A stretch of 64,000 nt of DNA from Chrysomallon squamiferum (taxonomy: Eukaryota; Animalia; Mollusca): NCBI GenBank assembly GCA_012295275.1, contig CM022677.1, positions 13,392,001 through 13,456,000 of the forward strand, given 5' to 3'. This document shows positions 1 to 64,000 of this stretch, piece after piece (position 1 is the stretch's first letter; each line of letters starts with the position of its first letter). The translations under genes and the position numbers were made by a program. The notes under the pieces are model-generated. The model ran no database searches. It was not told where the DNA came from and worked only from the letters and a program-made list of their open reading frames with translations.

Positions 1-1891
1 AGGCGGTTAGGATTAAACTGGTATTTAGAAATAGGTGAAAGTCAACCAATATCCTCACCTGACCAGGCCTACAGAAGATTTGATGTTGATGATTATGCTA
101 GACTACATGTTGATGACACAAGATTCCTAACTGAAGAGAGATACCTGATGTACATGATTCCAAACTGATCCAAGAATATTTACCTTTTTTTTCACCCTTG
201 AAGACTGAATGAAAACAGTAATAATAACATGTTTATTAGGATGTCAGCATTCACGTTAATATTAAGTTTAGAGGATGCTATAACTATTGGTAAACATTTC
301 TTCAGGCCTACCTGTAGTTTAGATTGCGTAGCATATGCCATTGACTAATAGTTCATAAGCTAATAAGTTTTCTCAAGAGCACTTAGCAGGATATACATGA
401 TAATTATGCGTAACAAAACCAGCAAACTGTAAAGAAGTCAGAGCTAGAGGAGAGGGTATTATTTTTCTTTAAAAATTGAGAAATACATTAATGTGCTTTT
501 TTTTACGTGTTCATTATATATATATATCGATAATGTCCTTTTCTAAATTAATAACACTGCATTTTATTATTTGTTAAAAACAAAGAAAAAAGTTCAGCGA
601 AAACAATGGTGCGATTTACACGTGAAATTTTACTACAGTTGATATGGGTAACTGTAAGTGATAACAACGATGATATTTACTCATACAGAAAACCCGAGTA
701 TTGAGAAATACAGAGTGTACACCAGAATCTTGCTACATTTCAGTTCTAAAATGTGCTCCAGTTTTGTTTATTATCTTATAAGTGGATTTATGTCAGCATG
801 GTCCAGCATGCTTAGGTAGTTATAAAGATTTGTTCGGTATCATTCGTCATTTTCCGGCTGCGAAGGCAGTTGCATGTAAAATTATTATTATGATACAGCT
901 GAATGACAAAATTAGTATATTTTTATACTGTTCTTCGCCTCAGAAAATGTTTATAAAGGGTTGTCATTCATTTACTTATTTATTTATTGAAACTACTGTC
1001 GTAATCGAGACCTGTCTTCAACTCGCACCAGACCGTTTTACTCTTGAACGATGAACGATAAAAGAAAGAATAACGTTGTATAACAATAAATTTTCTTTTA
1101 TTAATAATATTATTATTTCTCTTCAAAACAGACATCACAGGAAGAAATCCTACTTTTAGAAACTTGGGTCATGGTGTAAGATTCTAATTATGTTTATGTA
1201 AATAATGTTCAGTTTCATAAACAATGGAAGTTTACTAAACATTTCTTTCTTTTTGTTTACAGTAAAGCTGGAGAAGTAAATATAATAATCCTACATCTCA
1301 GTTTGGAAATGTGTTACAGTTTTGTTTTGTTATCTTATAAATGGATTTAAAATCACCACGGTGTGTGTGTGAGTGTGTGTGAAATAAATATATTTTATTT
1401 CATTTTAATTTTAATTTTATTTTTTCATTTAACAGTGAAAAAACAATTATTTAAATAAAATACATATTTTGATGGATGTAAATAACTATTTTAAAAATGT
1501 TAATTGAATTAATAAATTAATAAACTAAAATGAAAGTTACTAGTGTAATAATATCTCCCATGCACATGCGCAGTCTATAAAGATTTACGTCAGCGGATTT
1601 AAATTCGGGTATAAATAAAACATCCAACGGTTTTACGTCAGTTGACATGCGAATGCCAATACTAGTAGGTCATATTTCTTTTTTTTTTTTTTTTTTTTTA
1701 AATTTATTTTTAGTCCAAAGTGAATTTTTTTTTTAAATTTATTATAATCAATAATAGCAGTTAACTGTATATTTAGTTAGTATTATTATCATTATAAATA
1801 ATTATTCTTCTATAAGAAGAGCAGTTACGAAATGAATTTGAATAAAATAACTTAACTTTCTTATTTTTATTTTATATTTATTTATTTATTC

Positions 1892-1931
<40 letters not shown>

Positions 1932-2385
1932 GTTATTATTATTATTATTGTTATTTTAATTTCAAACAAAAATAACTGGGGGTTTTAATTTCTAAAATCT
2001 AACTAAAAAATACGCTAAATAATGGAGACTCGCGAAATTTGCCGAGTACTGCCGGTCAATACAAACATATTTACTGGGCGAGGCCATTTTGGTAAAGGTT
2101 TTCTTTACTGATAAAGAAGAAATCAAACAATTCTGAAGACATTATTTTAAAACGCAATTAGGAAATTCCATCATGAAATTAAAAAAAATAAAAAATAAAA
2201 AAACTATCATAATAATATTATTTAAAAAATAAATATGTGATTAAATGAAACAAAATAAACTGACAAATAAACACAATAAAATAAAGTAAGGAAATAGAGG
2301 AAAAAAGACAAATTACAAAATAAGCTGATTATTTAAAATAGATTTTTGCATTTCTCTATGTATCTGAGTGTATTACCTTTTAATC

Positions 2386-2456
<71 letters not shown>

Positions 2457-2494
2457 TGTGTGCTCTCAACATGACTATAACAACTGCTTATCAG

Positions 2495-3240
2495 ATTTGT
2501 CGACTTATACATAGGTAATGCTTTTGTAGCTGTTGCTGAAGAGTCGCCATTTTGACTATTTTTTTGCTACGGGATGCATCTAAAATAATCGCGGTCTTTC
2601 AGCTTTTCAAAAATATAATTTTATCCTATACAGAATTTTGAAAAATTAAATAACAAAACCAAATATGAATGTAAAACATGATATTCTTCCGTTTAATGAC
2701 ATAAAAATACATTTTAAAGCGAGAAAACCGTCAGTACGGCGTTATGCCTTACGGCGTCTTACAATGATCTAGGAATGCAGACTTCTCTGCCAAGTTGCAC
2801 TAAATATCGGTCCTAATTTCATAAACAAAACTCACTTGTTTAATTGTAAAGAATTTGGTGAAATAATATTGCAATCGTCATTAATATCCACTACCGACAA
2901 ATTTTCTAAATCACAGAACGGCTAAATATAACGGTAAGTTAGGTCTCCATGTTAGACCTATTACATTAAAGAGATACTATTTATGATACATTTAGGCTAT
3001 AGCTCGTGCAATACATGCATTTACGTTATTATGGTATGTTCGTGCAAGTTACAGCTCGTGCAAGTTATGTTACAGTAGGTGTACAATGTAGGCCTTCATG
3101 GCACTGTCACACTGGTTTAAAAATAGTGACGGTGCCTGGAATCTACAGTCGACTTATACACAAGTAATACCTAAAATGACGCAATTTTTGGTCTTAAAAT
3201 ACACATCGACTTATACATAAGGTCGCCTTGTACACCAGTA
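2495..3240. mobile_element. Possible pogo/Tc1-mariner non-autonomous remnant
   Basis: Repeated TCGACTTATAC motifs (~2500, ~3149, ~3206), of the kind seen subterminally in such elements. Confidence 0.35.
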
Positions 3241-4242
3241 TTAATATTAATATCAAATGAATGATTTTGTCAACTTTATATGTAAATAAATGTTAGCAGA
3301 GTTTGGAACACACAGTATGACATATTATGAAACAATTTCTTCAAAATGGCAATCCAAAACTTTGGAACAATTTGACCGAGAATTTTAAATATTTTGTTTC
3401 TGAAATCAGGATAAAAAGTTACTCAACCTTGTAACCTAAACTGAAAATCACTTTTGAGTACCTAACAACTCCTCCAACAACAAAAAGCAACAAGAACAAT
3501 AATATAGATAAAGAAAAAGTAACATTGATAATAACAATACTTGAAATATAAATATAAGTTTTAAAAGCTATGACACAATAAAGCCGCAAAAACTTGTCTG
3601 TCTGTATATAGAAAGGGCTTTCAAAGCAATAGCACTGTATTCAAAATTAGAAAAAATAGCAATACCCTATGTAGGTAAATCTATTATCATAATCTAACAA
3701 TCTGTCTATCTCTATAACCAATTAAATGTTGTTATGTTAATGTACTAATTAGCCATTCCCTTTGGAAATGTTGCCACCCCTACACCACGGTGAGGTTCAG
3801 TACACGTAGGGGATGTTAGTAAAATAATAAATTTCATGATATGAAATCACATCACATATAAACCTTAAATATGTGTGTGTGTGTTTGAAAATAGATTTTA
3901 ATTTATTTTGAATGCATTTTTAAAATCACTATCCACAAACAATTTAAACCCTGTACACCTGTCATTTTAGACGCGAAACTCACATTATGTAATAAATTCA
4001 TGCAAAGTTCCAAGCTATATGTTCATTATGTGAACATTAGCCCTGGTTGTGAAATCCTTGTGCAAAGATTAACGTTAGTGAAACAAACAGATAAAACGTA
4101 TAAGTAAAACAAAATGTACTGCAATTAAAAAATAAAATAAAAATAGAAATAGTTCTAACAACAGAAATACATTTAATAGATATTTTTGGATTATATATAA
4201 TTTTGTTTTCTCCTACAATGTTATTGCAGTTATCAATACGAA

Positions 4243-4935
4243 ATGGGAAAAGTAAGAGCGTCTAAGAAACGGAAAGCACAGGATGATGAGTGCCCTGAAA
4301 AGCCTCCAAAAGGGCGAACGATTTCCGAACGTGACCCTGGAGAAACATCATGTAGAGGACCAGGGAGATCAACATCTAGGAAACGGAAAGCACAGGATGA
4401 TGGGCGCCCTGAAAAGCCTCCAAAAGGGCGAACGATTTCCGAACGTGACTCTGTAAAAGCAGCATCTGAAGAAAGACCAGGGATGTCAACATCACCAACA
4501 CCTAGCACTGCTGAATCAACACAACAGCCTGAATCAGATAAGTCACCTACTTGTTCTTTGTGTTCAGAATAATTTTTAGATAAGTGTCATGCAGACTCGT
4601 GTTTACATGAATTTTGTTTCAGCTGTTTGGAGAGGTGGTCTAGAAGCAGAAGAAATTGTCCAGTTTGCTCTGCAAGATTCACCGCCATCGTGTACAACTT
4701 AAGAGATGGAAACTGCGAGATGTTCACATTGCCACCTCTCAGAGTCAAAAGAGTCAGACGACATTCTGCAGCTGGATTCATCAGACGTATATTTACGTTC
4801 ATCGGTCGTATATTTACGTATATTAGTCGTATATTTACTTTTATTAGTCGTATATTTACTTCTCTGTTGTGGAAAATCTTATTTGTTCTAATCGAATTTT
4901 GTCTTCTGATAGGTCGTTTACTAGGATATGCGTAA
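4243..4935 (+). pseudogene. Intronless C3HC4 RING-finger (TOPORS/ICP0-like) ORF interrupted by one in-frame stop
   Basis: ORFs 4243-4572 and 4627-4935 are in the same frame. Read-through gives CSLCSE*FLDKCHADSCLHEFCFSCLERWSRSRRNCPVCSARF (TAA at 4570-4572). It has an N-terminal tandem duplication (RKAQDD..PEKPPKGRTISERD x2) and a hydrophobic C-terminus with 21-nt repeats. Confidence 0.7.
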
Positions 4936-5394
4936 TATTAGAAACCTTACAACGTTACTCTAGGTGTATTGCTTTAACTTCAGCTGGCATCCTTCTGTCA
5001 TTGTTTTATTTTATGATGATGATAGTAACAGTAATAGATACAGACATTTATTTGTAAAATATTTATTTGAAGTTGGTAATATCTGCAGTGATAATAACAT
5101 TTTGTCCCTTTTGCCCCAGCATATCAGTGCTATAGGGATTGTTTTGATGATGTTGATGGCTGGTTGTATACTTACAGCTCCTTGCAGGGGTGATNNNNNN
5201 NNNNNNNNNNNNNNNNNNNNNNNNNNNNNNNNNNNNNNNNNNNNNNNNNNNNNNNNNNNNNNNNNNNNNNNNNNNNNNNNNNNNNNNNNNNNNNNNNNNN
5301 NNNNNNNNNNNNNNNNNNNNNNNNNNNNNNNNNNNNNNNNNNNNNNNNNNNNNNNNNNNNNNNNNNNNNNNNNNNNNNNNNNNNNNNNNNNNNN

Positions 5395-8300
5395 TCATTT
5401 AGATTCAGTGGACATCAGTTCTTGTAAATAGCTTTTTTCTACGATGACTGAAATAAAAATATTACATTCAAACATTTTAACAAGACCCACTATAATTTTA
5501 TATTTTATCATTTGAATCTGAAGTAATGTTTTCAACCAATAATAAGTACAGTTAATTTAACTGAAATAAAATAAAGTTTAATTATATTTATTTAAACAGT
5601 CTTGTTGGACCTCTATTTTTCATTGTATATATATATATATATATATTTTCTTTCTTAAAGCAGTAACTTCCATTTTACTTTTAATTAAGTACATAAATTA
5701 ATATATTTTATAAAAATTGACAACAAGTAAGATCAGTAATATTTATCTGTTAATTTTTGAACATACATTTTCTAATTACAGTCCTTTTCTCCCAACTGCT
5801 GTATCAATGTCACGTTTTGTCTTTTTCTTTGCATCTACAGATACCATTATTTAAAAAAAGAAAATTATATATAATAATAATATTAAAATATTCTCATATG
5901 GCATTAAATGATTTATATTTTACAGTTTATAAAGTCTAGTTGTAAACTGAATTACCTTTCCATTATACTCAGCATCTGATTTCAAACACTTGAACTCATC
6001 TGAGTTTCTGAGTTTGTACAAATTTCTTTTAACACCACAAACTGGAGAAGCGATTGTTCTTCACTGAATTGTACTACAATGTTTAGTGTTCATAATCAGC
6101 AAGTTTCTTCAGTTTTGTGTCAAACTTTATAATTAACAAGATTGTTCACCATAAATAAACAAAATAATATTTTGGATGTCTTTTTTTCTTGGATTTTAAT
6201 AATAAAGAGTTCACTTTGCTTTTATCTTTTTATTTATTTATTTTTAATTTCCAAAACATAGGATGTTGTATATAAGATTTTTGTTAATAATAACTTTTCT
6301 GTTTTACTTATTTTCTTAATTATATTAGCTTAATTATATCTTTGAAACCAATAAAACCAGCAGTTTCAAACCTTTGGTCTGTAGAGAATATTCTGCCCAG
6401 ACAATATGGAAGCAACTGCAAGAATTCTGACATGATCACTTCGTGGACAACATGGACTGCAGTGGAAGTTCAGTCAGTCATCTGTAAATATAACACAGAA
6501 GTACATGAATTATTAAAACTTATAATATACATGATTAATATTTATATGATTAATAGTTTGTTAAATTTTTAATTTATCAGTATTTAAATTGATAAATGTT
6601 CTAATTACAACTAGTTTTAATAAATAAGAATCTGAAATGATCCCAGAGCTCACTTTATCCTTGAAACATTACCGTTTCCCATTCCACACTGAGCTCCATT
6701 AATAATTTATCTTGTATTGTGTCTGCGCTGGGTCTTAAACCACCATTAATTTCTACAGATTTTGGAATAATGTTTTAAAGAAATAAACAGTTTTATAAAT
6801 TGTTAAATTCTAAATGAAAATTAGGATTATGTGATATCAGGTTTTAATTTTTGATCTTTTTTTTAAACATTTACAGTGTTTAAAGTTAAATTCTGTTAAT
6901 TTACATCTAATAAAAATAACAATAAATAAATAATTAGTAAAATAATAGGTCTGTTTCAATAGCTATTATATCGAGGAGAAACGTGATTTATTAAAAAATT
7001 TTAGCTGCTTTTCCTAATTATTTTCTTTCCTTATTTTATTTTCTAGTCAAATTGGTTATCAAGTATTTTATTTCACAGTGGTAATCACTGTAATAAAGTT
7101 AGAGAGAAAACTGTAAACTATGAATTAAACTGACTGCTGTGTTTTCTGTAGTCAATGTGTAAGTCAGTGTATGAAGTGTGGGTAGGCACAGAATCAAATC
7201 ACATTAGTGCTTACATCAGACTGTTTCTGGCTCCATTATAAAAGAAAGTGAAATGTGTCTTCCTGTCCATGTGTGCACACATAATTAAACATTTCAGACA
7301 GAAAATACTTGAATCTAGAAAACACAATAGATTTAGATAATTAAACCATTCAACACAATCTGCAAATATTTCTGTTTTTCAGGTCAAAAGGATATTTTCT
7401 AAGTCATTCTCAGACAGTATTTACTAATAATAATTGTATTTATGTTTGTAGAGAGGAAGGAATGTGATGATATATTCTTCTAGATAAGATGAACAACAAA
7501 CTTGCCAAGTTGGGTCCTTTACTTTTCTGTAAAGTACTTTGTTTTCAAGAAATAATCTGTCCCATTGCCAGATTAGCATGAAGAAACCTGATTCTTCTAA
7601 TCTTCTCTCAGCTCTGCATGATAGCCATGTAATACAGCAATCTCCTTATTAACATGTCTTTTGCCTGCATCACTGCTAGTTCTTCTAAAGCTGGGAGATG
7701 ATGTTGTGGCTTCCATAGTTTCATTAAATTGTTCCATTAAATTGTTTACTGTGTGACTTTTCTTCCACCACCTTTTATAACGTGTCTCATTGGTTGTGTA
7801 ACTTCTGTATCTAGCAGTATCTCTAAAGCAGCTTCCACTGAAGTAGATGTCATTCTGTGAAATTTCTTCCTGGATAGGCCATCAGCATTCTTATTGTGTT
7901 GAATGATATTTCACATCAAAATCAAATTGTGCCAGCTGAGACCCCCATGTTTATTCCACTGCATGTAGTTTTGTGTTATCAAGACGACTTACTGGATTGT
8001 TGTCTGTATATATGGTAAATTGATGTTTGAGAAGATAATTTTCAATCTTTTCAGTCACAGCTCATTTCAGACAAGCTCTAATTTCCTGGAACTGTTATTA
8101 TTCATGTTTCTCTCAGTGGGTCTCAAGCTCTGTCTAACATATGTAATTTCTTCCCTTTGCCCATTTTGCTCCTGTGACAGTACTGCTCCCACTTCCTGAA
8201 AACTTGAAAAGTTCACTGAAATCAGCGTTTCCTGATATTGGAGCTGAAGTTAACTTCTCTTTTAAAAGTATCTCTTTTGACAACTCTTGTACCAAGCACC

Positions 8301-9446
8301 CTTTAACAATTCTTGATTTTTTCTTATCTCAGAACCTGTTCACCAAAGAATGCAAAGGTCGAGCAGTAACTGAGAATCCTTTAATGTATGATCTGAAGTA
8401 ACTGGCAAACTTTGGTGTCTTTGGAACTTCCCATTCAAGAACAGCCTTTATTTTGTCTGGATCTGTAACTACCCCATCTCTAGACATCACGTCCTAGATA
8501 TTCCACTTCTTTCTTAAGGAAAGAGCGTTTGCTTGGTTTTAGTTTGAGCCCATGCTGTTTTAAAATGTTTAATACCTCTTCTAGTTTATCTATGCACACA
8601 TAAAAAAACAGAACACTGAAATATCTGCTCTGTAAAGCAATGCTGCATGAGTCTTTAAAATGTGGCTGGTGCTTCTGATAAACCAAACAGCATACGATTG
8701 ATTCAAACAAACCCATTGGAGTGATGAATGCAGTTTTGTCTTTGTTTTTATCCTCAACTGCAACTTGGTTGTATTCACTGGCCATATCCGTGTAGTGAAC
8801 CAATTTGCTCTGTGCAAAGCATCTAATGACTCTTCTATTGTAGGTAGTGGAAAGCAGTCTTTCCTAGTTTTAGCATTCAGCCACCTGTAGTCCACACACA
8901 GATGAATTGTGTTGTCTGTTTTTCTCAATAGGAGATGAATATGGGCTATTTTATTTAATTTAATTTTTTATCAAAATATACAGAAACCTTGAGATATGTG
9001 TACATTTCCAGATTTCTAAATAAAACAATTTAACTCAATGTTTTTTCTTGATACAATATAAGGACCATCTATGGACACTGATATTATAAAATACAGAATC
9101 ATTAATTTAAACTATTACAAAGATTTAAACTTACGATGTTTAGCATGTTTAATTAATCATATAACATTGTTTAATAATGTAAAAACTCTGAGATCAAAAT
9201 AATGATTAAAATTACTATTATAATTTCATTTTTTTTTTTTTTTTTTTTTTTTGATAATTAAACCAATATAACTTCATATTACCTTGTTGAATAAATTGAT
9301 ATTACGTTAACCTCAACAGGGCCTCCTGCACTTTTTGATCACTGATCTCTAGAACACCATAAATCAATCCTGAAAGAAAGATTTAGAATAATAATAATAA
9401 CAATAATAATAATAATAATAATAATAATAGTAACAATAACAATAAC

Positions 9447-9477
<31 letters not shown>

Positions 9478-10278
9478 TACTTTAATATAGGATACACATT
9501 CTAAAAAAAAAAATAAGAATAATATATTTTCATATAGGATGTGCACACTGAAAGAAAACAATTAACAGAAAACACAACAGAACAAATAGAAGTACGCATG
9601 TAACATCAAGCAGAATGCTGATATGACAGAAACAATGGTGCCATTAATAGAAATACTAATAATATATTTTGAGACAGGATGAGAACTGATGACATCAATA
9701 ACAGTATGAACAATGCCGTTACGTCACTGATATAAAGAATAATACTATATTGTGAGACAGGATTATCCCTGTCACAAGTAAGAAAAATAAAAACAAGAAT
9801 TCACAAAAACATTAAGAATAACATTGGTGTGATGGCAACGTCAGCGACATTAATAGTAATATATTCCTCACAGAAAGCGACAGTAACTATTAAGAGAAAG
9901 CACAACAGAATACACCAATACGATCAAGAAGAACACAGATACCATGGCAACGACGGCAACATTGATACAAATAAGAATAATCTATCTTACTACAGGATGA
10001 GCACACATAAAGTGAGAATAACTATTAATAAAAAGAGAATAAAGAGAAGTACACCAGTAAAATGAAGAAGAATGCAGATATGAAGGTAACAATATTGGGT
10101 GCACACTAAGAAAGTAAGAATAATAGTTAATAAAAAGAGCAAAATAATAAAGAGGAATACAACACAGATATGACGTCGCCGATATTAATGTTAATAATAA
10201 TAATCTATTTCAACAGAGGATGCACACACTGAAAATGAGACTAACTAATAATAGAAAGCACAACACAATAAGTAGAAC
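5395..10278. repeat. Left arm of ~4.9 kb near-perfect inverted repeat (partner 11342-16221)
   Basis: TCATTTAGATTCAGTGGACATC at 5395 is the reverse complement of the sequence ending at ~16221. Identical ORFs occur on opposite strands (9829+ / 11790-; 8928- / 12693+). Confidence 0.95.
7470..8930 (-). mobile_element. Degenerate Ty3/Gypsy pol fragment (RT-RNase H-integrase N-terminus), inverted copy
   Basis: LCVDYRWLNAKTRKDCFPLPTIEESLD, DKTAFITPMGLFE and LKLKPSK..FLKKEVEYLG motifs; frameshifted. Confidence 0.85.
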
Positions 10279-10350
10279 TACATTAACTTGAGACAGGATG
10301 TGCACACTGAAAATGAGACTAACTAACAATAGAAAGCACAACACAATATG
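9480..10350. repeat. Decayed satellite-like tandem repeat (mirrored at ~11340-12130)
   Basis: Recurring GGATG(T/C)GCACACTGAAA and GAGACAGGAT motifs at roughly 60-150 bp spacing. Confidence 0.5.
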
Positions 10351-10554
10351 TGTCTATAGGTGTGTGTGTGTGTATAAAAACAAAGCAAAAAAACATTACT
10401 GTATTGGATAGTTAAATACAACATATTATTTTGATAGTTTAAAAAAAAATAATTGGGATAAAAAATTATGGCTATATATGTATTATAATCTGGCATTTTG
10501 AAATAAAGAAATGAAATTCAATTTAACAAAAAAGGTTGATAATAATAGCGATAA

Positions 10555-10591
<37 letters not shown>

Positions 10592-11341
10592 GCGATAAAA
10601 TAATAATAATAATAATAAAGAAAAAAGAAAAGAAAGAAAGAAATAGAAAGAACACTTAGCTACCGTGTCAAAGTATCTGAAATTGTGGTGTTTATTATGT
10701 ATGAAACTCTGCTATTATCACCTTGACCATCACAGTGATCAGTGTCCTCCTTGATCAAAGTTGATAATTTTATTGATTCTGTGAAAACGTAAGTTTTATG
10801 ATATTCAAGAATGTGCGTAGAAAAATTAATTATTTAGGAAAACAAAAAAGGGACAGATGCAGAAAAAGAATATCAATTTTAAGGATTACATTCTGTTAGA
10901 AATATAAAAATACCACAACATTTAGTGCAAAACTACTTAAAGTTCTATAAATAAAAATAAGAGGAATTTTAAAGAACAAATTATTCCTAGGAAAAACATA
11001 CCAAAATAACCAATAAAATTCCATTTTAATTAACACACTGTACTACTTTGGATTTGAAACTAAATTATACCTTAAAATTAACATATCTAAATTTAAAGGC
11101 TTAAAGTCTTACCTGCTGTCTTACTCTGGTATTTATTATTTGCTATCGCAGCTTTAAAACTGTAGCGTCTTATGCCAGAAGATGAATCTGTTTCTTCTTT
11201 GTCACCTCAGTTCAAGGTTATGGTGCTGCTCTCTTGTCTCATATCATGAACAGTTCTTTGATGATAGCTTGTGAGTATTCCATTGTGTTGGAACTGCTGC
11301 AGGTAGTAAGGTTTGCATTATGATCCAGTCCAGACTGACAC

Positions 11342-12137
11342 TTCTACTTATTGTGTTGTGCTTTCTATTATTAGTTAGTCTCATTTTCAGTGTGTGCATC
11401 CTCTGTTGAAATAGATTATTATTATTAACATTAATATCGGCGACGTCATATCTGTGTTGTATTCCTCTTTATTATTTTGCTCTTTTTATTAACTATTATT
11501 CTTACTTTCTTAGTGTGCACCCAATATTGTTACCTTCATATCTGCATTCTTCTTCATTTTACTGGTGTACTTCTCTTTATTCTCTTTTTATTAATAGTTA
11601 TTCTCACTTTATGTGTGCTCATCCTGTAGTAAGATAGATTATTCTTATTTGTATCAATGTTGCCGTCGTTGCCATGGTATCTGTGTTCTTCTTGATCGTA
11701 TTGGTGTATTCTGTTGTGCTTTCTCTTAATAGTTACTGTCGCTTTCTGTGAGGAATATATTACTATTAATGTCGCTGACGTTGCCATCACACCAATGTTA
11801 TTCTTAATGTTTTTGTGAATTCTTGTTTTTATTTTTCTTACTTGTGACAGGGATAATCCTGTCTCACAATATAGTATTATTCTTTATATCAGTGACGTAA
11901 CGGCATTGTTCATACTGTTATTGATGTCATCAGTTCTCATCCTGTCTCAAAATATATTATTAGTATTTCTATTAATGGCACCATTGTTTCTGTCATATCA
12001 GCATTCTGCTTGATGTTACATGCGTACTTCTATTTGTTCTGTTGTGTTTTCTGTTAATTGTTTTCTTTCAGTGTGCACATCCTATATGAAAATATATTAT
12101 TCTTATTTTTTTAGAATGTGTATCCTATATTAAAGTA

Positions 12138-12171
<34 letters not shown>

Positions 12172-15100
12172 GTTATTGTTATTGTTACTATTATTATTAT
12201 TATTATTATTATTATTGTTATTATTATTATTCTAAATCTTTCTTTCAGGATTGATTTATGGTGTTCTAGAGATCAGTGATCAAAAAGTGCAGGAGGCCCT
12301 GTTGAGGTTAACGTAATATCAATTTATTCAACAAGGTAATATGAAGTTATATTGGTTTAATTATCAAAAAAAAAAAAAAAAAAAAAAAAAAATGAAATTA
12401 TAATAGTAATTTTAATCATTATTTTGATCTCAGAGTTTTTACATTATTAAACAATGTTATATGATTAATTAAACATGCTAAACATCGTAAGTTTAAATCT
12501 TTGTAATAGTTTAAATTAATGATTCTGTATTTTATAATATCAGTGTCCATAGATGGTCCTTATATTGTATCAAGAAAAAACATTGAGTTAAATTGTTTTA
12601 TTTAGAAATCTGGAAATGTACACATATCTCAAGGTTTCTGTATATTTTGATAAAAAATTAAATTAAATAAAATAGCCCATATTCATCTCCTATTGAGAAA
12701 AACAGACAACACAATTCATCTGTGTGTGGACTACAGGTGGCTGAATGCTAAAACTAGGAAAGACTGCTTTCCACTACCTACAATAGAAGAGTCATTAGAT
12801 GCTTTGCACAGAGCAAATTGGTTCACTACACGGATATGGCCAGTGAATACAACCAAGTTGCAGTTGAGGATAAAACAAAGACAAAACTGCATTCATCACT
12901 CCAATGGGTTTGTTTGAATCAATCGTATGCTGTTTGGTTTATCAGAAGCACCAGCCACATTTTAAAGACTCATGCAGCATTGCTTTACAGAGCAGATATT
13001 TCAGTGTTCTGTTTTTTTATGTGTGCATAGATAAACTAGAAGAGGTATTAAACATTTTAAAACAGCATGGGCTCAAACTAAAACCAAGCAAACGCTCTTT
13101 CCTTAAGAAAGAAGTGGAATATCTAGGACGTGATGTCTAGAGATGGGGTAGTTACAGATCCAGACAAAATAAAGGCTGTTCTTGAATGGGAAGTTCCAAA
13201 GACACCAAAGTTTGCCAGTTACTTCAGATCATACATTAAAGGATTCTCAGTTACTGCTCGACCTTTGCATTCTTTGGTGAACAGGTTCTGAGATAAGAAA
13301 AATCAAGAATTGTTAAAGGGTGCTTGGTACAAGAGTTGTCAAAAGAGATACTTTAAAAGAGAAGTTAACTTCAGCTCCAATATCAGGAAACGCTGATTTC
13401 AGTGAACTTTTCAAGTTTTCAGGAAGTGGGAGCAGTACTGTCACAGGAGCAAAATGGGCAAAGTGAAGAAATTACATATGTTAGACAGAGCTTGAGACCC
13501 ACTGAGAGAAACATGAATAATAACAGTTCCAGGAAATTAGAGCTTGTCTGAAATGAGCTGTGACTGAAAAGATTGAAAATTATCTTCTCAAACATCAATT
13601 TACCATATATACAGACAACAATCCAGTAAGTCGTCTTGATAACACAAAACTACATGCAGTGGAATAAACATGGGGGTCTCAGCTGGCACAATTTGATTTT
13701 GATGTGAAATATCATTCAACACAATAAGAATGCTGATGGCCTATCCAGGAAGAAATTTCACAGAATGACATCTACTTCAGTGGAAGCTGCTTTAGAGATA
13801 CTGCTAGATACAGAAGTTACACAACCAATGAGACACGTTATAAAAGGTGGTGGAAGAAAAGTCACACAGTAAACAATTTAATGGAACAATTTAATGAAAC
13901 TATGGAAGCCACAACATCATCTCCCAGCTTTAGAAGAACTAGCAGTGATGCAGGCAAAAGACATGTTAATAAGGAGATTGCTGTATTACATGGCTATCAT
14001 GCAGAGCTGAGAGAAGATTAGAAGAATCAGGTTTCTTCATGCTAATCTGGCAATGGGACAGATTATTCCTTGAAAACAAAGCACTTTACAGAAAAGTAAA
14101 GGACCCAACTTGGCAAGTTTGCTGTTCATCTTATCTAGAAGAAATATCATCACATTCCTTCCTCTCTACAAACATAAATACAATTATTATTAGTAAATAC
14201 TGTCTTAGAATGACTTAGAAAATATCCTTTTGACCTGAAAAACAGAAATATTTGCAGATTGTGTTGAATGGTTTAATTATCTAAATCTATTGTGTTTTCT
14301 AGATTCAAGTATTTTCTGTCTGAAATGTTTAATTATGTGTGCACACATGGACAGGAAGACACATTTCACTTTCTTTTATAATGGAGCCAGAAACAGTCTG
14401 ATGTAAGCACTAATGTGATTTGATTCTGTGCCTACCCACACTTCATACACTGACTTACACATTGACTACAGAAAACACAGCAGTCAGTTTAATTCATAGT
14501 TTACAGTTTTCTCTCTAACTTTATTACAGTGATTACCACTGTGAAATAAAATACTTGATAACCAATTTGACTAGAAAATAAAATAAGGAAAGAAAATAAT
14601 TAGGAAAAGCAGCTAAAATTTTTTAATAAATCACGTTTCTCCTCGATATAATAGCTATTGAAACAGACCTATTATTTTACTAATTATTTATTTATTGTTA
14701 TTTTTATTAGATGTAAATTAACAGAATTTAACTTTAAACACTGTAAATGTTTAAAAAAAAAAGATCAAAAATTAAAACCTGATATCACATAATCCTAATT
14801 TTCATTTAGAATTTAACAATTTATAAAACTGTTTATTTCTTTAAAACATTATTCCAAAATCTGTAGAAATTAATGGTGGTTTAAGACCCAGCGCAGACAC
14901 AATACAAGATAAATTATTAATGGAGCTCAGTGTGGAATGGGAAACGGTAATGTTTCAAGGATAAAGTGAGCTCTGGGATCATTTCAGATTCTTATTTATT
15001 AAAACTAGTTGTAATTAGAACATTTATCAATTTAAATACTGATAAATTAAAAATTTAACAAACTATTAATCATATAAATATTAATCATGTATATTATAAG

Positions 15101-16221
15101 TTTTAATAATTCATGTACTTCTGTGTTATATTTACAGATGACTGACTGAACTTCCACTGCAGTCCATGTTGTCCACGAAGTGATCATGTCAGAATTCTTG
15201 CAGTTGCTTCCATATTGTCTGGGCAGAATATTCTCTACAGACCAAAGGTTTGAAACTGCTGGTTTTTATTGGTTTCAAAGATATAATTAAGCTAATATAA
15301 TTAAGAAAATAAGTAAAACAGAAAAGTTATTATTAACAAAAATCTTATATACAACATCCTATGTTTTGGAAATTAAAAAATAAATAAATAAAAAAGATAA
15401 AAGCAAAGTGAACTCTTTATTATTAAAATCCAAGAAAAAAAGACATCCAAAATATTATTTTGTTTATTTATGGTGAACAATCTTGTTAATTATAAAGTTT
15501 GACACAAAACTGAAGAAACTTGCTGATTATGAACACTAAACATTGTAGTACAATTCAGTGAAGAACAATCGCTTCTCCAGTTTGTGGTGTTAAAAGAAAT
15601 TTGTACAAACTCAGAAACTCAGATGAGTTCAAGTGTTTGAAATCAGATGCTGAGTATAATGGAAAGGTAATTCAGTTTACAACTAGACTTTATAAACTGT
15701 AAAATATAAATCATTTAATGCCATATGAGAATATTTTAATATTATTATTATAATTTTCTTTTTTTAAATAATGGTATCTGTAGATGCAAAGAAAAAGACA
15801 AAACGTGACATTGATACAGCAGTTGGGAGAAAAGGACTGTAATTAGAAAATGTATGTTCAAAAATTAACAGATAAATATTACTGATCTTACTTGTTGTCA
15901 ATTTTTATAAAATATATTAATTTATGTACTTAATTAAAAGTAAAATGGAAGTTACTGTTTTAAGAACGAAAATATATATATATATATATATACAATGAAA
16001 AATAGAGGTCCAACAAGACTGTTTAAATAAATATAATTAAACTTTATTTTATTTCAGTTAAATTAACTGTACTTATTATTGGTTGAAAACATTACTTCAG
16101 ATTCAAATGATAAAATATAAAATTATAGTGGGTCTTGTTAAAATGTTTGAATGTAATATTTTTTATTTCAGTCATCACAGAAAGCTATTTACAAGAACTG
16201 ATGTCCACTGAATCTAAATGA
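11342..16221. repeat. Right arm of ~4.9 kb inverted repeat; spacer 10279-11341
   Basis: Reverse complement of 5395-10278, with only scattered substitutions and homopolymer indels. Confidence 0.95.
12690..14150 (+). mobile_element. Degenerate Ty3/Gypsy pol fragment
   Basis: Same Gypsy RT motifs as 7470-8930, followed by an RNase H-like FTIYTDNNP segment; many stops and frameshifts. Confidence 0.85.
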
Positions 16222-16759
16222 CTTGACAAGTTTGCCTCCAAGTTCTTCAGGTTTTCTGACTACTGAACTAAGTAAACAGAAGATAAAACATCTCCACAGT
16301 AAATATAAAGAACTGAATAACTGGATAAAATAACATTTTAAAAACATTAATTGTGTGAATCATGGACTGTTCTTATTGAAGAATTTATAATATTGTGATA
16401 CTGAATTTAGATTCAAAGTTACAATGTTGTTCATGAAAGATGTGATCAGATATACTCAGTATATTGAACGTTTGGACCAGACACAGCACCAAGTACAGGC
16501 AAGTCTGTGATAAAACAAGTTACTTTTTAAAAACGATTTAATGTCAGAAATCCTTGATTACTTAAAAAGTACACACTTCATATTAAAAAAAATGTTTGGA
16601 GATAATTTTTTTTAAATTTAATTTTATATTTTTAAATAATTTTGTTTTGAAAGAATACTGTACTTAATAATCTAATCAAAACTTAAAATAAATAAATACC
16701 AAGAGTTCTGGTAAAAATGTACCCTATAAAACATCGTTAAAACATAAAATGGAATCAGT

Positions 16760-17452
16760 TGACCTATTTAAAAAACAGAGTTGAACAGACTGGCTTTTGG
16801 CTTTTGGACCAAATGTACTTTAACACCCGAAGGTGCATAGTCACGTGACATAACGTCATCTCAAAATATTAAAAAAAAGTATATAGGGTGGGGGGAGTGA
16901 AAGACAAGACGTGATATATAGTCAACCTAACTCTTGTGATTTGTAAAAAAAACAAAGATCTTCATTACTGGCTTTTGGCTTTTTGACCAAAAGTACTTTT
17001 AACGCGAAGGTGCTTAGGCTTCGCCCGAAGGAGCATAAGTTAAAGTACATTTGGTCAAAAAGCCAAAAGCCAATCATGGTGAACTTTGTTTTTTTAACTT
17101 ATGATCCTTCGGGTTTTGGCTTCGCCCGAAGGAACATTATCACCTTCGGGTTAAAAGTACATTTGGTTAAAAAGCCAAAGGCCAATCATGGGGAACTTTG
17201 TTTTTTTTTTTACAATAACAAGAGTTTAGTTGAAATTGTAAAAAAAACAAATTTCCTCACTACATGGCTTTTTAGCTTTTTGGCTTTTTGACCATAATGT
17301 ACTTTTAACCCGAAGGTGATAACGTTTCTTCGGGCGTAGCCGGAACCCGAAGGATCATAATTTAAAAGTACATTATGGTCAAAAAGCCAAAAAGCTAAAA
17401 AGCCAGATCATGAGGAACTTTGTTTTTTTTACAATAACAAGAGTTAGGTTGT
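16760..17452. repeat. Cluster of complete and partial viral terminal hairpins (ITRs)
   Basis: Half arm ~16790-16835; variant hairpin ~16850-17095; flop half ~17095-17235; full flip hairpin ~17237-17452 (GGCTTTTT repeats, TGTACTTTTAA...TTAAAAGTACA stem). Confidence 0.85.
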
Positions 17453-17526
17453 AGAATCTATTATAGCTGATGTCGCTAATTCAACAGACGTATCAAACGC
17501 AAATTCTATTACAGATTCTTGTGGTT

Positions 17527-19223
17527 TTTTCCAGTGCAATATTCATCTCATCATCTGTTGGATCGAATCCGATAGTAAACAACTTTGGATGCATGAGATT
17601 ATATGCATTTTTGAGTACGTCACTCTTCTTTAAATCTTGAATGAAATAAAGTCTTGTCTTCATAATACTGATTTGACTTGTAGTCAAACCATCTCCAAAT
17701 CGATTATTTGAATTTATCATACAAATATTTGCTCGGCAATAGCATGGAGTGGTTCCCTTACGTTCACATGTAGCCTTACTACCACTGAGCAAATCTTTAT
17801 ATTTATCGATATTTGTCTGATTTATTGAAATTTCTTCGCCTAACACGATCTTTTTGTTTCCAAGCATTTGCCAAGGGAAATTGTCTTTCGCGATTTTTCC
17901 TGCACATGATAAACATTCAAACATGCTACTCGATATCATGGTCTTTCCAGAATCTGACTCTCCTTGTAAATATATGCCTTTTCCCTTTTCCTTTCAATAA
18001 TGCAACAATCAAACAATACAGCCATCTCTCTGGCAGATGTTGTTCAAAGCACCAACTATTGAATACTTTTAAACTGTCCTCTGGTGTCATGTAATGTTCA
18101 GTAGTATCATTTAAGTTCATAATTTGTTCAAATGCATTTTTATCCGATTGTTCATCTAAGAATTTTGATCTAGCCGCTTTAAATAGTTTTTCACCAGATG
18201 TATTTGCAACTGAATTACATAATGCCTTAAATTCGTTCAAACTACTGTCAAATTTACTAATCAACATGTTCAGTTTGTTAACTTCTGGATGTTTTATGAT
18301 CAAATTGTAGAAGAAATCCAACGTATCAGCTGACTTGTTGGTTAATAGATGTGAAGGAATATTGTCGTTCTTTGTATTACTTGTAGCAGTTTTATCATCT
18401 TCCATCATTGCATCTATAATTGTATTCTCTATCTTAGCCTCAGATGAAGTTGTTCCTGCACCGTGATTGATGGACGTATTCATAGTTGTTGGTTCTGATT
18501 TGACTTTAATTTCATCTTTTCTAATAGTTCCTTGATGGCAGACATCATGGACGTATCATTAGAGATATCTTTATTGTCAAAAAAGTCCATCAAAATGTTC
18601 ATAATATCATTTTCATTATCATGATATCGTTTGTCTATTTCATTCCAGATATGAAGCATTCGTTCGTCATTTGTACCAAGGTACATCTTCTCATTATCAT
18701 TCATCAGATATGACATATAATTTTCCAGACATGTATTTTGAGGTTCCTTCAGTTTTCCTATTTTGATGTATCCCTTCTCATTGAGTACCGCACGGTGTAA
18801 TCTTCTGTATTGCCTGTCCTGTGAGGGTGTTTTCATGTTATTCTTCCAAATTACATGAACATGAGATCCATACGTTGGAAAGGCTTTATCCATTTCACAG
18901 TCTTTTTGATGATAAACTATCAGTGATTTCCAGTTTATATTTCTTAGAAAGGATTTTAGCTCAGTTATCACTCTGTCCTGTCCTTTGGCTAAATATTGAT
19001 GCTGGGTGTTGCCCAATGGTCAACCGGTTTGTCTAAGATATCCTGTGGATCCATTTGATAGCTTTTTATAAAGCTTTTTACCTTGAGCATAGACGTAATT
19101 ACCTTCTTTGTCCTTCACTAGGCTTCTCGGAACTAAATATTTGGGATGCACCATATCATATAATGGATGTCCAACAATTACGCTGTAATAACTGTCTTCT
19201 GGTAATTCAATGTACCTATCCAT
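17527..19223 (-). pseudogene. NS1: NS1/Rep, unit 1 (frameshifted, C-terminus truncated)
   Basis: GSHVHVIW HUH motif and the SF3 segment VLGEEI..KDLLSG..MINSN..KTRLY, split over ORFs 19020-19223, 18480-19016, 17926-18483 and 17493-17939. Confidence 0.9.
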
Positions 19224-19436
19224 TTTTTTATCAATATAGTTATAATATGTTGAAACAATTCTTTTGTAATGAATAACAAACGAATGAAAAATTAAACTGA
19301 AGCGTCTTTATTTATAACAAATGTAACATGACGTCATATATATGACGTAATAATGTGTACGTGACATTAATAACGTTAACATTTAAAAATACTTTTAACT
19401 GTATTAATATGCAACTATAAGAACTATTTACATCAG

Positions 19437-21538
19437 TTATACTGGATATGACCAATCGGTAGTACTACCAGTAATGGGTACAGATCTATCACCATATGTT
19501 CCATGAATAGGCCAAATGAATCTACGTCTATTTTTACGTTTAAACCAATTATCGCATATAGGTGCAGCAATTCGCATTTTCCATTGTTTTTCAATTCTCT
19601 CTTTATACTGTTTACCAGTTTCATCTAAAAACTGATCTTGTTCAGTATGTTTTACATTGTCTTTATTTCCTGTTGGTATAGTGTCATTAGCTTTGAAAAA
19701 TAAACCCTGCATTGGACCAGAACATCCACCTAAACCTATCGGTATATATTTAGGACACATACCAGTTCTTACAACAAATTCAACTTCGCTGTAATACGTT
19801 ATTTGAATATTAGCATGATAGTTAAAGAATAATGTTGATCCGCTAGTAGTTTTACATCTGGATATATTCCAATTAAAAATATGGGAGGTATATTACACTG
19901 AAAGGTCCTCCTATTTGATCCATCTATACATGTATTAACATTAGGATCATCAGCATCATTATAAGATACACCAGATTTAGCTATCTTGGTACCACCATCA
20001 TCTACCATACATGGAGCACCTAGATCTCTAGATGCTTTATGTTGGTAACATCCTTTATAATTAACAGACCTATATTGGTGATTGAAATAGGTAGTAACTG
20101 CTGTTGCCATAGGATGTGTTGAAAAATTAGTTACTGTAATTTCATGCGTTGGCCAAACTTCTAAATTATCTTTATTTTCATTGCTTTTTATATTTTGCAT
20201 TGATATTTATCTTTTCTAATATTTCCTGTCATTTGAGTAAAATTTAAAGTGTGACTACTTTCACCTGGAAATATAACTAATGGTGAATCTTTACATGTAT
20301 AATCTAATCCAAATCCACCTGCACTGATAACTGTTTCTCTATAACCATCATGTAATTAGGTGTTTCAGCAGTGTAATTAATATTATCACTGTTTTGGGTC
20401 CATGCATTACTTAATAATTGCATACCTATGTCACTAGGTAAATACATTTTACGATCTGGTTGAACTGGTATAGCTCTATGAGATGTATTATCCATACACT
20501 CTTCATCGCTAAATCGATTGTTATGACAAATTTAAATGTCTATCTGGTAAACCGTAATCATTGTAAATATCTGTAAACGTCCAAACACGTGCATTTGGTG
20601 GTGCCATTACAGGTACTTCGTTTGGATCTGATTTATTATTATTTAGTACATGTATTATCATATTATTTATATTAAATCCAAATTTTTTAATTTTATAACC
20701 AACAAATTCATCTGGTAAATTCCAATCATCAGGTTTCGTACTTGTTTGCTTGTACCAATAAGGTATGATATGTCCTCCATGATTAAATACAAATTCACAT
20801 ACATTAGGATCACCTATTGCTTTTTTTCCGGTTAGTATTATCTGTACCATTATCTAATATTTTCATTGTAGCTTTTCTAGTTTTAGTAAAATTTATCACA
20901 CTAGTAAATGTTCTTTTGAATGTCTTTTTAATAGTTATATATCTAGGATTAGCTCCTTTAGTGGTTCCTCCAAATCCTTGATACAAAAAGTTGTTACCTG
21001 TAGCTGAAGCCATCGGAGCACCTTCAACAGCTTCGCTTCCACCTGTATCGGTAACCTCTTCATTCATTATTGAATCAGGCTCCATTACAGATTCTTGTGG
21101 TTGAAGGTATGTTCCTTTAGAATTAGATTGTTCTAGTACATCTTGTGATATTCTATCAGATAATTGATTGTTGTTAGGCACTTTAGAACTTGATCCACCT
21201 GCTGGTTCATTTGTTTGTCTCTTCATAGTTTGTTTTGATTCTGATCTTGGTCTATCTTGTATTTGTTCGTCTTCTGGGTATAAAGGTGTATTGAAAGGAT
21301 CCTCTTCGTCTGAATTCTCAGGATTGTAATGGTTTTCCCGAAGATCTTGTATTGCCTTATAGAAACTTTGATTAGGAATTTGTAAATTAGGATACTGACG
21401 TCGTATTTGTAACCACCTATCTTGGCGCTGATCAACCGGCACATTTAAATCTGCTAAGATAGATAATGCCTTAGCTTTAGCTATTGCCCAGAGTCGTGTC
21501 ACTTCTTTCTTGTTTAGCAAACGTTTTCCTTTATTCAT
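19437..21538 (-). pseudogene. VP: Capsid protein VP, unit 1 (several frameshifts and small deletions)
   Basis: ORFs 20810-21538, 20521-20850, 20304-20495, 19799-20200 and 19437-19760 are collinear with the unit-2 VP. Confidence 0.88.
21223..21444 (-). CDS. Overlapping +1 ORF inside the VP N-terminal region, unit 1 (73 aa)
   Basis: MCRLISAKIGGYKYDV..YKFLIKVSIRQYKIFGKTITILRI; homologs are present in all four units. Confidence 0.6.
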   Translation of the reverse strand: MCRLISAKIGGYKYDVSILIYKFLIKVSIRQYKIFGKTITILRIQTKRILSIHLYTQKTNKYKIDQDQNQNKL

Positions 21539-21900
21539 GAAATCGGACTGTTTCTATATATGTAATTTACGTATTCGTCCTCTTCTTGTCCTAAATCTTC
21601 TCGTTCAGATTTAGAAACGTTGTTATCCAATTGTTTATCACCTGAATTCACTAAATCACCAAACTGATTTAATGCTTCTTGTATTTGATTTTTAGTATAT
21701 GTAGAAATACCTTAAATTGACGATTCTACAATAGATTGTCCAATAGCTGTTGCTGGTTCCAAATATATACTATCAGCTCCCAATATTTCAGTAATACCAG
21801 GTACTGTAGATTCTAGTACAGCAGATGTAGCTAATTCCACTGAAGCATCAAAAGCGTATTCGATAATTTCAGTAGCTATAATTCCTAATGCTGTGAATAT
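21535..21900 (-). pseudogene. ORF X, unit 1 (ATG>ATA, internal stop)
   Basis: Collinear with 27196-27561 (FTALGIIATEII...). Confidence 0.8.
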
Positions 21901-21992
21901 CCTATCAAAGCAATAGCTTGATTATAAATGAATTATATTTTAAAAATCAAGATTAAATATAAAATATCACGTGATATTACGGAAATTACGTA

Positions 21993-22433
21993 ATACTCTT
22001 CAAAATAAAAAAGGATGGGGGGGTGAATAATGTAATGACCTGATAGATTTCAACCTAACTCTTGTTATCTGATAAAAAAACAAAGTTCCTCACTACATGG
22101 CTTTTTAGCTTTTTGGCTTTTTGACCATAATGTACTTTTAACCCGAAGGTGATAACGTTCCTTCGGGCGTAGCCAGAACCCGAAGGATCATAAGTTAAAA
22201 GTACATTATGGTCAAAAAGCCAAAAAGCTAAAAAGCCAGATCATGAGGAACTTTGTTTTTTTTACAATAACAAGAGTTACGGGCTAAAAGTACATTATGG
22301 TCAAAAAGCCAAAAAGCTAAAAAGCCAGATCATGAGGAACTTTTTTTTTTTTACAATAACAAGAGTTAGGTTGAAATCTATCAGGTCATTTTATTCTTCA
22401 CCACCCACCCTATTTTTTAATTTTGAAGAGTAT
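21993..22433. repeat. Junction ITR between units 1 and 2 (flip), with a duplicated right arm at ~22281-22360
   Basis: Palindrome ATACTCTTCAAAAT...ATTTTGAAGAGTAT around the core CCCGAAGGTGATAACGTTCCTTCGGGCGTAGCCAGAACCCGAAGG. Confidence 0.92.
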
Positions 22434-22676
22434 GACGTCATATACTATATTGACGTCATATCATATATTAACGTCATTTCCTTTATATTTTAGCAGACGA
22501 TATTTTTATTAATAATATAGTTTATTACATTAATATAATATTTTTAATAAACAAATAACAAGAATAATTAATGTTTAATTATATTTTATTTACAAAAATT
22601 AACAATAATGTAATACTTATTTTATTATAACATTTTAATAATATTTTAAACAGTAAATAAATGTTTATTTAATTAA

Positions 22677-24840
22677 CTAATTTTCCGATTTATATTTTTT
22701 GAAAATGTCCATTTGAGTTTCCTGTATTGTTTCGGTAAACTGATCATAAAATGACGGAGTTTCAGGTATGTAGAACTTGTATTTCTTCTGTTCAGGTTCT
22801 TCAGGTTCGGATCCAACAGTTATGTATTGTCCGTCCATCTGTTCGTCCAACTTTCGTTTTGTTCCTTTTTGCTCTTGTTTTTCTACATTACTTTCCTGTT
22901 GGCTGGTTATGAACAAATCTTGAGACGGATTATATGTTTCTACTTCCTCTTTTTCTTCATCTTCACTTGATATTTCAATATACTCTATTTTATCTTCTAC
23001 TTGATTGCTTATCATTGGATTATTTGATGCAATGATCGATTGACTGTCATCGAAATTGTCTCTGAAGTAACTATTACGTCCTTCGAAAGTGTTGTCTTCA
23101 ACGTTATTGTTATGTTTCATAGAGAAATATTCCCTGTCATTTTCTAATGCAATTGTCATTTCGTCCTCTGTCGGTTCATATCCTATAGTGAATAATTTAG
23201 GATGAATCAAATTGTAAGCATGTTTAAGAACATCACTTTTTTCAAGTCCTGAAGAAAGTAAAGTCTAGTCTTCATAATGCTTATTTGGCTTGTTGTTAAT
23301 CCATCTCCAAAACGATTATTCGAATTAATCATGCAAAGATTAGCTCTGCAGTAACAAGGAGTAGTGCCTTTTCTTTCGCACGTAGCTTTACTGCCACTGA
23401 GAAAATCCATGTATTTGTCTATATTTGTCTGATTAATTGATATTTCTTCACCCAAAATGATTCTTTTGTTCCCTAACATCTGCCAAGGGAAATTGTCCTT
23501 AGCTATTTTCCCTGCACAACTTAAACACTCAAACATACTGCTTGAGATCATAGTCTTACCAGAGTCAGACTCCCCTTGCAGATATACACCCACTTTCTTT
23601 TTACCTTTACCTTTTAGTAAAGCTACTATCAAACAATATAACCATCTTTCGGGAATGTGTTGTTCTACACACCAGCTGTTAAATATTTTAAGACTGTCTT
23701 CGGGTGTCATATCATTGAATGTTCTATATCATTGTTCAAATCGGTTATTTGATCATACGCATTTTTATCGGATTGTTCTTCCAGAAATTTAGATCTGGCT
23801 GCTTTAAATAACTTCTCTCCTGAAGTATTAGCAACAGCATTGCATATCGCTTTGAATTCATTGGAGGTACTGTCATATTTGCTAATAAGCATGTTAAGCT
23901 TATTAACTTCCGGGTTTTTTACAATTAGCTTGTAAAAAAGTCAAACGTGTCAGCTGATTTATTGGTTATCAAGTGAGATGGAACGGTTTCATCCATATTA
24001 TTATTGTCTGTTGTTTTATTATCTTCCATCATTATTTCTAACACATGTTCTTCTATTTTTGCATCGGCTGAGGTTGTACCTGTTCCATGTTTAATTGTCT
24101 TGTTGCTAGTTGTTGGCTGTGGTGTAGCTTTAACATCATCTTTTCGAACAGGTTCCTTAATGGCAGGTACAACAGAATCGTTATTTGCAACATCTTGATT
24201 GTCAAAGAAGTCTAACAATATGTTCATTAGTTCATCCTCATTACTTCTGATACATTTATCTGTATCATTCCATAATTTCAGCATGTGGTCGTCGTTTGTA
24301 CCGAGATACATTTTTTCTTTGTCATTCATTAGGTAAGTCATGTAGTTCTCCAATGATATAGTTTGAGGTTCTTTGATCTTTCTGATTTTAATGTATCCTT
24401 TTTCATTCAATATAGCTCTGTGCAATCTCCTGTATATACGGTCCTGTGATGGCGTTTTCATATTATTTTTCCAAATAACATGTACATGTGATCCATATGT
24501 AGGATAATTTTTATCCAATGTACAGTCTTTTTGATGATAAACTACAAGATTTTTCCAATTTTTGTTCCTTAAGAAGGCTTTCAATTCAGTTATGACGCGA
24601 TCTTGACCTTTAGACAGGAACTCGTAACTTGGTGTCGCCCAGTGATCTACTGTCTTATCCAAAATATCTTCTTGTGGGTCCATTTGATAACTCTTGATGT
24701 AATTTTTTCCGTGTGCGTAAACATACTTTCCATCTTTATCTTTTACTAAACTTCTTGGAACGAGAAACTTTGGATGAACCATCTCGTAGTTTGTATGTCC
24801 AATAATAGTTATCTTCTGCGAGTTCCATATGTCGATCCAT
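22677..24840 (-). pseudogene. NS1: NS1/Rep, unit 2: full length (~720 codons) but frameshifted
   Basis: ATG at 24840 (MDRHMEL, cf. MDRYIEL and MDRYVET in other units); HUH TYGSHVHVIWK; Walker A GESDSGKT; Walker B ILGEEI; motif C MINSN; Arg finger KTRLY. Confidence 0.92.
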
Positions 24841-24914
24841 TGCTTGTTTTGTTTTAATATATATATTTTTTTAAATTCTGTTATAAGTGATAACAAACGA
24901 ATGAATATTTTAAA

Positions 24915-25040
24915 ATCAACGTCTTTATTTATAACATTTTGAACATGAGGTCATTCAGAAGACGTAACCAATCGTACGTGACAAAAATAACGTTAACATT
25001 TGGAAAGACTTTTAACTGTATTAATACGCCAACTAAGATA
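24915..25040 (-). promoter_or_regulatory. Putative internal NS1 promoter / VP polyadenylation region (homologs at ~19300-19420 and ~32260-32310)
   Basis: Minus-strand TTATAAATAAAGACG ~80 bp upstream of the NS1 ATG in units 1 and 2. ACGT motifs upstream. Block ACTTTTAACTGTATT conserved in three units. Confidence 0.5.
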
Positions 25041-25060
25041 TTAATAATATTGATAATTTT

Positions 25061-25091
<31 letters not shown>

Positions 25092-25097
<6 letters not shown>

Positions 25098-27199
25098 GGA
25101 TATGACCAATCTGTACTGTTTCCGGTAATCTGTACACTTCTATCACCATATGTACCATGCACAGGCCATACTAATCGACGTCTAGCTTTACGTTTATTCC
25201 AATTGTCCCATATAGTGGCATACACTCTCATTTTCCATTGTTTTTGAATTCTCTATTTATATTGTTTAGCACTTTCATCTAAAAACTGATCTTGTTCAGT
25301 ATGTTTTACATTGTCTTTATTTCCTGTTGGTACAGTGTCGTTAGCTTTAAATATAAGGCCTTGCATAGGACCAGAACATCCACCTAATCCTATAGGTATA
25401 TATTTCGGACACATACCGGTTCTGACTAGAAATTCAACCTCACTATAAAAAGTTATTTGTATATTAGCATGATAGTTAAAGAATAACGTGGCCCCGTTAG
25501 TCGTTTTTTCAACATCTGGATATAGACCAATTAAGAATATCGGAGGTCTATTACACTGGAACGTCCTTCGATGTGATCCATCCATACATGTATTAACGTT
25601 CGGATCATCTGCATCGTTGGACGCTACACCAGCTTTAGATATTTTGGTACCTCCGTCATCTACCATAGATGGAGCACCTAGATCTTTAGATGCTTTGTTC
25701 AGGTAACATCCTTTATAATTTACATTTCTATATTGGTGATTAAAATATGTAGTAATTGCAGTTGCCATAGGATGTGTTGATACATTAGTTACCGTAATTT
25801 CATGTGTACGCCACACTTCTAAATTGTCTTTATTTTCATTGCTGCATTGATATCTATCTTTTCTAATATTTCCTGTCATTTGAGTAAAATTTAAAGTCTG
25901 ACTGCTTTTTCCCGGAAATATAACCAATGGAGAATCTTTACAGGTATAATCTAATCCAAACCCACCTGCACTAATAACTGTTTCTCTATATCCATCGTGT
26001 TTTTTCATATCGTATATGTAATTAGGTGTTTCGGCAGTATAGAGCACACCCTCACCGTTCCAAGCACTGTTTAACAGTTGCATACCTATGTCACTTGGCA
26101 AATATAATTTACGATCTGGTTGAACCGGTGTGCTTCTTTGAGATGTCTTGTCCATAAATTCTTCGTCTTTGAATAGATTATTATGTGACAAGTTTAAATT
26201 TCTTTCTGGTAATCCATAATCATTATAAATATCTGTAAACGTCCAAACTCGTGCGTTTGGAGGTGCCATTACTGGTACTTCGTTTGGATCTGATTTAGTA
26301 TTATTTAAAACGTGTATTATCAAATTATTTATATTAAATCCAAACTTTTTGATCTTATACCCAACAAATTCATCTGGTAAATTCCAATCATCAGGTTTCG
26401 TACTGGCTTGTTTGTACCAATATGGTATAATGTGTCCTCCATGATTAAATACCAATTCACAAACATTAGGATCACCTATTGCTTTTTTCCAATTAGTGTT
26501 ATTTGTACCATTATCTAATATTTTCATTTTAGCTTTTCTAGTTTTAGTAAAATTTATAGCACTAGTAAATGTCCGTTTGAATGTCTTTTTAATAGTTATA
26601 TATCTAGGATTAGCTCCTTTAGTGGTTCCTCCGAATCCTTGATACAAAACGTTGTTACCTGTAGCTGAAGCCATGGGAGCACCTTCAACAGCTTCGCTTC
26701 CCCCTGTATCGGTAACTTCTTCATTCATAATAGAATCAGGTTCCATTACAGACTCTTGTGGTTGAAGGTATGTTCCTTTAGAATTAGTTTGTTCTAGTAC
26801 ATCTTGTGATATTCTATTAGATAATTGATTGTTGTTAGGCATTTTAGAACTGGAACCTCCTGCTGGTTCATTCGTTTGTCGCTTCATTGCTTGTTTTGTT
26901 TCGGTTGTTTTTGATCCTTGTCTTGACTCTTCTAATGGGTATAGAGGCATATTAAAAGGGTCCTCTTCGTCCGAATCCTCAATATGGTTATTGTTTTCCC
27001 GAAGACCTTGTATTGCCGTATAGAAATTTTGATTAGGAATTTGTAAATTTGGATATTGACGTCGTATTTGTAGCCACCTGTTTTGGCGCTGATCCACCGG
27101 CACATTTAATTCTGATAAGATAGCAAATGCTTTAGCTTTAGCTATTGCCCAAAGTCTAGTCACTTCTTTCTTGTTTAACACACGTTTTCCTTTATTCAT
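25092..27199 (-). pseudogene. VP: Capsid protein VP, unit 2: 648 aa open, then one in-frame TAG (25253-25255) before a ~50-aa tail
   Basis: Gly-rich GFGGTTKG then TFKRTF. IPYWYKQASTKPDDW..YKIKKFGFNINNL resembles the parvoviral TPW..SPxDW..FKxFNI core. PPIFLIG and QITFYSEVEF occur late. The tail ORF from 25231 is in frame. No PLA2 (YLGPG/HDxxY) motif. Confidence 0.88.
26932..27105 (-). CDS. Overlapping +1 ORF inside the VP N-terminal region, unit 2 (57 aa, below ORF-track cutoff)
   Basis: Manual translation: MCRWISAKTGGYKYDVNIQIYKFLIKISIRQYKVFGKTITILRIRTKRTLLICLYTH*. Confidence 0.6.
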   Translation of the reverse strand: MCRWISAKTGGYKYDVNIQIYKFLIKISIRQYKVFGKTITILRIRTKRTLLICLYTH

Positions 27200-27561
27200 G
27201 AAATCGGACTGGTTATACGCATATAATTCACGTATTCGTCCTCTTCTTGTTCTAATTCGTCTCTCTCAGATGGAGAAACGTTATTATCCAATTTTTTGTC
27301 GTCTGGTTGCAAGAAATCACCGAATTGATGTATGGCTTCTTCTATTTGACTTTTAGTATATGTAGCAATACCTTCAACAGAAGATTCAACAATACTTTGT
27401 CCAATAGCTGTAGCTGGCTCTAAATATATACTATCTGCTCCAACAATTTCAGCAATAGCTGGTACTGTAGAATCTATTATAGCTGATGTCGCTAATTCAA
27501 TAGATGTATCAAAAGCAAATTCTATTATTTCAGTAGCTATAATTGCCAAAGCTGTAAACAT
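27196..27561 (-). CDS. ORF X, unit 2: intact 121-aa acidic protein with hydrophobic N-terminus, function unknown
   Basis: Conserved in all four units; its stop codon overlaps the VP start as ATGA. Confidence 0.8.
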   Translation of the reverse strand: MFTALAIIATEIIEFAFDTSIELATSAIIDSTVPAIAEIVGADSIYLEPATAIGQSIVESSVEGIATYTKSQIEEAIHQFGDFLQPDDKKLDNNVSPSERDELEQEEDEYVNYMRITSPIS

Positions 27562-27564
27562 CCT

Positions 27565-27655
27565 AACACATCATCAACAAACATAAAAATGAAAAATATA
27601 TACATATAGTTATATTATATATTATAAATCACGTGATATTACGGATATGACGTCA
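27565..27655 (-). promoter_or_regulatory. Putative ITR-proximal promoter for ORF X/VP
   Basis: Minus strand: TGACGTCA (CRE/ATF), then ATCACGTGAT (E-box), then TTTATAATATATAA. The E-box also occurs at ~21966 and ~30596. Confidence 0.55.
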
Positions 27656-28003
27656 TACTCTTCAAAATAAAAAAAATAGGGTGGGGGGTGAATAATAAAA
27701 TTACCTGATAGATTTCAACCTAACTCTTGTTATTGTAAAAAAAACAAAGTTCCTCATGATCTGGCTTTTTAGTTTTGGGGCTTTTTGACCATAACGTACT
27801 TTTAACTTATGATCCTTCGGGTTCTGGCTTCGCCCGAAGGAACGTTATCACATTCGGGCTAAAAGTGCATTATGGTCAAAAAGCCAAAAAGCTAAAAAGC
27901 CAGATCATGAGGAACTTTTTTTTTTTACAATAACAAGAGTTATGTTAGAATCTATCAGGTCATGTTTTACTAACCCCCCATTATTTATTTTGAAGAGACG
28001 TCA
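27648..28003. repeat. Junction ITR between units 2 and 3 (flop)
   Basis: Long palindrome; core TTATGATCCTTCGGGTTCTGGCTTCGCCCGAAGGAACGTTATCAC is essentially the reverse complement of the flip core. Confidence 0.92.
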
Positions 28004-28213
28004 TTTCCTGTTTATAACGTTATTTCCTATATGACGTCATAGCTTTGACGTCATATCCGTTTACAGTTTAGCAGACGATAAGTAAAATTCTACATTAATT
28101 AATTAATAAATAACAAACAATATTTACTTCAAATTAAATTATTTATTTAATTAACGTTTTAAATAAAATATTTAACAATATTTGTATAATTATTATACAA
28201 TACGTTATATTGT

Positions 28214-29872
28214 TCAATCTTCCTTTTTATATTTATTGAAAATGTTCATTTGGGTTTTTGGAATAGTTTCTGAAAACATAGCTTCAAACGGCTGACTTTC
28301 TGGAATGTAAAATTTGAATTTTTTAACTGTTGGATCTGATGGTTCGTATCCGGTTGTTATATAGTATGGATCTAACTCGTCTGTTGTGTTGTCATCATCA
28401 ACGTCATCAGGTTGGTTAATTTCTTCCCTTTTTCTTTTAATTCCTTTGTTGTCAGAATTAAATGTTTCCTCATTCTGTGACTTTACAAATAAATCTTGTG
28501 ACGGATTATAATAATCCTGTTCTGATATTTCTATGTATTCTATTTTGTTATCTTCTGTATCTTTAGTTGTGCTCATCATTGGATCTAAATCTGTTGTCAA
28601 TAATGTTTGGCTGTCATCAAAATTGTCATGAAAATAACTGAGTTTTCCATCTAACGTGTTGTCATTGTTACTGTTATTGTTTTTGTTGACAAAATAGTCT
28701 CTGTCATTTTCTAACGCGATGTTTATTTCATCATCTGTAGGTTCTCTACCTACAGTGAAAAGTTTTGGATGTAAAAGGTTGTAGCAATTCTTTAAAATTT
28801 CACTTCTTTTCAGATTTTGAATTAAATACAGTCTGGTCTTCATTATACTTATTTGTGAATTTGTTAAACCGTCTCCAAATTTGTTGTTGGAATTTAATAT
28901 GTTAGCACGACATATGTTAGCACGACAGTAACAAGGCGTGGTACCCTTGCGTTCACAAGTTGCCTTGCTACCACTAAGAAGGTCTTTATATTTGTCTATG
29001 TTCGTTTGCGTTATAGATATTTCTTCCCCTAGTACAACTTTTTTACCTCCTAACATTTGCCATGGGAAGTTATCTTTAGCGATTTTCCCCGCGCATTGTA
29101 AACATTCGAACATTGAGCTTGTAACCATGGTTTTTCCACTGTCTGATTCTCCCTGGAAATACATTCCTACCTTTTTCTTTCCTTTACCTTTTAACAAAGC
29201 TACTATTAAACAAAACAACCATCTTTCTTCTATTTCCTGTTCACGACACCAGCTGTTGAAAATTTTAAGACTGTCATCCGGTGACATATAATGGTCTATA
29301 TTATCGTTAAGAATTTGTATCTGTTCGAAAGCATTTTTTTCAGATTGTTCCTCAAGATATTTTGAACGTGCCGCCTTAAATAATTTGTCACCGGAAGTGT
29401 TAGCAACTGAATTGCACAACGCTTTAAACTCATTGGATGACGGTTCGAATTTGCTTATAAGCATGTTTAATTTGTTTACTTCGGGATATTTTGTTATCAG
29501 TTGGTAAAAAAAAATCCAATGTTTCTGCCGATTTATTTGTCAAGAGATGACATGGAATATTTCTATTTTCGTTCACTGTTGTATTACTTTCAATTTTGTT
29601 GTCTGATGATGTCATCATCGCATCTATAATGTCATGTTTATTTTGACGTCACGAGCACTTGTTCCTCCTTTAGATACAACATCGGACTTAGTAATCTTTG
29701 AATTAACGACATTGTCTGTCTTCACTGCTTCATCTTTTCGTATTGGTTCTCTTATCCTAGATGTATTATAGTTCATATCCATTTTCTGATTGTTGTCTGT
29801 GTTGTCAAAAAAATCGTTAAGTATGTTCATGATGTCGGCATCGTTGTCTTGCATTTTTTTATCCACGTCATT
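28214..29872 (-). pseudogene. NS1: NS1, unit 3: helicase and C-terminus open (416 aa, 28214-29464); HUH domain deleted
   Basis: GESDSGKT, VLGEEI and NSN motifs; 15-nt duplication (RANICRANI); upstream frameshifts. Confidence 0.9.
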
Positions 29873-30161
29873 TGTGTCTGTTGTTTGTTGGTTGTCGTCG
29901 TCGTATAAAGGGGTCCCGAAAGGGTCGTCTTCGTCCGAATTTTCAACAGCGTTAGTCTTGCCCAATATTTTGAATTGCCTGATAGAAATCGTAATTAGGA
30001 ACTTGTAAAGTTCGATACTGACGTCTGATTCGTAACCACCTTTCTTGTCTTTCTGAATAGGGGACATCTAAATCAGCTAATTTTGCAAATGCTCTGGATT
30101 TTGCTATAGATCAGAGTCTTGTTACTTCCTTTTTGTTCAACAGTCTCTTTCCTTTATCCAT
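29873..30161 (-). pseudogene. VP: VP N-terminal remnant, unit 3, fused to NS1 by a large internal deletion
   Basis: MDKGKRLLNKKEVTRL*, and ..NSDEDDPFGTPLY running directly into NS1-like NDVDKKMQDNDADIMNILNDFFD. Confidence 0.8.
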
Positions 30162-30526
30162 GAAATCGGACTGTTTCTATAAACATATGAAACGTTTTCG
30201 TCCTCTTCTTCTTGTAACTGCTGACGTTCAGCTTCAGAAACGTAAGTGTCTATATCCTTTCCACTATCAGCCGTAATTAACTTACCAACCTGATTTAATG
30301 CTTCTTGTATCTGATTTTTGGTATAAGTTGAAGTACCTTCAACAGACGATTCTACAATAGATTGTCCGATAGCTGTAGCTGGTTCAAGTAGTGCACTATC
30401 AGTACCTATTATCTCTGCAATAGCTGGTGCTGTAGATTCTAATATTGCTGATGTAGCTAGTTCCACAGAATCATCAAATGCGTACTCAATTAATTCAGTA
30501 GCTATGATCCCTAAAGCTGTGAACAT
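30158..30526 (-). CDS. ORF X, unit 3 (stop TGA>TGG, reads through to 30137)
   Basis: MFTALGIIATELIEYAFDDSVELATSA... Confidence 0.75.
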
Positions 30527-30645
30527 CGTATGATGACAATCATCAGTGGAATAAAATAATTTATACAATGAAAGAATATATATATAATAAAATATATCAC
30601 GTGATATGTCACGTGACACATATATGTAAGTATTCAAACAATAAC

Positions 30646-30911
30646 ATGACCTGATGGATTCTAACCTAACTCTTGTTTACCGTTAAAAAAACAAAGTTCC
30701 TCATGATCTGGCTTTTTGGCTTTTTGGCTTTTTGACCATAATGTACTTTTAGCCCGAATGTGATAACGTTCCTTCGGGCGTAGCCAGAAACCGAAGGATC
30801 ATAAGTTAAACGTACATTATGGTCAAAAAGCCAAAAAGCCAAAAAGCCAGATCATGAGGAACTTTGTTTTTTAACAGTAAACAAGAGTTAGGTTGAAATC
30901 TATCAAGTCAT
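30646..30911. repeat. Junction ITR between units 3 and 4 (flip)
   Basis: Palindrome ATGACCTGATGGATT...AATCTATCAAGTCAT with (GGCTTTTT)3 / (AAAAAGCC)3. Confidence 0.92.
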
Positions 30912-30977
30912 TTTATTGTTCACCCTCCACCCTATTTTTTTTTTAATTTGAAGAGTATGACGTCATATACGATATTG

Positions 30978-32189
30978 ACCATCGTTCTGGAATGCATTGT
31001 TCTACACACCAGCTGTTGAACACCTTTAAACTGTCATCTGGTGTCATGTAATTATCGATGTTATCCGATAATGACAGAATCTGGTCGTATGCGTTCTTCT
31101 CTGCTTCCTCTTCCATGTATTTCGATCTAGCAGCCTTGAATAGCTTTTCTTCTGATGTATTAGCTACTGCATTACATATAGCTTTAAACTCGTTACTGTT
31201 GCTGTCATATTTGCTGATTAACAAATTCAGTTTGTTCACGTCTGAATGTTTAACTATTAGTTTATAAAAGAAGTCAGATGTATCAGCTGATTTGTTGGTT
31301 ATCAGATGAGATGGAACTAATTCATCCTGTTTGTTAGTAGTATTACATACAGCAATATTGTTTTCGCCTTGAGGTATAGTTTCTAACATCACTTCCTCCA
31401 TCTTAGCTGCTGCAGAAGATGTTCCTTTACCGTGATTCACGACAGGAGATGATGTTGTAGTCTTATTGAAATTGACGTCGTCCTTTCTCACAGCTCTTTG
31501 ATATCGGAAATAATTGTACTCTTATCTTTTATTGGTTGATCGTCAAAGAAATCTAACAGAACGTTCATTATGTCTTCTTCCTCCTCTTTAGAACGTTTTT
31601 CTGTTTCGTTCCAAATGTGTAGCATCTTTTCGTCGTTTGTTCCTAAATACATCTTCTCCGAATCGTTAATCAAATACATCATGTAGTTTTCTACAGATGT
31701 ACATTGTGGATCCTTCAATTTACGAATCTTGATGTATCCCTTTTCATTTAAAATTGCACGAATGAGTCGTCTGTATTGTCTATCTTGTGATGGGGTCTTC
31801 ATGTTAGTTTTCCAAATAATGTGAACGTGAGAACCATAAGTAGGATAATTACTTTCTACTTGACAATCTTTTTGATGATATACTAATAGTATCTTCCAGT
31901 TCTTGTTTCGTATAAAGGATTTCAATTCTGTCACGACTCTGTCCTGTCCTTTTGCCAGATATTCATAATTGGGCGTGGCCCAATGATCCACAGTCTCGTC
32001 TAATATGTCTTGCTGATCCATCTGGTAGCTTTTAATATAATTCTTGCCTGGTGCGTAAACGTATTTACCTTCTTTGTCTTTAGCTAGAGATCTGGGTACC
32101 AAAAATTTCGGGTGTACCATGTCGTAACCAGTGTGTCCTATAACCACACTATAATAACTATTTCCAACGGTTTCAACATATCTATCCAT
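30978..32189 (-). pseudogene. NS1: NS1, unit 4: HUH domain present, helicase deleted
   Basis: TYGSHVHIIWK; homology ends at IPERW and joins the ITR flank. Confidence 0.88.
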
Positions 32190-32340
32190 TATTAATCCTG
32201 ATGACAATCAAAATTAAATTTATATGTTTGTTTAAAACATTCAATTTCATGTGACTAAATGAACGTAAATATTAACAAAGACTTTTAACTGTATTCTTAC
32301 GCAACTATGAGAAACTATTTTTATTTATTTATTTCTGTTT

Positions 32341-34012
32341 TTATATTGGATAAGACCAATCTGTACTGTCTCCTGTAATAGGTACACTTCTATCTCCATA
32401 AGCACCGTGTACTGGCCAGATAAATCGTCGTCTGGCTTTACGTTTATTCCAATTGTCCCATATAGGGGCATATATTCTCATTTTCCATGTTTTTTCGATT
32501 CGATCTTTATATTGTTTTACAGTTTCATCTAAGAATTGATCTTGTTCTGTATGTTTCACATTGTCTTTATTTCCTACAGGTGTAGTATCGTTCAATTTAA
32601 AAATGAGTCCTGCCATATTACCTGACGGACATCCACCCAAACCTATAGGTATGTATTTTGGACACATTGCCGTTCTGACTAAAAACTCCACCTCGCTATA
32701 ATAAGTTATTTGTATGTTAGCATGGTAATTAAAGAATAATGTAGCTCCGTTGCTAGTTTTCTCTACATCAGGGTATAAACCTATTAGGAACATAGGAGGT
32801 CTATTGCATTGATACGTACGACGGTGTTTAACGTCCATGCACATTTGGATTATCTAAATCATTGCTAGATATACCGCTTTTACATAGTTTGGTGCTAGCA
32901 TCATCTGCCATCGATGGTGCTCCTAAATCTTTACCAGCTTTATTTTGATAACAAGCTGAATAGTGTACATTCCTGTACTGATGGTTAAAATAGGTGGTGA
33001 TAGCAGTCCATACATTCTTCATCTTTTAATCGATTATTATGAGATAGGTCCAAATGTTTATCAGGTAATCCATAATCATTATAAATATCTGTAAATGTCC
33101 AAACTCGTGCATTTGGAGGTGCCATTACTGGTACTTCGTTTGGATCTGATTTAGTATTATTTGAAACACGTATTATCATATTATTTATATTAAATCCGAA
33201 TTTTTTAATTTTATAGCCTACAACCTCATCAGGTAAATTCCAATCGTCTGCCTTCGTGCTAGCTGCTTTATACCAATAAGGTATAATGTGACCACCATGA
33301 TTGAATGTAAATTCACATACATTTAGATCACCTATTGCATTTTTCCATGCTGAAGCATCTGTTGCATTATCTATAACTGACATACTAGCTTTTCTTTGTT
33401 TAGATAAATTAATCTCACTAGTGAATGTTCGTTTAAATGATTAGCTCCAGACGTTGTACCTCCAAATCTTTGGTATAAAACGTTATTTCCTGTAGCAGAG
33501 GCCATAGGAGCACCTTCACTTCCACCTGTATCAGTTACCTCTTCGTTCATGATAGAATCAGGTTCCATTACGGACTCTTGAGGTTGAACATACGTTCCTT
33601 TGGAATTATATTGATCCAATACATCTTGTGATATCCTCGTAGATAGTTGATTATTATTAGGAACTTTGGAGCTAGATCCTCCTCCAGGTTCGATGTTTTG
33701 TCGTTTCATGCCTTGTTGTTCTGATGCTTTTAATGCTTGTTCGTCTTCTGGGTATATAGGCGTATTAAAAGGGTCCTCTTCGTCTTGATCTTCAATATGG
33801 TTATATTCGTTCCGAATATTTTGTATTGCCGAATAGAAATCTTGATTTGGAATCTGTAAATTTGGATATTGACGTCGAATTTGTAACCGCCTGTTTTGGC
33901 GCTGATCCACCGGCACATTTATCTCTGATAATGTATCAAATGCTTTAGCTTTAGCTATAGCCCAAAGTCTGGTAACGTCCTTCTTGTTTAATATACGTTT
34001 CCCTTTATTCAT
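32341..34012 (-). pseudogene. VP: Capsid VP, unit 4 (internal deletions near 33000 and 33435)
   Basis: ORFs 33371-34012, 32985-33383, 32828-33022 and 32341-32844 are collinear with the unit-2 VP. Confidence 0.88.
33730..33918 (-). CDS. Overlapping +1 ORF inside VP, unit 4 (62 aa)
   Basis: MCRWISAKTGGYKFDVNIQIYRFQIKISIRQYKIFGTNITILKI. Confidence 0.6.
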   Translation of the reverse strand: MCRWISAKTGGYKFDVNIQIYRFQIKISIRQYKIFGTNITILKIKTKRTLLIRLYTQKTNKH

Positions 34013-34376
34013 GAAATTGGACTAGTAGTACGCATATATGATACGTATTCGTCCTCTTCAGTTTCCAATTCCTCTCGTTCTTCAGATTAAACGTTATTAT
34101 CTACTGCTGTATCTTTTTTGAATTCACAAAATCAGTGAATTGATCCAAAGCGTCCTTTATTTGAGTTTTAGTATAGCTAGCAGTGCTTTCTACAGAAGAT
34201 TCAACTATACTTTGTCCAATAGCAGTCGCTTGAAGTAGATATACACTGTCAGCTCCGACAATTTCGGCTATAGCTGGAGCGGTAGAATCTATAATAGCTG
34301 ATGTAGCAAGTTCCACTGATGTATCAAACGCAAATTCAATGATTTCAGTAGCAATTATACCCAAAGCTGTGAACAT
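34009..34376 (-). pseudogene. ORF X, unit 4 (3' part disrupted)
   Basis: MFTALGIIATEIIEFAFDTSVELATSA...; premature stop at 34101. Confidence 0.8.
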
Positions 34377-34414
34377 CCTAATTCAACAACTGATAATAAT
34401 CAAATGAACATTAT

Positions 34415-34720
34415 GCTGAATGACTCTTTGGCGTAATGGTCGGCAAGTTTGTTGCTGATGATGCTGACATGTGCTGGGAGCCACTTGATGATTAGTTGTG
34501 TGTTGTTGTGTTGTATGTCCTCGTGTAGCTGTTGTATTCTGCTGAGTAGGTCTGGTCTGCTGGAATTCGGCCGTGCATGCTGAAAGGTGATTTCTGATAC
34601 GGCTGAATTGTATGCATGTGGGTTTGTTTGTGTGATCTTGGACTATGAAGGCGAATCCTACTCTCCTGTTGTCTGGGTTTTTGGATGTACGTGTGTTGTT
34701 TATAGTGGTTGTTTGCTGCT
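34415..34720 (-). mobile_element. LINE RNase H fragment abutting the viral array
   Basis: Encodes WLPAHVSIISNKLADHYAKES. DNA is similar to ~45820-45880 of the larger LINE (HVGIIGNKLANHYTKES). Confidence 0.7.
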
Positions 34721-35282
34721 GCTAGAAATATGGCTTTTTTGAACAGATTATGTTGTTGTTATTTTTTATAATTAATACATTTTTACTATTTTCACTCTTT
34801 GTTTTTTACCTGGACATCTCCTCACACACAGAGACCCTAATGTGAACTTGGCTTTTGGAATAAGCACCGTTTTATCAAGGTCAAGGTCATATGTATACTG
34901 CTGGGGACAGCAGGACTCGCAGGTACCTTCATTGAGGAAACGACAAGACTGAAAAAAACATTAAAACAACAACAAAAAACACTTGTAAGTCAAGGTACCA
35001 CTGCATATATATATATAATAATAATAATAATAATAAATATTACTATTAATAAATTTGGGTATCAAATGCACACACACACGCAATTACAAACAACATACAG
35101 AGTTACATATACAGTTCAGCAAGCTATTGTTCGGTTTGAGGTCAAAGTTCAACTCAGCAGACAGTCAGTGTTCTTAGTTCCGTTGCATCCCCCAGCACAC
35201 TCGGGGTGACAGCATTGGTTCAGCAGTTTTCCAAAACAACACACATCACACTAGTCAGCACACTCCTCTCCGTGGATTACTC

Positions 35283-35327
<45 letters not shown>

Positions 35328-36807
35328 AACAACAACAACAACAGATAATAATAATAACAATAATAATTATAATACCAGTGGTTCACAAGCTTTTGTGAAA
35401 TGGATTGTGGGAATCGGTGTAACTGGTGAAAGTTAAACAAAGGGAGGTTACTGAAAATGTTCAGGGTACAAGAACTTTGAACAATGTTCAGATTACTTGT
35501 TTGTCAAAAATACTATTAATAATGTGCAAATTTCCACTTTGTTAGACACAGGCATAGAGTAGGTGAAATTACACGGTGTGTTATAGTTTTTATTTCACAG
35601 TGATAATAAAATGAAGGTGACTGTTTTTCAGTGAGATCTGACCAACAAGATCAGTTTTTGTCTCAGTAAGTATTAGGATTTTCCTGTTCTGAGTAGAACT
35701 CAGTGAATGAATGATCAAAATCTGTGACAGATGTTTTACTGTCTATGAGAAGGTGTTTATAACATCTTTTTTCTTGCTGACCAATGGAAGCAGTTATCTG
35801 TTTGTTATAACTGTCTTCATAATTGAGTGGATGTACATTGACAGACATCTGCAACAGACATTTAAGTATCTGATAACCCAAACAAAGCCTCATAACAATC
35901 ATCATTAAAATAAATAACAATAAAAACCATCTCTAATTACATTATCTGATCTAGACCGAACAGAACTTAAAGGAGTAAGAAATAATAATAAAAAAAAAAA
36001 AAAACACTCTCTCTCTCTCATAATTATGAAAAATTTATTAACATTAAACTTATTTTAAAATTCATTCAGTCTTAGTCGTTGTTTTCTGCTAAGTACTTAA
36101 TTGTTTTTATTTGTATTACTAATACTTTAGTAAATTTTAAGTGAAATGAAGTAAACTGAAACTATTTTTATAAATTACTTTGTTGTTTTTTTAACTATTT
36201 AGTGTAAACATTAAATATGAAATAAAAGCAATTTTTAAAACCATTTTGTTATTTCTTTTTACTATTTTCTGTAAACAATTTATTATTAAATGAAATAAAA
36301 TAATGTAAAGTTAATGCATGTTTTGATATTTTATGTAAACAATTAATTGTTATATGAAATAAAATGATTTTTGAAATTATAGTTTTTTTTACTATTTCTC
36401 TATTAAATGAAATAAATATGGTTTTTGAAATTAATGTGTTAACAACTATTAAATGAAATAATTAAAAAACTAAAATTTACCAGTTTCTGTAACCATTAAT
36501 TGAAATAAAACTGATTTTAAAACCACAATGTGCTTGTTTTCTTTACGGATAATTTATTTCTAACATTACAAACATTTATATGTATATATGATGGAGGAGG
36601 GTATACAGATCTGTTGAATATTTTTGAGGGGTGTGTTAATTCTCTAGGGACAGGGAAGTGATGGGTAAGATCAAAGTAAAACAGTAGATAAGTGCTGGTG
36701 TAGGTGGACATTTTTTAAAAAAAAAAATTGGATTTGGGCAACATGTCTATTTTCAGTGACTTGTTTATGTAGATATGATTCTTGGTGACTGTGTATCTGT
36801 GTGTGTT

Positions 36808-36902
<95 letters not shown>

Positions 36903-36937
36903 TTTTGAAAGGAATGGAGACAGAAACAGAAGAATGT

Positions 36938-37450
36938 CTAATCATGTTAAAGAGTGTAGTGAAGGAAGGATAGGAATAAACAGAAGAATTGCTAATCATG
37001 TTAAAGAGTGGTGAAGGAAGGATAGGAATAAACAGAAGAATGGCTAATCATATTAAAGAGTGGTGAAGGAAGGATAGGAATAAACAGAAGAATGGCTAAT
37101 CATGTTAAAGAGTGTGGTGAAGGAAGGATAGGAATAAACAGAAGAATGGCTAATCATGTTAAAGACTGGGGTGAAGGAAGGATAGGAATAAACAGAATAA
37201 TTGCTAATCATGTTAAAGAGTGTGGTGAAGGAAGGATAGGAATAAACAGAAGAATGGCTAATCATGTTAAAGAGTGTGGTGAAGGAAGGATAGGAACAAA
37301 CAGAAGGATGGCTAATCATGTTAAAGAGTGGGGTGAAGGAAGGATAGGAACAAACAGAAGGATGGCTAATCATGTTAAAGAGTGGGGTGAAGGAAGGATA
37401 GCTAATCATGTTAAAGAGTGTGGTGAAGGAAGGATAGGAATAAACAGAAG
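36938..37450. repeat. 54-bp minisatellite, ~9 copies, next to an (AG)n tract
   Basis: Unit CTAATCATGTTAAAGAGTGTGGTGAAGGAAGGATAGGAATAAACAGAAGAATGG. Confidence 0.9.
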
Positions 37451-37832
37451 GAATTAAGAAACAAAAGAAAGGGCGCGTGACGTACACTTAAACATAACAA
37501 CTATAATTAACTATACAACACTAACAGAGTTTACATTCATACAACTTTTCAAATTAAATTTTATATTTCTCATAGAAATTTTACTATTTTATTTTACTAT
37601 TTTACTTAAATTTCGGAGGTTTTTTTTTTATATATTATTATTATTGTTGTTGTTGAGATAGAAGCTATTTTGAAATATTAATTATAAGATTGTAAAGTTT
37701 ACATTCTGTACAAGAATATGTCTAAGAAAATAAGCAGATGAAGACAGTGATTCAGTATCTTTTGTAACCGTTCTCGCTTTTCTCTAATTCAGTACACAGA
37801 CTACGTGTGTCCCTCTAGTCATCGCTCTAAAC

Positions 37833-38023
37833 CAGGGCTGCGCAAACTTTCAGATCTTACAGGCCGCTCCGCTTTAACTTCACTGGCCGCACAAATTTCA
37901 TTTGTGATTACGTGAAATCTGAAAGCGTAACATATGACTTTGCCTAATTTTTAACAATGAATCTCTGTAACGTAAATGTGACGAGGCGACATCCTTCCCA
38001 CGGCCTCAGTTTGCGCACCCCTG
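37833..38023. mobile_element. hAT-type MITE (~190 bp)
   Basis: TIRs CAGGGCTGCGCAAACT / AGTTTGCGCACCCCTG; imperfect 8-bp TSD CTCTAAAC / CTTTAATC. Confidence 0.7.
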
Positions 38024-38371
38024 CTTTAATCCCTAAAATGAAAAATAAAAATAAAACTAAGGGCCCGTTCAAATATTACAAACGCTATATTTGCCAGGTG
38101 AAAAACGCCGCTTTGAGCCTCCTGTCATTTTGTAAACAAAACTCAACCTAAATATAATTATTTTTTGCTTATGTAGATTCTACATATTGTAAATTATTAT
38201 TATTATTATTTGTTATTATTTGTTTTTATGACCAGCTGGGATCACTAAATCATGTACTCAGTTTTTGTCTACTGTTTTCAATCAGCTTTACATCTGAATG
38301 ATGCAAAAGTTAACAACCAAACACTTACTGTTGATGGTTAATTTAGATTTGTATATTATTATATCACATTA

Positions 38372-38478
<107 letters not shown>

Positions 38479-41086
38479 GCACTGTTTATTATAAACTTAG
38501 CTGGCTTTGCTGGTACAGGGAAATATGTTCACGAATGAAGAGCTATCAAACATGTGCGCACACTCACATGTACACACGCACACACACACACACACAAACA
38601 TTCACACACACATATACACAGAGGGATTTGTGACTTATCTTAAAAAAAAAAACCGTGAGGTCACCAAGTAACAGTCAACATCCGAATAAACCATAATTTA
38701 CAATGGAGAAACAACAGCAACGATACTAACAACAACTACAACATAAACTAGTTCTGGATAAATCGCTAGATCTGATTTCACAAATAAAATATTTAAAACG
38801 GAGGACAAACGAAGAAACAAAGCCATATAAATATTAATTAATATTTTTTAGATACTTCAGTGCCTGTTTGACCATCTGCTTCAAAGCATGCACGCACAAA
38901 AACACGCGCGCTCACAGACACACAGACACACACACACGCACACACACAGAAATATGTATGCACCAGAGCTGTAACGATTACCACGATACAGAATCGTATT
39001 GTGATACAAAGGCCCCGATACGATACATCGATTCGGGAAGGATGTATCCCGATACAATATGACATTTTAATAATTTTTGGTGTGGAGTTGATGAAGATAT
39101 TTACATACAATGAAAACGTAACATCCACGTTTCGCCGCTGTAATTCCCGAACATTCAGGTTCCTATTAACAGTCCTCGAGGTTGCTGTCGTCACGTAACC
39201 TGAACACGTCATCTCATGGCATGGAGGACAAGAGCACATTTATTTATTTTTTTAATATTTTTCATGAAATTTACTTTTCAGAAAGATTAATATGTTCCAT
39301 TATACACGAAATCGGTTGATTTATTATCTCAGAATAACCTAATATATATTTTATAACAGTCCTAAAGGACTCTTTTTTATTTCTACAGTTTAAAATGCGG
39401 CGGCTCTCTCAGTTTTGCCTTCAGTGAATTAAATATTTATTTATTTATTATTAATTTATGATTAATTGTTGTTGCTGTTGTTGTTGTTGTTATTATTACT
39501 ATTATTATTTTATTTTATTTATTTATTTTTCTTTATTTTATTATTCTTTTTTCTTTTTAGTACATTTTATTTAACATATTTTACGTTTGAACTTTAGATG
39601 TATTTTTAAAAGTAATTACAGTAATATTACTGAATTTTAACGTGGATAAAATGTCATAGGCTGCCACTTTTAAAAAAGAAAAGAAAAAACTGAGATGTGC
39701 CTAACAAGTCTCAATAGCAAAGCATAACTTTCTTCACACATGTATCTTAATTTTCCAGTGTTAAGTATTTTAAATATTTAGTGGTAAAACGTTAAAAAGA
39801 TGTTTAGTTTGAAACTATATATGTATACAAATATGTGTGTATGCGTATGTATGTATGTATGTACGTATGTATGTATGTATGTATGTATGTATGTATGTAT
39901 ATATGCATATGTGTGTATGTGTGTATGTGTACGTTTGTTAATTGAAAGAAGTACAAGATCTTGTAATAGAAACAAATCAGACGTCATATTGGATGTTAAT
40001 GATTCGCTATGTTTGATTGTACCGAGCATTCAGTTATGTGTGTTCTATTTTTATTTATTTACTTATTTGTGTGTGTGTGCGCGCGCGCCCATGTATTTGC
40101 ATATTGCTTCGTTTAGTTTTCATTTTACGTTTAAAATTAAAATAATTTAACAATATAAAAAAAGGCAAATACTAAGGCAAATACTGATTACACTATTTCT
40201 AAGATACATAATTATATGCCAGTCCTGAAATAGAATTAGTTCGTGAAAACAACGAATGATGCTGCCCTATTGAAATAAAAATGCAAGAACAAATTCACGT
40301 AATTTTTATTATTATTATTTTTTTTATACGCCTTTACTGAACATTAACTTCAACAAATAAAATGAAACAAATAAAAGACCGGAAGCACACTTTCAATCGT
40401 TTGGGTTGTCCGATATTGTGCAAAATAAACTGACGTCGAAATATTAAAATTCTCTGATTGTCGTTCCTGACTAATAACAAGATAAGAAGATGTCTGAACA
40501 AGTTTGTAACATGAAAAATAATAAGAGAAACCAAAAATAATTGTCTTTGGATGGAAAGTGAAATGTAGAAGCCAACTTGTGCATGGTATAGTATCTAAGT
40601 TTATATATTTTATCCACTCATAACTCATATTTTATCCACGTTAACTGAATTCTTAGCAGAGATATTGGACATTACAGATATCGAAACAATTTATTATGTC
40701 TAGTATAAATATAAAGATTTAAACTCAGTAAAAACTTAGATTGTTTACAATATTATCATATATGGATATAGAAAATAATATAACATATCGATTCGGTCTG
40801 TGTTATGAAAGGTGGTAGTAAATTTATTTGGAAGAAAAATAAAATATATAAAGTCAACAACTTATGTTTAATATTACAATTATTTTATATTTGACTATTG
40901 ACCCTCAAAAGTGTTTACACTGTTGTTGTTTCTTCAATTGACTGTCATTAGGCGTTTAATATAGTTGTTGTTGTTTTTGTTGTGGTTGTTGTCAAACATA
41001 AAGAAGAACGCAGATTACCTTATCTATATTTCAGTAACAGTTTTTAAAATAATTTTTAATTATTATTATAATTCATTCATTGTCAG

Positions 41087-41126
<40 letters not shown>

Positions 41127-44107
41127 TAAATTTGGTATATTGATGATAATAATAATAATCAAAATCATCATCATTTAATTTTTGATTTAAAATTTTTTTC
41201 ATTTGGTTTCTGTAATTTGTATTATTTCTTCATTTTGTTGCTATTTCAGTAATATTATATTTTATGACATTTTATTATTTTTCTTTTTTCTATAACTTAT
41301 TCATTTAATTTATTTGCATTATGTATTTTAAATACATATATATATACCTGAGTGTGTGTGTGTATGTATGTGTGGATATATACATATACTATCTTAATTC
41401 TTCTGTCTTCTTGTTTCTTCTTATTCCTGTGTTTATTCATATTTCTTCATATTATTTGTTTTCATTTTTGAGTTATCTTTAAAGCTATTTTATTGTTTAT
41501 TATTTTAACCTATTTATTATTTACCATGATTATTGTTTCTTGTTATTTTTCTTCATTACAGTTTCCTCAAAATCTTTTACTTCTTGTCTGTTCCTCTTGT
41601 CTGTATTTAATTTCAGTTATTTTATTGATAAGCAAGATTTTTGTAATATACCATTTATTTATTATTTTTTAGTCTCCCAATTTCTGTTCATAGTTCTTAT
41701 TCTTCTTTCTTTTTCTTTTTTCATATTTTAAATTCTTAATTTTTATTTTAATGATTTTTATTATTTATTTATTATATTTTTTATTTTTTATTTTTTTGAA
41801 GCTACTGACCATTTGTATTATTGTTATTTTTCTTCTTCATTCTTTTTGTTTCTTATTCTTCATTTCCTAGTTTCTGTGTTTTCTTTTATGTTACCATTAT
41901 TTTTACTTATTTTTTTCCTGTGATGTCACTTAAAATACACTATTATTTCTTTTAGTTCTTCAGTCTCTTTCTTTTATCGTTTTAATTTCTTTTGTTTTTT
42001 TGAATTTTGTTCTTCTGCTCATTTTATTTAAAGAATTATATTTTTTTTATTATTATTATATGTATGTATGTATATGTATTTATATTATTATTATAAATTT
42101 AATATAATGTTTATTTATTTATTTATGTATTAATATTTTCAATCTCTTAACTGCATCACCCATCTTCCTGGTTATTTTTCTACATTCTAATAATTCAAAT
42201 TCTTTTATTTTATTAAGTATTTATTATTATTATTATTATTTTTTTTTTTTTACCAGCTTGTTACAATTCATTTTAATATTACATTTCTTCTTCATGTTTC
42301 TTCTTATTCAGTTGTGAGAAGAATTTTTTGTTTTGAGTTATAAAAATGCTCTTAAAACAAGTTTTAGTAGACAGTTGATTATTTTTATTTTATTTCTAAT
42401 TTCTGTCTATCTAATGTATGTATGTATCTGTCATTTATTTATTTATTTTATTATTGTTTTTAATTTATTTAAAATATAAACATAATGAATTACATAATAT
42501 TCACATTAATTATTATCAACCTTTTCATTATTTTATTTAAAATTACAACCTACTGAATAATTTAGTATTCTGTATTTTCATTATTTTTTTTAATTTATCA
42601 GGAAACAGTTTTGGACCCCAGGCTTTCCGAGCTGTGTGTTTGGCAATGTGTTCTAACACAACAGTGATCTTCATTAGCCTCAACACCAACAAAACAGACA
42701 CTGAGAGTGCTGTGAGTAATCTTAATTATAACTGTTATAAAATCTTTTATAATAATAATAACAGTAATAATAATAATAATAGTAACAACAACAATAACAA
42801 TAATAATGACAGTAATAATAATAGTAGTAGTAATAATACTAGTAATAATGATAATAGTAATAATAATGATAGTAATAATAGTAATACAATAATAATAATA
42901 ATAGCAGTAGTAGTAATAATAATAAAACCAGTTTAAAGGATTCCATATTCATAATATAATGCTTATGCTGATAACAAGAAATTATTTTTATATTTATATA
43001 TGTATAATTGTCAAAAAAAATTCTTATATTCTTTTCTTCTTCTTATTATTATAATTAGTAGAAGTATTGTCATTATTATTGTTATTCTTATTATTATTAA
43101 TATTATTATTGTCATTGTTATTTTTATTATTAGTAGTAGTTAGTATTTGTAATTATCCAGCAGTATCTGTTATCTACTAATATTTCTACCTCTGGTGTTA
43201 CCACTGTTACTGCTGTTATTCTACTACTGAAAAAAAATAGTTACTAACAGTGACTTTGAACACACTAAAGCTATTACCAATAATTATTATATTATATATC
43301 TATTTACCTCTGTGTCTGTCACTGCTATTTCTAATGTTGCTACTTTATCTTATTTACTACCTCTATGTATTGTATCTACTTGTACTATACAACCTAAGCT
43401 AATTCTACCACAGTTATCACTATTACTGTTACTGCTGTGATTACCACTATTACTACTACAAGTACTGTTATTACTAATACTTTAGATATAAGATACAACA
43501 ACAGCAACAATAAGAATATAACAAGAACAAACAAAAAATATACGAATGCAGACAAACCGATATAAACATGCTTGCTGTTGTAGTCTTTGTTCTTGATATG
43601 AAAATTAAAGACTGTAAAAGGAGATATATTTTGAATGGGTGTCTACTTACTTATTTATTAAAAAATAATAATCAAAGACGCTGTATGTGAATATTTATAA
43701 TTATAATAATAATAATATAAGTAATTTTCTCTTGGGACTGTATACTGTTTATTCTCACGTGATTCAAGTATTTTGTTTTAATGAAACATCTCATTATTAT
43801 TTCAACAAAGAGGGAAATGCCTTTATCAATTATTATTATTATTATATGATTATTTCTCCTCTAACTTGATAGTCCCTTAAAAAGTATTAAACTTACCAGT
43901 TTCTACTTATTTCAGCCAAACGTCTAGTCTGTTTTCAGATGAAAATTTGTAATATCAATAGTTAAAAATTGTTTATGCTGCTTGTATTAAATTGAATATA
44001 TATATTAACAGTCAACTGTAGATGTAAATTGTCATTACGTACATATTGCGTTAAACAATGAGGTAAAAAAACAAGTACTCTTATGTTAAAAACTGGCAAT
44101 CTCTCAT

Positions 44108-44146
<39 letters not shown>

Positions 44147-45299
44147 AAATATTTTATATTTTATACACTTTACTTAATTAAAATATATAATGACAGTATT
44201 GTATAAAATTCCCCGCATGTATCATGTGATTCAGTATCTTACTATTTCATGTGTTATATTACAGAATTAGAATATCATAAATGTCAGTAACTTGCTGATA
44301 ACGAAACATCGTATATAGAGTATAATTTTCCTAGGATATTTCAGATGTATTGTTTACATCATGAATACATGAATTTATGATTATTATTATTATTATTATT
44401 ATTATTATTTTAACTGTATACAGTCGACTCTGAGAAAACCAATCTTCAACTAATACGGATTTCTGAATAACCTGCACCATTTCAAAGTTTCGTCCAGCTA
44501 TCGGTAACCTACTATCATAGTCGGGAAAAACACCTCGCTTGGATATGCCATAAGCAGATTAAAATAAAATATATTTAATGAATAAATGAATGAAAAAAAT
44601 TAACATGCTAATCAGAGCGAGCTGTTGTGAAGCACGTCTACGATGGGCACACTTTCTGACAGGTCAGTGGGTGTGTCTGTTGCACAAAAGAGTTGTAGGT
44701 AAGGAAAGAGAGTGGGTTCTCGTTACAATTGCAGGACACAAGGGAGTGTCCAGCATATCGGATCATAACGAGTTGGTTCCGATGTTTCGTAGACGTTGTA
44801 CGCTCCTTGTTGTTTCCGGCACTTGTCTCGTATTCGTCACCGGGTCTGTGTTGGTTGCATCATATTTGTTTGTTCTTTTCTCGGCTGCTGTTGATGTTTT
44901 CTTGTTCTTTTTGACTGCTTCCCTCTGGTCCAACAATTCCAAACTTATTATTTTTTGTTTTGCCATTGATATTTTTAGTGATTTAAAAGATGCTGTAAAC
45001 ACCTGTAACTAAAAAGAATAAGAACATGAATGTAGTTAACTTATTTACATTTTATTTTATTTATTTTTTATTTTTTTTTATTGTAATTTAAAAGATGTTA
45101 TAAATACCTGCAGCTAAGAATAAGAGCAATGTGTAATAAGATTATGTACATAATAATAAAAACAAAAAATAAAAAAAAACATAACCGGGTTAGAATGGTC
45201 TGAATGTAAGTAGATATAGTACGTATACGTTTTTTTAAATTATTAATTTAATTGGCTATTCAAATTGATCCGTCAGTCAGCTGATCCATCCATGGATCA

Positions 45300-47700
45300 A
45301 TCAGCTGTTCAACCAACCAATCTGTAAGTCAATAAAATCATTCAACTGTTGTTTGTGTTTTGTGTTCAGAATGTGTGTTGTTACTGCAGTGAGGACTAAC
45401 TCTCTGTCTTTCGTGTTTGGTGCCAAGATGTTTTGAAGCGTGAACTCGATTTTTAGTTCCTCCAGTGTATTGCGTAGTGCTTGTCTTTCCTTGGCAAAGT
45501 TTTGACAGTGAAACAAGTAGTGTTTCAGGGTTTCGGAGAGTCCACAGCTGCAGTTGGGTGATGTGGTGTTGTGATATTTGTATCAGATTGCATTTAAGTT
45601 GGTCGAGTAACCAAATCTGACTTTGGTGAGGTTGTTGTTTTGTAGTTTGTTGGTGAGTGTTATTTTGGGTGTTTTGGTGAGTGGTTTGATGTTCAAGTGC
45701 CATTTGTTTTTGGTGTTGTTCCATTCATTTTGCCACTGTTTGTCATAATGTTTGGCTTCAGTGGAGATAATTTCATTTATTCCATTGTGTATGTCTGTGC
45801 AGATGTCTTCGTCTTTAATGCTGAGTGACTCTTTGGTGTAATGGTTGGCAAGTTTGTTGCCAATGATGCCAACATGTTTGCTCCCCAACTGATTCTGGAA
45901 ATTAGGTTTAGAAGATTGAGAATTTTTTGGCAGGATGCTATTATATTGTGTATGTGGTATCCAAAGTTGAATGTTTTGGTTTGTTTTATGACGTTGTTGT
46001 TGATGTTCAGTGTGATTTTGTTGTTTTCTGTTTTTATTGTTGAACTGGAGGCATGTCGTTTTCCAAAGAGAAATCTTTATGCCCCATTTCAATGCCCAGT
46101 CATTTATGTTGTTTAGGTCTTTTTGTATTTGTTTCTGTATTGCTGTGGTTGATCTGCCTGCCCACCAAAAGGTGCAGTCGTCTGCAAAGAGTGCTGTGTT
46201 TATTGATTCGTTTGGTGGATGTTTGGTGTTGTCTTGTTTGTCAAGTGCTGTGACGAGGTTGTTGATGTAGATGTTGAGGAGTGTTGGTGAGATCACGGAT
46301 CCTTGGGGGATGCTGTTGTCAATTGTCGTTTTCTCTGAGGTGTGACTGTTCACTTTGACTGCTATGGATCTGTTGTTGATGAAGTCTTTAATGAAGTTGA
46401 ACATGTTGCCTTTGATGTTGTTGTTGATTAATTTGACGAGAGCAGTCCTTCCCTCCATACCATGACGAATGCTTTTTCAATGTCTAGGAATACTGCGATG
46501 ACTTTTTTGATTTCCTAAAAGATTGGTTGATTGATGTTTGCAGACAGGTGGTCTGGTTGTTTGTGCTGTGTTTCTTCCTGAAGCTGCTTTGATAGTTGCT
46601 GATTAAATTGTTGTTGTTTAGATGCTGATGTTGAAGACATGATTGTATTACAGGTGTTCTGTGTCTGCAGAATGTTCGTCGATTGTTACCTAACAATGTC
46701 CAGTGGTTTCTTTGTGAATTTCACTGGGAAGTTTGAATTGCTGTTGGATCTGGCGAAAGTTTTGCTGAGTTGGTCTGCTTTTTGTTTGTCTGTCAATGCG
46801 ATGTTGTTTTTGCTGAGACTGTTGATTCTGTGGTTTTTTTTTTTTTGGATGTTTTTCACTTTGGCCCACATGTCTTTGACTGATGTTTTGTGGTCGATGA
46901 TATTGTTACAAAAGAGTTCCCAGTGTTCTTGTTTTGCACTGAGAATTAGGTTGGAAACTTCTTTTTTTGTATTTTGTATTTTTTGTCTGTGGAATAATTT
47001 CTGTCTTTTTTGTATTGTCTTCTGAATTTGTTTATTTCTTTGCATTTGTTTTCTATGTGTTCTGTACACCAGGGAGTGGATATTTTGCTGGTGCATTTTC
47101 TGGTTTTGGGTATGAATCTGTTGGCAGTGGAGTGTATCGTGTTGGTGAGCGATGTGCAGTAGTTGTCGATGTCGTTGGTGTTCTGTGTTGTGATGTTTCT
47201 GCATGCTTTGTAAAAGCCTTCCCAGCCTGCTTTCTTGAAGTTCCATTTGGATGTGAAAATGGATCTGTCAGAGAAAGTGTTCTTGCTGTTGTAGTTGATT
47301 AGTATTGGGTGATGGTCGCTGTTTAGTTGATTCAGCACTTGCCATTCACAGAGCACTGTGATGTCCTTACTTTGTGAATGTTAGATCAATGGTGGATTGG
47401 CTACCACTGATGTCGCTGGTGTATGTGAATGTTCCGTTGTTCAGACAGACCTGCTGGTTTTGCTCTATGAAATTTTCTGGAATGATTCCAGGACTGTCGT
47501 CTGTCGAGCCACCCCATAAAGTGTTGTGACAGTTGAAATCACCCAGTTTAATGACTTTGATACCCAGGGACCTTAAAGGTTTTTGTTGTTTTGTTGTTTT
47601 TGTTGTAGTGACCTAGCCATGTTTCTTGTCTGGTGTGTTTTGAGTGGAGGTCAGGAAGTGTACAAGTTTGTCTCCGTGGCCTGCTGAATGGAGGTGTTTA
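45300..47700 (-). mobile_element. Degenerate RNase H-containing LINE (I-group-like) ORF2
   Basis: APE motifs GDFNCHNTLWG and SDHHPI; RT motifs IPQGSVISPTLLNIY and ALFADD; RNase H HVGIIGNKLA; C-terminal C.CG..ETLKHYLFHC. Confidence 0.88.
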
Positions 47701-47709
47701 GCGTTCCAC

Positions 47710-48290
47710 TGAAGAGTGGAGAGGTCTGTGTTATGGTGTGCTTGTTGTGAAGAGTGGAGAGGTCTGTGTTATTGTGTTCTTGTTGTGAAGAGTGGAGAGG
47801 CCTGTGTTATTGTGTTCTTGTTGTGAAGAGTGGAGAGGTCTGTGTTATTGTGTGCTTGTTGTGAAGAGTGGAGAGGCCTGTGTTATTGGTGTTCTTGTTG
47901 TGAAGAGTGGAGAGGTCTGTGTTATTGGTGTTCTTGTTGTGAAGAGTGGAGAGGTCTGTGTTATTGTGTGCTTGTTGTGAAGAGTGGAGAGGCCTGTGTT
48001 ATTGTGTGCTTGTTGTGAAGAGTGGAGAGGCCTGTGTTATTGTGTGCTTGTTGTGAAGAGTGGAGAGGTCTGTGTTATTGTGTGCTTGTTGTGAAGAGTG
48101 GAGAGGTCTGTGTTATTGTGTTCTTGTTGTGAAGAGTGGAGAGGTCTGTGTTATTGTGTGCTTGTTGTGAAGAGTGGAGAGGTCTGTGTTATTGTGTGCT
48201 TGTTGTGAAGAGTGGAGAGGCCTGTGTTATTGTGTGCTTGTTGTGAAGAGTGGAGAGGCCTGTGTTATTGTGTGCTTGTTGTGAAGTGTG
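47710..48290. repeat. 38-bp minisatellite, ~15 copies, at the LINE 5' side
   Basis: Unit GTGAAGAGTGGAGAGG(T/C)CTGTGTTATTGTGTGCTTGTT. Confidence 0.92.
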
Positions 48291-48980
48291 TAAATGGTTG
48301 GTACTGTTTGGTGATTTTTTTTTGTTCACTTCTGTTTTGTGTTTGTAGGATTTCTCTTGTCTGTGTGTAATTTAAGTCTTTTGTCATCTGTGGAGATCTT
48401 GAAGCCCAGGCTGTCTTCGATTATTCCTCAATATTCCTGAAAACTGTACCTTCCAAATGCACGGCCATCAAGTTGGTGGTAATTATGTTATAAACTGCCA
48501 TTGACCAGGAAGAACCAGATGTAAAGCCTTACAACTCGTTTCCTACCAGTCAAAATTTTATATATGAAATGACACAGAGTTGATTAGTTTCTGTGTTACT
48601 GTTGCAGTATCTGCATTATTTTGTTCAATTATTATTTTTTTTTTATCAGCTGGATCACTTCCTCATTCAGTATTCAAATCTGTTAACTTTAATAAACATA
48701 GATTTGTAGCTAAAAGTTCAGTTCAGATCAAGATAACACTTCAGCTTTTTAATCACTGCAGTTTTGTTTTGTGTTAGAATAATATACATAAACTAGCTGA
48801 TGAACTGCATGATATTCACAGATAATATTTATTTTTTATGAATTTATTCAGCTTCATTTAATATATCAAACTCTCTCTATCTCTGAGTCTCTCTGTCTGA
48901 CTCATCTCCTGCATGCATAACAACTTTCAAAATCCATATGTATCTTTCTGTTTGTTCATTTATAACCCATACAGAAGTAG

Positions 48981-49040
<60 letters not shown>

Positions 49041-49853
49041 TCTCTCTCTCTCTCTCTGTATATTTTTCTTTTCTATTTTTTTGTTTATCCATAATTTTCA
49101 ACCTCATTCTACTCTTTCTTTCTCATTCATTCTTTGTCATTCTATTTGTGTCTGTGTCTGGCATCTTAGTGTATTTGTCATCTGTTTTTGGTATTTAGGG
49201 TTAGTTGGTGTGTTTGTTTCTGAGTTTCTGTCTTTCTGTCTATGTGTGTCTGTGTATGTGTATTTGCTAGCTTTTTCTATGTGTGTTTCAGTAATAATGA
49301 ATGATTTTTAATTTTTTAATTTTTCTTTTTTATGAAGATGAAGCAATTCAGAGTTCTGTTGAAAGGCTCACATACGGCATGAACAAAGCTGACAGACTAC
49401 AAAGAAACTGTCCACAGAGAAATTTACAAACTTGAAACATGTCAATTTAAGAAAAGCAGAACTAAACTCTAGTACTTTTGGACAATTGCCTTTGTTGGTG
49501 TCACTGACTCACCTAGCAACCATTAACTTCAATGAGTTGAGAACGTCTGGTACAGATGCTGTGAAAGTCATTTGTGGTCATTTTATTTATTAAAAGTAAC
49601 CATTACTGAGTTTAATTTTGGAAATGTTTTTAAATAATTAATATAATTTGATTATTTCTGCATTAAGAATATAAATAAACACCTAGATAAACACTAAATT
49701 CCTTAAAATATAAATTCAGTTTATAAATCAAGTTTCTTGATTGATCTAATTCTGGAGAGAAATCTGACAATATTATCACCAGAAATATGTTTTTTATTAT
49801 TATGTCTTTATTTTTTTGTTTTTAACTCTCTCATTTTCATGAATTTCATATAT

Positions 49854-49896
<43 letters not shown>

Positions 49897-50165
49897 CCTC
49901 TCTTACTCTGTCTCTGAGTCTCTTTCTGCCTTTTATAATTAATTTTGTAATTTTAGCTTTACATATCTTTATATTCCTGAGAGTGAGTGAGTGTGTGTGT
50001 ATCAGCAATAGTGATAATTGCTACTACTCTGATAATAGTGTGTGTGTGTGTGTGAGTGTGTGTGTCAGCAATAGTGATAATTGCTACTACTCCAATAATA
50101 GTGTGTGTGTGTGTCAGCAATAGTGATAATTGCTTGTCAGATAATAGTGTCTATGTGTGTGTGTG

Positions 50166-51616
50166 GTGTCGTCCCATCTTGTTGAATCGCATTTTGTTGA
50201 AATTAATACAGAAATAACAACCTGACCCTACCTCGCTGCTGAATGGGTTAATCCAATGTGGTAAATGTATTATTTGTTTAGTGTCTTATGTGATCTTTTA
50301 TTTCTTGAAAATTTGGTAATCCTCCTTTGTTTCACAAATTGCTTTGTTTAGCCTATTAATACAATATTCTCTGTCAGTTAAAAACAATCAAATCTTGTGC
50401 TATCTTTTGGGAAAAATTGGTTAATCTTCCTTTGTTTTACATTGTTTTGTTTACCTATTGATCAAATCTTCCCTGGCTTGTTTTACATTTTTAATTGCAT
50501 CCCGTGTCTTGTTTTATTTTTATAATCACCCACCTGATAACCAGATTGCCATTCGTTTTATGAGCACCATCCACAAGCAGGTGGGAGACAAAATCACACA
50601 ACAGATCTACAACAACGAGAGTGCCAACCAAGATGACAACGATGTTCACACCTTGCCTAGCTTCCACAGTGTGAAGAGCACCTTGTACATCATCATAAAA
50701 CCACCATCCCCATCCTCCCAGCCTCCAGAGAAGAGCTGCACCTTGGACACAAACACAAGATGCTTCCTCTTGCTCTCGGATGGAGATGCTGACAAAATGG
50801 TGGAGTTCTCAACTGATGATCAGCTAAGAGATCTACAGACACCTGAGACAATCTACATGGACAGGATGTTCTCCTCTTGCACTGGTTTGTTGAACCAGTT
50901 TTACATTGTACATGGATCCCTCTCCTGTTTGCTTCGTTGCCGCGTTCCATTCAAGGCTCAACAGATCTCTACCCCACCAGCACCCAACATCTACAAGTTT
51001 GTAGACCTCATCCAAGGAATCGAGAAGGCAGAGCGGGACAAAATAATTCAGATCCAGTTTGGAGGTGTAGGACGTCTCAAGAGACAGTTTGGAGTTGTAG
51101 GAAGTCTCAAGAGACAGTTTGGAGGTGTATGAAGGATTCAGATCCAGTTTGGAGGTGTAGGACATCTCAAGAGACAGTTTGGAGGTGTAGGACGTCTCAA
51201 GAGACAGTTTGGAGGTGTAGGACGTCTCAAGAGACAGTTTGGAGTTGTAGGACGTCTCAAGAGACAGTTTGGAGGTGTAGGACGTCTCAAGAGACAGTTG
51301 TAGGCTGGAGACAAGACACTTCTCCAGTACCTCGATGCAGTTGTACACCTCGTCAAACTTGAACTTCGTAACTCGGTTGATCATAGTGTATTGATCACAG
51401 TATCCCTGAATATAGTGCTTGAATTTTGAATAATACTATCTCTGAATATAGTGCCTGAACTTTGAATAATACTATCTCTGAAGATAGTGCTTGAAACTTG
51501 AATAATACTATCTCTGAATATAGTGCTTGAATGTTAAATTCACAAATACACAAATTCAACTTGTTTTGTTATTCCTCTGTGGCCGGTAGATGGGATTTGA
51601 CAGGATGGGACGACAC
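50166..51616 (+). mobile_element. Internally deleted MULE/Mutator-like DNA transposon
   Basis: ~27-bp imperfect TIRs GTGTCGTCCCATC.../...GATGGGACGACAC. Transposase relic LPSFHSVKSTLY and IYMDRMF...NQFYIVHG (cf. MDGTF..QLY..H). Contains 30-bp (51055-51300) and ~36-bp (51400-51530) tandem repeats. No TSD seen. Confidence 0.7.
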
Positions 51617-52216
51617 TCAACCCTGTGGCCTAGTCCACTGTCTTATTTGAGTACTGTGAATGGGATTAGTGATTTATTTATGACTTCCATGGATAGAACC
51701 ATGTGTGTGTACATGAATGAGTGCATGTGTGTATCAGCAATAGTTATAATTGCTACTATTAAGATATTAGTCTGTGTGTGTGTGTGTGTGTTAAGAAATA
51801 TTTGGTTATCAGTTTATGTTTAAATGCTTTGTACAAAATACTCAGGTCTGTTTTATTTAAATTTAAGATTGAATCTGTCCTTAGTCTTTGTTTATACCAC
51901 CAAGGGTCACAACTCTGAGTGAAAGAGCTTGAATACTGGTGGAAACTCATTAGGTAAGCTTCACATAATAAATTATTTTATATTTTTCAGTAAAAAAATG
52001 CAAATATTTATAAAATTACAAAATAATTACCACCAACAATATCAGCAGCAATATGTAACCCTAACACTAAACCTAACCCTAACACTCACCTACGCTAATC
52101 CAATGGTAACAATAAGAAAAAAGAAGGAATACTAAATAAAAGGTTCTATTATTGTTAATGCTGTTGTTATGTTGTTTTCTTTTTAAATTATTTATATAAA
52201 CTTAATTAATTTTAAG

Positions 52217-52577
52217 ATCTTGCTGTCAAAAAGTCAGGGGAAAAAATTGAATCATCTTGCAGTTGTCTCCCTTCAGTTGCAGACAGCTTCCTGATTAAAC
52301 TGACAGCACCTGGAGGACATCCTGGTAAACAGTTATAGTTATTTTTTTATTTTTAACATTTATATGGTTCATACTTATTGAAATTTGTCATATCATGTTG
52401 AAAGGTCATGGTGAGTGATTATATGGTGTGTAGTAGAGCAGTAATAACAGTTCACAGCTATCTGTCTATCTTTCTATGTATCTATCTGTAATAATAAACA
52501 TCACATTCTCCTTATTTTTGAATATTTATATCTTGTCTTTCCCACTTGACAATTCAGAATGTTCATCTCCATATCTT

Positions 52578-52628
<51 letters not shown>

Positions 52629-52997
52629 ATAATAATATAGAAGAGAACAGAAAGTGATGAAAGTATTTTAAATTTCTAGGTGCTAAGGAGTGTATTCTGT
52701 CTGTTGACGAATTGAACACTATCACTGGGACCAAGAAAGATGGAGAAGTACCTGCCTGGCTTCAGGTAATAAACAAAGTATATGTATGTGCTGTATTCTG
52801 CGTATGAAGATTTTTGTTTTTTATTTGTGGGTTGTAATTTTTGGATAAATAATTTTAAAAATTATTACTATAACTACATTATTTTTATTAACTTTATTTT
52901 CTTTACAAATACATACACATACTTACAAATGTATTTTGTTTCAATACAGTCTATGTATCTATTTACAAATAAAAGAACAAGAAAATAGTTATTAATG

Positions 52998-53052
<55 letters not shown>

Positions 53053-53840
53053 GAGGAGAGGAGCAAGGGAAATTAATAAATAAGAAATGATTAACATGAA
53101 ATAACATTTCTCATTACTTAACATATATATCTCAAATTTTGCATCCAGTTTTAATTTCAACTTTTACATTAATTTCTAAAACTTTCCTTTCTTTTTAATG
53201 TAAAGAACAATATATTTCTTCTCACATATAAACAGTTGTTAAAATCACACTTTCACTCCAGCTAGCTGATCATTGTGCAAGGGCTGTGTATGCATTCAAC
53301 CTGTCTGGCAATGCAAGTATTCAGAACCCAGAACCTCTCTTTGACATGGAGGCAGACTGCAAGATATTATAGTTACATATTCTTTTCTCCTTCTTTTTGA
53401 ATTCTGTGAATTTGATTGTTAGTAATCTTATTTTGTATTATTATGATACTGTCCTTTTTCATTGTTAATATAATGTAATATCTTATTATTATTTTTATTA
53501 TTATTATTATTTTATTTGTCTTATTACAATTATTATTAATATTGCTATATTTATTAGTCTTATTGTAATGTATTATTGATATTATTACTACTACAACTAC
53601 AACTACTACTACTACCAATACTACTGTTGTTTCTGTTTCTGTTACAACTGCTACTGCTGCTCCTCCTCCTCTCCTACTACTACTACTGCTACTAAAATTA
53701 CTACTACTACTACTGCTACTACTACTACTGCTTGAATTTTCCAGGATTCAGTTATTTGTTCAAACAGAGGAACAGCATGGATACTGATGTCTGATTCTGT
53801 ATCTGTAGACAAGGCTATAGATTGCTACAACAGAGTAGAG
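52217..53840 (+). pseudogene. Four phase-compatible exons of an unidentified spliced gene (52217-52324, 52680-52765, 53262-53363, 53745-53840)
   Basis: AG/GT-bounded open exons join as ..FLIKLTAPGGHPG-AKECILSVDEL..PAWLQ-LADHCARAVY..ADCK-DSVICSNRG..AIDCYNRVE. The third donor reads AT instead of GT. Confidence 0.55.
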
Positions 53841-53945
53841 GTATTCCATTTAAATCATCAGTGTTTGATTAATTATATATAAATGTCATTTGGTTTACCT
53901 GCTACTCACGATCTGTCAGCTACTCGTGTTCTTTCTGTGTGCATT

Positions 53946-54003
<58 letters not shown>

Positions 54004-54779
54004 TGTGTTAATGTTACACCTGCCTATATATCTATTTACCAGTTATGTCTACATTAACCTGTCTGTCTGTCTGATTTTCTACATCATCAACCTATCTATC
54101 TACCCAATGTCTACCAGTCTCTAAATACTTTTACTTTCTAAATAAATATACCTATGTACCTCTGTATTCTTTTGTTTTATGTTTGTCTGTCTTTCTGACT
54201 TTCTGTCTGTCTGTAAGTCTCTGACTTTATGTAACTTAGTCTATCTTTCTACCTATATAATCTACCTATTTTCTACCTATATAATCTACCTAATGTTATT
54301 TTCATCTAAAAGCAGCAAATCTAATTTACCGTCACCTCGCATATACGAGGAGTAATCTGTTTCAGAAGTTCGTGGTCTAAGAGAAATAACTCTATTTAAC
54401 ACGGACGTTCGTAAATATACAAAAAAGACTGAGTGTTGAGTAAACTAAAAAAAAAATAAAAAAAATAAAAATGAAATAAAATAATTCAAGTCGCCTGAAT
54501 ATAGATCGTTCACTGAATATACTAAATTCATTAAAATTATTTTATTTAAAACTAAGTTGGGGTAATTCTGGCCTAATGGCAATTCTGTCCTCCGAGGTAT
54601 ATTATGACTTGCAGCCGTTTCAAAAGTGAGTGTTATTTTTTAGTCCTTTAGACATAAGGTTAGTGAGAAATTATAACAGGTAAACATATAATCGGTTTTT
54701 AAGTTCAGCAGAAGAAACTTGATTAAGCAAGAAATATGCTTTTTATTTTACTCCACCACTTGGGGCAATAAAATCAAAA

Positions 54780-55210
54780 GTATGAGGTATGCCGAGGCAA
54801 TGACAGAAGAAGAAAGTGTCAGGAGGTATGAAGAAGAGTTGGCAGAGAAGAAGAAGAAGGAGGAAGAAAAGGAAAAGAAAGCAAATGTTTTAGAAGCAAA
54901 ATTACAACAAAAAAAAAAATAGAAGATACCAAAGTCAAAACGGCAGTTCAATTAGAATGCTACAGCAGAACCGGTGGATGCAGCCAGAGAAAACGTTGAT
55001 GGTGATGAGCCTGAACTAGAAGACAGAGATGTAGTAGATACACAAGAAAAATGTGAACTCTGTGGCAAAGTTGATGATGGAATGCATTCTGACGAGTTCA
55101 TAGGATGTGACGGGTGCCCAAATTGGTGTTGTCTTGATTCTTGCGCAAATCTTGAAATCCCAGCTAGGGCAGACTTTAAAGATATTGTATTCTTGTGTGA
55201 TATTTGTTAA
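54780..55210 (+). mobile_element. Coiled-coil plus PHD-finger relic, probably the 3' end of a pogo/Tigger-like DDE transposase
   Basis: EAMTEEESVRRYEEELAEKKKKEEEKEKK followed by CELC..FIGCDGCPNW..C..FLCDIC*. Confidence 0.55.
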
Positions 55211-56640
55211 GGAGTTTAGTTAAAATACTGCCTAAAATACTGAAGGATCTTAGATATTAATATTAATATTAATAAATTTATCTTTTTATTTATTTGTCCC
55301 TGTAAACGGCAACAGAAATGTCCTTTGTATTACAGTAATGAACAAAAAAAAGTTCTTGTTTATTATGATGAACGCTGTTTACCACATATAATGGAAATGA
55401 ACGACAATGTGTATAGTTTATTTGCTTCAACCAGACCTGTTTATACTAATACATTTAAATTCAGCGAAAGAACCATAATGTTTTACATTTATATATAGCT
55501 CTCTAGATTATATCTAGTTGAATATTAATTGTCTAATTATCAATTTAATTTTTAGGGAGATAATAGAATATCACTTTCTACAGTTAATTAAGAATTAATC
55601 TGTAACAGCGCAGTATATTTACAGAACTTGTATTATAATAAACAAGATTCATCTCGCGCATCCTCGCCTTTTCACTTTACTTTTAATAATAAACACGTCT
55701 ATTAATGTTTCTCTATATTCTAGACTTTTCTAGTATTTAAGAAAGATGCACTTGCAAATATCAATAACATGGTGAAGTTAATTCATCTTAATCTAGCCTC
55801 TCACCTCTCAACTGCAATTCTAATATCTTAATAAAAAAAAAAAAATTAAAAACATAAAAATATAGAAAGAGAGAATAATACGCATTATTAAACGTTGATT
55901 CATTATTCAACTTATTAGATACGTTATACCTGTTAATGAAAAATTAAGCTTATTATTTATTTATTTATTTATTTATTATGCAAAATAAAATTATCTAATA
56001 TTGTTAATTAAAAAACAATGCCTCTATTTTTCAATACACTGTGTTTTCAATACATAATATTACCGCTACGCCTCTGTTTACAACATAAAACATGTAACAT
56101 AAATAGTGATGGCGGTACTGAAATTGCGTGTTATTTTTATAACGCCGTGTAAAATTACTCTTACGTAGCTTTTCAGTGAAACATTTTGTGTTAATAAAAT
56201 GTCACATTAGTATGGAAGCGTTCTCGACATTTTGAATTTCACATATAATTCTACTGTTATTTATAAAAACACGCTAATCTGGAACCACACCTGAAATGTT
56301 TATTATAATGTTACTTTATTCACATAAAACAACAACAACAACGACAACGACAACAACAATAGTAATATAAAGAAAAGAACATTTTAATCTTTATTCGGTT
56401 TCATTACTTCTCAATGTCGATAAGACTTCAAAAGTTAACATCATCGCTCCAGTCTGGATGTCAATATATTTTATGACGTAGCTATATCTTCACACAGACA
56501 AGTAGACTGCAGATATCAACTTTTCAGTCCACTTTATTGAGAAACAGAACATGATGTTGTATTTTTGTATTAATGTATATTTTTGTTTACATAAAAATAA
56601 AAAAGTGAAAATGAGCCAGACATTTATTTGAGAAGCTCAA

Positions 56641-56719
<79 letters not shown>

Positions 56720-57230
56720 TAAATAATAATAAATAAATAAATAAATAAATACAAATTATAGCCTACATTTATTATAAGGTATTATGTAGGTATGAAAATA
56801 TAAAATGTCACATTTTTCTTCAGTTAAAACTAAATCTTTGAAATTTGTGAATTTAAAAAAAAAAAACACAACACAAATGCTGCAGGGAAATAGAGAGCTA
56901 TGTACCCTTTTTTTGAACTGTAGCTGACGAGTTGATAATAATTTAGAAACTGAGAAATATAGCGAGTTAGATTTCCAGATTCATGTTTCTTAATACATTC
57001 TATTACCGCTACGCCTCTGTTAACAACATAAAACATGTAACATAAATAGTGATGGCGGTTCTTATTTTCATAACGCAGTGTAAAATTACACCTACTTAGC
57101 TTTTCAGTGAAACAAATTATCTTAATAAAATGTCACATTAGTATGGAAGCGTTCTCGATATTTTAGTTTTCACATGTCTACTGTTGTTTATAAATGAAAA
57201 AAAAAAAATGAGTACGAGACAATTATTTGA

Positions 57231-57288
<58 letters not shown>

Positions 57289-57899
57289 CAATAAATTAAT
57301 AAATAAACAAACATTTACATCGTATAATAAAAAACATTTTTTATAATTTAGTGGGTGAGAGGTGTATAGTGAACATATTGAATGGGCTTCTGGATTTTTT
57401 ATTATTTTATTTTAATCACCAATGTAGAATTATACTTTAAAAGGTGAGAAGAGGATAGATTAATAATATGACATGTTATAACTTGACACATTACTTACAT
57501 TAACTAACGCAGAATGCGCAAGATAAATATTTTGTTTTATAGAAGATCAGTGGATAATCTGAATTATTGCGCGCGCTTGTGGATTAACGTCTTTTTTTTA
57601 TTAACTGTAGATTATACAAGAAACAAAATCACATTAATATTACAGATAAAACTAAATATCTAAAAGTCAATCAAAAACAGAACGTAATAAGCTGCGGCGA
57701 AATAGAGAGTTATGTACCCTATTTTCAACAGTAGCTGTAGAGTTGATACATAGCGAGTTAGATTTCCAGATTCGTATTATTAGCAAAAGGCTTACTTTTT
57801 TGTTTCGTTTTATTTTTTTCTCTCTCTCTCCCTTATTGACAGTAGTAGTGATAGAAGAAAAGATGACTTTTTTACTTCTAGACAAAGCGTTATATGCAT

Positions 57900-59357
57900 T
57901 TTAGGAAATACACTTTTTCTAAGCAGAAGAACGATGAAGGTGATTTTCACTAATTACACCATAGACTGTGTTTTTAATTACATTTTTCTGGTTATTAATA
58001 TTTAAGCAGAATATTTTAAGAAATGTGGTATTTGTTCGTCCTGTACAACGGCGTGTATTTTGTGAAGAAACGTTTGGTTGAAACGTGTGAAGACAAGTCG
58101 GGCTGTGCAGACGTGTAGCTGACTGTCTGGATAACACGTGTTTCAGTAAAATTTCTGCTGTCCAGTTTTATTCTTCCAAAAGTCAAGATACAAATCGTAT
58201 TTGAATATTTACTGAAACATGAAACTTTGACGTACAGTGTAGTTTTCTATGGACAGGTTGCTGGACCGAATTTACGTTCTATAAATTAACAAGATTTCAG
58301 TTTTATAAACTGAGATTCAACAAAAAATAGCTTGAAATATTATGAATACCATTATTTACACTGATTATCTTTAATTGAAATAAATAAATAAATAAATAAA
58401 TAAAATTTTAATTTTAATACCGACTGCACAAGTTATATAATGGATGCTGGATATTAATAGTATGTATCATTATAGATGTATTTGAGATGGTGCTAGTTTA
58501 ATCTGATATTTTAAAAGCTTCAAGTCAGATTGTATTTTTTGTGATGCAAAATAGAGGTAAAACATAACAAAACATCACGTTATTTTCACTAAGTTTCAAT
58601 AAACGTCGCTGGTTTTATATATAAAATGTGAATTATGTCGCGTTTTACAAAACAGAAAACTTCGCTAATCTCTGTGAATTTTAATTTTAATGTCGTTTGC
58701 TTTGCAAACTCAAATTGTGTGCTTCAAGTAAAGTGTAACGTCTCATGTTTTCAGTATTAATTTTTAATTTTTTTTTTTTTTGTTGAGAAGAAATTGTAAC
58801 TCAGCTTAACAGAAAATATTTCACAACAGAGGCTTCCCCTGTATATCTAGTCATTAAGTTATTTATTTCTGAATTTAGAAGTCCAGCGCTGAATGCCACT
58901 ATAAAATAAAAGGTCAGATCCATATGAATGTGATGTTTGATTAACAGCAGAACAGATTACATTAATTCACGTTAATACATAAAACCAACGACGTTTATAT
59001 TATAAATTGATACTGAGTGAAAATAACGTGATGTTTTATTATATTTACCTCTTATGATAATTTCACTTACAGTTACATTTTATTCTACTAGGAGAAATCT
59101 TATATTAGTTAATATTTTACTTTGTAAGTTACATCATAACAAACATGCCTGTCCTCCTGAACTTGTTTTATTAGAGATGAGGATATGTTCAGTTAGCTAG
59201 ACGAAATATATCATTTATTTCATCCTATTACAACATAACAATAATGTCTTTACTATCAAGTAAATAATAATGTTTCTCCTCCAGATATCAGTAAAATCTC
59301 ACCTGAATCTTACCTATTATTTAAATTGTGCAGTCGGTATTAAACTTAAAATGATAT

Positions 59358-59388
<31 letters not shown>

Positions 59389-59960
59389 TCCTTGTAAACA
59401 CAACAAATACAATAATACTAATTAAAATGATAAATAAAATTAAGAAAGACTACTTAAACCAGGATAAAAAGAAAAAAGTAAGAAAAGAAATAAAATTATT
59501 ATTTCAGGCATATATTCTGAATACTAGATCATGCTATGTTTGGTTGAACCTCAGTTTATTCATATAAAACTGAAATCTTATTTGTGTATAGAAGATAAAC
59601 TCTGTCCAGTGTCACAAATTACGTCTAGAAAACTTCAGTGTACGTCAAAATTTCGTGTTTTAGTAAATTCTCAAATACAAGTTTTAACATGTCTCGACAC
59701 TGATTTTTGAAAGAACAAAACTGGACAGCAAATTTTTTAATACGTCTCCACAATCCGACTTGTATTCGCAACTTTCACCCAAACGTTTCTTCACAAAACA
59801 CGCGCCATTGTTTAGGACGAATAAGTATCACATTTATTAAAATGTACTTGTTAAATATTAATTATCAGAAATTTAAAAACACAGTGTGTGGTGTAATTAA
59901 TGAAAATTACTTTCACCTTTCTCCATCTCACTGACTCCAGCTTAGAAAAAGTATTTTTTT
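57900..59960. repeat. Old diverged inverted repeat / foldback (arms ~57900-58640 and ~58960-59960)
   Basis: Mirror pseudo-ORFs 57919-58137(-) and 59707-59934(+). ACATCACGTTATTTTCACT pairs with AGTGAAAATAACGTGATGT; TACCGACTGCACAA pairs with TTGTGCAGTCGGTA. Confidence 0.75.
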
Positions 59961-60259
59961 AAAATATACCCAGCGCTTTTCCTGAAATTTAAAAGTGATA
60001 TTTTCTTCTGTACATATCTGGATTGAGGTAAGTCTTGAGAAAGTAAGAACAGAAAAAATTGAGAACGTATCTCGGTTAAAACTGCATGACTATGACATAC
60101 ACGGTAAAGAATAAGCGGGACAGACAGAACACGTTTTGAATTTGACAAATAAACAGTTAATGTTAGCTCGTGGATTAGAACGTGCTCCGAACAGAAGAAA
60201 AAAGTATTCAAGTATATCAAAACTTAGGAAAGAAAAGAGAAAAAATGGCAGAGTTAAAG

Positions 60260-60480
60260 AAAAAACAACTTTCGATGCTCTCTGTCGTGGTGAAGACGTT
60301 ATTAAAGTACGACAGCGACATCGTTTGAAATGTCGCTACCATTGCAATATCAAAAATCTGCTTCTAATTCTTAAGCCTGCTAAAGAAGAGATTCTGCATT
60401 TCTCACCGAAAATTGTTCTCTATAATGATTTTAAAAGTGATGCTGAAATTTAAGACATTAAAACAGTTTCTATGCCACTT
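60260..60480 (+). pseudogene. P4HA: Prolyl 4-hydroxylase alpha-subunit fragment
   Basis: FDALCRGE..LKCRY..LLILKPAKEEILHFSPKIVLYNDFKSDAEI*DIK matches the P4HA LCRGE..LxCRY..LxPxKxE..PRI..HD..SDxEI segment; in-frame stop. Confidence 0.8.
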
Positions 60481-61772
60481 TTAAAAATATCTGAAATCAG
60501 TTGTTATCAAAAGCAGCTTTTGCAATTAATGTTAAACTTGGAGGTCATGACAGAGAAAGAAATAAAAAAAAAAAAAAAAAAAAAAATTAAAACTTAAACA
60601 AACAAACAAAAAAACGCAGTCATCAATGACAGACTGTTTATCCTCTGACAACTGATAGACCATTAACATTTGTAATAAAAAAAAAAAAATTCCAGTTTTA
60701 TGTTATTTTAATCTTTAGAAAAAGCTCTCTGTCTAAAACGGTATATCACGTTGTTCTCAGTGAATCATCCGATTTTGACAGCGTGCACTGTATTTATTTT
60801 TATTGTTTATATTTAATTATTTATCACATATTAATAGATATGGTATTTTGTTTATAGTATGCAAACTGATATTCCTGGAACGTACCTACACATTTACATT
60901 TATTACTCATTATACAGCTATATACGACGTTTCGTTATCAGCAATTTTCTGTGGTGTGCAGTGACGTACACCGAAAACCCCACAAACAGAAGAAAGAAAC
61001 AAACTATAGCTGAAGGGAGATTACTCTCATATAATTTTTTTATTTCGGGGGAGGCTGGATTTCTACTTTTATTTGCGGTATTTGTTATTTGTGGTTTTTC
61101 TCAGTTAAATGTAGATTCTAAGAATCATGAAGAGTTAACTTTTTTATATATACAGGTAATGGTAGAATATTACTTTTCTTTAAATGTTTTTTGTTTTTTT
61201 TCGGGTGTCTTTTCCTAGCGCGCTGAAATGTTAAATAAAAACATGAAAGTTAATATGTTTTATTATATTTGTAAAATTTCAATTGTACTGTGTTAACATT
61301 TCTTTTGATTATTAATATTAGTGTGTGTGCGTGTGTGTGCGTGTCTGTTTAAAACTGTATAAAAGAGTGATTAAAGTGAATCAAGTGAAAAGTGACACAA
61401 TGTAATGAAATAATGAGTCAAGACAAATACATTTATGTTGTTAGGATATGAAATGACTAAATACATGAAGATTAACAATGATAAACGATTTTATTACAGT
61501 ATATTTCTATTGTGTTAGGTCTGTAAAGATAAAAAGGAGTAAAGGAGGTGACTAGGGAAATGTTTCTCCACCTCAGTGTGCTCAGACAGTCAATGCTGTC
61601 ATAAAACAGACAAAAACATTTCTGCACTGGCTGCTACACCATCATATTTTGTATAACAAGAATGTATGTCGCCAAATATAACAATATCGTTATTAAATCT
61701 GTTTTTTTTTTCTATCAAAGACGTTGTATGGAATGGCTATTACGGTTGTCTTCGTTCGCAAAAGTTAAATTT

Positions 61773-61827
<55 letters not shown>

Positions 61828-61884
61828 GTGGTAACATAGGCCAACTAAATGAACATTATTAATTAATTAATGTATTTATTTATA

Positions 61885-61917
<33 letters not shown>

Positions 61918-64000
61918 TATTATTATTATTACTTAAATAAATCATGTAGACTGTATAAAACATTTTTATGAGGATGCTAATGATTTACCTTTTATTTTTA
62001 TTTTTTTGCCTTGAAAGTGAACACCTTCCAATATTTCTTATGTTTAATGTATTTATTTTTAATGCAGGAAAATTTGCTATGACGTTTAACAAGAACAGAA
62101 GTTTAAATGTTTAACAACGAATGTAATGAAAGCTAACAAAGGGTTGAGAAATGGAAAATTATCAGTTAATTTTACTTGAATTATTTCAGTAGCTGTTTTC
62201 ATTTGTCGCCAGTAATCTATGTTTAATTACAACGGGAAGGTCTACGTTGTTCAAGGCCACCGAGAGACGTCCTGTCCGTCTCTTTACAATAATCTCTTAC
62301 GTCTACAAATCGTGCTGGGGATGGGTATTGAAATTACTTCTTAATTTTATTACACTGAATAAAAATTATCATATAAATCATATTTATTTTTAATCTTCGC
62401 TGAATTTACCTATCGATAACAAAATAAGACGCAAGTTTTATAATGTCTGTATATATGAGAAATTAAAATTACATTAATTAGAGATTATCAGTTATATTAT
62501 TGAATAAACATGGAATTTCATTCTAGATTAACTTACTTTTCTCAGTGTTTTAAAAAAACAATCTGATATATTCTTAATTATATAATTTGATAAATTTGAA
62601 TTTTAGATTAATCATGTACTTTCATATATGGAGAGATGTAAATTGTGTCGCGGAATGTCATGTTACTGCGGTCATAAAACATTCTGACACTGAAAGGTGC
62701 ACAGTTAATTTTCAGTAATATCAATACAATAATAAATACAGCATTCATCTAGTACTTCACGCTTTTCTGTTAATAATAAAATAACTGATTATTAAAGACC
62801 ATAATTTTTCAGTATATAAGAAGGACATTAATTTTTTGGGAAAAAACAATATAATATTAACATTAATTGTCGTTTATAATAAAATATTTCCTTTTTCTGA
62901 GGCCTTGAATTGTTTTTGATAAGAGGACGGATAAATTTCAGATTTGTCATAAACGGCCTGGTTAAATTTTTTCAGGTTTCTAAATAAAGACCAAACAACA
63001 AATTCGGTCAAGGGTTCATTTTTTATATAAAATCTGTGTCCATATGTATATGTCTGTAAAAAAATGTTAAATATCCAATTATTTTCTGAATATGAATGTG
63101 TTTTTTGTAAACAGGTTTCTCAATTTTTAAAATGACCAAACATTAAAAATCTAAAATTCAAGGGTTTTTGTTTTATGATTTTATCACCGAAAATTTATTA
63201 TCCTCAGGAAAAATCTGTTGTTTTCACACGTGTTTGTGTGTGTTCTGTGAAAAAAGTGTTTTCAGAGTGTTTTGATGTCCCATATTTAACCAACACAGTA
63301 TCTTTCTGTATAAAAAACTGTTAAATTATCCAAATTTATTTTTATCTGAATATATTTAGAAAAAATTTGTTGCCTTTTATTGCAGTAAAAATTGCAAAAA
63401 TGTGAAAAAAACAAGGCACTCAGAAAATGAAAACAATTATTTTATTTTGAAAATATCAACAAAATTATAACATCTAAACAACAAGTTCCTTATACCAGTT
63501 CAGGTATTTTGTTTTATTTGATTGAAAATATGAGCGATATAACGTTACTTTGTTTTTTTCAGAAACATTGCCTAAATCAACATTATTAATTATAACATCT
63601 AAAAATTGTCAAGTGTAAAAGAACTAAAAAGAGATAATGACAAAAAGATCAAAGTAACAGGGGATGATCAAAGCAAAGAAATAAAAATTTTTTTCGTAAA
63701 GGGGGCTCTTTTTTTTTTTTTTTTTTTTTTACTATATTAGTTTTCTGAGTAAAGACCAAACTTTAATTTTAAAAGCAAGGATTCATCTTAATATTATCGC
63801 CGAAAAATACAGGAGGAAAATATCAAAATATAAATAGATGAGTATTTTAAAGATGTTCTTTGATTCAAATGGAATTTTTTATATTGAAGACAGCGAGAAA
63901 AATATAATGAGAGAGAGAAAAAAAAATAAGGAAGATGATCTAAGAGAATGAAACAAAAGTGAAACCGAAAAGGTACAAAAAACCAACAACATTCAGTCTT

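Follow-up and report, generated by a model that had tools for sequence, protein, structure and literature searches.

Organization of the array

The window, a 64,000-nucleotide stretch of the Chrysomallon squamiferum genome assembly, contains an array of four parvovirus-like units (A to D) spanning 16765–34390. All four lie on the minus strand, and a hairpin is present at each of the three unit junctions. The array contains no assembly gap, the sole gap being at 5195-5394. The order within a unit runs from a hairpin through the small ORF, the capsid gene, and NS1 to a further hairpin. The coding pieces stay on one strand throughout and keep genome order, unlike the fragments scrambled in two directions of a piRNA-like EVE cluster of the IHHNV type. 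A preliminary description of this DNA proposed four head-to-tail parvovirus-like genomes, each pair sharing one ITR. The four units stand, but not as whole genomes: A, C, and D are deleted and only B, with a period of 5.66 kb, is near full length.

In unit B, NS1 has its full span (22677..24850) with four frameshifts, the capsid gene (25094..27199) is open for 648 codons before a single stop and carries a poly-T run at its 3' end, and the open small ORF of 121 aa (27196..27561) ends in a stop that overlaps the capsid start codon. Unit A has lost the 3' end of NS1 (17529..19223), which retains HUH nuclease and SF3 helicase regions with one stop and two frameshifts; its capsid gene (19437..21538) has five frameshifts and its small ORF of about 120 aa (21538..21897) one stop. 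In unit C, a deletion of ∼2.7 kb fuses the capsid start, a stub of ∼100 codons (29875..30161), to the middle of NS1, which runs from about residue 200 to its end (28214..29872) with the helicase in an open frame of 441 codons; the small ORF lies at 30161..30526. Listed contigs bridge this fusion in three of four runs. Missing from unit D are the 5' hairpin, 389 nt of capsid sequence, and the half of NS1 that carries the helicase. Its NS1 (30979..32189) consists of the nuclease domain and linker and ends abruptly at a hairpin, its capsid gene (32341..34012) has two frameshifts as well as the 389-nt deletion, and its small ORF (34012..34376) is frameshifted, with the upstream promoter and hairpin absent. 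No homologue of the small ORF was found in a search limited to 66-210 residues, and its ESM Atlas matches were at chance level only.

The capsid-NS1 spacer of unit A (19224..19436, minus strand) carries a poly(A)-like signal, a TGACGTCA palindrome, and a TATA-like box, and forms no hairpin (z -1.2, -0.3). The idea that a terminus lies concealed between the capsid gene and NS1 was rejected, as spacer folding gave z of -0.3, 0.0, and +0.7 in A, B, and D, with no hairpin in three of three.

The four full hairpins share 92-98% identity. The coding regions are less alike, at 70-88%, and so is the capsid-NS1 spacer, at 73-80%, which bears out the earlier contrast between near-identical hairpins and diverged genes. 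Those at the junctions measure ∼400 bp and fold far more stably than shuffled sequence (z = -20 to -29). H1 (21957..22469; z -28.7) comprises a full hairpin and an additional arm of 89 bp. This arm opens with H2's flop-type sequence, a variant differing from the stem of H1 itself; the proposed single ITR per junction thus holds insofar as all three junctions have a hairpin, but H1 is more than a single ITR. H2 (27626..28030; z -21.0) is in flop orientation, opposite to H0c, H1, and H3 (30590..30975; z -20.5), so both flip and flop forms occur in the array. Rfam returned 0 matches.

The left end of the array comprises three hairpin copies, an arm fragment, and a small-ORF remnant, and three of the four hairpin pieces are of a shorter-armed ITR type. 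These are the arm fragment at the very edge (16765..16835), H0a with its promoter-side flank (16840..17098; z -9.4), and the partial, flop-oriented H0b (17092..17232). No coding region of the H0a type is left in the array. The third copy, H0c (17235..17451; z -14.3), is 98% identical to H1 and has the same orientation and stem mismatch. Beside it lies a 62-bp B-like small-ORF remnant (17450..17511, minus strand), 95% identical to 27466-27527 and likely the relic of an internally deleted mini-genome. A longer form of such a hairpin-to-small-ORF joint appears in three of four runs, with a short side of 29-30 letters in the listed contigs. The right end has no hairpin. There, unit D abuts a host retrotransposon fragment (34400..34720, minus strand) that is RNase H-like (Pfam RNase_H E=0.0011, below the cut-off), is 88% identical over 60 nt to an RT ORF region at 45818-45877, and has very high depth among the listed contigs.

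A capsid-first parvoviral lineage

Capsid precedes NS1 on one strand in units A, B, and D, and the fusion in unit C is consistent with this order. The array units therefore depart from the usual Parvoviridae layout, given in the available text of PMC12297876 as NS on the left and capsid on the right; an exception to NS-first order is printed in the available part of PMC9001828. Same-strand capsid-first order is a feature absent from the preliminary description.

Several lines of evidence place the units among the parvoviruses. Unit C NS1 matches Pfam Parvo_NS1 at 30.7 bits (cut-off 20), a family that 30 of 30 aligned members also match, and an NS1 profile matches AAV Rep40 (E 1e-13). Walker A and B motifs of an SF3 helicase are present in NS1 of A, B, and C, and the HxHxxW and Y motifs of an HUH endonuclease in A, B, and D, with H121 and H123 invariant across 32 sequences. 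A model of the unit D nuclease (pLDDT 87.9) has as its best fold match A0A7D3UI69, a 1093-aa NS1 of 'Parvoviridae sp.' (E 3.8e-20, TM 0.76); in the PDB, the AAV2 origin-binding domain ranks first (E 1.8e-3, probability 0.98), and parvoviral NS proteins are also matched. For the jelly-roll T=1 capsid protein expected of the family, the signals are mixed. The top ESM Atlas matches (0.94-0.95) are parvoviral capsid clusters, with the first matches of unit B at 0.95. No sequence match to the capsid was found in Pfam or the PDB, and a fold search with a low-confidence capsid model (pLDDT 28) was empty. Folding hairpins in flip and flop forms and the 5.66 kb of unit B agree with the terminal palindromes and ∼4-6 kb genomes of Parvoviridae. 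Members of the family package linear single-stranded DNA in virions; the units are seen solely as integrated copies. The PLA2 motif, HDxxY, occurs in VP1 of most, not all, Parvoviridae; it is absent from the three minus-strand frames.

Placement of a parvovirus in a genus or subfamily relies on NS1 identity of 35-40% to classified members and on monophyly. In a tree of 48 of 108 matches to which A, B, and C each contributed a single unjoined helicase piece, with D absent and no classified reference, A, B, and C group together (99/93) and adjoin the match P0014. The available part of PMC9001828 sets the species threshold at NS1 >85% identical. NS1 of units A-D is 65-81% identical over 99-464 aligned codons of these partial proteins, so the units do not belong to one species. 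The lineage is one of unclassified capsid-first parvoviruses.

Scans of IMG/VR with the helicase, two alignments, and the hairpin motif found no relatives, nor did the JGI metagenome scans. Elsewhere, many NS1 relatives lie on stand-alone contigs of 3-7 kb. A related capsid cluster of 13 members, 54-56% identical over the full length, has largest contigs of 8, 61, 297, and 452 kb, with five members at 297 kb, and NS1 relatives are found on contigs of the same sizes.

Divergence, junctions, and origin

The units diverged under constraint. Across six unit pairs, dN/dS is 0.13-0.25 for the capsid (upper bounds at most 0.54) and 0.15-0.30 for the small ORF. In NS1, pS is 0.77-1.03 and pN 0.14-0.22, with synonymous sites saturated. 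No lesion is common to the units, since each has its stops and frame breaks at guide positions of its own. Taken together, purifying dN/dS, saturated synonymous sites, and the lack of a common lesion indicate distinct working viruses rather than post-insertion duplicates; the outcome that would have counted against the preliminary description, dN/dS near 1 with common lesions, is not seen, and its central proposal that functional viruses diverged and were joined at their ITRs is upheld. If a single inserted genome had been duplicated in tandem and had then decayed neutrally, head-to-tail order and similar lesion density would follow, but this is hardly credible given these values and the much lower divergence of the hairpins relative to the coding DNA. 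Units A and B resemble each other more in the capsid than in NS1 and have a patch of 95% identity (7/2000 permutations), and so their lineages likely recombined earlier.

The flanks of the junction hairpins bear on how the units were joined. The two inner flanks of unit C differ from each other at 2/28 sites; compared with the A, B, and D ends, they differ at 4-6. The two ends of unit B differ at 1/29 sites, and the facing arms of H2 and of H3 differ at five. H2 has a B-type left flank and a C-type right flank, and H3 a C-type left inner flank and a B/D-type right flank. However, the 3' flank of unit D differs from the B ends at 1-2/29 sites, as close as these are to each other, so the test is clear for C only. 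From these few informative sites, H2 and H3 look like hybrids of two viral ends, matching the AAV-type joint: head to tail, one hairpin, flanks from two genomes. H1 carries an extra arm. According to the available text of PMC1131931, AAV genomes form head-to-tail heterodimers through recombination at ITRs.

The origin that we tentatively prefer, at a little under even confidence, is that four distinct capsid-first parvoviruses, now broken, fused head to tail at their ITRs after co-infecting a germ-line cell, and that they entered the chromosome together or within a brief period. Originally, each unit would have been linear, about 5.7 kb long, with one and the same hairpin at either end, and would have replicated by NS1-driven rolling-hairpin synthesis. 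Transcription of the small ORF and capsid would start from a hairpin-side promoter, and that of NS1 from an internal one. Some genomes (C and the mini-unit at 17450) were probably deleted beforehand, like defective particles. Open duplex ends of different genomes could recombine in the shared stem, as in AAV, leaving a single hairpin with the flank of a different genome on either side. After integration the units would decay and the locus would likely multiply inside the host genome, while units may be lost between direct-repeat hairpins, giving additional A- and D-like copies without C.

Several observations weigh against a one-step concatemer. Serial insertion of circles and mis-joining both predict hybrid flanks as well, and it asks much that at least four species-level viruses met in a single germ cell. 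With random end joining, head-to-head or tail-to-tail joints would be expected too; only head-to-tail joints were found. Finally, unit B has the fewest lesions, within the hand-counted test of 23 events described below.

Alternatively, circles with a single hairpin may have been added one by one at a resident hairpin, by recombination or NS1 nicking, so that the array grew. This serial capture, which we consider rather unlikely, predicts strict head-to-tail order and hybrid flanks. It is consistent with the position of unit A between two direct-repeat hairpins of 98% identity and with the low lesion count of B, and head-to-tail bocavirus sequences arise in vivo (available text of PMC3087758). 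On the other hand, H0 and H1 are irregular joints rather than clean crossovers, no unit is intact, and no age gradient of the kind expected for CRISPR-like growth is apparent: lesions per kb are 2.2 in A, 1.1 in B, 1.7 in C, and 1.5 in D, with no difference in a low-power test of the 23 events (p=0.65). Both routes had been put forward in the preliminary description. Since all units look old and do not differ in lesion density, the co-infection concatemer explains the array slightly better and serial capture comes out somewhat weaker.

Sequencing runs provide further evidence. Five DNA-type runs from three studies of one organism contain 63-79% of the words of 22400-31000; the array sequence is thus present in the DNA of several individuals and is likely germline. 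Two RNA runs contain 14% and 7% of these words, giving no evidence of expression. Among the matches listed, B and C are recovered in contigs that differ by 0-4 substitutions per 0.8-2.4 kb, and relatives of A, B, and D diverged by 0.3-6% have a greater depth that varies between individuals. Several times the depth of C is reached among these matches by contigs resembling A and D and by the left host junction, a hint, from contig depth rather than copy number, of additional A- and D-like copies without C. Serial capture would predict such copies, but loss of B and C between direct-repeat hairpins accounts for the depth pattern equally well.

The diverged, variably deep relatives also fit a vertically inherited, transposon-like family whose units diverged in the host lineage, copied themselves by hairpin replication, and exchanged ITRs, the array being one product. 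Hairpins far more alike than the non-coding spacer and capsid and NS1 relatives on contigs up to 452 kb point the same way. However, the strong purifying selection on the capsid is expected for spread by particles, many NS1 relatives are on stand-alone contigs, and the high-depth left-edge contig among the matches listed covers the array's own host junction, which implies duplication of the locus rather than new insertions. We regard such a family as improbable.

None of the 29 matches listed (5553 more exist) spans a whole hairpin, and therefore unit order rests on the assembly. Separate insertions might have been joined in assembly through similar hairpins, which would also yield hybrid flanks, and a 4.9-kb inverted duplicate adjoining the scaffold gap marks a difficult region. 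Against this, the gap-free contig that holds the array resolves that 4.9-kb repeat, at 99.3% identity, along with tandem arrays of 480-580 bp, implying long reads, and the hairpins are only ∼400 bp. Furthermore, internal joints and arm-to-unit links were recovered in independent runs. An assembly artefact is thus very improbable.

Related systems and implications

If the preferred co-infection origin is correct, the array would represent AAV-like concatemer formation occurring naturally in a germ line, and several related parvoviruses would have shared one cell lineage, swapping ends and capsid segments. A more speculative idea, which we think doubtful, is a germ-line landing pad: a resident parvoviral hairpin that repeatedly gains and releases whole genomes of related capsid-first viruses, with the unit content of locus copies varying between individuals and the same process in other hosts of the lineage. 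Such a locus would be a heritable, hairpin-punctuated record of infection, possibly for small-RNA defence. The infection-archive role suggested in the preliminary description gained no support from the analysis. If copies or units vary among individuals, long reads could directly tell whether units were gained or lost.

Parvoviral fossils are common. In the literature searched, no report was found of such a fossil in which several virus species are linked into a chain through intact hairpins. The word 'tandem' is absent from the main text of PMC9707805, PMC6232428, 10.1101/571109, PMC12287923, and PMC5013282.

The closest likeness in gene order, judged from text description, is to the unclassified goose-swab parvoviruses MT138329 and MT138334 (Shan et al. 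2022), which in the available part of PMC9001828 have a structural ORF upstream of the non-structural one and one extra ORF. Those genomes are 7.2-7.5 kb with host unknown, whereas the array units are about 5.7 kb, endogenous, and flanked by hairpins. The array gives the capsid-first lineage an animal germ-line host and complete termini, both lacking in that available text. These termini show that capsid-first is the true order between hairpins, and they display the genome ends of a virus group previously known only from environmental sequence.

Other systems share single features with the array. AAV heteroconcatemers, in the available text of PMC1131931, likewise join different genomes head to tail at the ITR by intermolecular recombination, but these are vector genomes in somatic cells, whereas the array holds wild viruses that differ at the species level, in the germ line and with another gene order. 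Beetle megaparvovirus-like EVEs (PMC13426907) are also genome-length and reveal the host of an unclassified lineage with an unusual layout, but they have NS1 before capsid and a PLA2 ORF, and the available text describes no arrays. A 33.5-kb EVE array in Bemisia tabaci (PMC12297876) is similarly head-to-tail parvoviral DNA in an invertebrate genome, but it consists of 29 copies of one 1.1-kb NS1 piece, with neither hairpin junctions nor whole genomes described in the available text. IHHNV EVE clusters of Penaeus monodon (PMC9357335) are, like the array, germ-line parvoviral clusters bracketed by host repeats. In these clusters the fragments are scrambled, point in both directions, and are 99% like a single virus type within any one cluster (PMC9357335), whereas the array consists of units of genome scale, in order and on the same strand, that come from different viruses and are connected by hairpins.

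Composition and divergence of the array

The array at 16765-34390 comprises four related minus-strand units, A (17529-21897), B (22677-27561), C (28214-30526) and D (30979-34376). Hairpins H1, H2 and H3 separate neighboring units, and the left end carries a further group of hairpins, H0. The preliminary description of four parvovirus-like genomes is right about related same-strand units with hairpins at their junctions but overstates their completeness. Only B is close to complete: the end of NS1 is missing from A, ∼2.7 kb from C, and the helicase half of NS1, 389 nt of capsid sequence, and the upstream hairpin from D. The C deletion joint is crossed by one open 147-codon frame of capsid and NS1 sequence (29624-30067, minus strand).

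The large gene on the minus strand encodes a parvoviral NS1, as evidenced by a Pfam Parvo_NS1 domain above cut-off, HUH and Walker motifs, a family profile match to AAV Rep40 (E 1e-13), and a nuclease domain modeled with high confidence (pLDDT 87.9). The first PDB match of this model is the AAV2 origin-binding domain, weakly (E 1.8e-3), and its best viral match is NS1 of 'Parvoviridae sp.' (E 3.8e-20). NS1 helicase relatives number 108 at E up to 0.001 and 32 at 1e-30. Proteins P0017-P0037 and P0044 form a large NS1 clade, many with 930-1120 residues and long C-terminal extensions; those looked up sit on contigs no longer than 7.2 kb. The other gene probably encodes the capsid: its top ESM Atlas matches (0.94-0.95) are parvoviral capsid clusters, and neither Pfam nor PDB, nor a poor structure model, yielded a match.

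The 121-residue ORF preceding the capsid gene is under purifying selection. Its stop codon overlaps the capsid start (ATGA, 27196-27199 and equivalents), which suggests that translation is coupled or that the capsid has a spliced leader. The 5′ region of the capsid gene also contains, in a different frame, an ORF of 57-73 codons beginning with ATG, a candidate overlapping accessory gene; it is open in A, B, and D (21444-21226, 27105-26935, and 33918-33733, minus strand) and partly in C. Directly after the B capsid gene lies a 31-nt plus-strand poly-T run (25063-25093; poly-A on the coding strand) that is absent from A and D.

Judged by their sequences, the units are distinct viruses rather than duplicates. 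Plain tandem duplication would predict dN/dS near 1 and shared lesions. Values across all 12 pairs are 0.13-0.30 (capsid 0.13-0.25, small ORF 0.15-0.30), synonymous sites in NS1 have reached saturation (pS 0.77-1.03 versus pN 0.14-0.22), and stops and frame breaks occupy different positions in each unit, which leaves duplication scarcely credible and upholds the original view of different viruses. NS1 proteins are 65-81% identical between units, below the 85% species line stated in part of PMC9001828. Between A and B, the capsid is closer than NS1 and includes a common 95% patch (7/2000 permutations), an apparent sign of earlier recombination between lineages.

Hairpins and the proposed joining of genomes

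The junction hairpins fold far better than shuffled sequence (z -20 to -29). Identity among the four full hairpins is 92-98%, compared with 70-88% for coding regions and 73-80% for the capsid-NS1 spacer, in line with the first description of nearly identical hairpins and diverged coding regions. H2 is inverted relative to the other full hairpins, matching flip/flop, the pattern of parvovirus ends. Over the 29 columns of flank bordering the stem, the two ends of C differ at 2/28 sites and those of B at 1/29, whereas C differs at 4-6 sites from the ends of the other three units. Because a unit's own ends nearly match and the facing sides of H2, and likewise of H3, differ at 5 sites, each of these hairpins appears to combine the ends of two different genomes. 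Only for C does the test give a clear answer, because the 3′ flank of D likewise resembles B. After its full hairpin, H1 carries an additional arm of the H2 flop variant. H0 includes a hairpin nearly identical to H1, a small-ORF remnant, and three pieces of a shorter-armed type (two hairpins and a fragment). No coding DNA of that shorter-armed type is left. With units A-D, the H0 remains point to at least five viral sources.

AAV genomes can form head-to-tail heterodimers via recombination at ITRs, and rolling-hairpin intermediates are head-to-head or tail-to-tail (portions of PMC1131931 and PMC3087758, respectively). In the array, different linear genomes, deleted ones included, may have been joined through their terminal repeats, which would account for the hybrid flanks, mixed flip/flop forms, and irregular H0 and H1. 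Joining in one episode is tentatively favored over serial capture, both being routes in line with the original proposal, because lesion density (1.1-2.2 per kb) does not differ significantly among units (23 events, p=0.65). Serial insertion of circular genomes predicts the same junctions and could account for copies without C; it is the less likely alternative.

Parvoviral fragments occurring in clusters or head-to-tail arrays are described in parts of PMC9357335 and PMC12297876, and genome-length EVEs of unclassified parvoviral lineages in part of PMC13426907. For different parvovirus species chained by hairpins in a germ line, the probable situation here, no report was found by full-text search (most subscription papers, figures, and most supplements lie outside its scope). 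The four-unit chain is real and unusual, a variant form of endogenous parvoviral element.

Copies in other runs and, probably, in another host

Words of 22400-31000 are present at 63-79% in five DNA-type runs (one organism, three studies), one of which may be the assembly's own source. Contigs were compared for four of the five. Apart from 0-4 substitutions per 0.8-2.4 kb, contigs agree with B and C, and in 3/4 runs listed contigs cross the C deletion joint; no whole hairpin is spanned among the 29 listed records (5553 further records lie beyond them). Contig depth, which is not copy number, is 12-14, 51, 88, and 65 for C in the four runs and 56-60, 222-279, 1176, and 202 for A-like contigs (2-6% diverged); D-like contigs reach 41-70, 1537-1757, and 249-603 in three runs. 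The left host junction (16773, at least 46 letters each side) appears in one contig per run, at depths of 62, 488, 1397, and 729. There are hints of several locus copies that vary between individuals, most without C, and some related copies seem to be in better condition than the window's own units. A vertical self-copying family is distinctly unlikely, being weakened by this common host junction and by the constrained capsid. One D-like contig of run X5 (34009-34419, depth 603) reaches a retrotransposon fragment, extending <31 letters past unit D, a faint indication that the right-hand host junction is common to extra D-like copies.

A related capsid cluster has 13 members, the longest contigs being 8, 61, 297, and 452 kb; NS1 relatives occur on contigs of three of these lengths. 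Two further pieces lie on one 560-kb contig, and another host, too, probably has multiple copies of the lineage.

Gene order, putative promoters, and surroundings

Each unit is ordered hairpin, small ORF, capsid, spacer, NS1, hairpin. The capsid-NS1 spacer was considered as a hidden genome end and ruled out, because it lacks a hairpin in 3/3 units; one listed contig from X5, an independent run, crosses it. The array has 8 copies of the motif TGACGTCA, 6 of them in a spacer, beside hairpins, or within hairpin flanks, and the remaining 46 kb of the window has none; this distribution fits promoters adjoining the hairpin and in the spacer. Standard parvoviruses place NS left and capsid right (part of PMC12297876). 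The capsid-first order is already known, since part of PMC9001828 (Shan et al.) describes two goose-swab parvoviruses of >7 kb that similarly have a structural ORF upstream of the non-structural one, plus an extra ORF. Added here are the termini and a probable germ-line host.

The sole gap of the window is at 5195-5394. A 4.9-kb inverted duplication (5395-10277 and 11342-16221; 99.3% identical, with 9 substitutions and 14 small indels) begins at this gap and ends ∼540 bp short of the array's left edge. The duplication could reflect either a genuine fold-back connected with the insertion or an assembly feature. Mis-assembly of the array itself is unlikely, because the same contig resolves this 99.3% repeat. 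The array flanks are AT-rich and microsatellite-rich and carry retrotransposon remnants, including minus-strand reverse-transcriptase sequences at 45583-46476 and 8480-8863 (Pfam RVT_1, E 4.8e-14 and 9.4e-07); flanks of this kind suggest that the host is an invertebrate animal. Minisatellites lie at 36924-37401 (54 bp, 8.9 copies), 47710-48290 (38 bp, 15.2 copies), and 51055-51299 (30 bp, 8.2 copies).

Follow-up and report, generated by a model that had tools for sequence, protein, structure and literature searches.

The window, a 64,000-nt stretch of Chrysomallon squamiferum contig CM022677.1, carries what we are fairly confident is an endogenous array of four broken, capsid-first genomes of parvovirus type. 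Their likely source is the capture of several related viruses belonging to an unclassified lineage, the native linear genome of which was ordered in this way between two terminal hairpins. It is very likely that the order is viral in origin. In classified monosense parvoviruses, the NS cassette usually lies upstream of VP. The exception to this standard layout that we found in print concerns two metagenomic contigs mentioned in passing, in the accessible part of the paper concerned (PMC9001828). The present locus links the lineage to an animal germ line and would supply both the ends of the genome and a likely invertebrate host.

Four parvovirus-type units arranged head to tail

The window is AT-rich, of animal type, and contains microsatellites, remnants of reverse transcriptase and a RING-finger fragment. 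Between 16.8 and 34.4 kb lie four parvovirus-type units, all broken, all on the minus strand and arranged head to tail, with large palindromes between units. Their features, in window coordinates, are as follows.

16770..17461, no strand: left-end cluster J0, which combines two terminal hairpins, whole or rearranged, with partial arms; the cores lie at 17099 (minus) and 17318 (plus)
17450..17511, minus: ORF X fragment of 62 nt between unit 1 NS1 and hairpin, 95% identical to 27466-27527
17527..19223, minus: unit 1 NS1, frameshifted, without 3′ end
19224..19439, minus: unit 1 VP-NS1 gap with ACGT-core motifs and TATAAAT (19310), no hairpin; likely NS1 promoter, as read from motifs
19440..21538, minus: unit 1 VP, multiple frameshifts
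21535..21900, minus: unit 1 ORF X, lacking its start codon and sharing 81% of nucleotides with unit 2
~21960-22470, no strand: junction hairpin J1, plus-oriented core, one arm with an 89-nt duplication
22677..24840, minus: unit 2 NS1, its frame broken at least four times, with HxH nuclease motif, Walker A GESDSGKT and Walker B ILGEE
24841..25096, minus: unit 2 VP-NS1 gap with A31 tract, ACGT-core motifs, TATAAAT (24927) and TCATTC downstream, no hairpin
25097..27199, minus: unit 2 VP, ATG at 27199, open to 25253 (648 codons), last ~50 codons in another frame to ~25097
27196..27561, minus: unit 2 ORF X, 121 aa, stop overlapping the VP start (ATGA)
27626 to ~28025-28060, no strand: junction hairpin J2, core opposite to J1, TGACGTCA motifs on flanks
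28214..29900, minus: unit 3 NS1, middle and 3′ part, with a 441-codon open frame holding the helicase
29900..30529, minus: unit 3 ORF X with a 5′ stub of VP, which an internal deletion has brought next to NS1
30637..30971, no strand: junction hairpin J3, plus-oriented core
30979..32189, minus: unit 4 NS1, 5′ half, ending before the helicase
32190..32343, minus: unit 4 VP-NS1 gap, free of hairpins, carrying AATAAA motifs and TATAAAT (32218)
32344..34012, minus: unit 4 VP, internal deletion and frameshifts
34010..34379, minus: unit 4 ORF X, host repeat immediately upstream, without hairpin

Read along the minus strand, unit 2 comprises a hairpin, ORF X (121 aa), VP (648 aa), a gap of ~250 nt, NS1 and another hairpin. 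Its hairpin centres lie 5.66 kb apart, in agreement with the ~5.6 kb of the original prediction, and this size falls within the ~4- to 6-kb range of Parvoviridae. The same order is seen in unit 1, which shares 79% nucleotide identity with unit 2 across 4.86 kb, and in unit 4, which has a deletion in VP and only half of NS1. Unit 3 retains the 3′ part of NS1 along with ORF X and a stub of VP; because the VP-to-NS1 deletion took out the gap, this unit is informative on order only. The predicted succession of ORF X, VP, gap and NS1 accordingly holds for units 1, 2 and 4, and unit 3 is consistent with it apart from its deleted gap.

Two further expectations gave way. Unit 2, proposed as the source for reconstructing a near-complete genome, is not close to intact, with at least five frame breaks (at least four in NS1 and one near the 3′ end of VP). 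Nor does each unit lie between two inverted terminal repeats: NS1 lacks its 3′ end in units 1 and 4, and unit 4 has no hairpin upstream, where a host repeat starts at 34382. Nucleotide identity between units 1 and 2 differs by part, amounting to 98% in the hairpin, 88% in VP and 76 to 79% in NS1. An Rfam search gave no match, and a look for NS2-type overlapping frames of at least 50 aa found none separate from the NS1 pieces.

Hairpins at the unit junctions

Measured against 40 shuffles each, all four junction cores tested fold strongly (z -18 to -23), whereas the VP-NS1 gap shows no hairpin in any of the three units that retain it (z -1.2, 0.7 and 0.3). We therefore rejected the possibility that the termini lie in this gap. 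The hairpins, known here from integrated copies alone, look like the termini, in keeping with the earlier claim that inverted terminal repeats set the ends.

The hairpin arms measure 120 to 200 nt, and the hairpins are 94 to 98% identical from junction to junction. Their asymmetric core is found in both orientations: plus at 17318, 22151 and 30762, and minus at 17099 and 27841. Hairpin transfer at parvovirus ends yields two such orientations. With the same inner repeat on both sides of the junctions, the genome was likely homotelomeric; NS1-driven rolling-hairpin replication would have generated the two core orientations, with AAAAAGCY repeats in the stem as putative NS1 binding sites.

Replicase and capsid protein

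NS1, with ~720 codons in unit 2, matches Parvo_NS1 (PF01057) at E values of 1-2e-7, above the cut-off, and retains the HxH, Walker A and Walker B motifs; at the N-terminus, where a parvovirus would have its HUH endonuclease domain, the HxH and a downstream Tyr are conserved in the alignment. Its atlas neighbours carry parvoviral nuclease families, and the list of PDB matches spans the helicase part only. A structural model was made from P0025, an intact database relative of NS1 (pLDDT 58), and scored Z 15 to AAV Rep and B19 NS1, 12.5 to papillomavirus E1 and 8.8 to circovirus Rep. NS1 is thus a parvovirus-type SF3 helicase, its fold being matched through the predicted structure of this relative. 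In a search of predicted viral structures, the top fold match was an unclassified 1093-aa Parvoviridae protein (E 4e-42, 24% identity), far ahead of the runner-up at 5e-22. Named classified viruses reach at most 15% identity in fold alignments, and named classified NS1 proteins are absent from the NS1 sequence matches; the genus criterion quoted is NS1 identity of at least 35 to 40% over 80%, together with SF3 monophyly.

These data bear on whether the virus was instead circular, with a single large palindromic origin and a CRESS-like genome carrying a parvoviral capsid, the array then being a series of integrated circles. One palindrome per junction and head-to-tail units would be compatible with circles, but arms of 120 to 200 nt, an asymmetric core in both orientations and a modelled helicase that resembles circovirus Rep (Z 8.8) less than it does AAV and B19 (Z 15) make this extremely unlikely in our view. 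Linear genomes joined end to end would leave the same junction, as in the AAV precedent described in the accessible part of its source (PMC8982415), and it is a linear genome with two hairpin ends that we favor.

VP matched nothing among Pfam families and PDB sequences, either alone or as a 34-member profile. A full profile search brought up 53 cluster representatives with E values of 0.001 or below, of which 29 reached 1e-30 or better. Together with 33 relatives (34 rows in all), VP was folded to a model (pLDDT 64, pTM 0.56) with a predicted jelly-roll core at residues ~199-592, preceded by ~195 residues. The best Foldseek match of this model in the PDB is the Syngnathus chapparvovirus capsid (E 3.5e-9), and all PDB rows listed are parvoviral. 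Compared with the Bombyx densovirus 1 capsid, the model scores Z 15.4 (rmsd 3.9, 265 aligned residues), tied with human parvovirus 4, chapparvovirus and AAV, such that VP is about equidistant from all of them. By its predicted fold, then, VP is a parvoviral single jelly-roll capsid protein, as had been proposed for the 648-aa product.

A PLA2 domain in VP1 is usual, not universal, in Parvovirinae and Densovirinae. Our Pfam search found none (PF08398) in the window VP or ORF X; a distant family member, P0059, carries a parvoviral PLA2 domain (E 4.5e-11). In a quick capsid tree of 38 rows, from which shorter fragments were excluded, the window groups with its ENA relatives on a long branch that has full support, the deep nodes being without resolution.

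ORF X and candidate expression signals

The 121-aa product of ORF X is acidic with an apolar N-terminal half and has no family or structure match (Pfam; the best PDB hit, at E 0.023, is not credible). A complex prediction of ORF X with the VP core, run without alignments, scored 0.00, an uninformative value. A likeness to the N-termini of polyomavirus minor capsid proteins was considered and found no Pfam support. Our guess is that the product may serve as a minor protein of the particle or of entry, in place of the missing PLA2.

The ORF X stop and VP start overlap (ATGA) in three of the four units, and TATAAAT is present in all three surviving VP-NS1 gaps. The array also contains eight copies of TGACGTCA, six of which adjoin hairpins, with zero copies in the 46 kb outside the array. 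Taken together, the motifs and the ATGA overlap suggest two promoters and a coupled ORF X/VP message. One promoter, adjoining the upstream hairpin, would give a two-gene ORF X/VP message from which VP might be made by leaky scanning or re-initiation; the second, in the VP-NS1 gap, would drive NS1. Given a separate NS1 promoter in the gap, gene order would matter little. Promoters and binding sites are motif readings here, and no free virus of this clade was seen. In RNA run X6, depth is 0-11 over the array and 13-38 over adjoining host repeats; as the array lies below the host repeats, the run shows no transcription and no more than DNA carry-over.

Relatives and classification

The two contigs in print are MT138329 (7244 nt) and MT138334 (7497 nt), unclassified parvoviruses from bird swabs whose description, in the text accessible, gives a structural ORF upstream of the non-structural ORF and one extra ORF (Shan et al. 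2022, PMC9001828). They are probably relatives of this element, with which they share the upstream capsid and the presence of an extra ORF. In contrast, both exceed 7 kb, against 5.7 kb here, and so do not share the size feature, and their extra ORF is said there to hold a transglutaminase-like domain, whereas the 121-aa ORF X has no domain match. A member of the VP family, QKE54994.1 (734 aa), is 29% identical to the window VP (E 2.4e-45). We infer from accession order that it probably derives from MT138329, because QKE54986.1 and MT138323 are the best matches of the same genome in one paper, QKE54992 is bar-headed goose parvovirus in another (both as far as the accessible text goes), and the table order then puts the next numbers at MT138329. 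Twenty family representatives were looked up, 17 of them Logan clusters; the longest contig measures 7.1 to 7.6 kb in 7 of these 17 capsid clusters, and none is longer (compare 7244 and 7497 nt).

The suggestion that the reversed order lies outside classified genera is borne out insofar as no classified relative was found, but the order had already been printed for two unclassified genomes (PMC9001828, accessible part). Since these are probable relatives, the lineage is poorly described rather than unseen. A literature search, made without figures and most subscription journals, turned up neither a follow-up to MT138329/MT138334 nor any account of this clade; on the two accessions and provisional genus names, it listed the original paper only. 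New here are the compact 5.7-kb form with both ends, an endogenous host anchor, a capsid family of 53 clusters and the joining of distinct viruses in an array at a single locus. The search for relatives that come with their flanking DNA gave 0 of 5, 0 of 158 and 0 of 16 candidates in viral contigs, and 0 of 401 and 2 of 185 in metagenomes. One of these two is L001, a 1-kb fragment with a piece of VP; the other, L002, was discarded as a bacterial false match.

Six subfamilies make up the classified Parvoviridae, according to the accessible part of one source (PMC13426907). The element shows the testable features of the family, namely, an SF3 helicase with nuclease motifs, a jelly-roll capsid, hairpin ends and a size of 4 to 6 kb, and fits no classified genus found here. 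It differs from classified members in its reversed gene order, in an NS1 at most 15% identical to named viruses (structural alignment) and in a VP without Pfam or PDB sequence match. Like the element, the unclassified megaparvovirus SwaBA-MePV-1 is likely homotelomeric and has extra upstream ORFs, host-indicating whole-genome endogenous copies and a chapparvovirus-like capsid core (PMC13426907, in the part seen). Membership was rejected, as gene order and capsid differ: the same text gives SwaBA-MePV-1 the order PLA2 ORF, unknown ORF, NS1, VP, against VP then NS1 here, and a VP of 504 to 577 aa with no disordered N-terminus, against ~195 residues before the core here (PMC13426907). In the segmented densovirus of Acheta domesticus, the cassettes of NS and VP can be split apart and rearranged, again from a partly accessible source (PMC10267136). 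That virus has two segments, whereas here both cassettes lie in one unit with no hairpin between them, and a bipartite virus was rejected.

In the sea slug Plakobranchus, gene model P0093 has NS1 and, after it, a piece of VP from the present family (31% to P0007, E 3e-23), which sits in a separate VP clade of the 38-row tree. This branch may keep the usual NS1-then-VP order; an array could give the same fusion. A relative in this sea slug, along with the make-up of the window's genome, is what makes an invertebrate host likely.

Divergence and selection between units

We made 19 pairwise codon comparisons, restricted to stop-free pieces. All eight VP and all three ORF X comparisons gave dN/dS of 0.05 to 0.27; NS1 synonymous sites are saturated in seven of eight pairs, the eighth having a dN/dS of 0.20. 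Between units, NS1 pieces are 57 to 93% identical, mostly below the 85% species line as quoted. Judged from their sequences, the units represent distinct viruses rather than repeats of a single genome, a point that the earlier reading overlooked. The divergence of the units under purifying selection and the saturated NS1 sites make the gene order older than the decay, and an assembly artefact is unlikely, given that the order recurs inside hairpin ends in several genomes that were under selection.

The same numbers weigh on a locus-specific origin of the order, by which an ordinary NS-then-VP parvovirus was rearranged at integration and then amplified in tandem. The array is full of deletions and odd joins, and relative P0093 has NS1 before VP, as such an accident would have it. 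We nevertheless hold this to be very unlikely: dN/dS of 0.05 to 0.27 with saturated NS1 synonymous sites is impossible by neutral duplication, the gap carries a conserved TATA motif and no hairpin remnant, and capsid-first order has a precedent outside host genomes, at least in the accessible text of PMC9001828.

Among the window units, NS1 is more divergent than VP. Copies in ENA show the same, with full or long VP at 90 to 100% and distinct NS1 at 76 to 91%, the VP set coming from one 90% cluster. This is the opposite of the family norm, as stated in the accessible part of PMC9896142; our guess is that NS1 halves were exchanged by recombination. On a wider view that we hold only tentatively, and would not yet bet on, the window represents a capsid-first, monosense invertebrate parvovirus clade of subfamily level (at least 53 capsid clusters, 5.7 to 7.5 kb) in which integrated hairpins serve as landing sites for the next virus, each locus becomes an ordered archive and NS1 modules are swapped faster than capsids. 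The locus gives taxonomists a defined clade to weigh for subfamily rank, and it offers a natural case for the movement of parvovirus cassettes and for the build-up of arrays of different viruses at one site.

The array in public sequencing data

Contigs from four of 11 public runs were compared with the array, and contigs nearly identical to units 2 and 3 exist in these short reads. Contigs 2 to 6% off units 1 and 4 reach depths of 222-300 in run X1, 73-120 in X2 and 1176-1757 in X4, compared with 50-99, 13-18 and 88-211, respectively, for units 2 and 3. This several-fold depth indicates a larger number of related copies somewhere, whether or not they are integrated. Large ENA contigs hold several NS1 and VP copies apiece.

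Such observations would also be expected if the units were copies of a virus-derived mobile element, multiplied in the host genome by NS1 acting on the hairpins, in which case the order would still be real and selection would have acted on the resident element. The deep unit 1/4-like contigs in X1, X2 and X4, the multicopy ENA contigs and hairpins 94 to 98% identical across junctions fit this scenario; yet every unit is broken, the capsid was kept under selection, relatives occur on virus-sized contigs and depth sums are not copy numbers. We rate it as unlikely and retain capture from several related viruses, in which the array likely built up as end-joined genomes inserted, time after time, into a hairpin already resident; this would leave one hairpin per junction.

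Individual joins also recur in the reads. A contig of a unit-1-like copy bridges the NS1 5′ end and the VP 3′ end (X2 record 9, 19001-19538), and the unit 3 hairpin arm is bridged to the 3′ part of NS1 by contigs in two runs (X1 record 7, X4 record 19). One run with bridging contigs may come from the very sample that was assembled. At least half of the unit 2 words are present in five runs of one organism, from three studies, and some in 9 of 11 rows.

Relatives of the array in other genomes

Four contigs from ENA, of 8.4, 60.9, 297 and 452 kb, each carry multiple copies of NS1 and of VP, some of them full length, and are probably comparable arrays in another animal assembly. A third and more distant VP fragment (P0028) lies on a 560-kb contig. 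Another relative of the array's lineage is found in the sea slug Plakobranchus ocellatus, where the annotated host gene PoB_004494800 (P0093) fuses NS1 to a VP fragment; this is an endogenous copy in the slug genome. A 1-kb metagenome contig (L001), on which a fragment of the VP family adjoins bacterial-looking sequence, is probably chimeric.

Within the VP family, one 984-aa member from Logan (P0059) carries a parvoviral PLA2 domain at its N-terminus, a domain that was not found in the remaining family members scanned.

Both in the array (16.8 to 34.4 kb) and in the ENA relatives P0001 to P0027, the copies of NS1 are more divergent than those of VP, whereas in parvoviruses the opposite is usual.

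Read depth of unit relatives

In three DNA runs, relatives of units 1 (17.5 to 21.9 kb) and 4 (31.0 to 34.4 kb) reached a depth several-fold greater than units 2 and 3, by a ratio that differs among the runs. The public sequencing run X4 contained an additional deep contig in which 409 nt of NS1 are skipped.

Local features of the array and its surroundings

At the end of VP in unit 2, the minus strand bears a tract of 31 A residues (25063 to 25093), which may reflect slippage or the remnant of a polyadenylated message. Unit 4 has repeated AATAAA at the matching position. At the hairpin junction J1, one hairpin arm is tandemly duplicated (89 nt; 22196 to 22368).

Beside the array lies a giant palindrome (5395 to 16221), with arms of 5.4 kb that are 98 to 100% identical. 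It begins exactly where a gap of 200 Ns ends (5195 to 5394) and stops ∼550 nt short of the array. We regard it as a likely contig-end assembly artefact, although it is possibly a genuine inverted duplication.

Reverse transcriptase remnants in the window are as follows.

8480 to 8863, reverse transcriptase remnant (PF00078)
45583 to 46476, reverse transcriptase remnant (PF00078)

In addition, a RING-finger fragment (PF00097, E = 2.8e-6) is present at 4201 to 4935, with a basic peptide repeated ahead of it, and a very high-copy repeat starting at 34382 adjoins unit 4.
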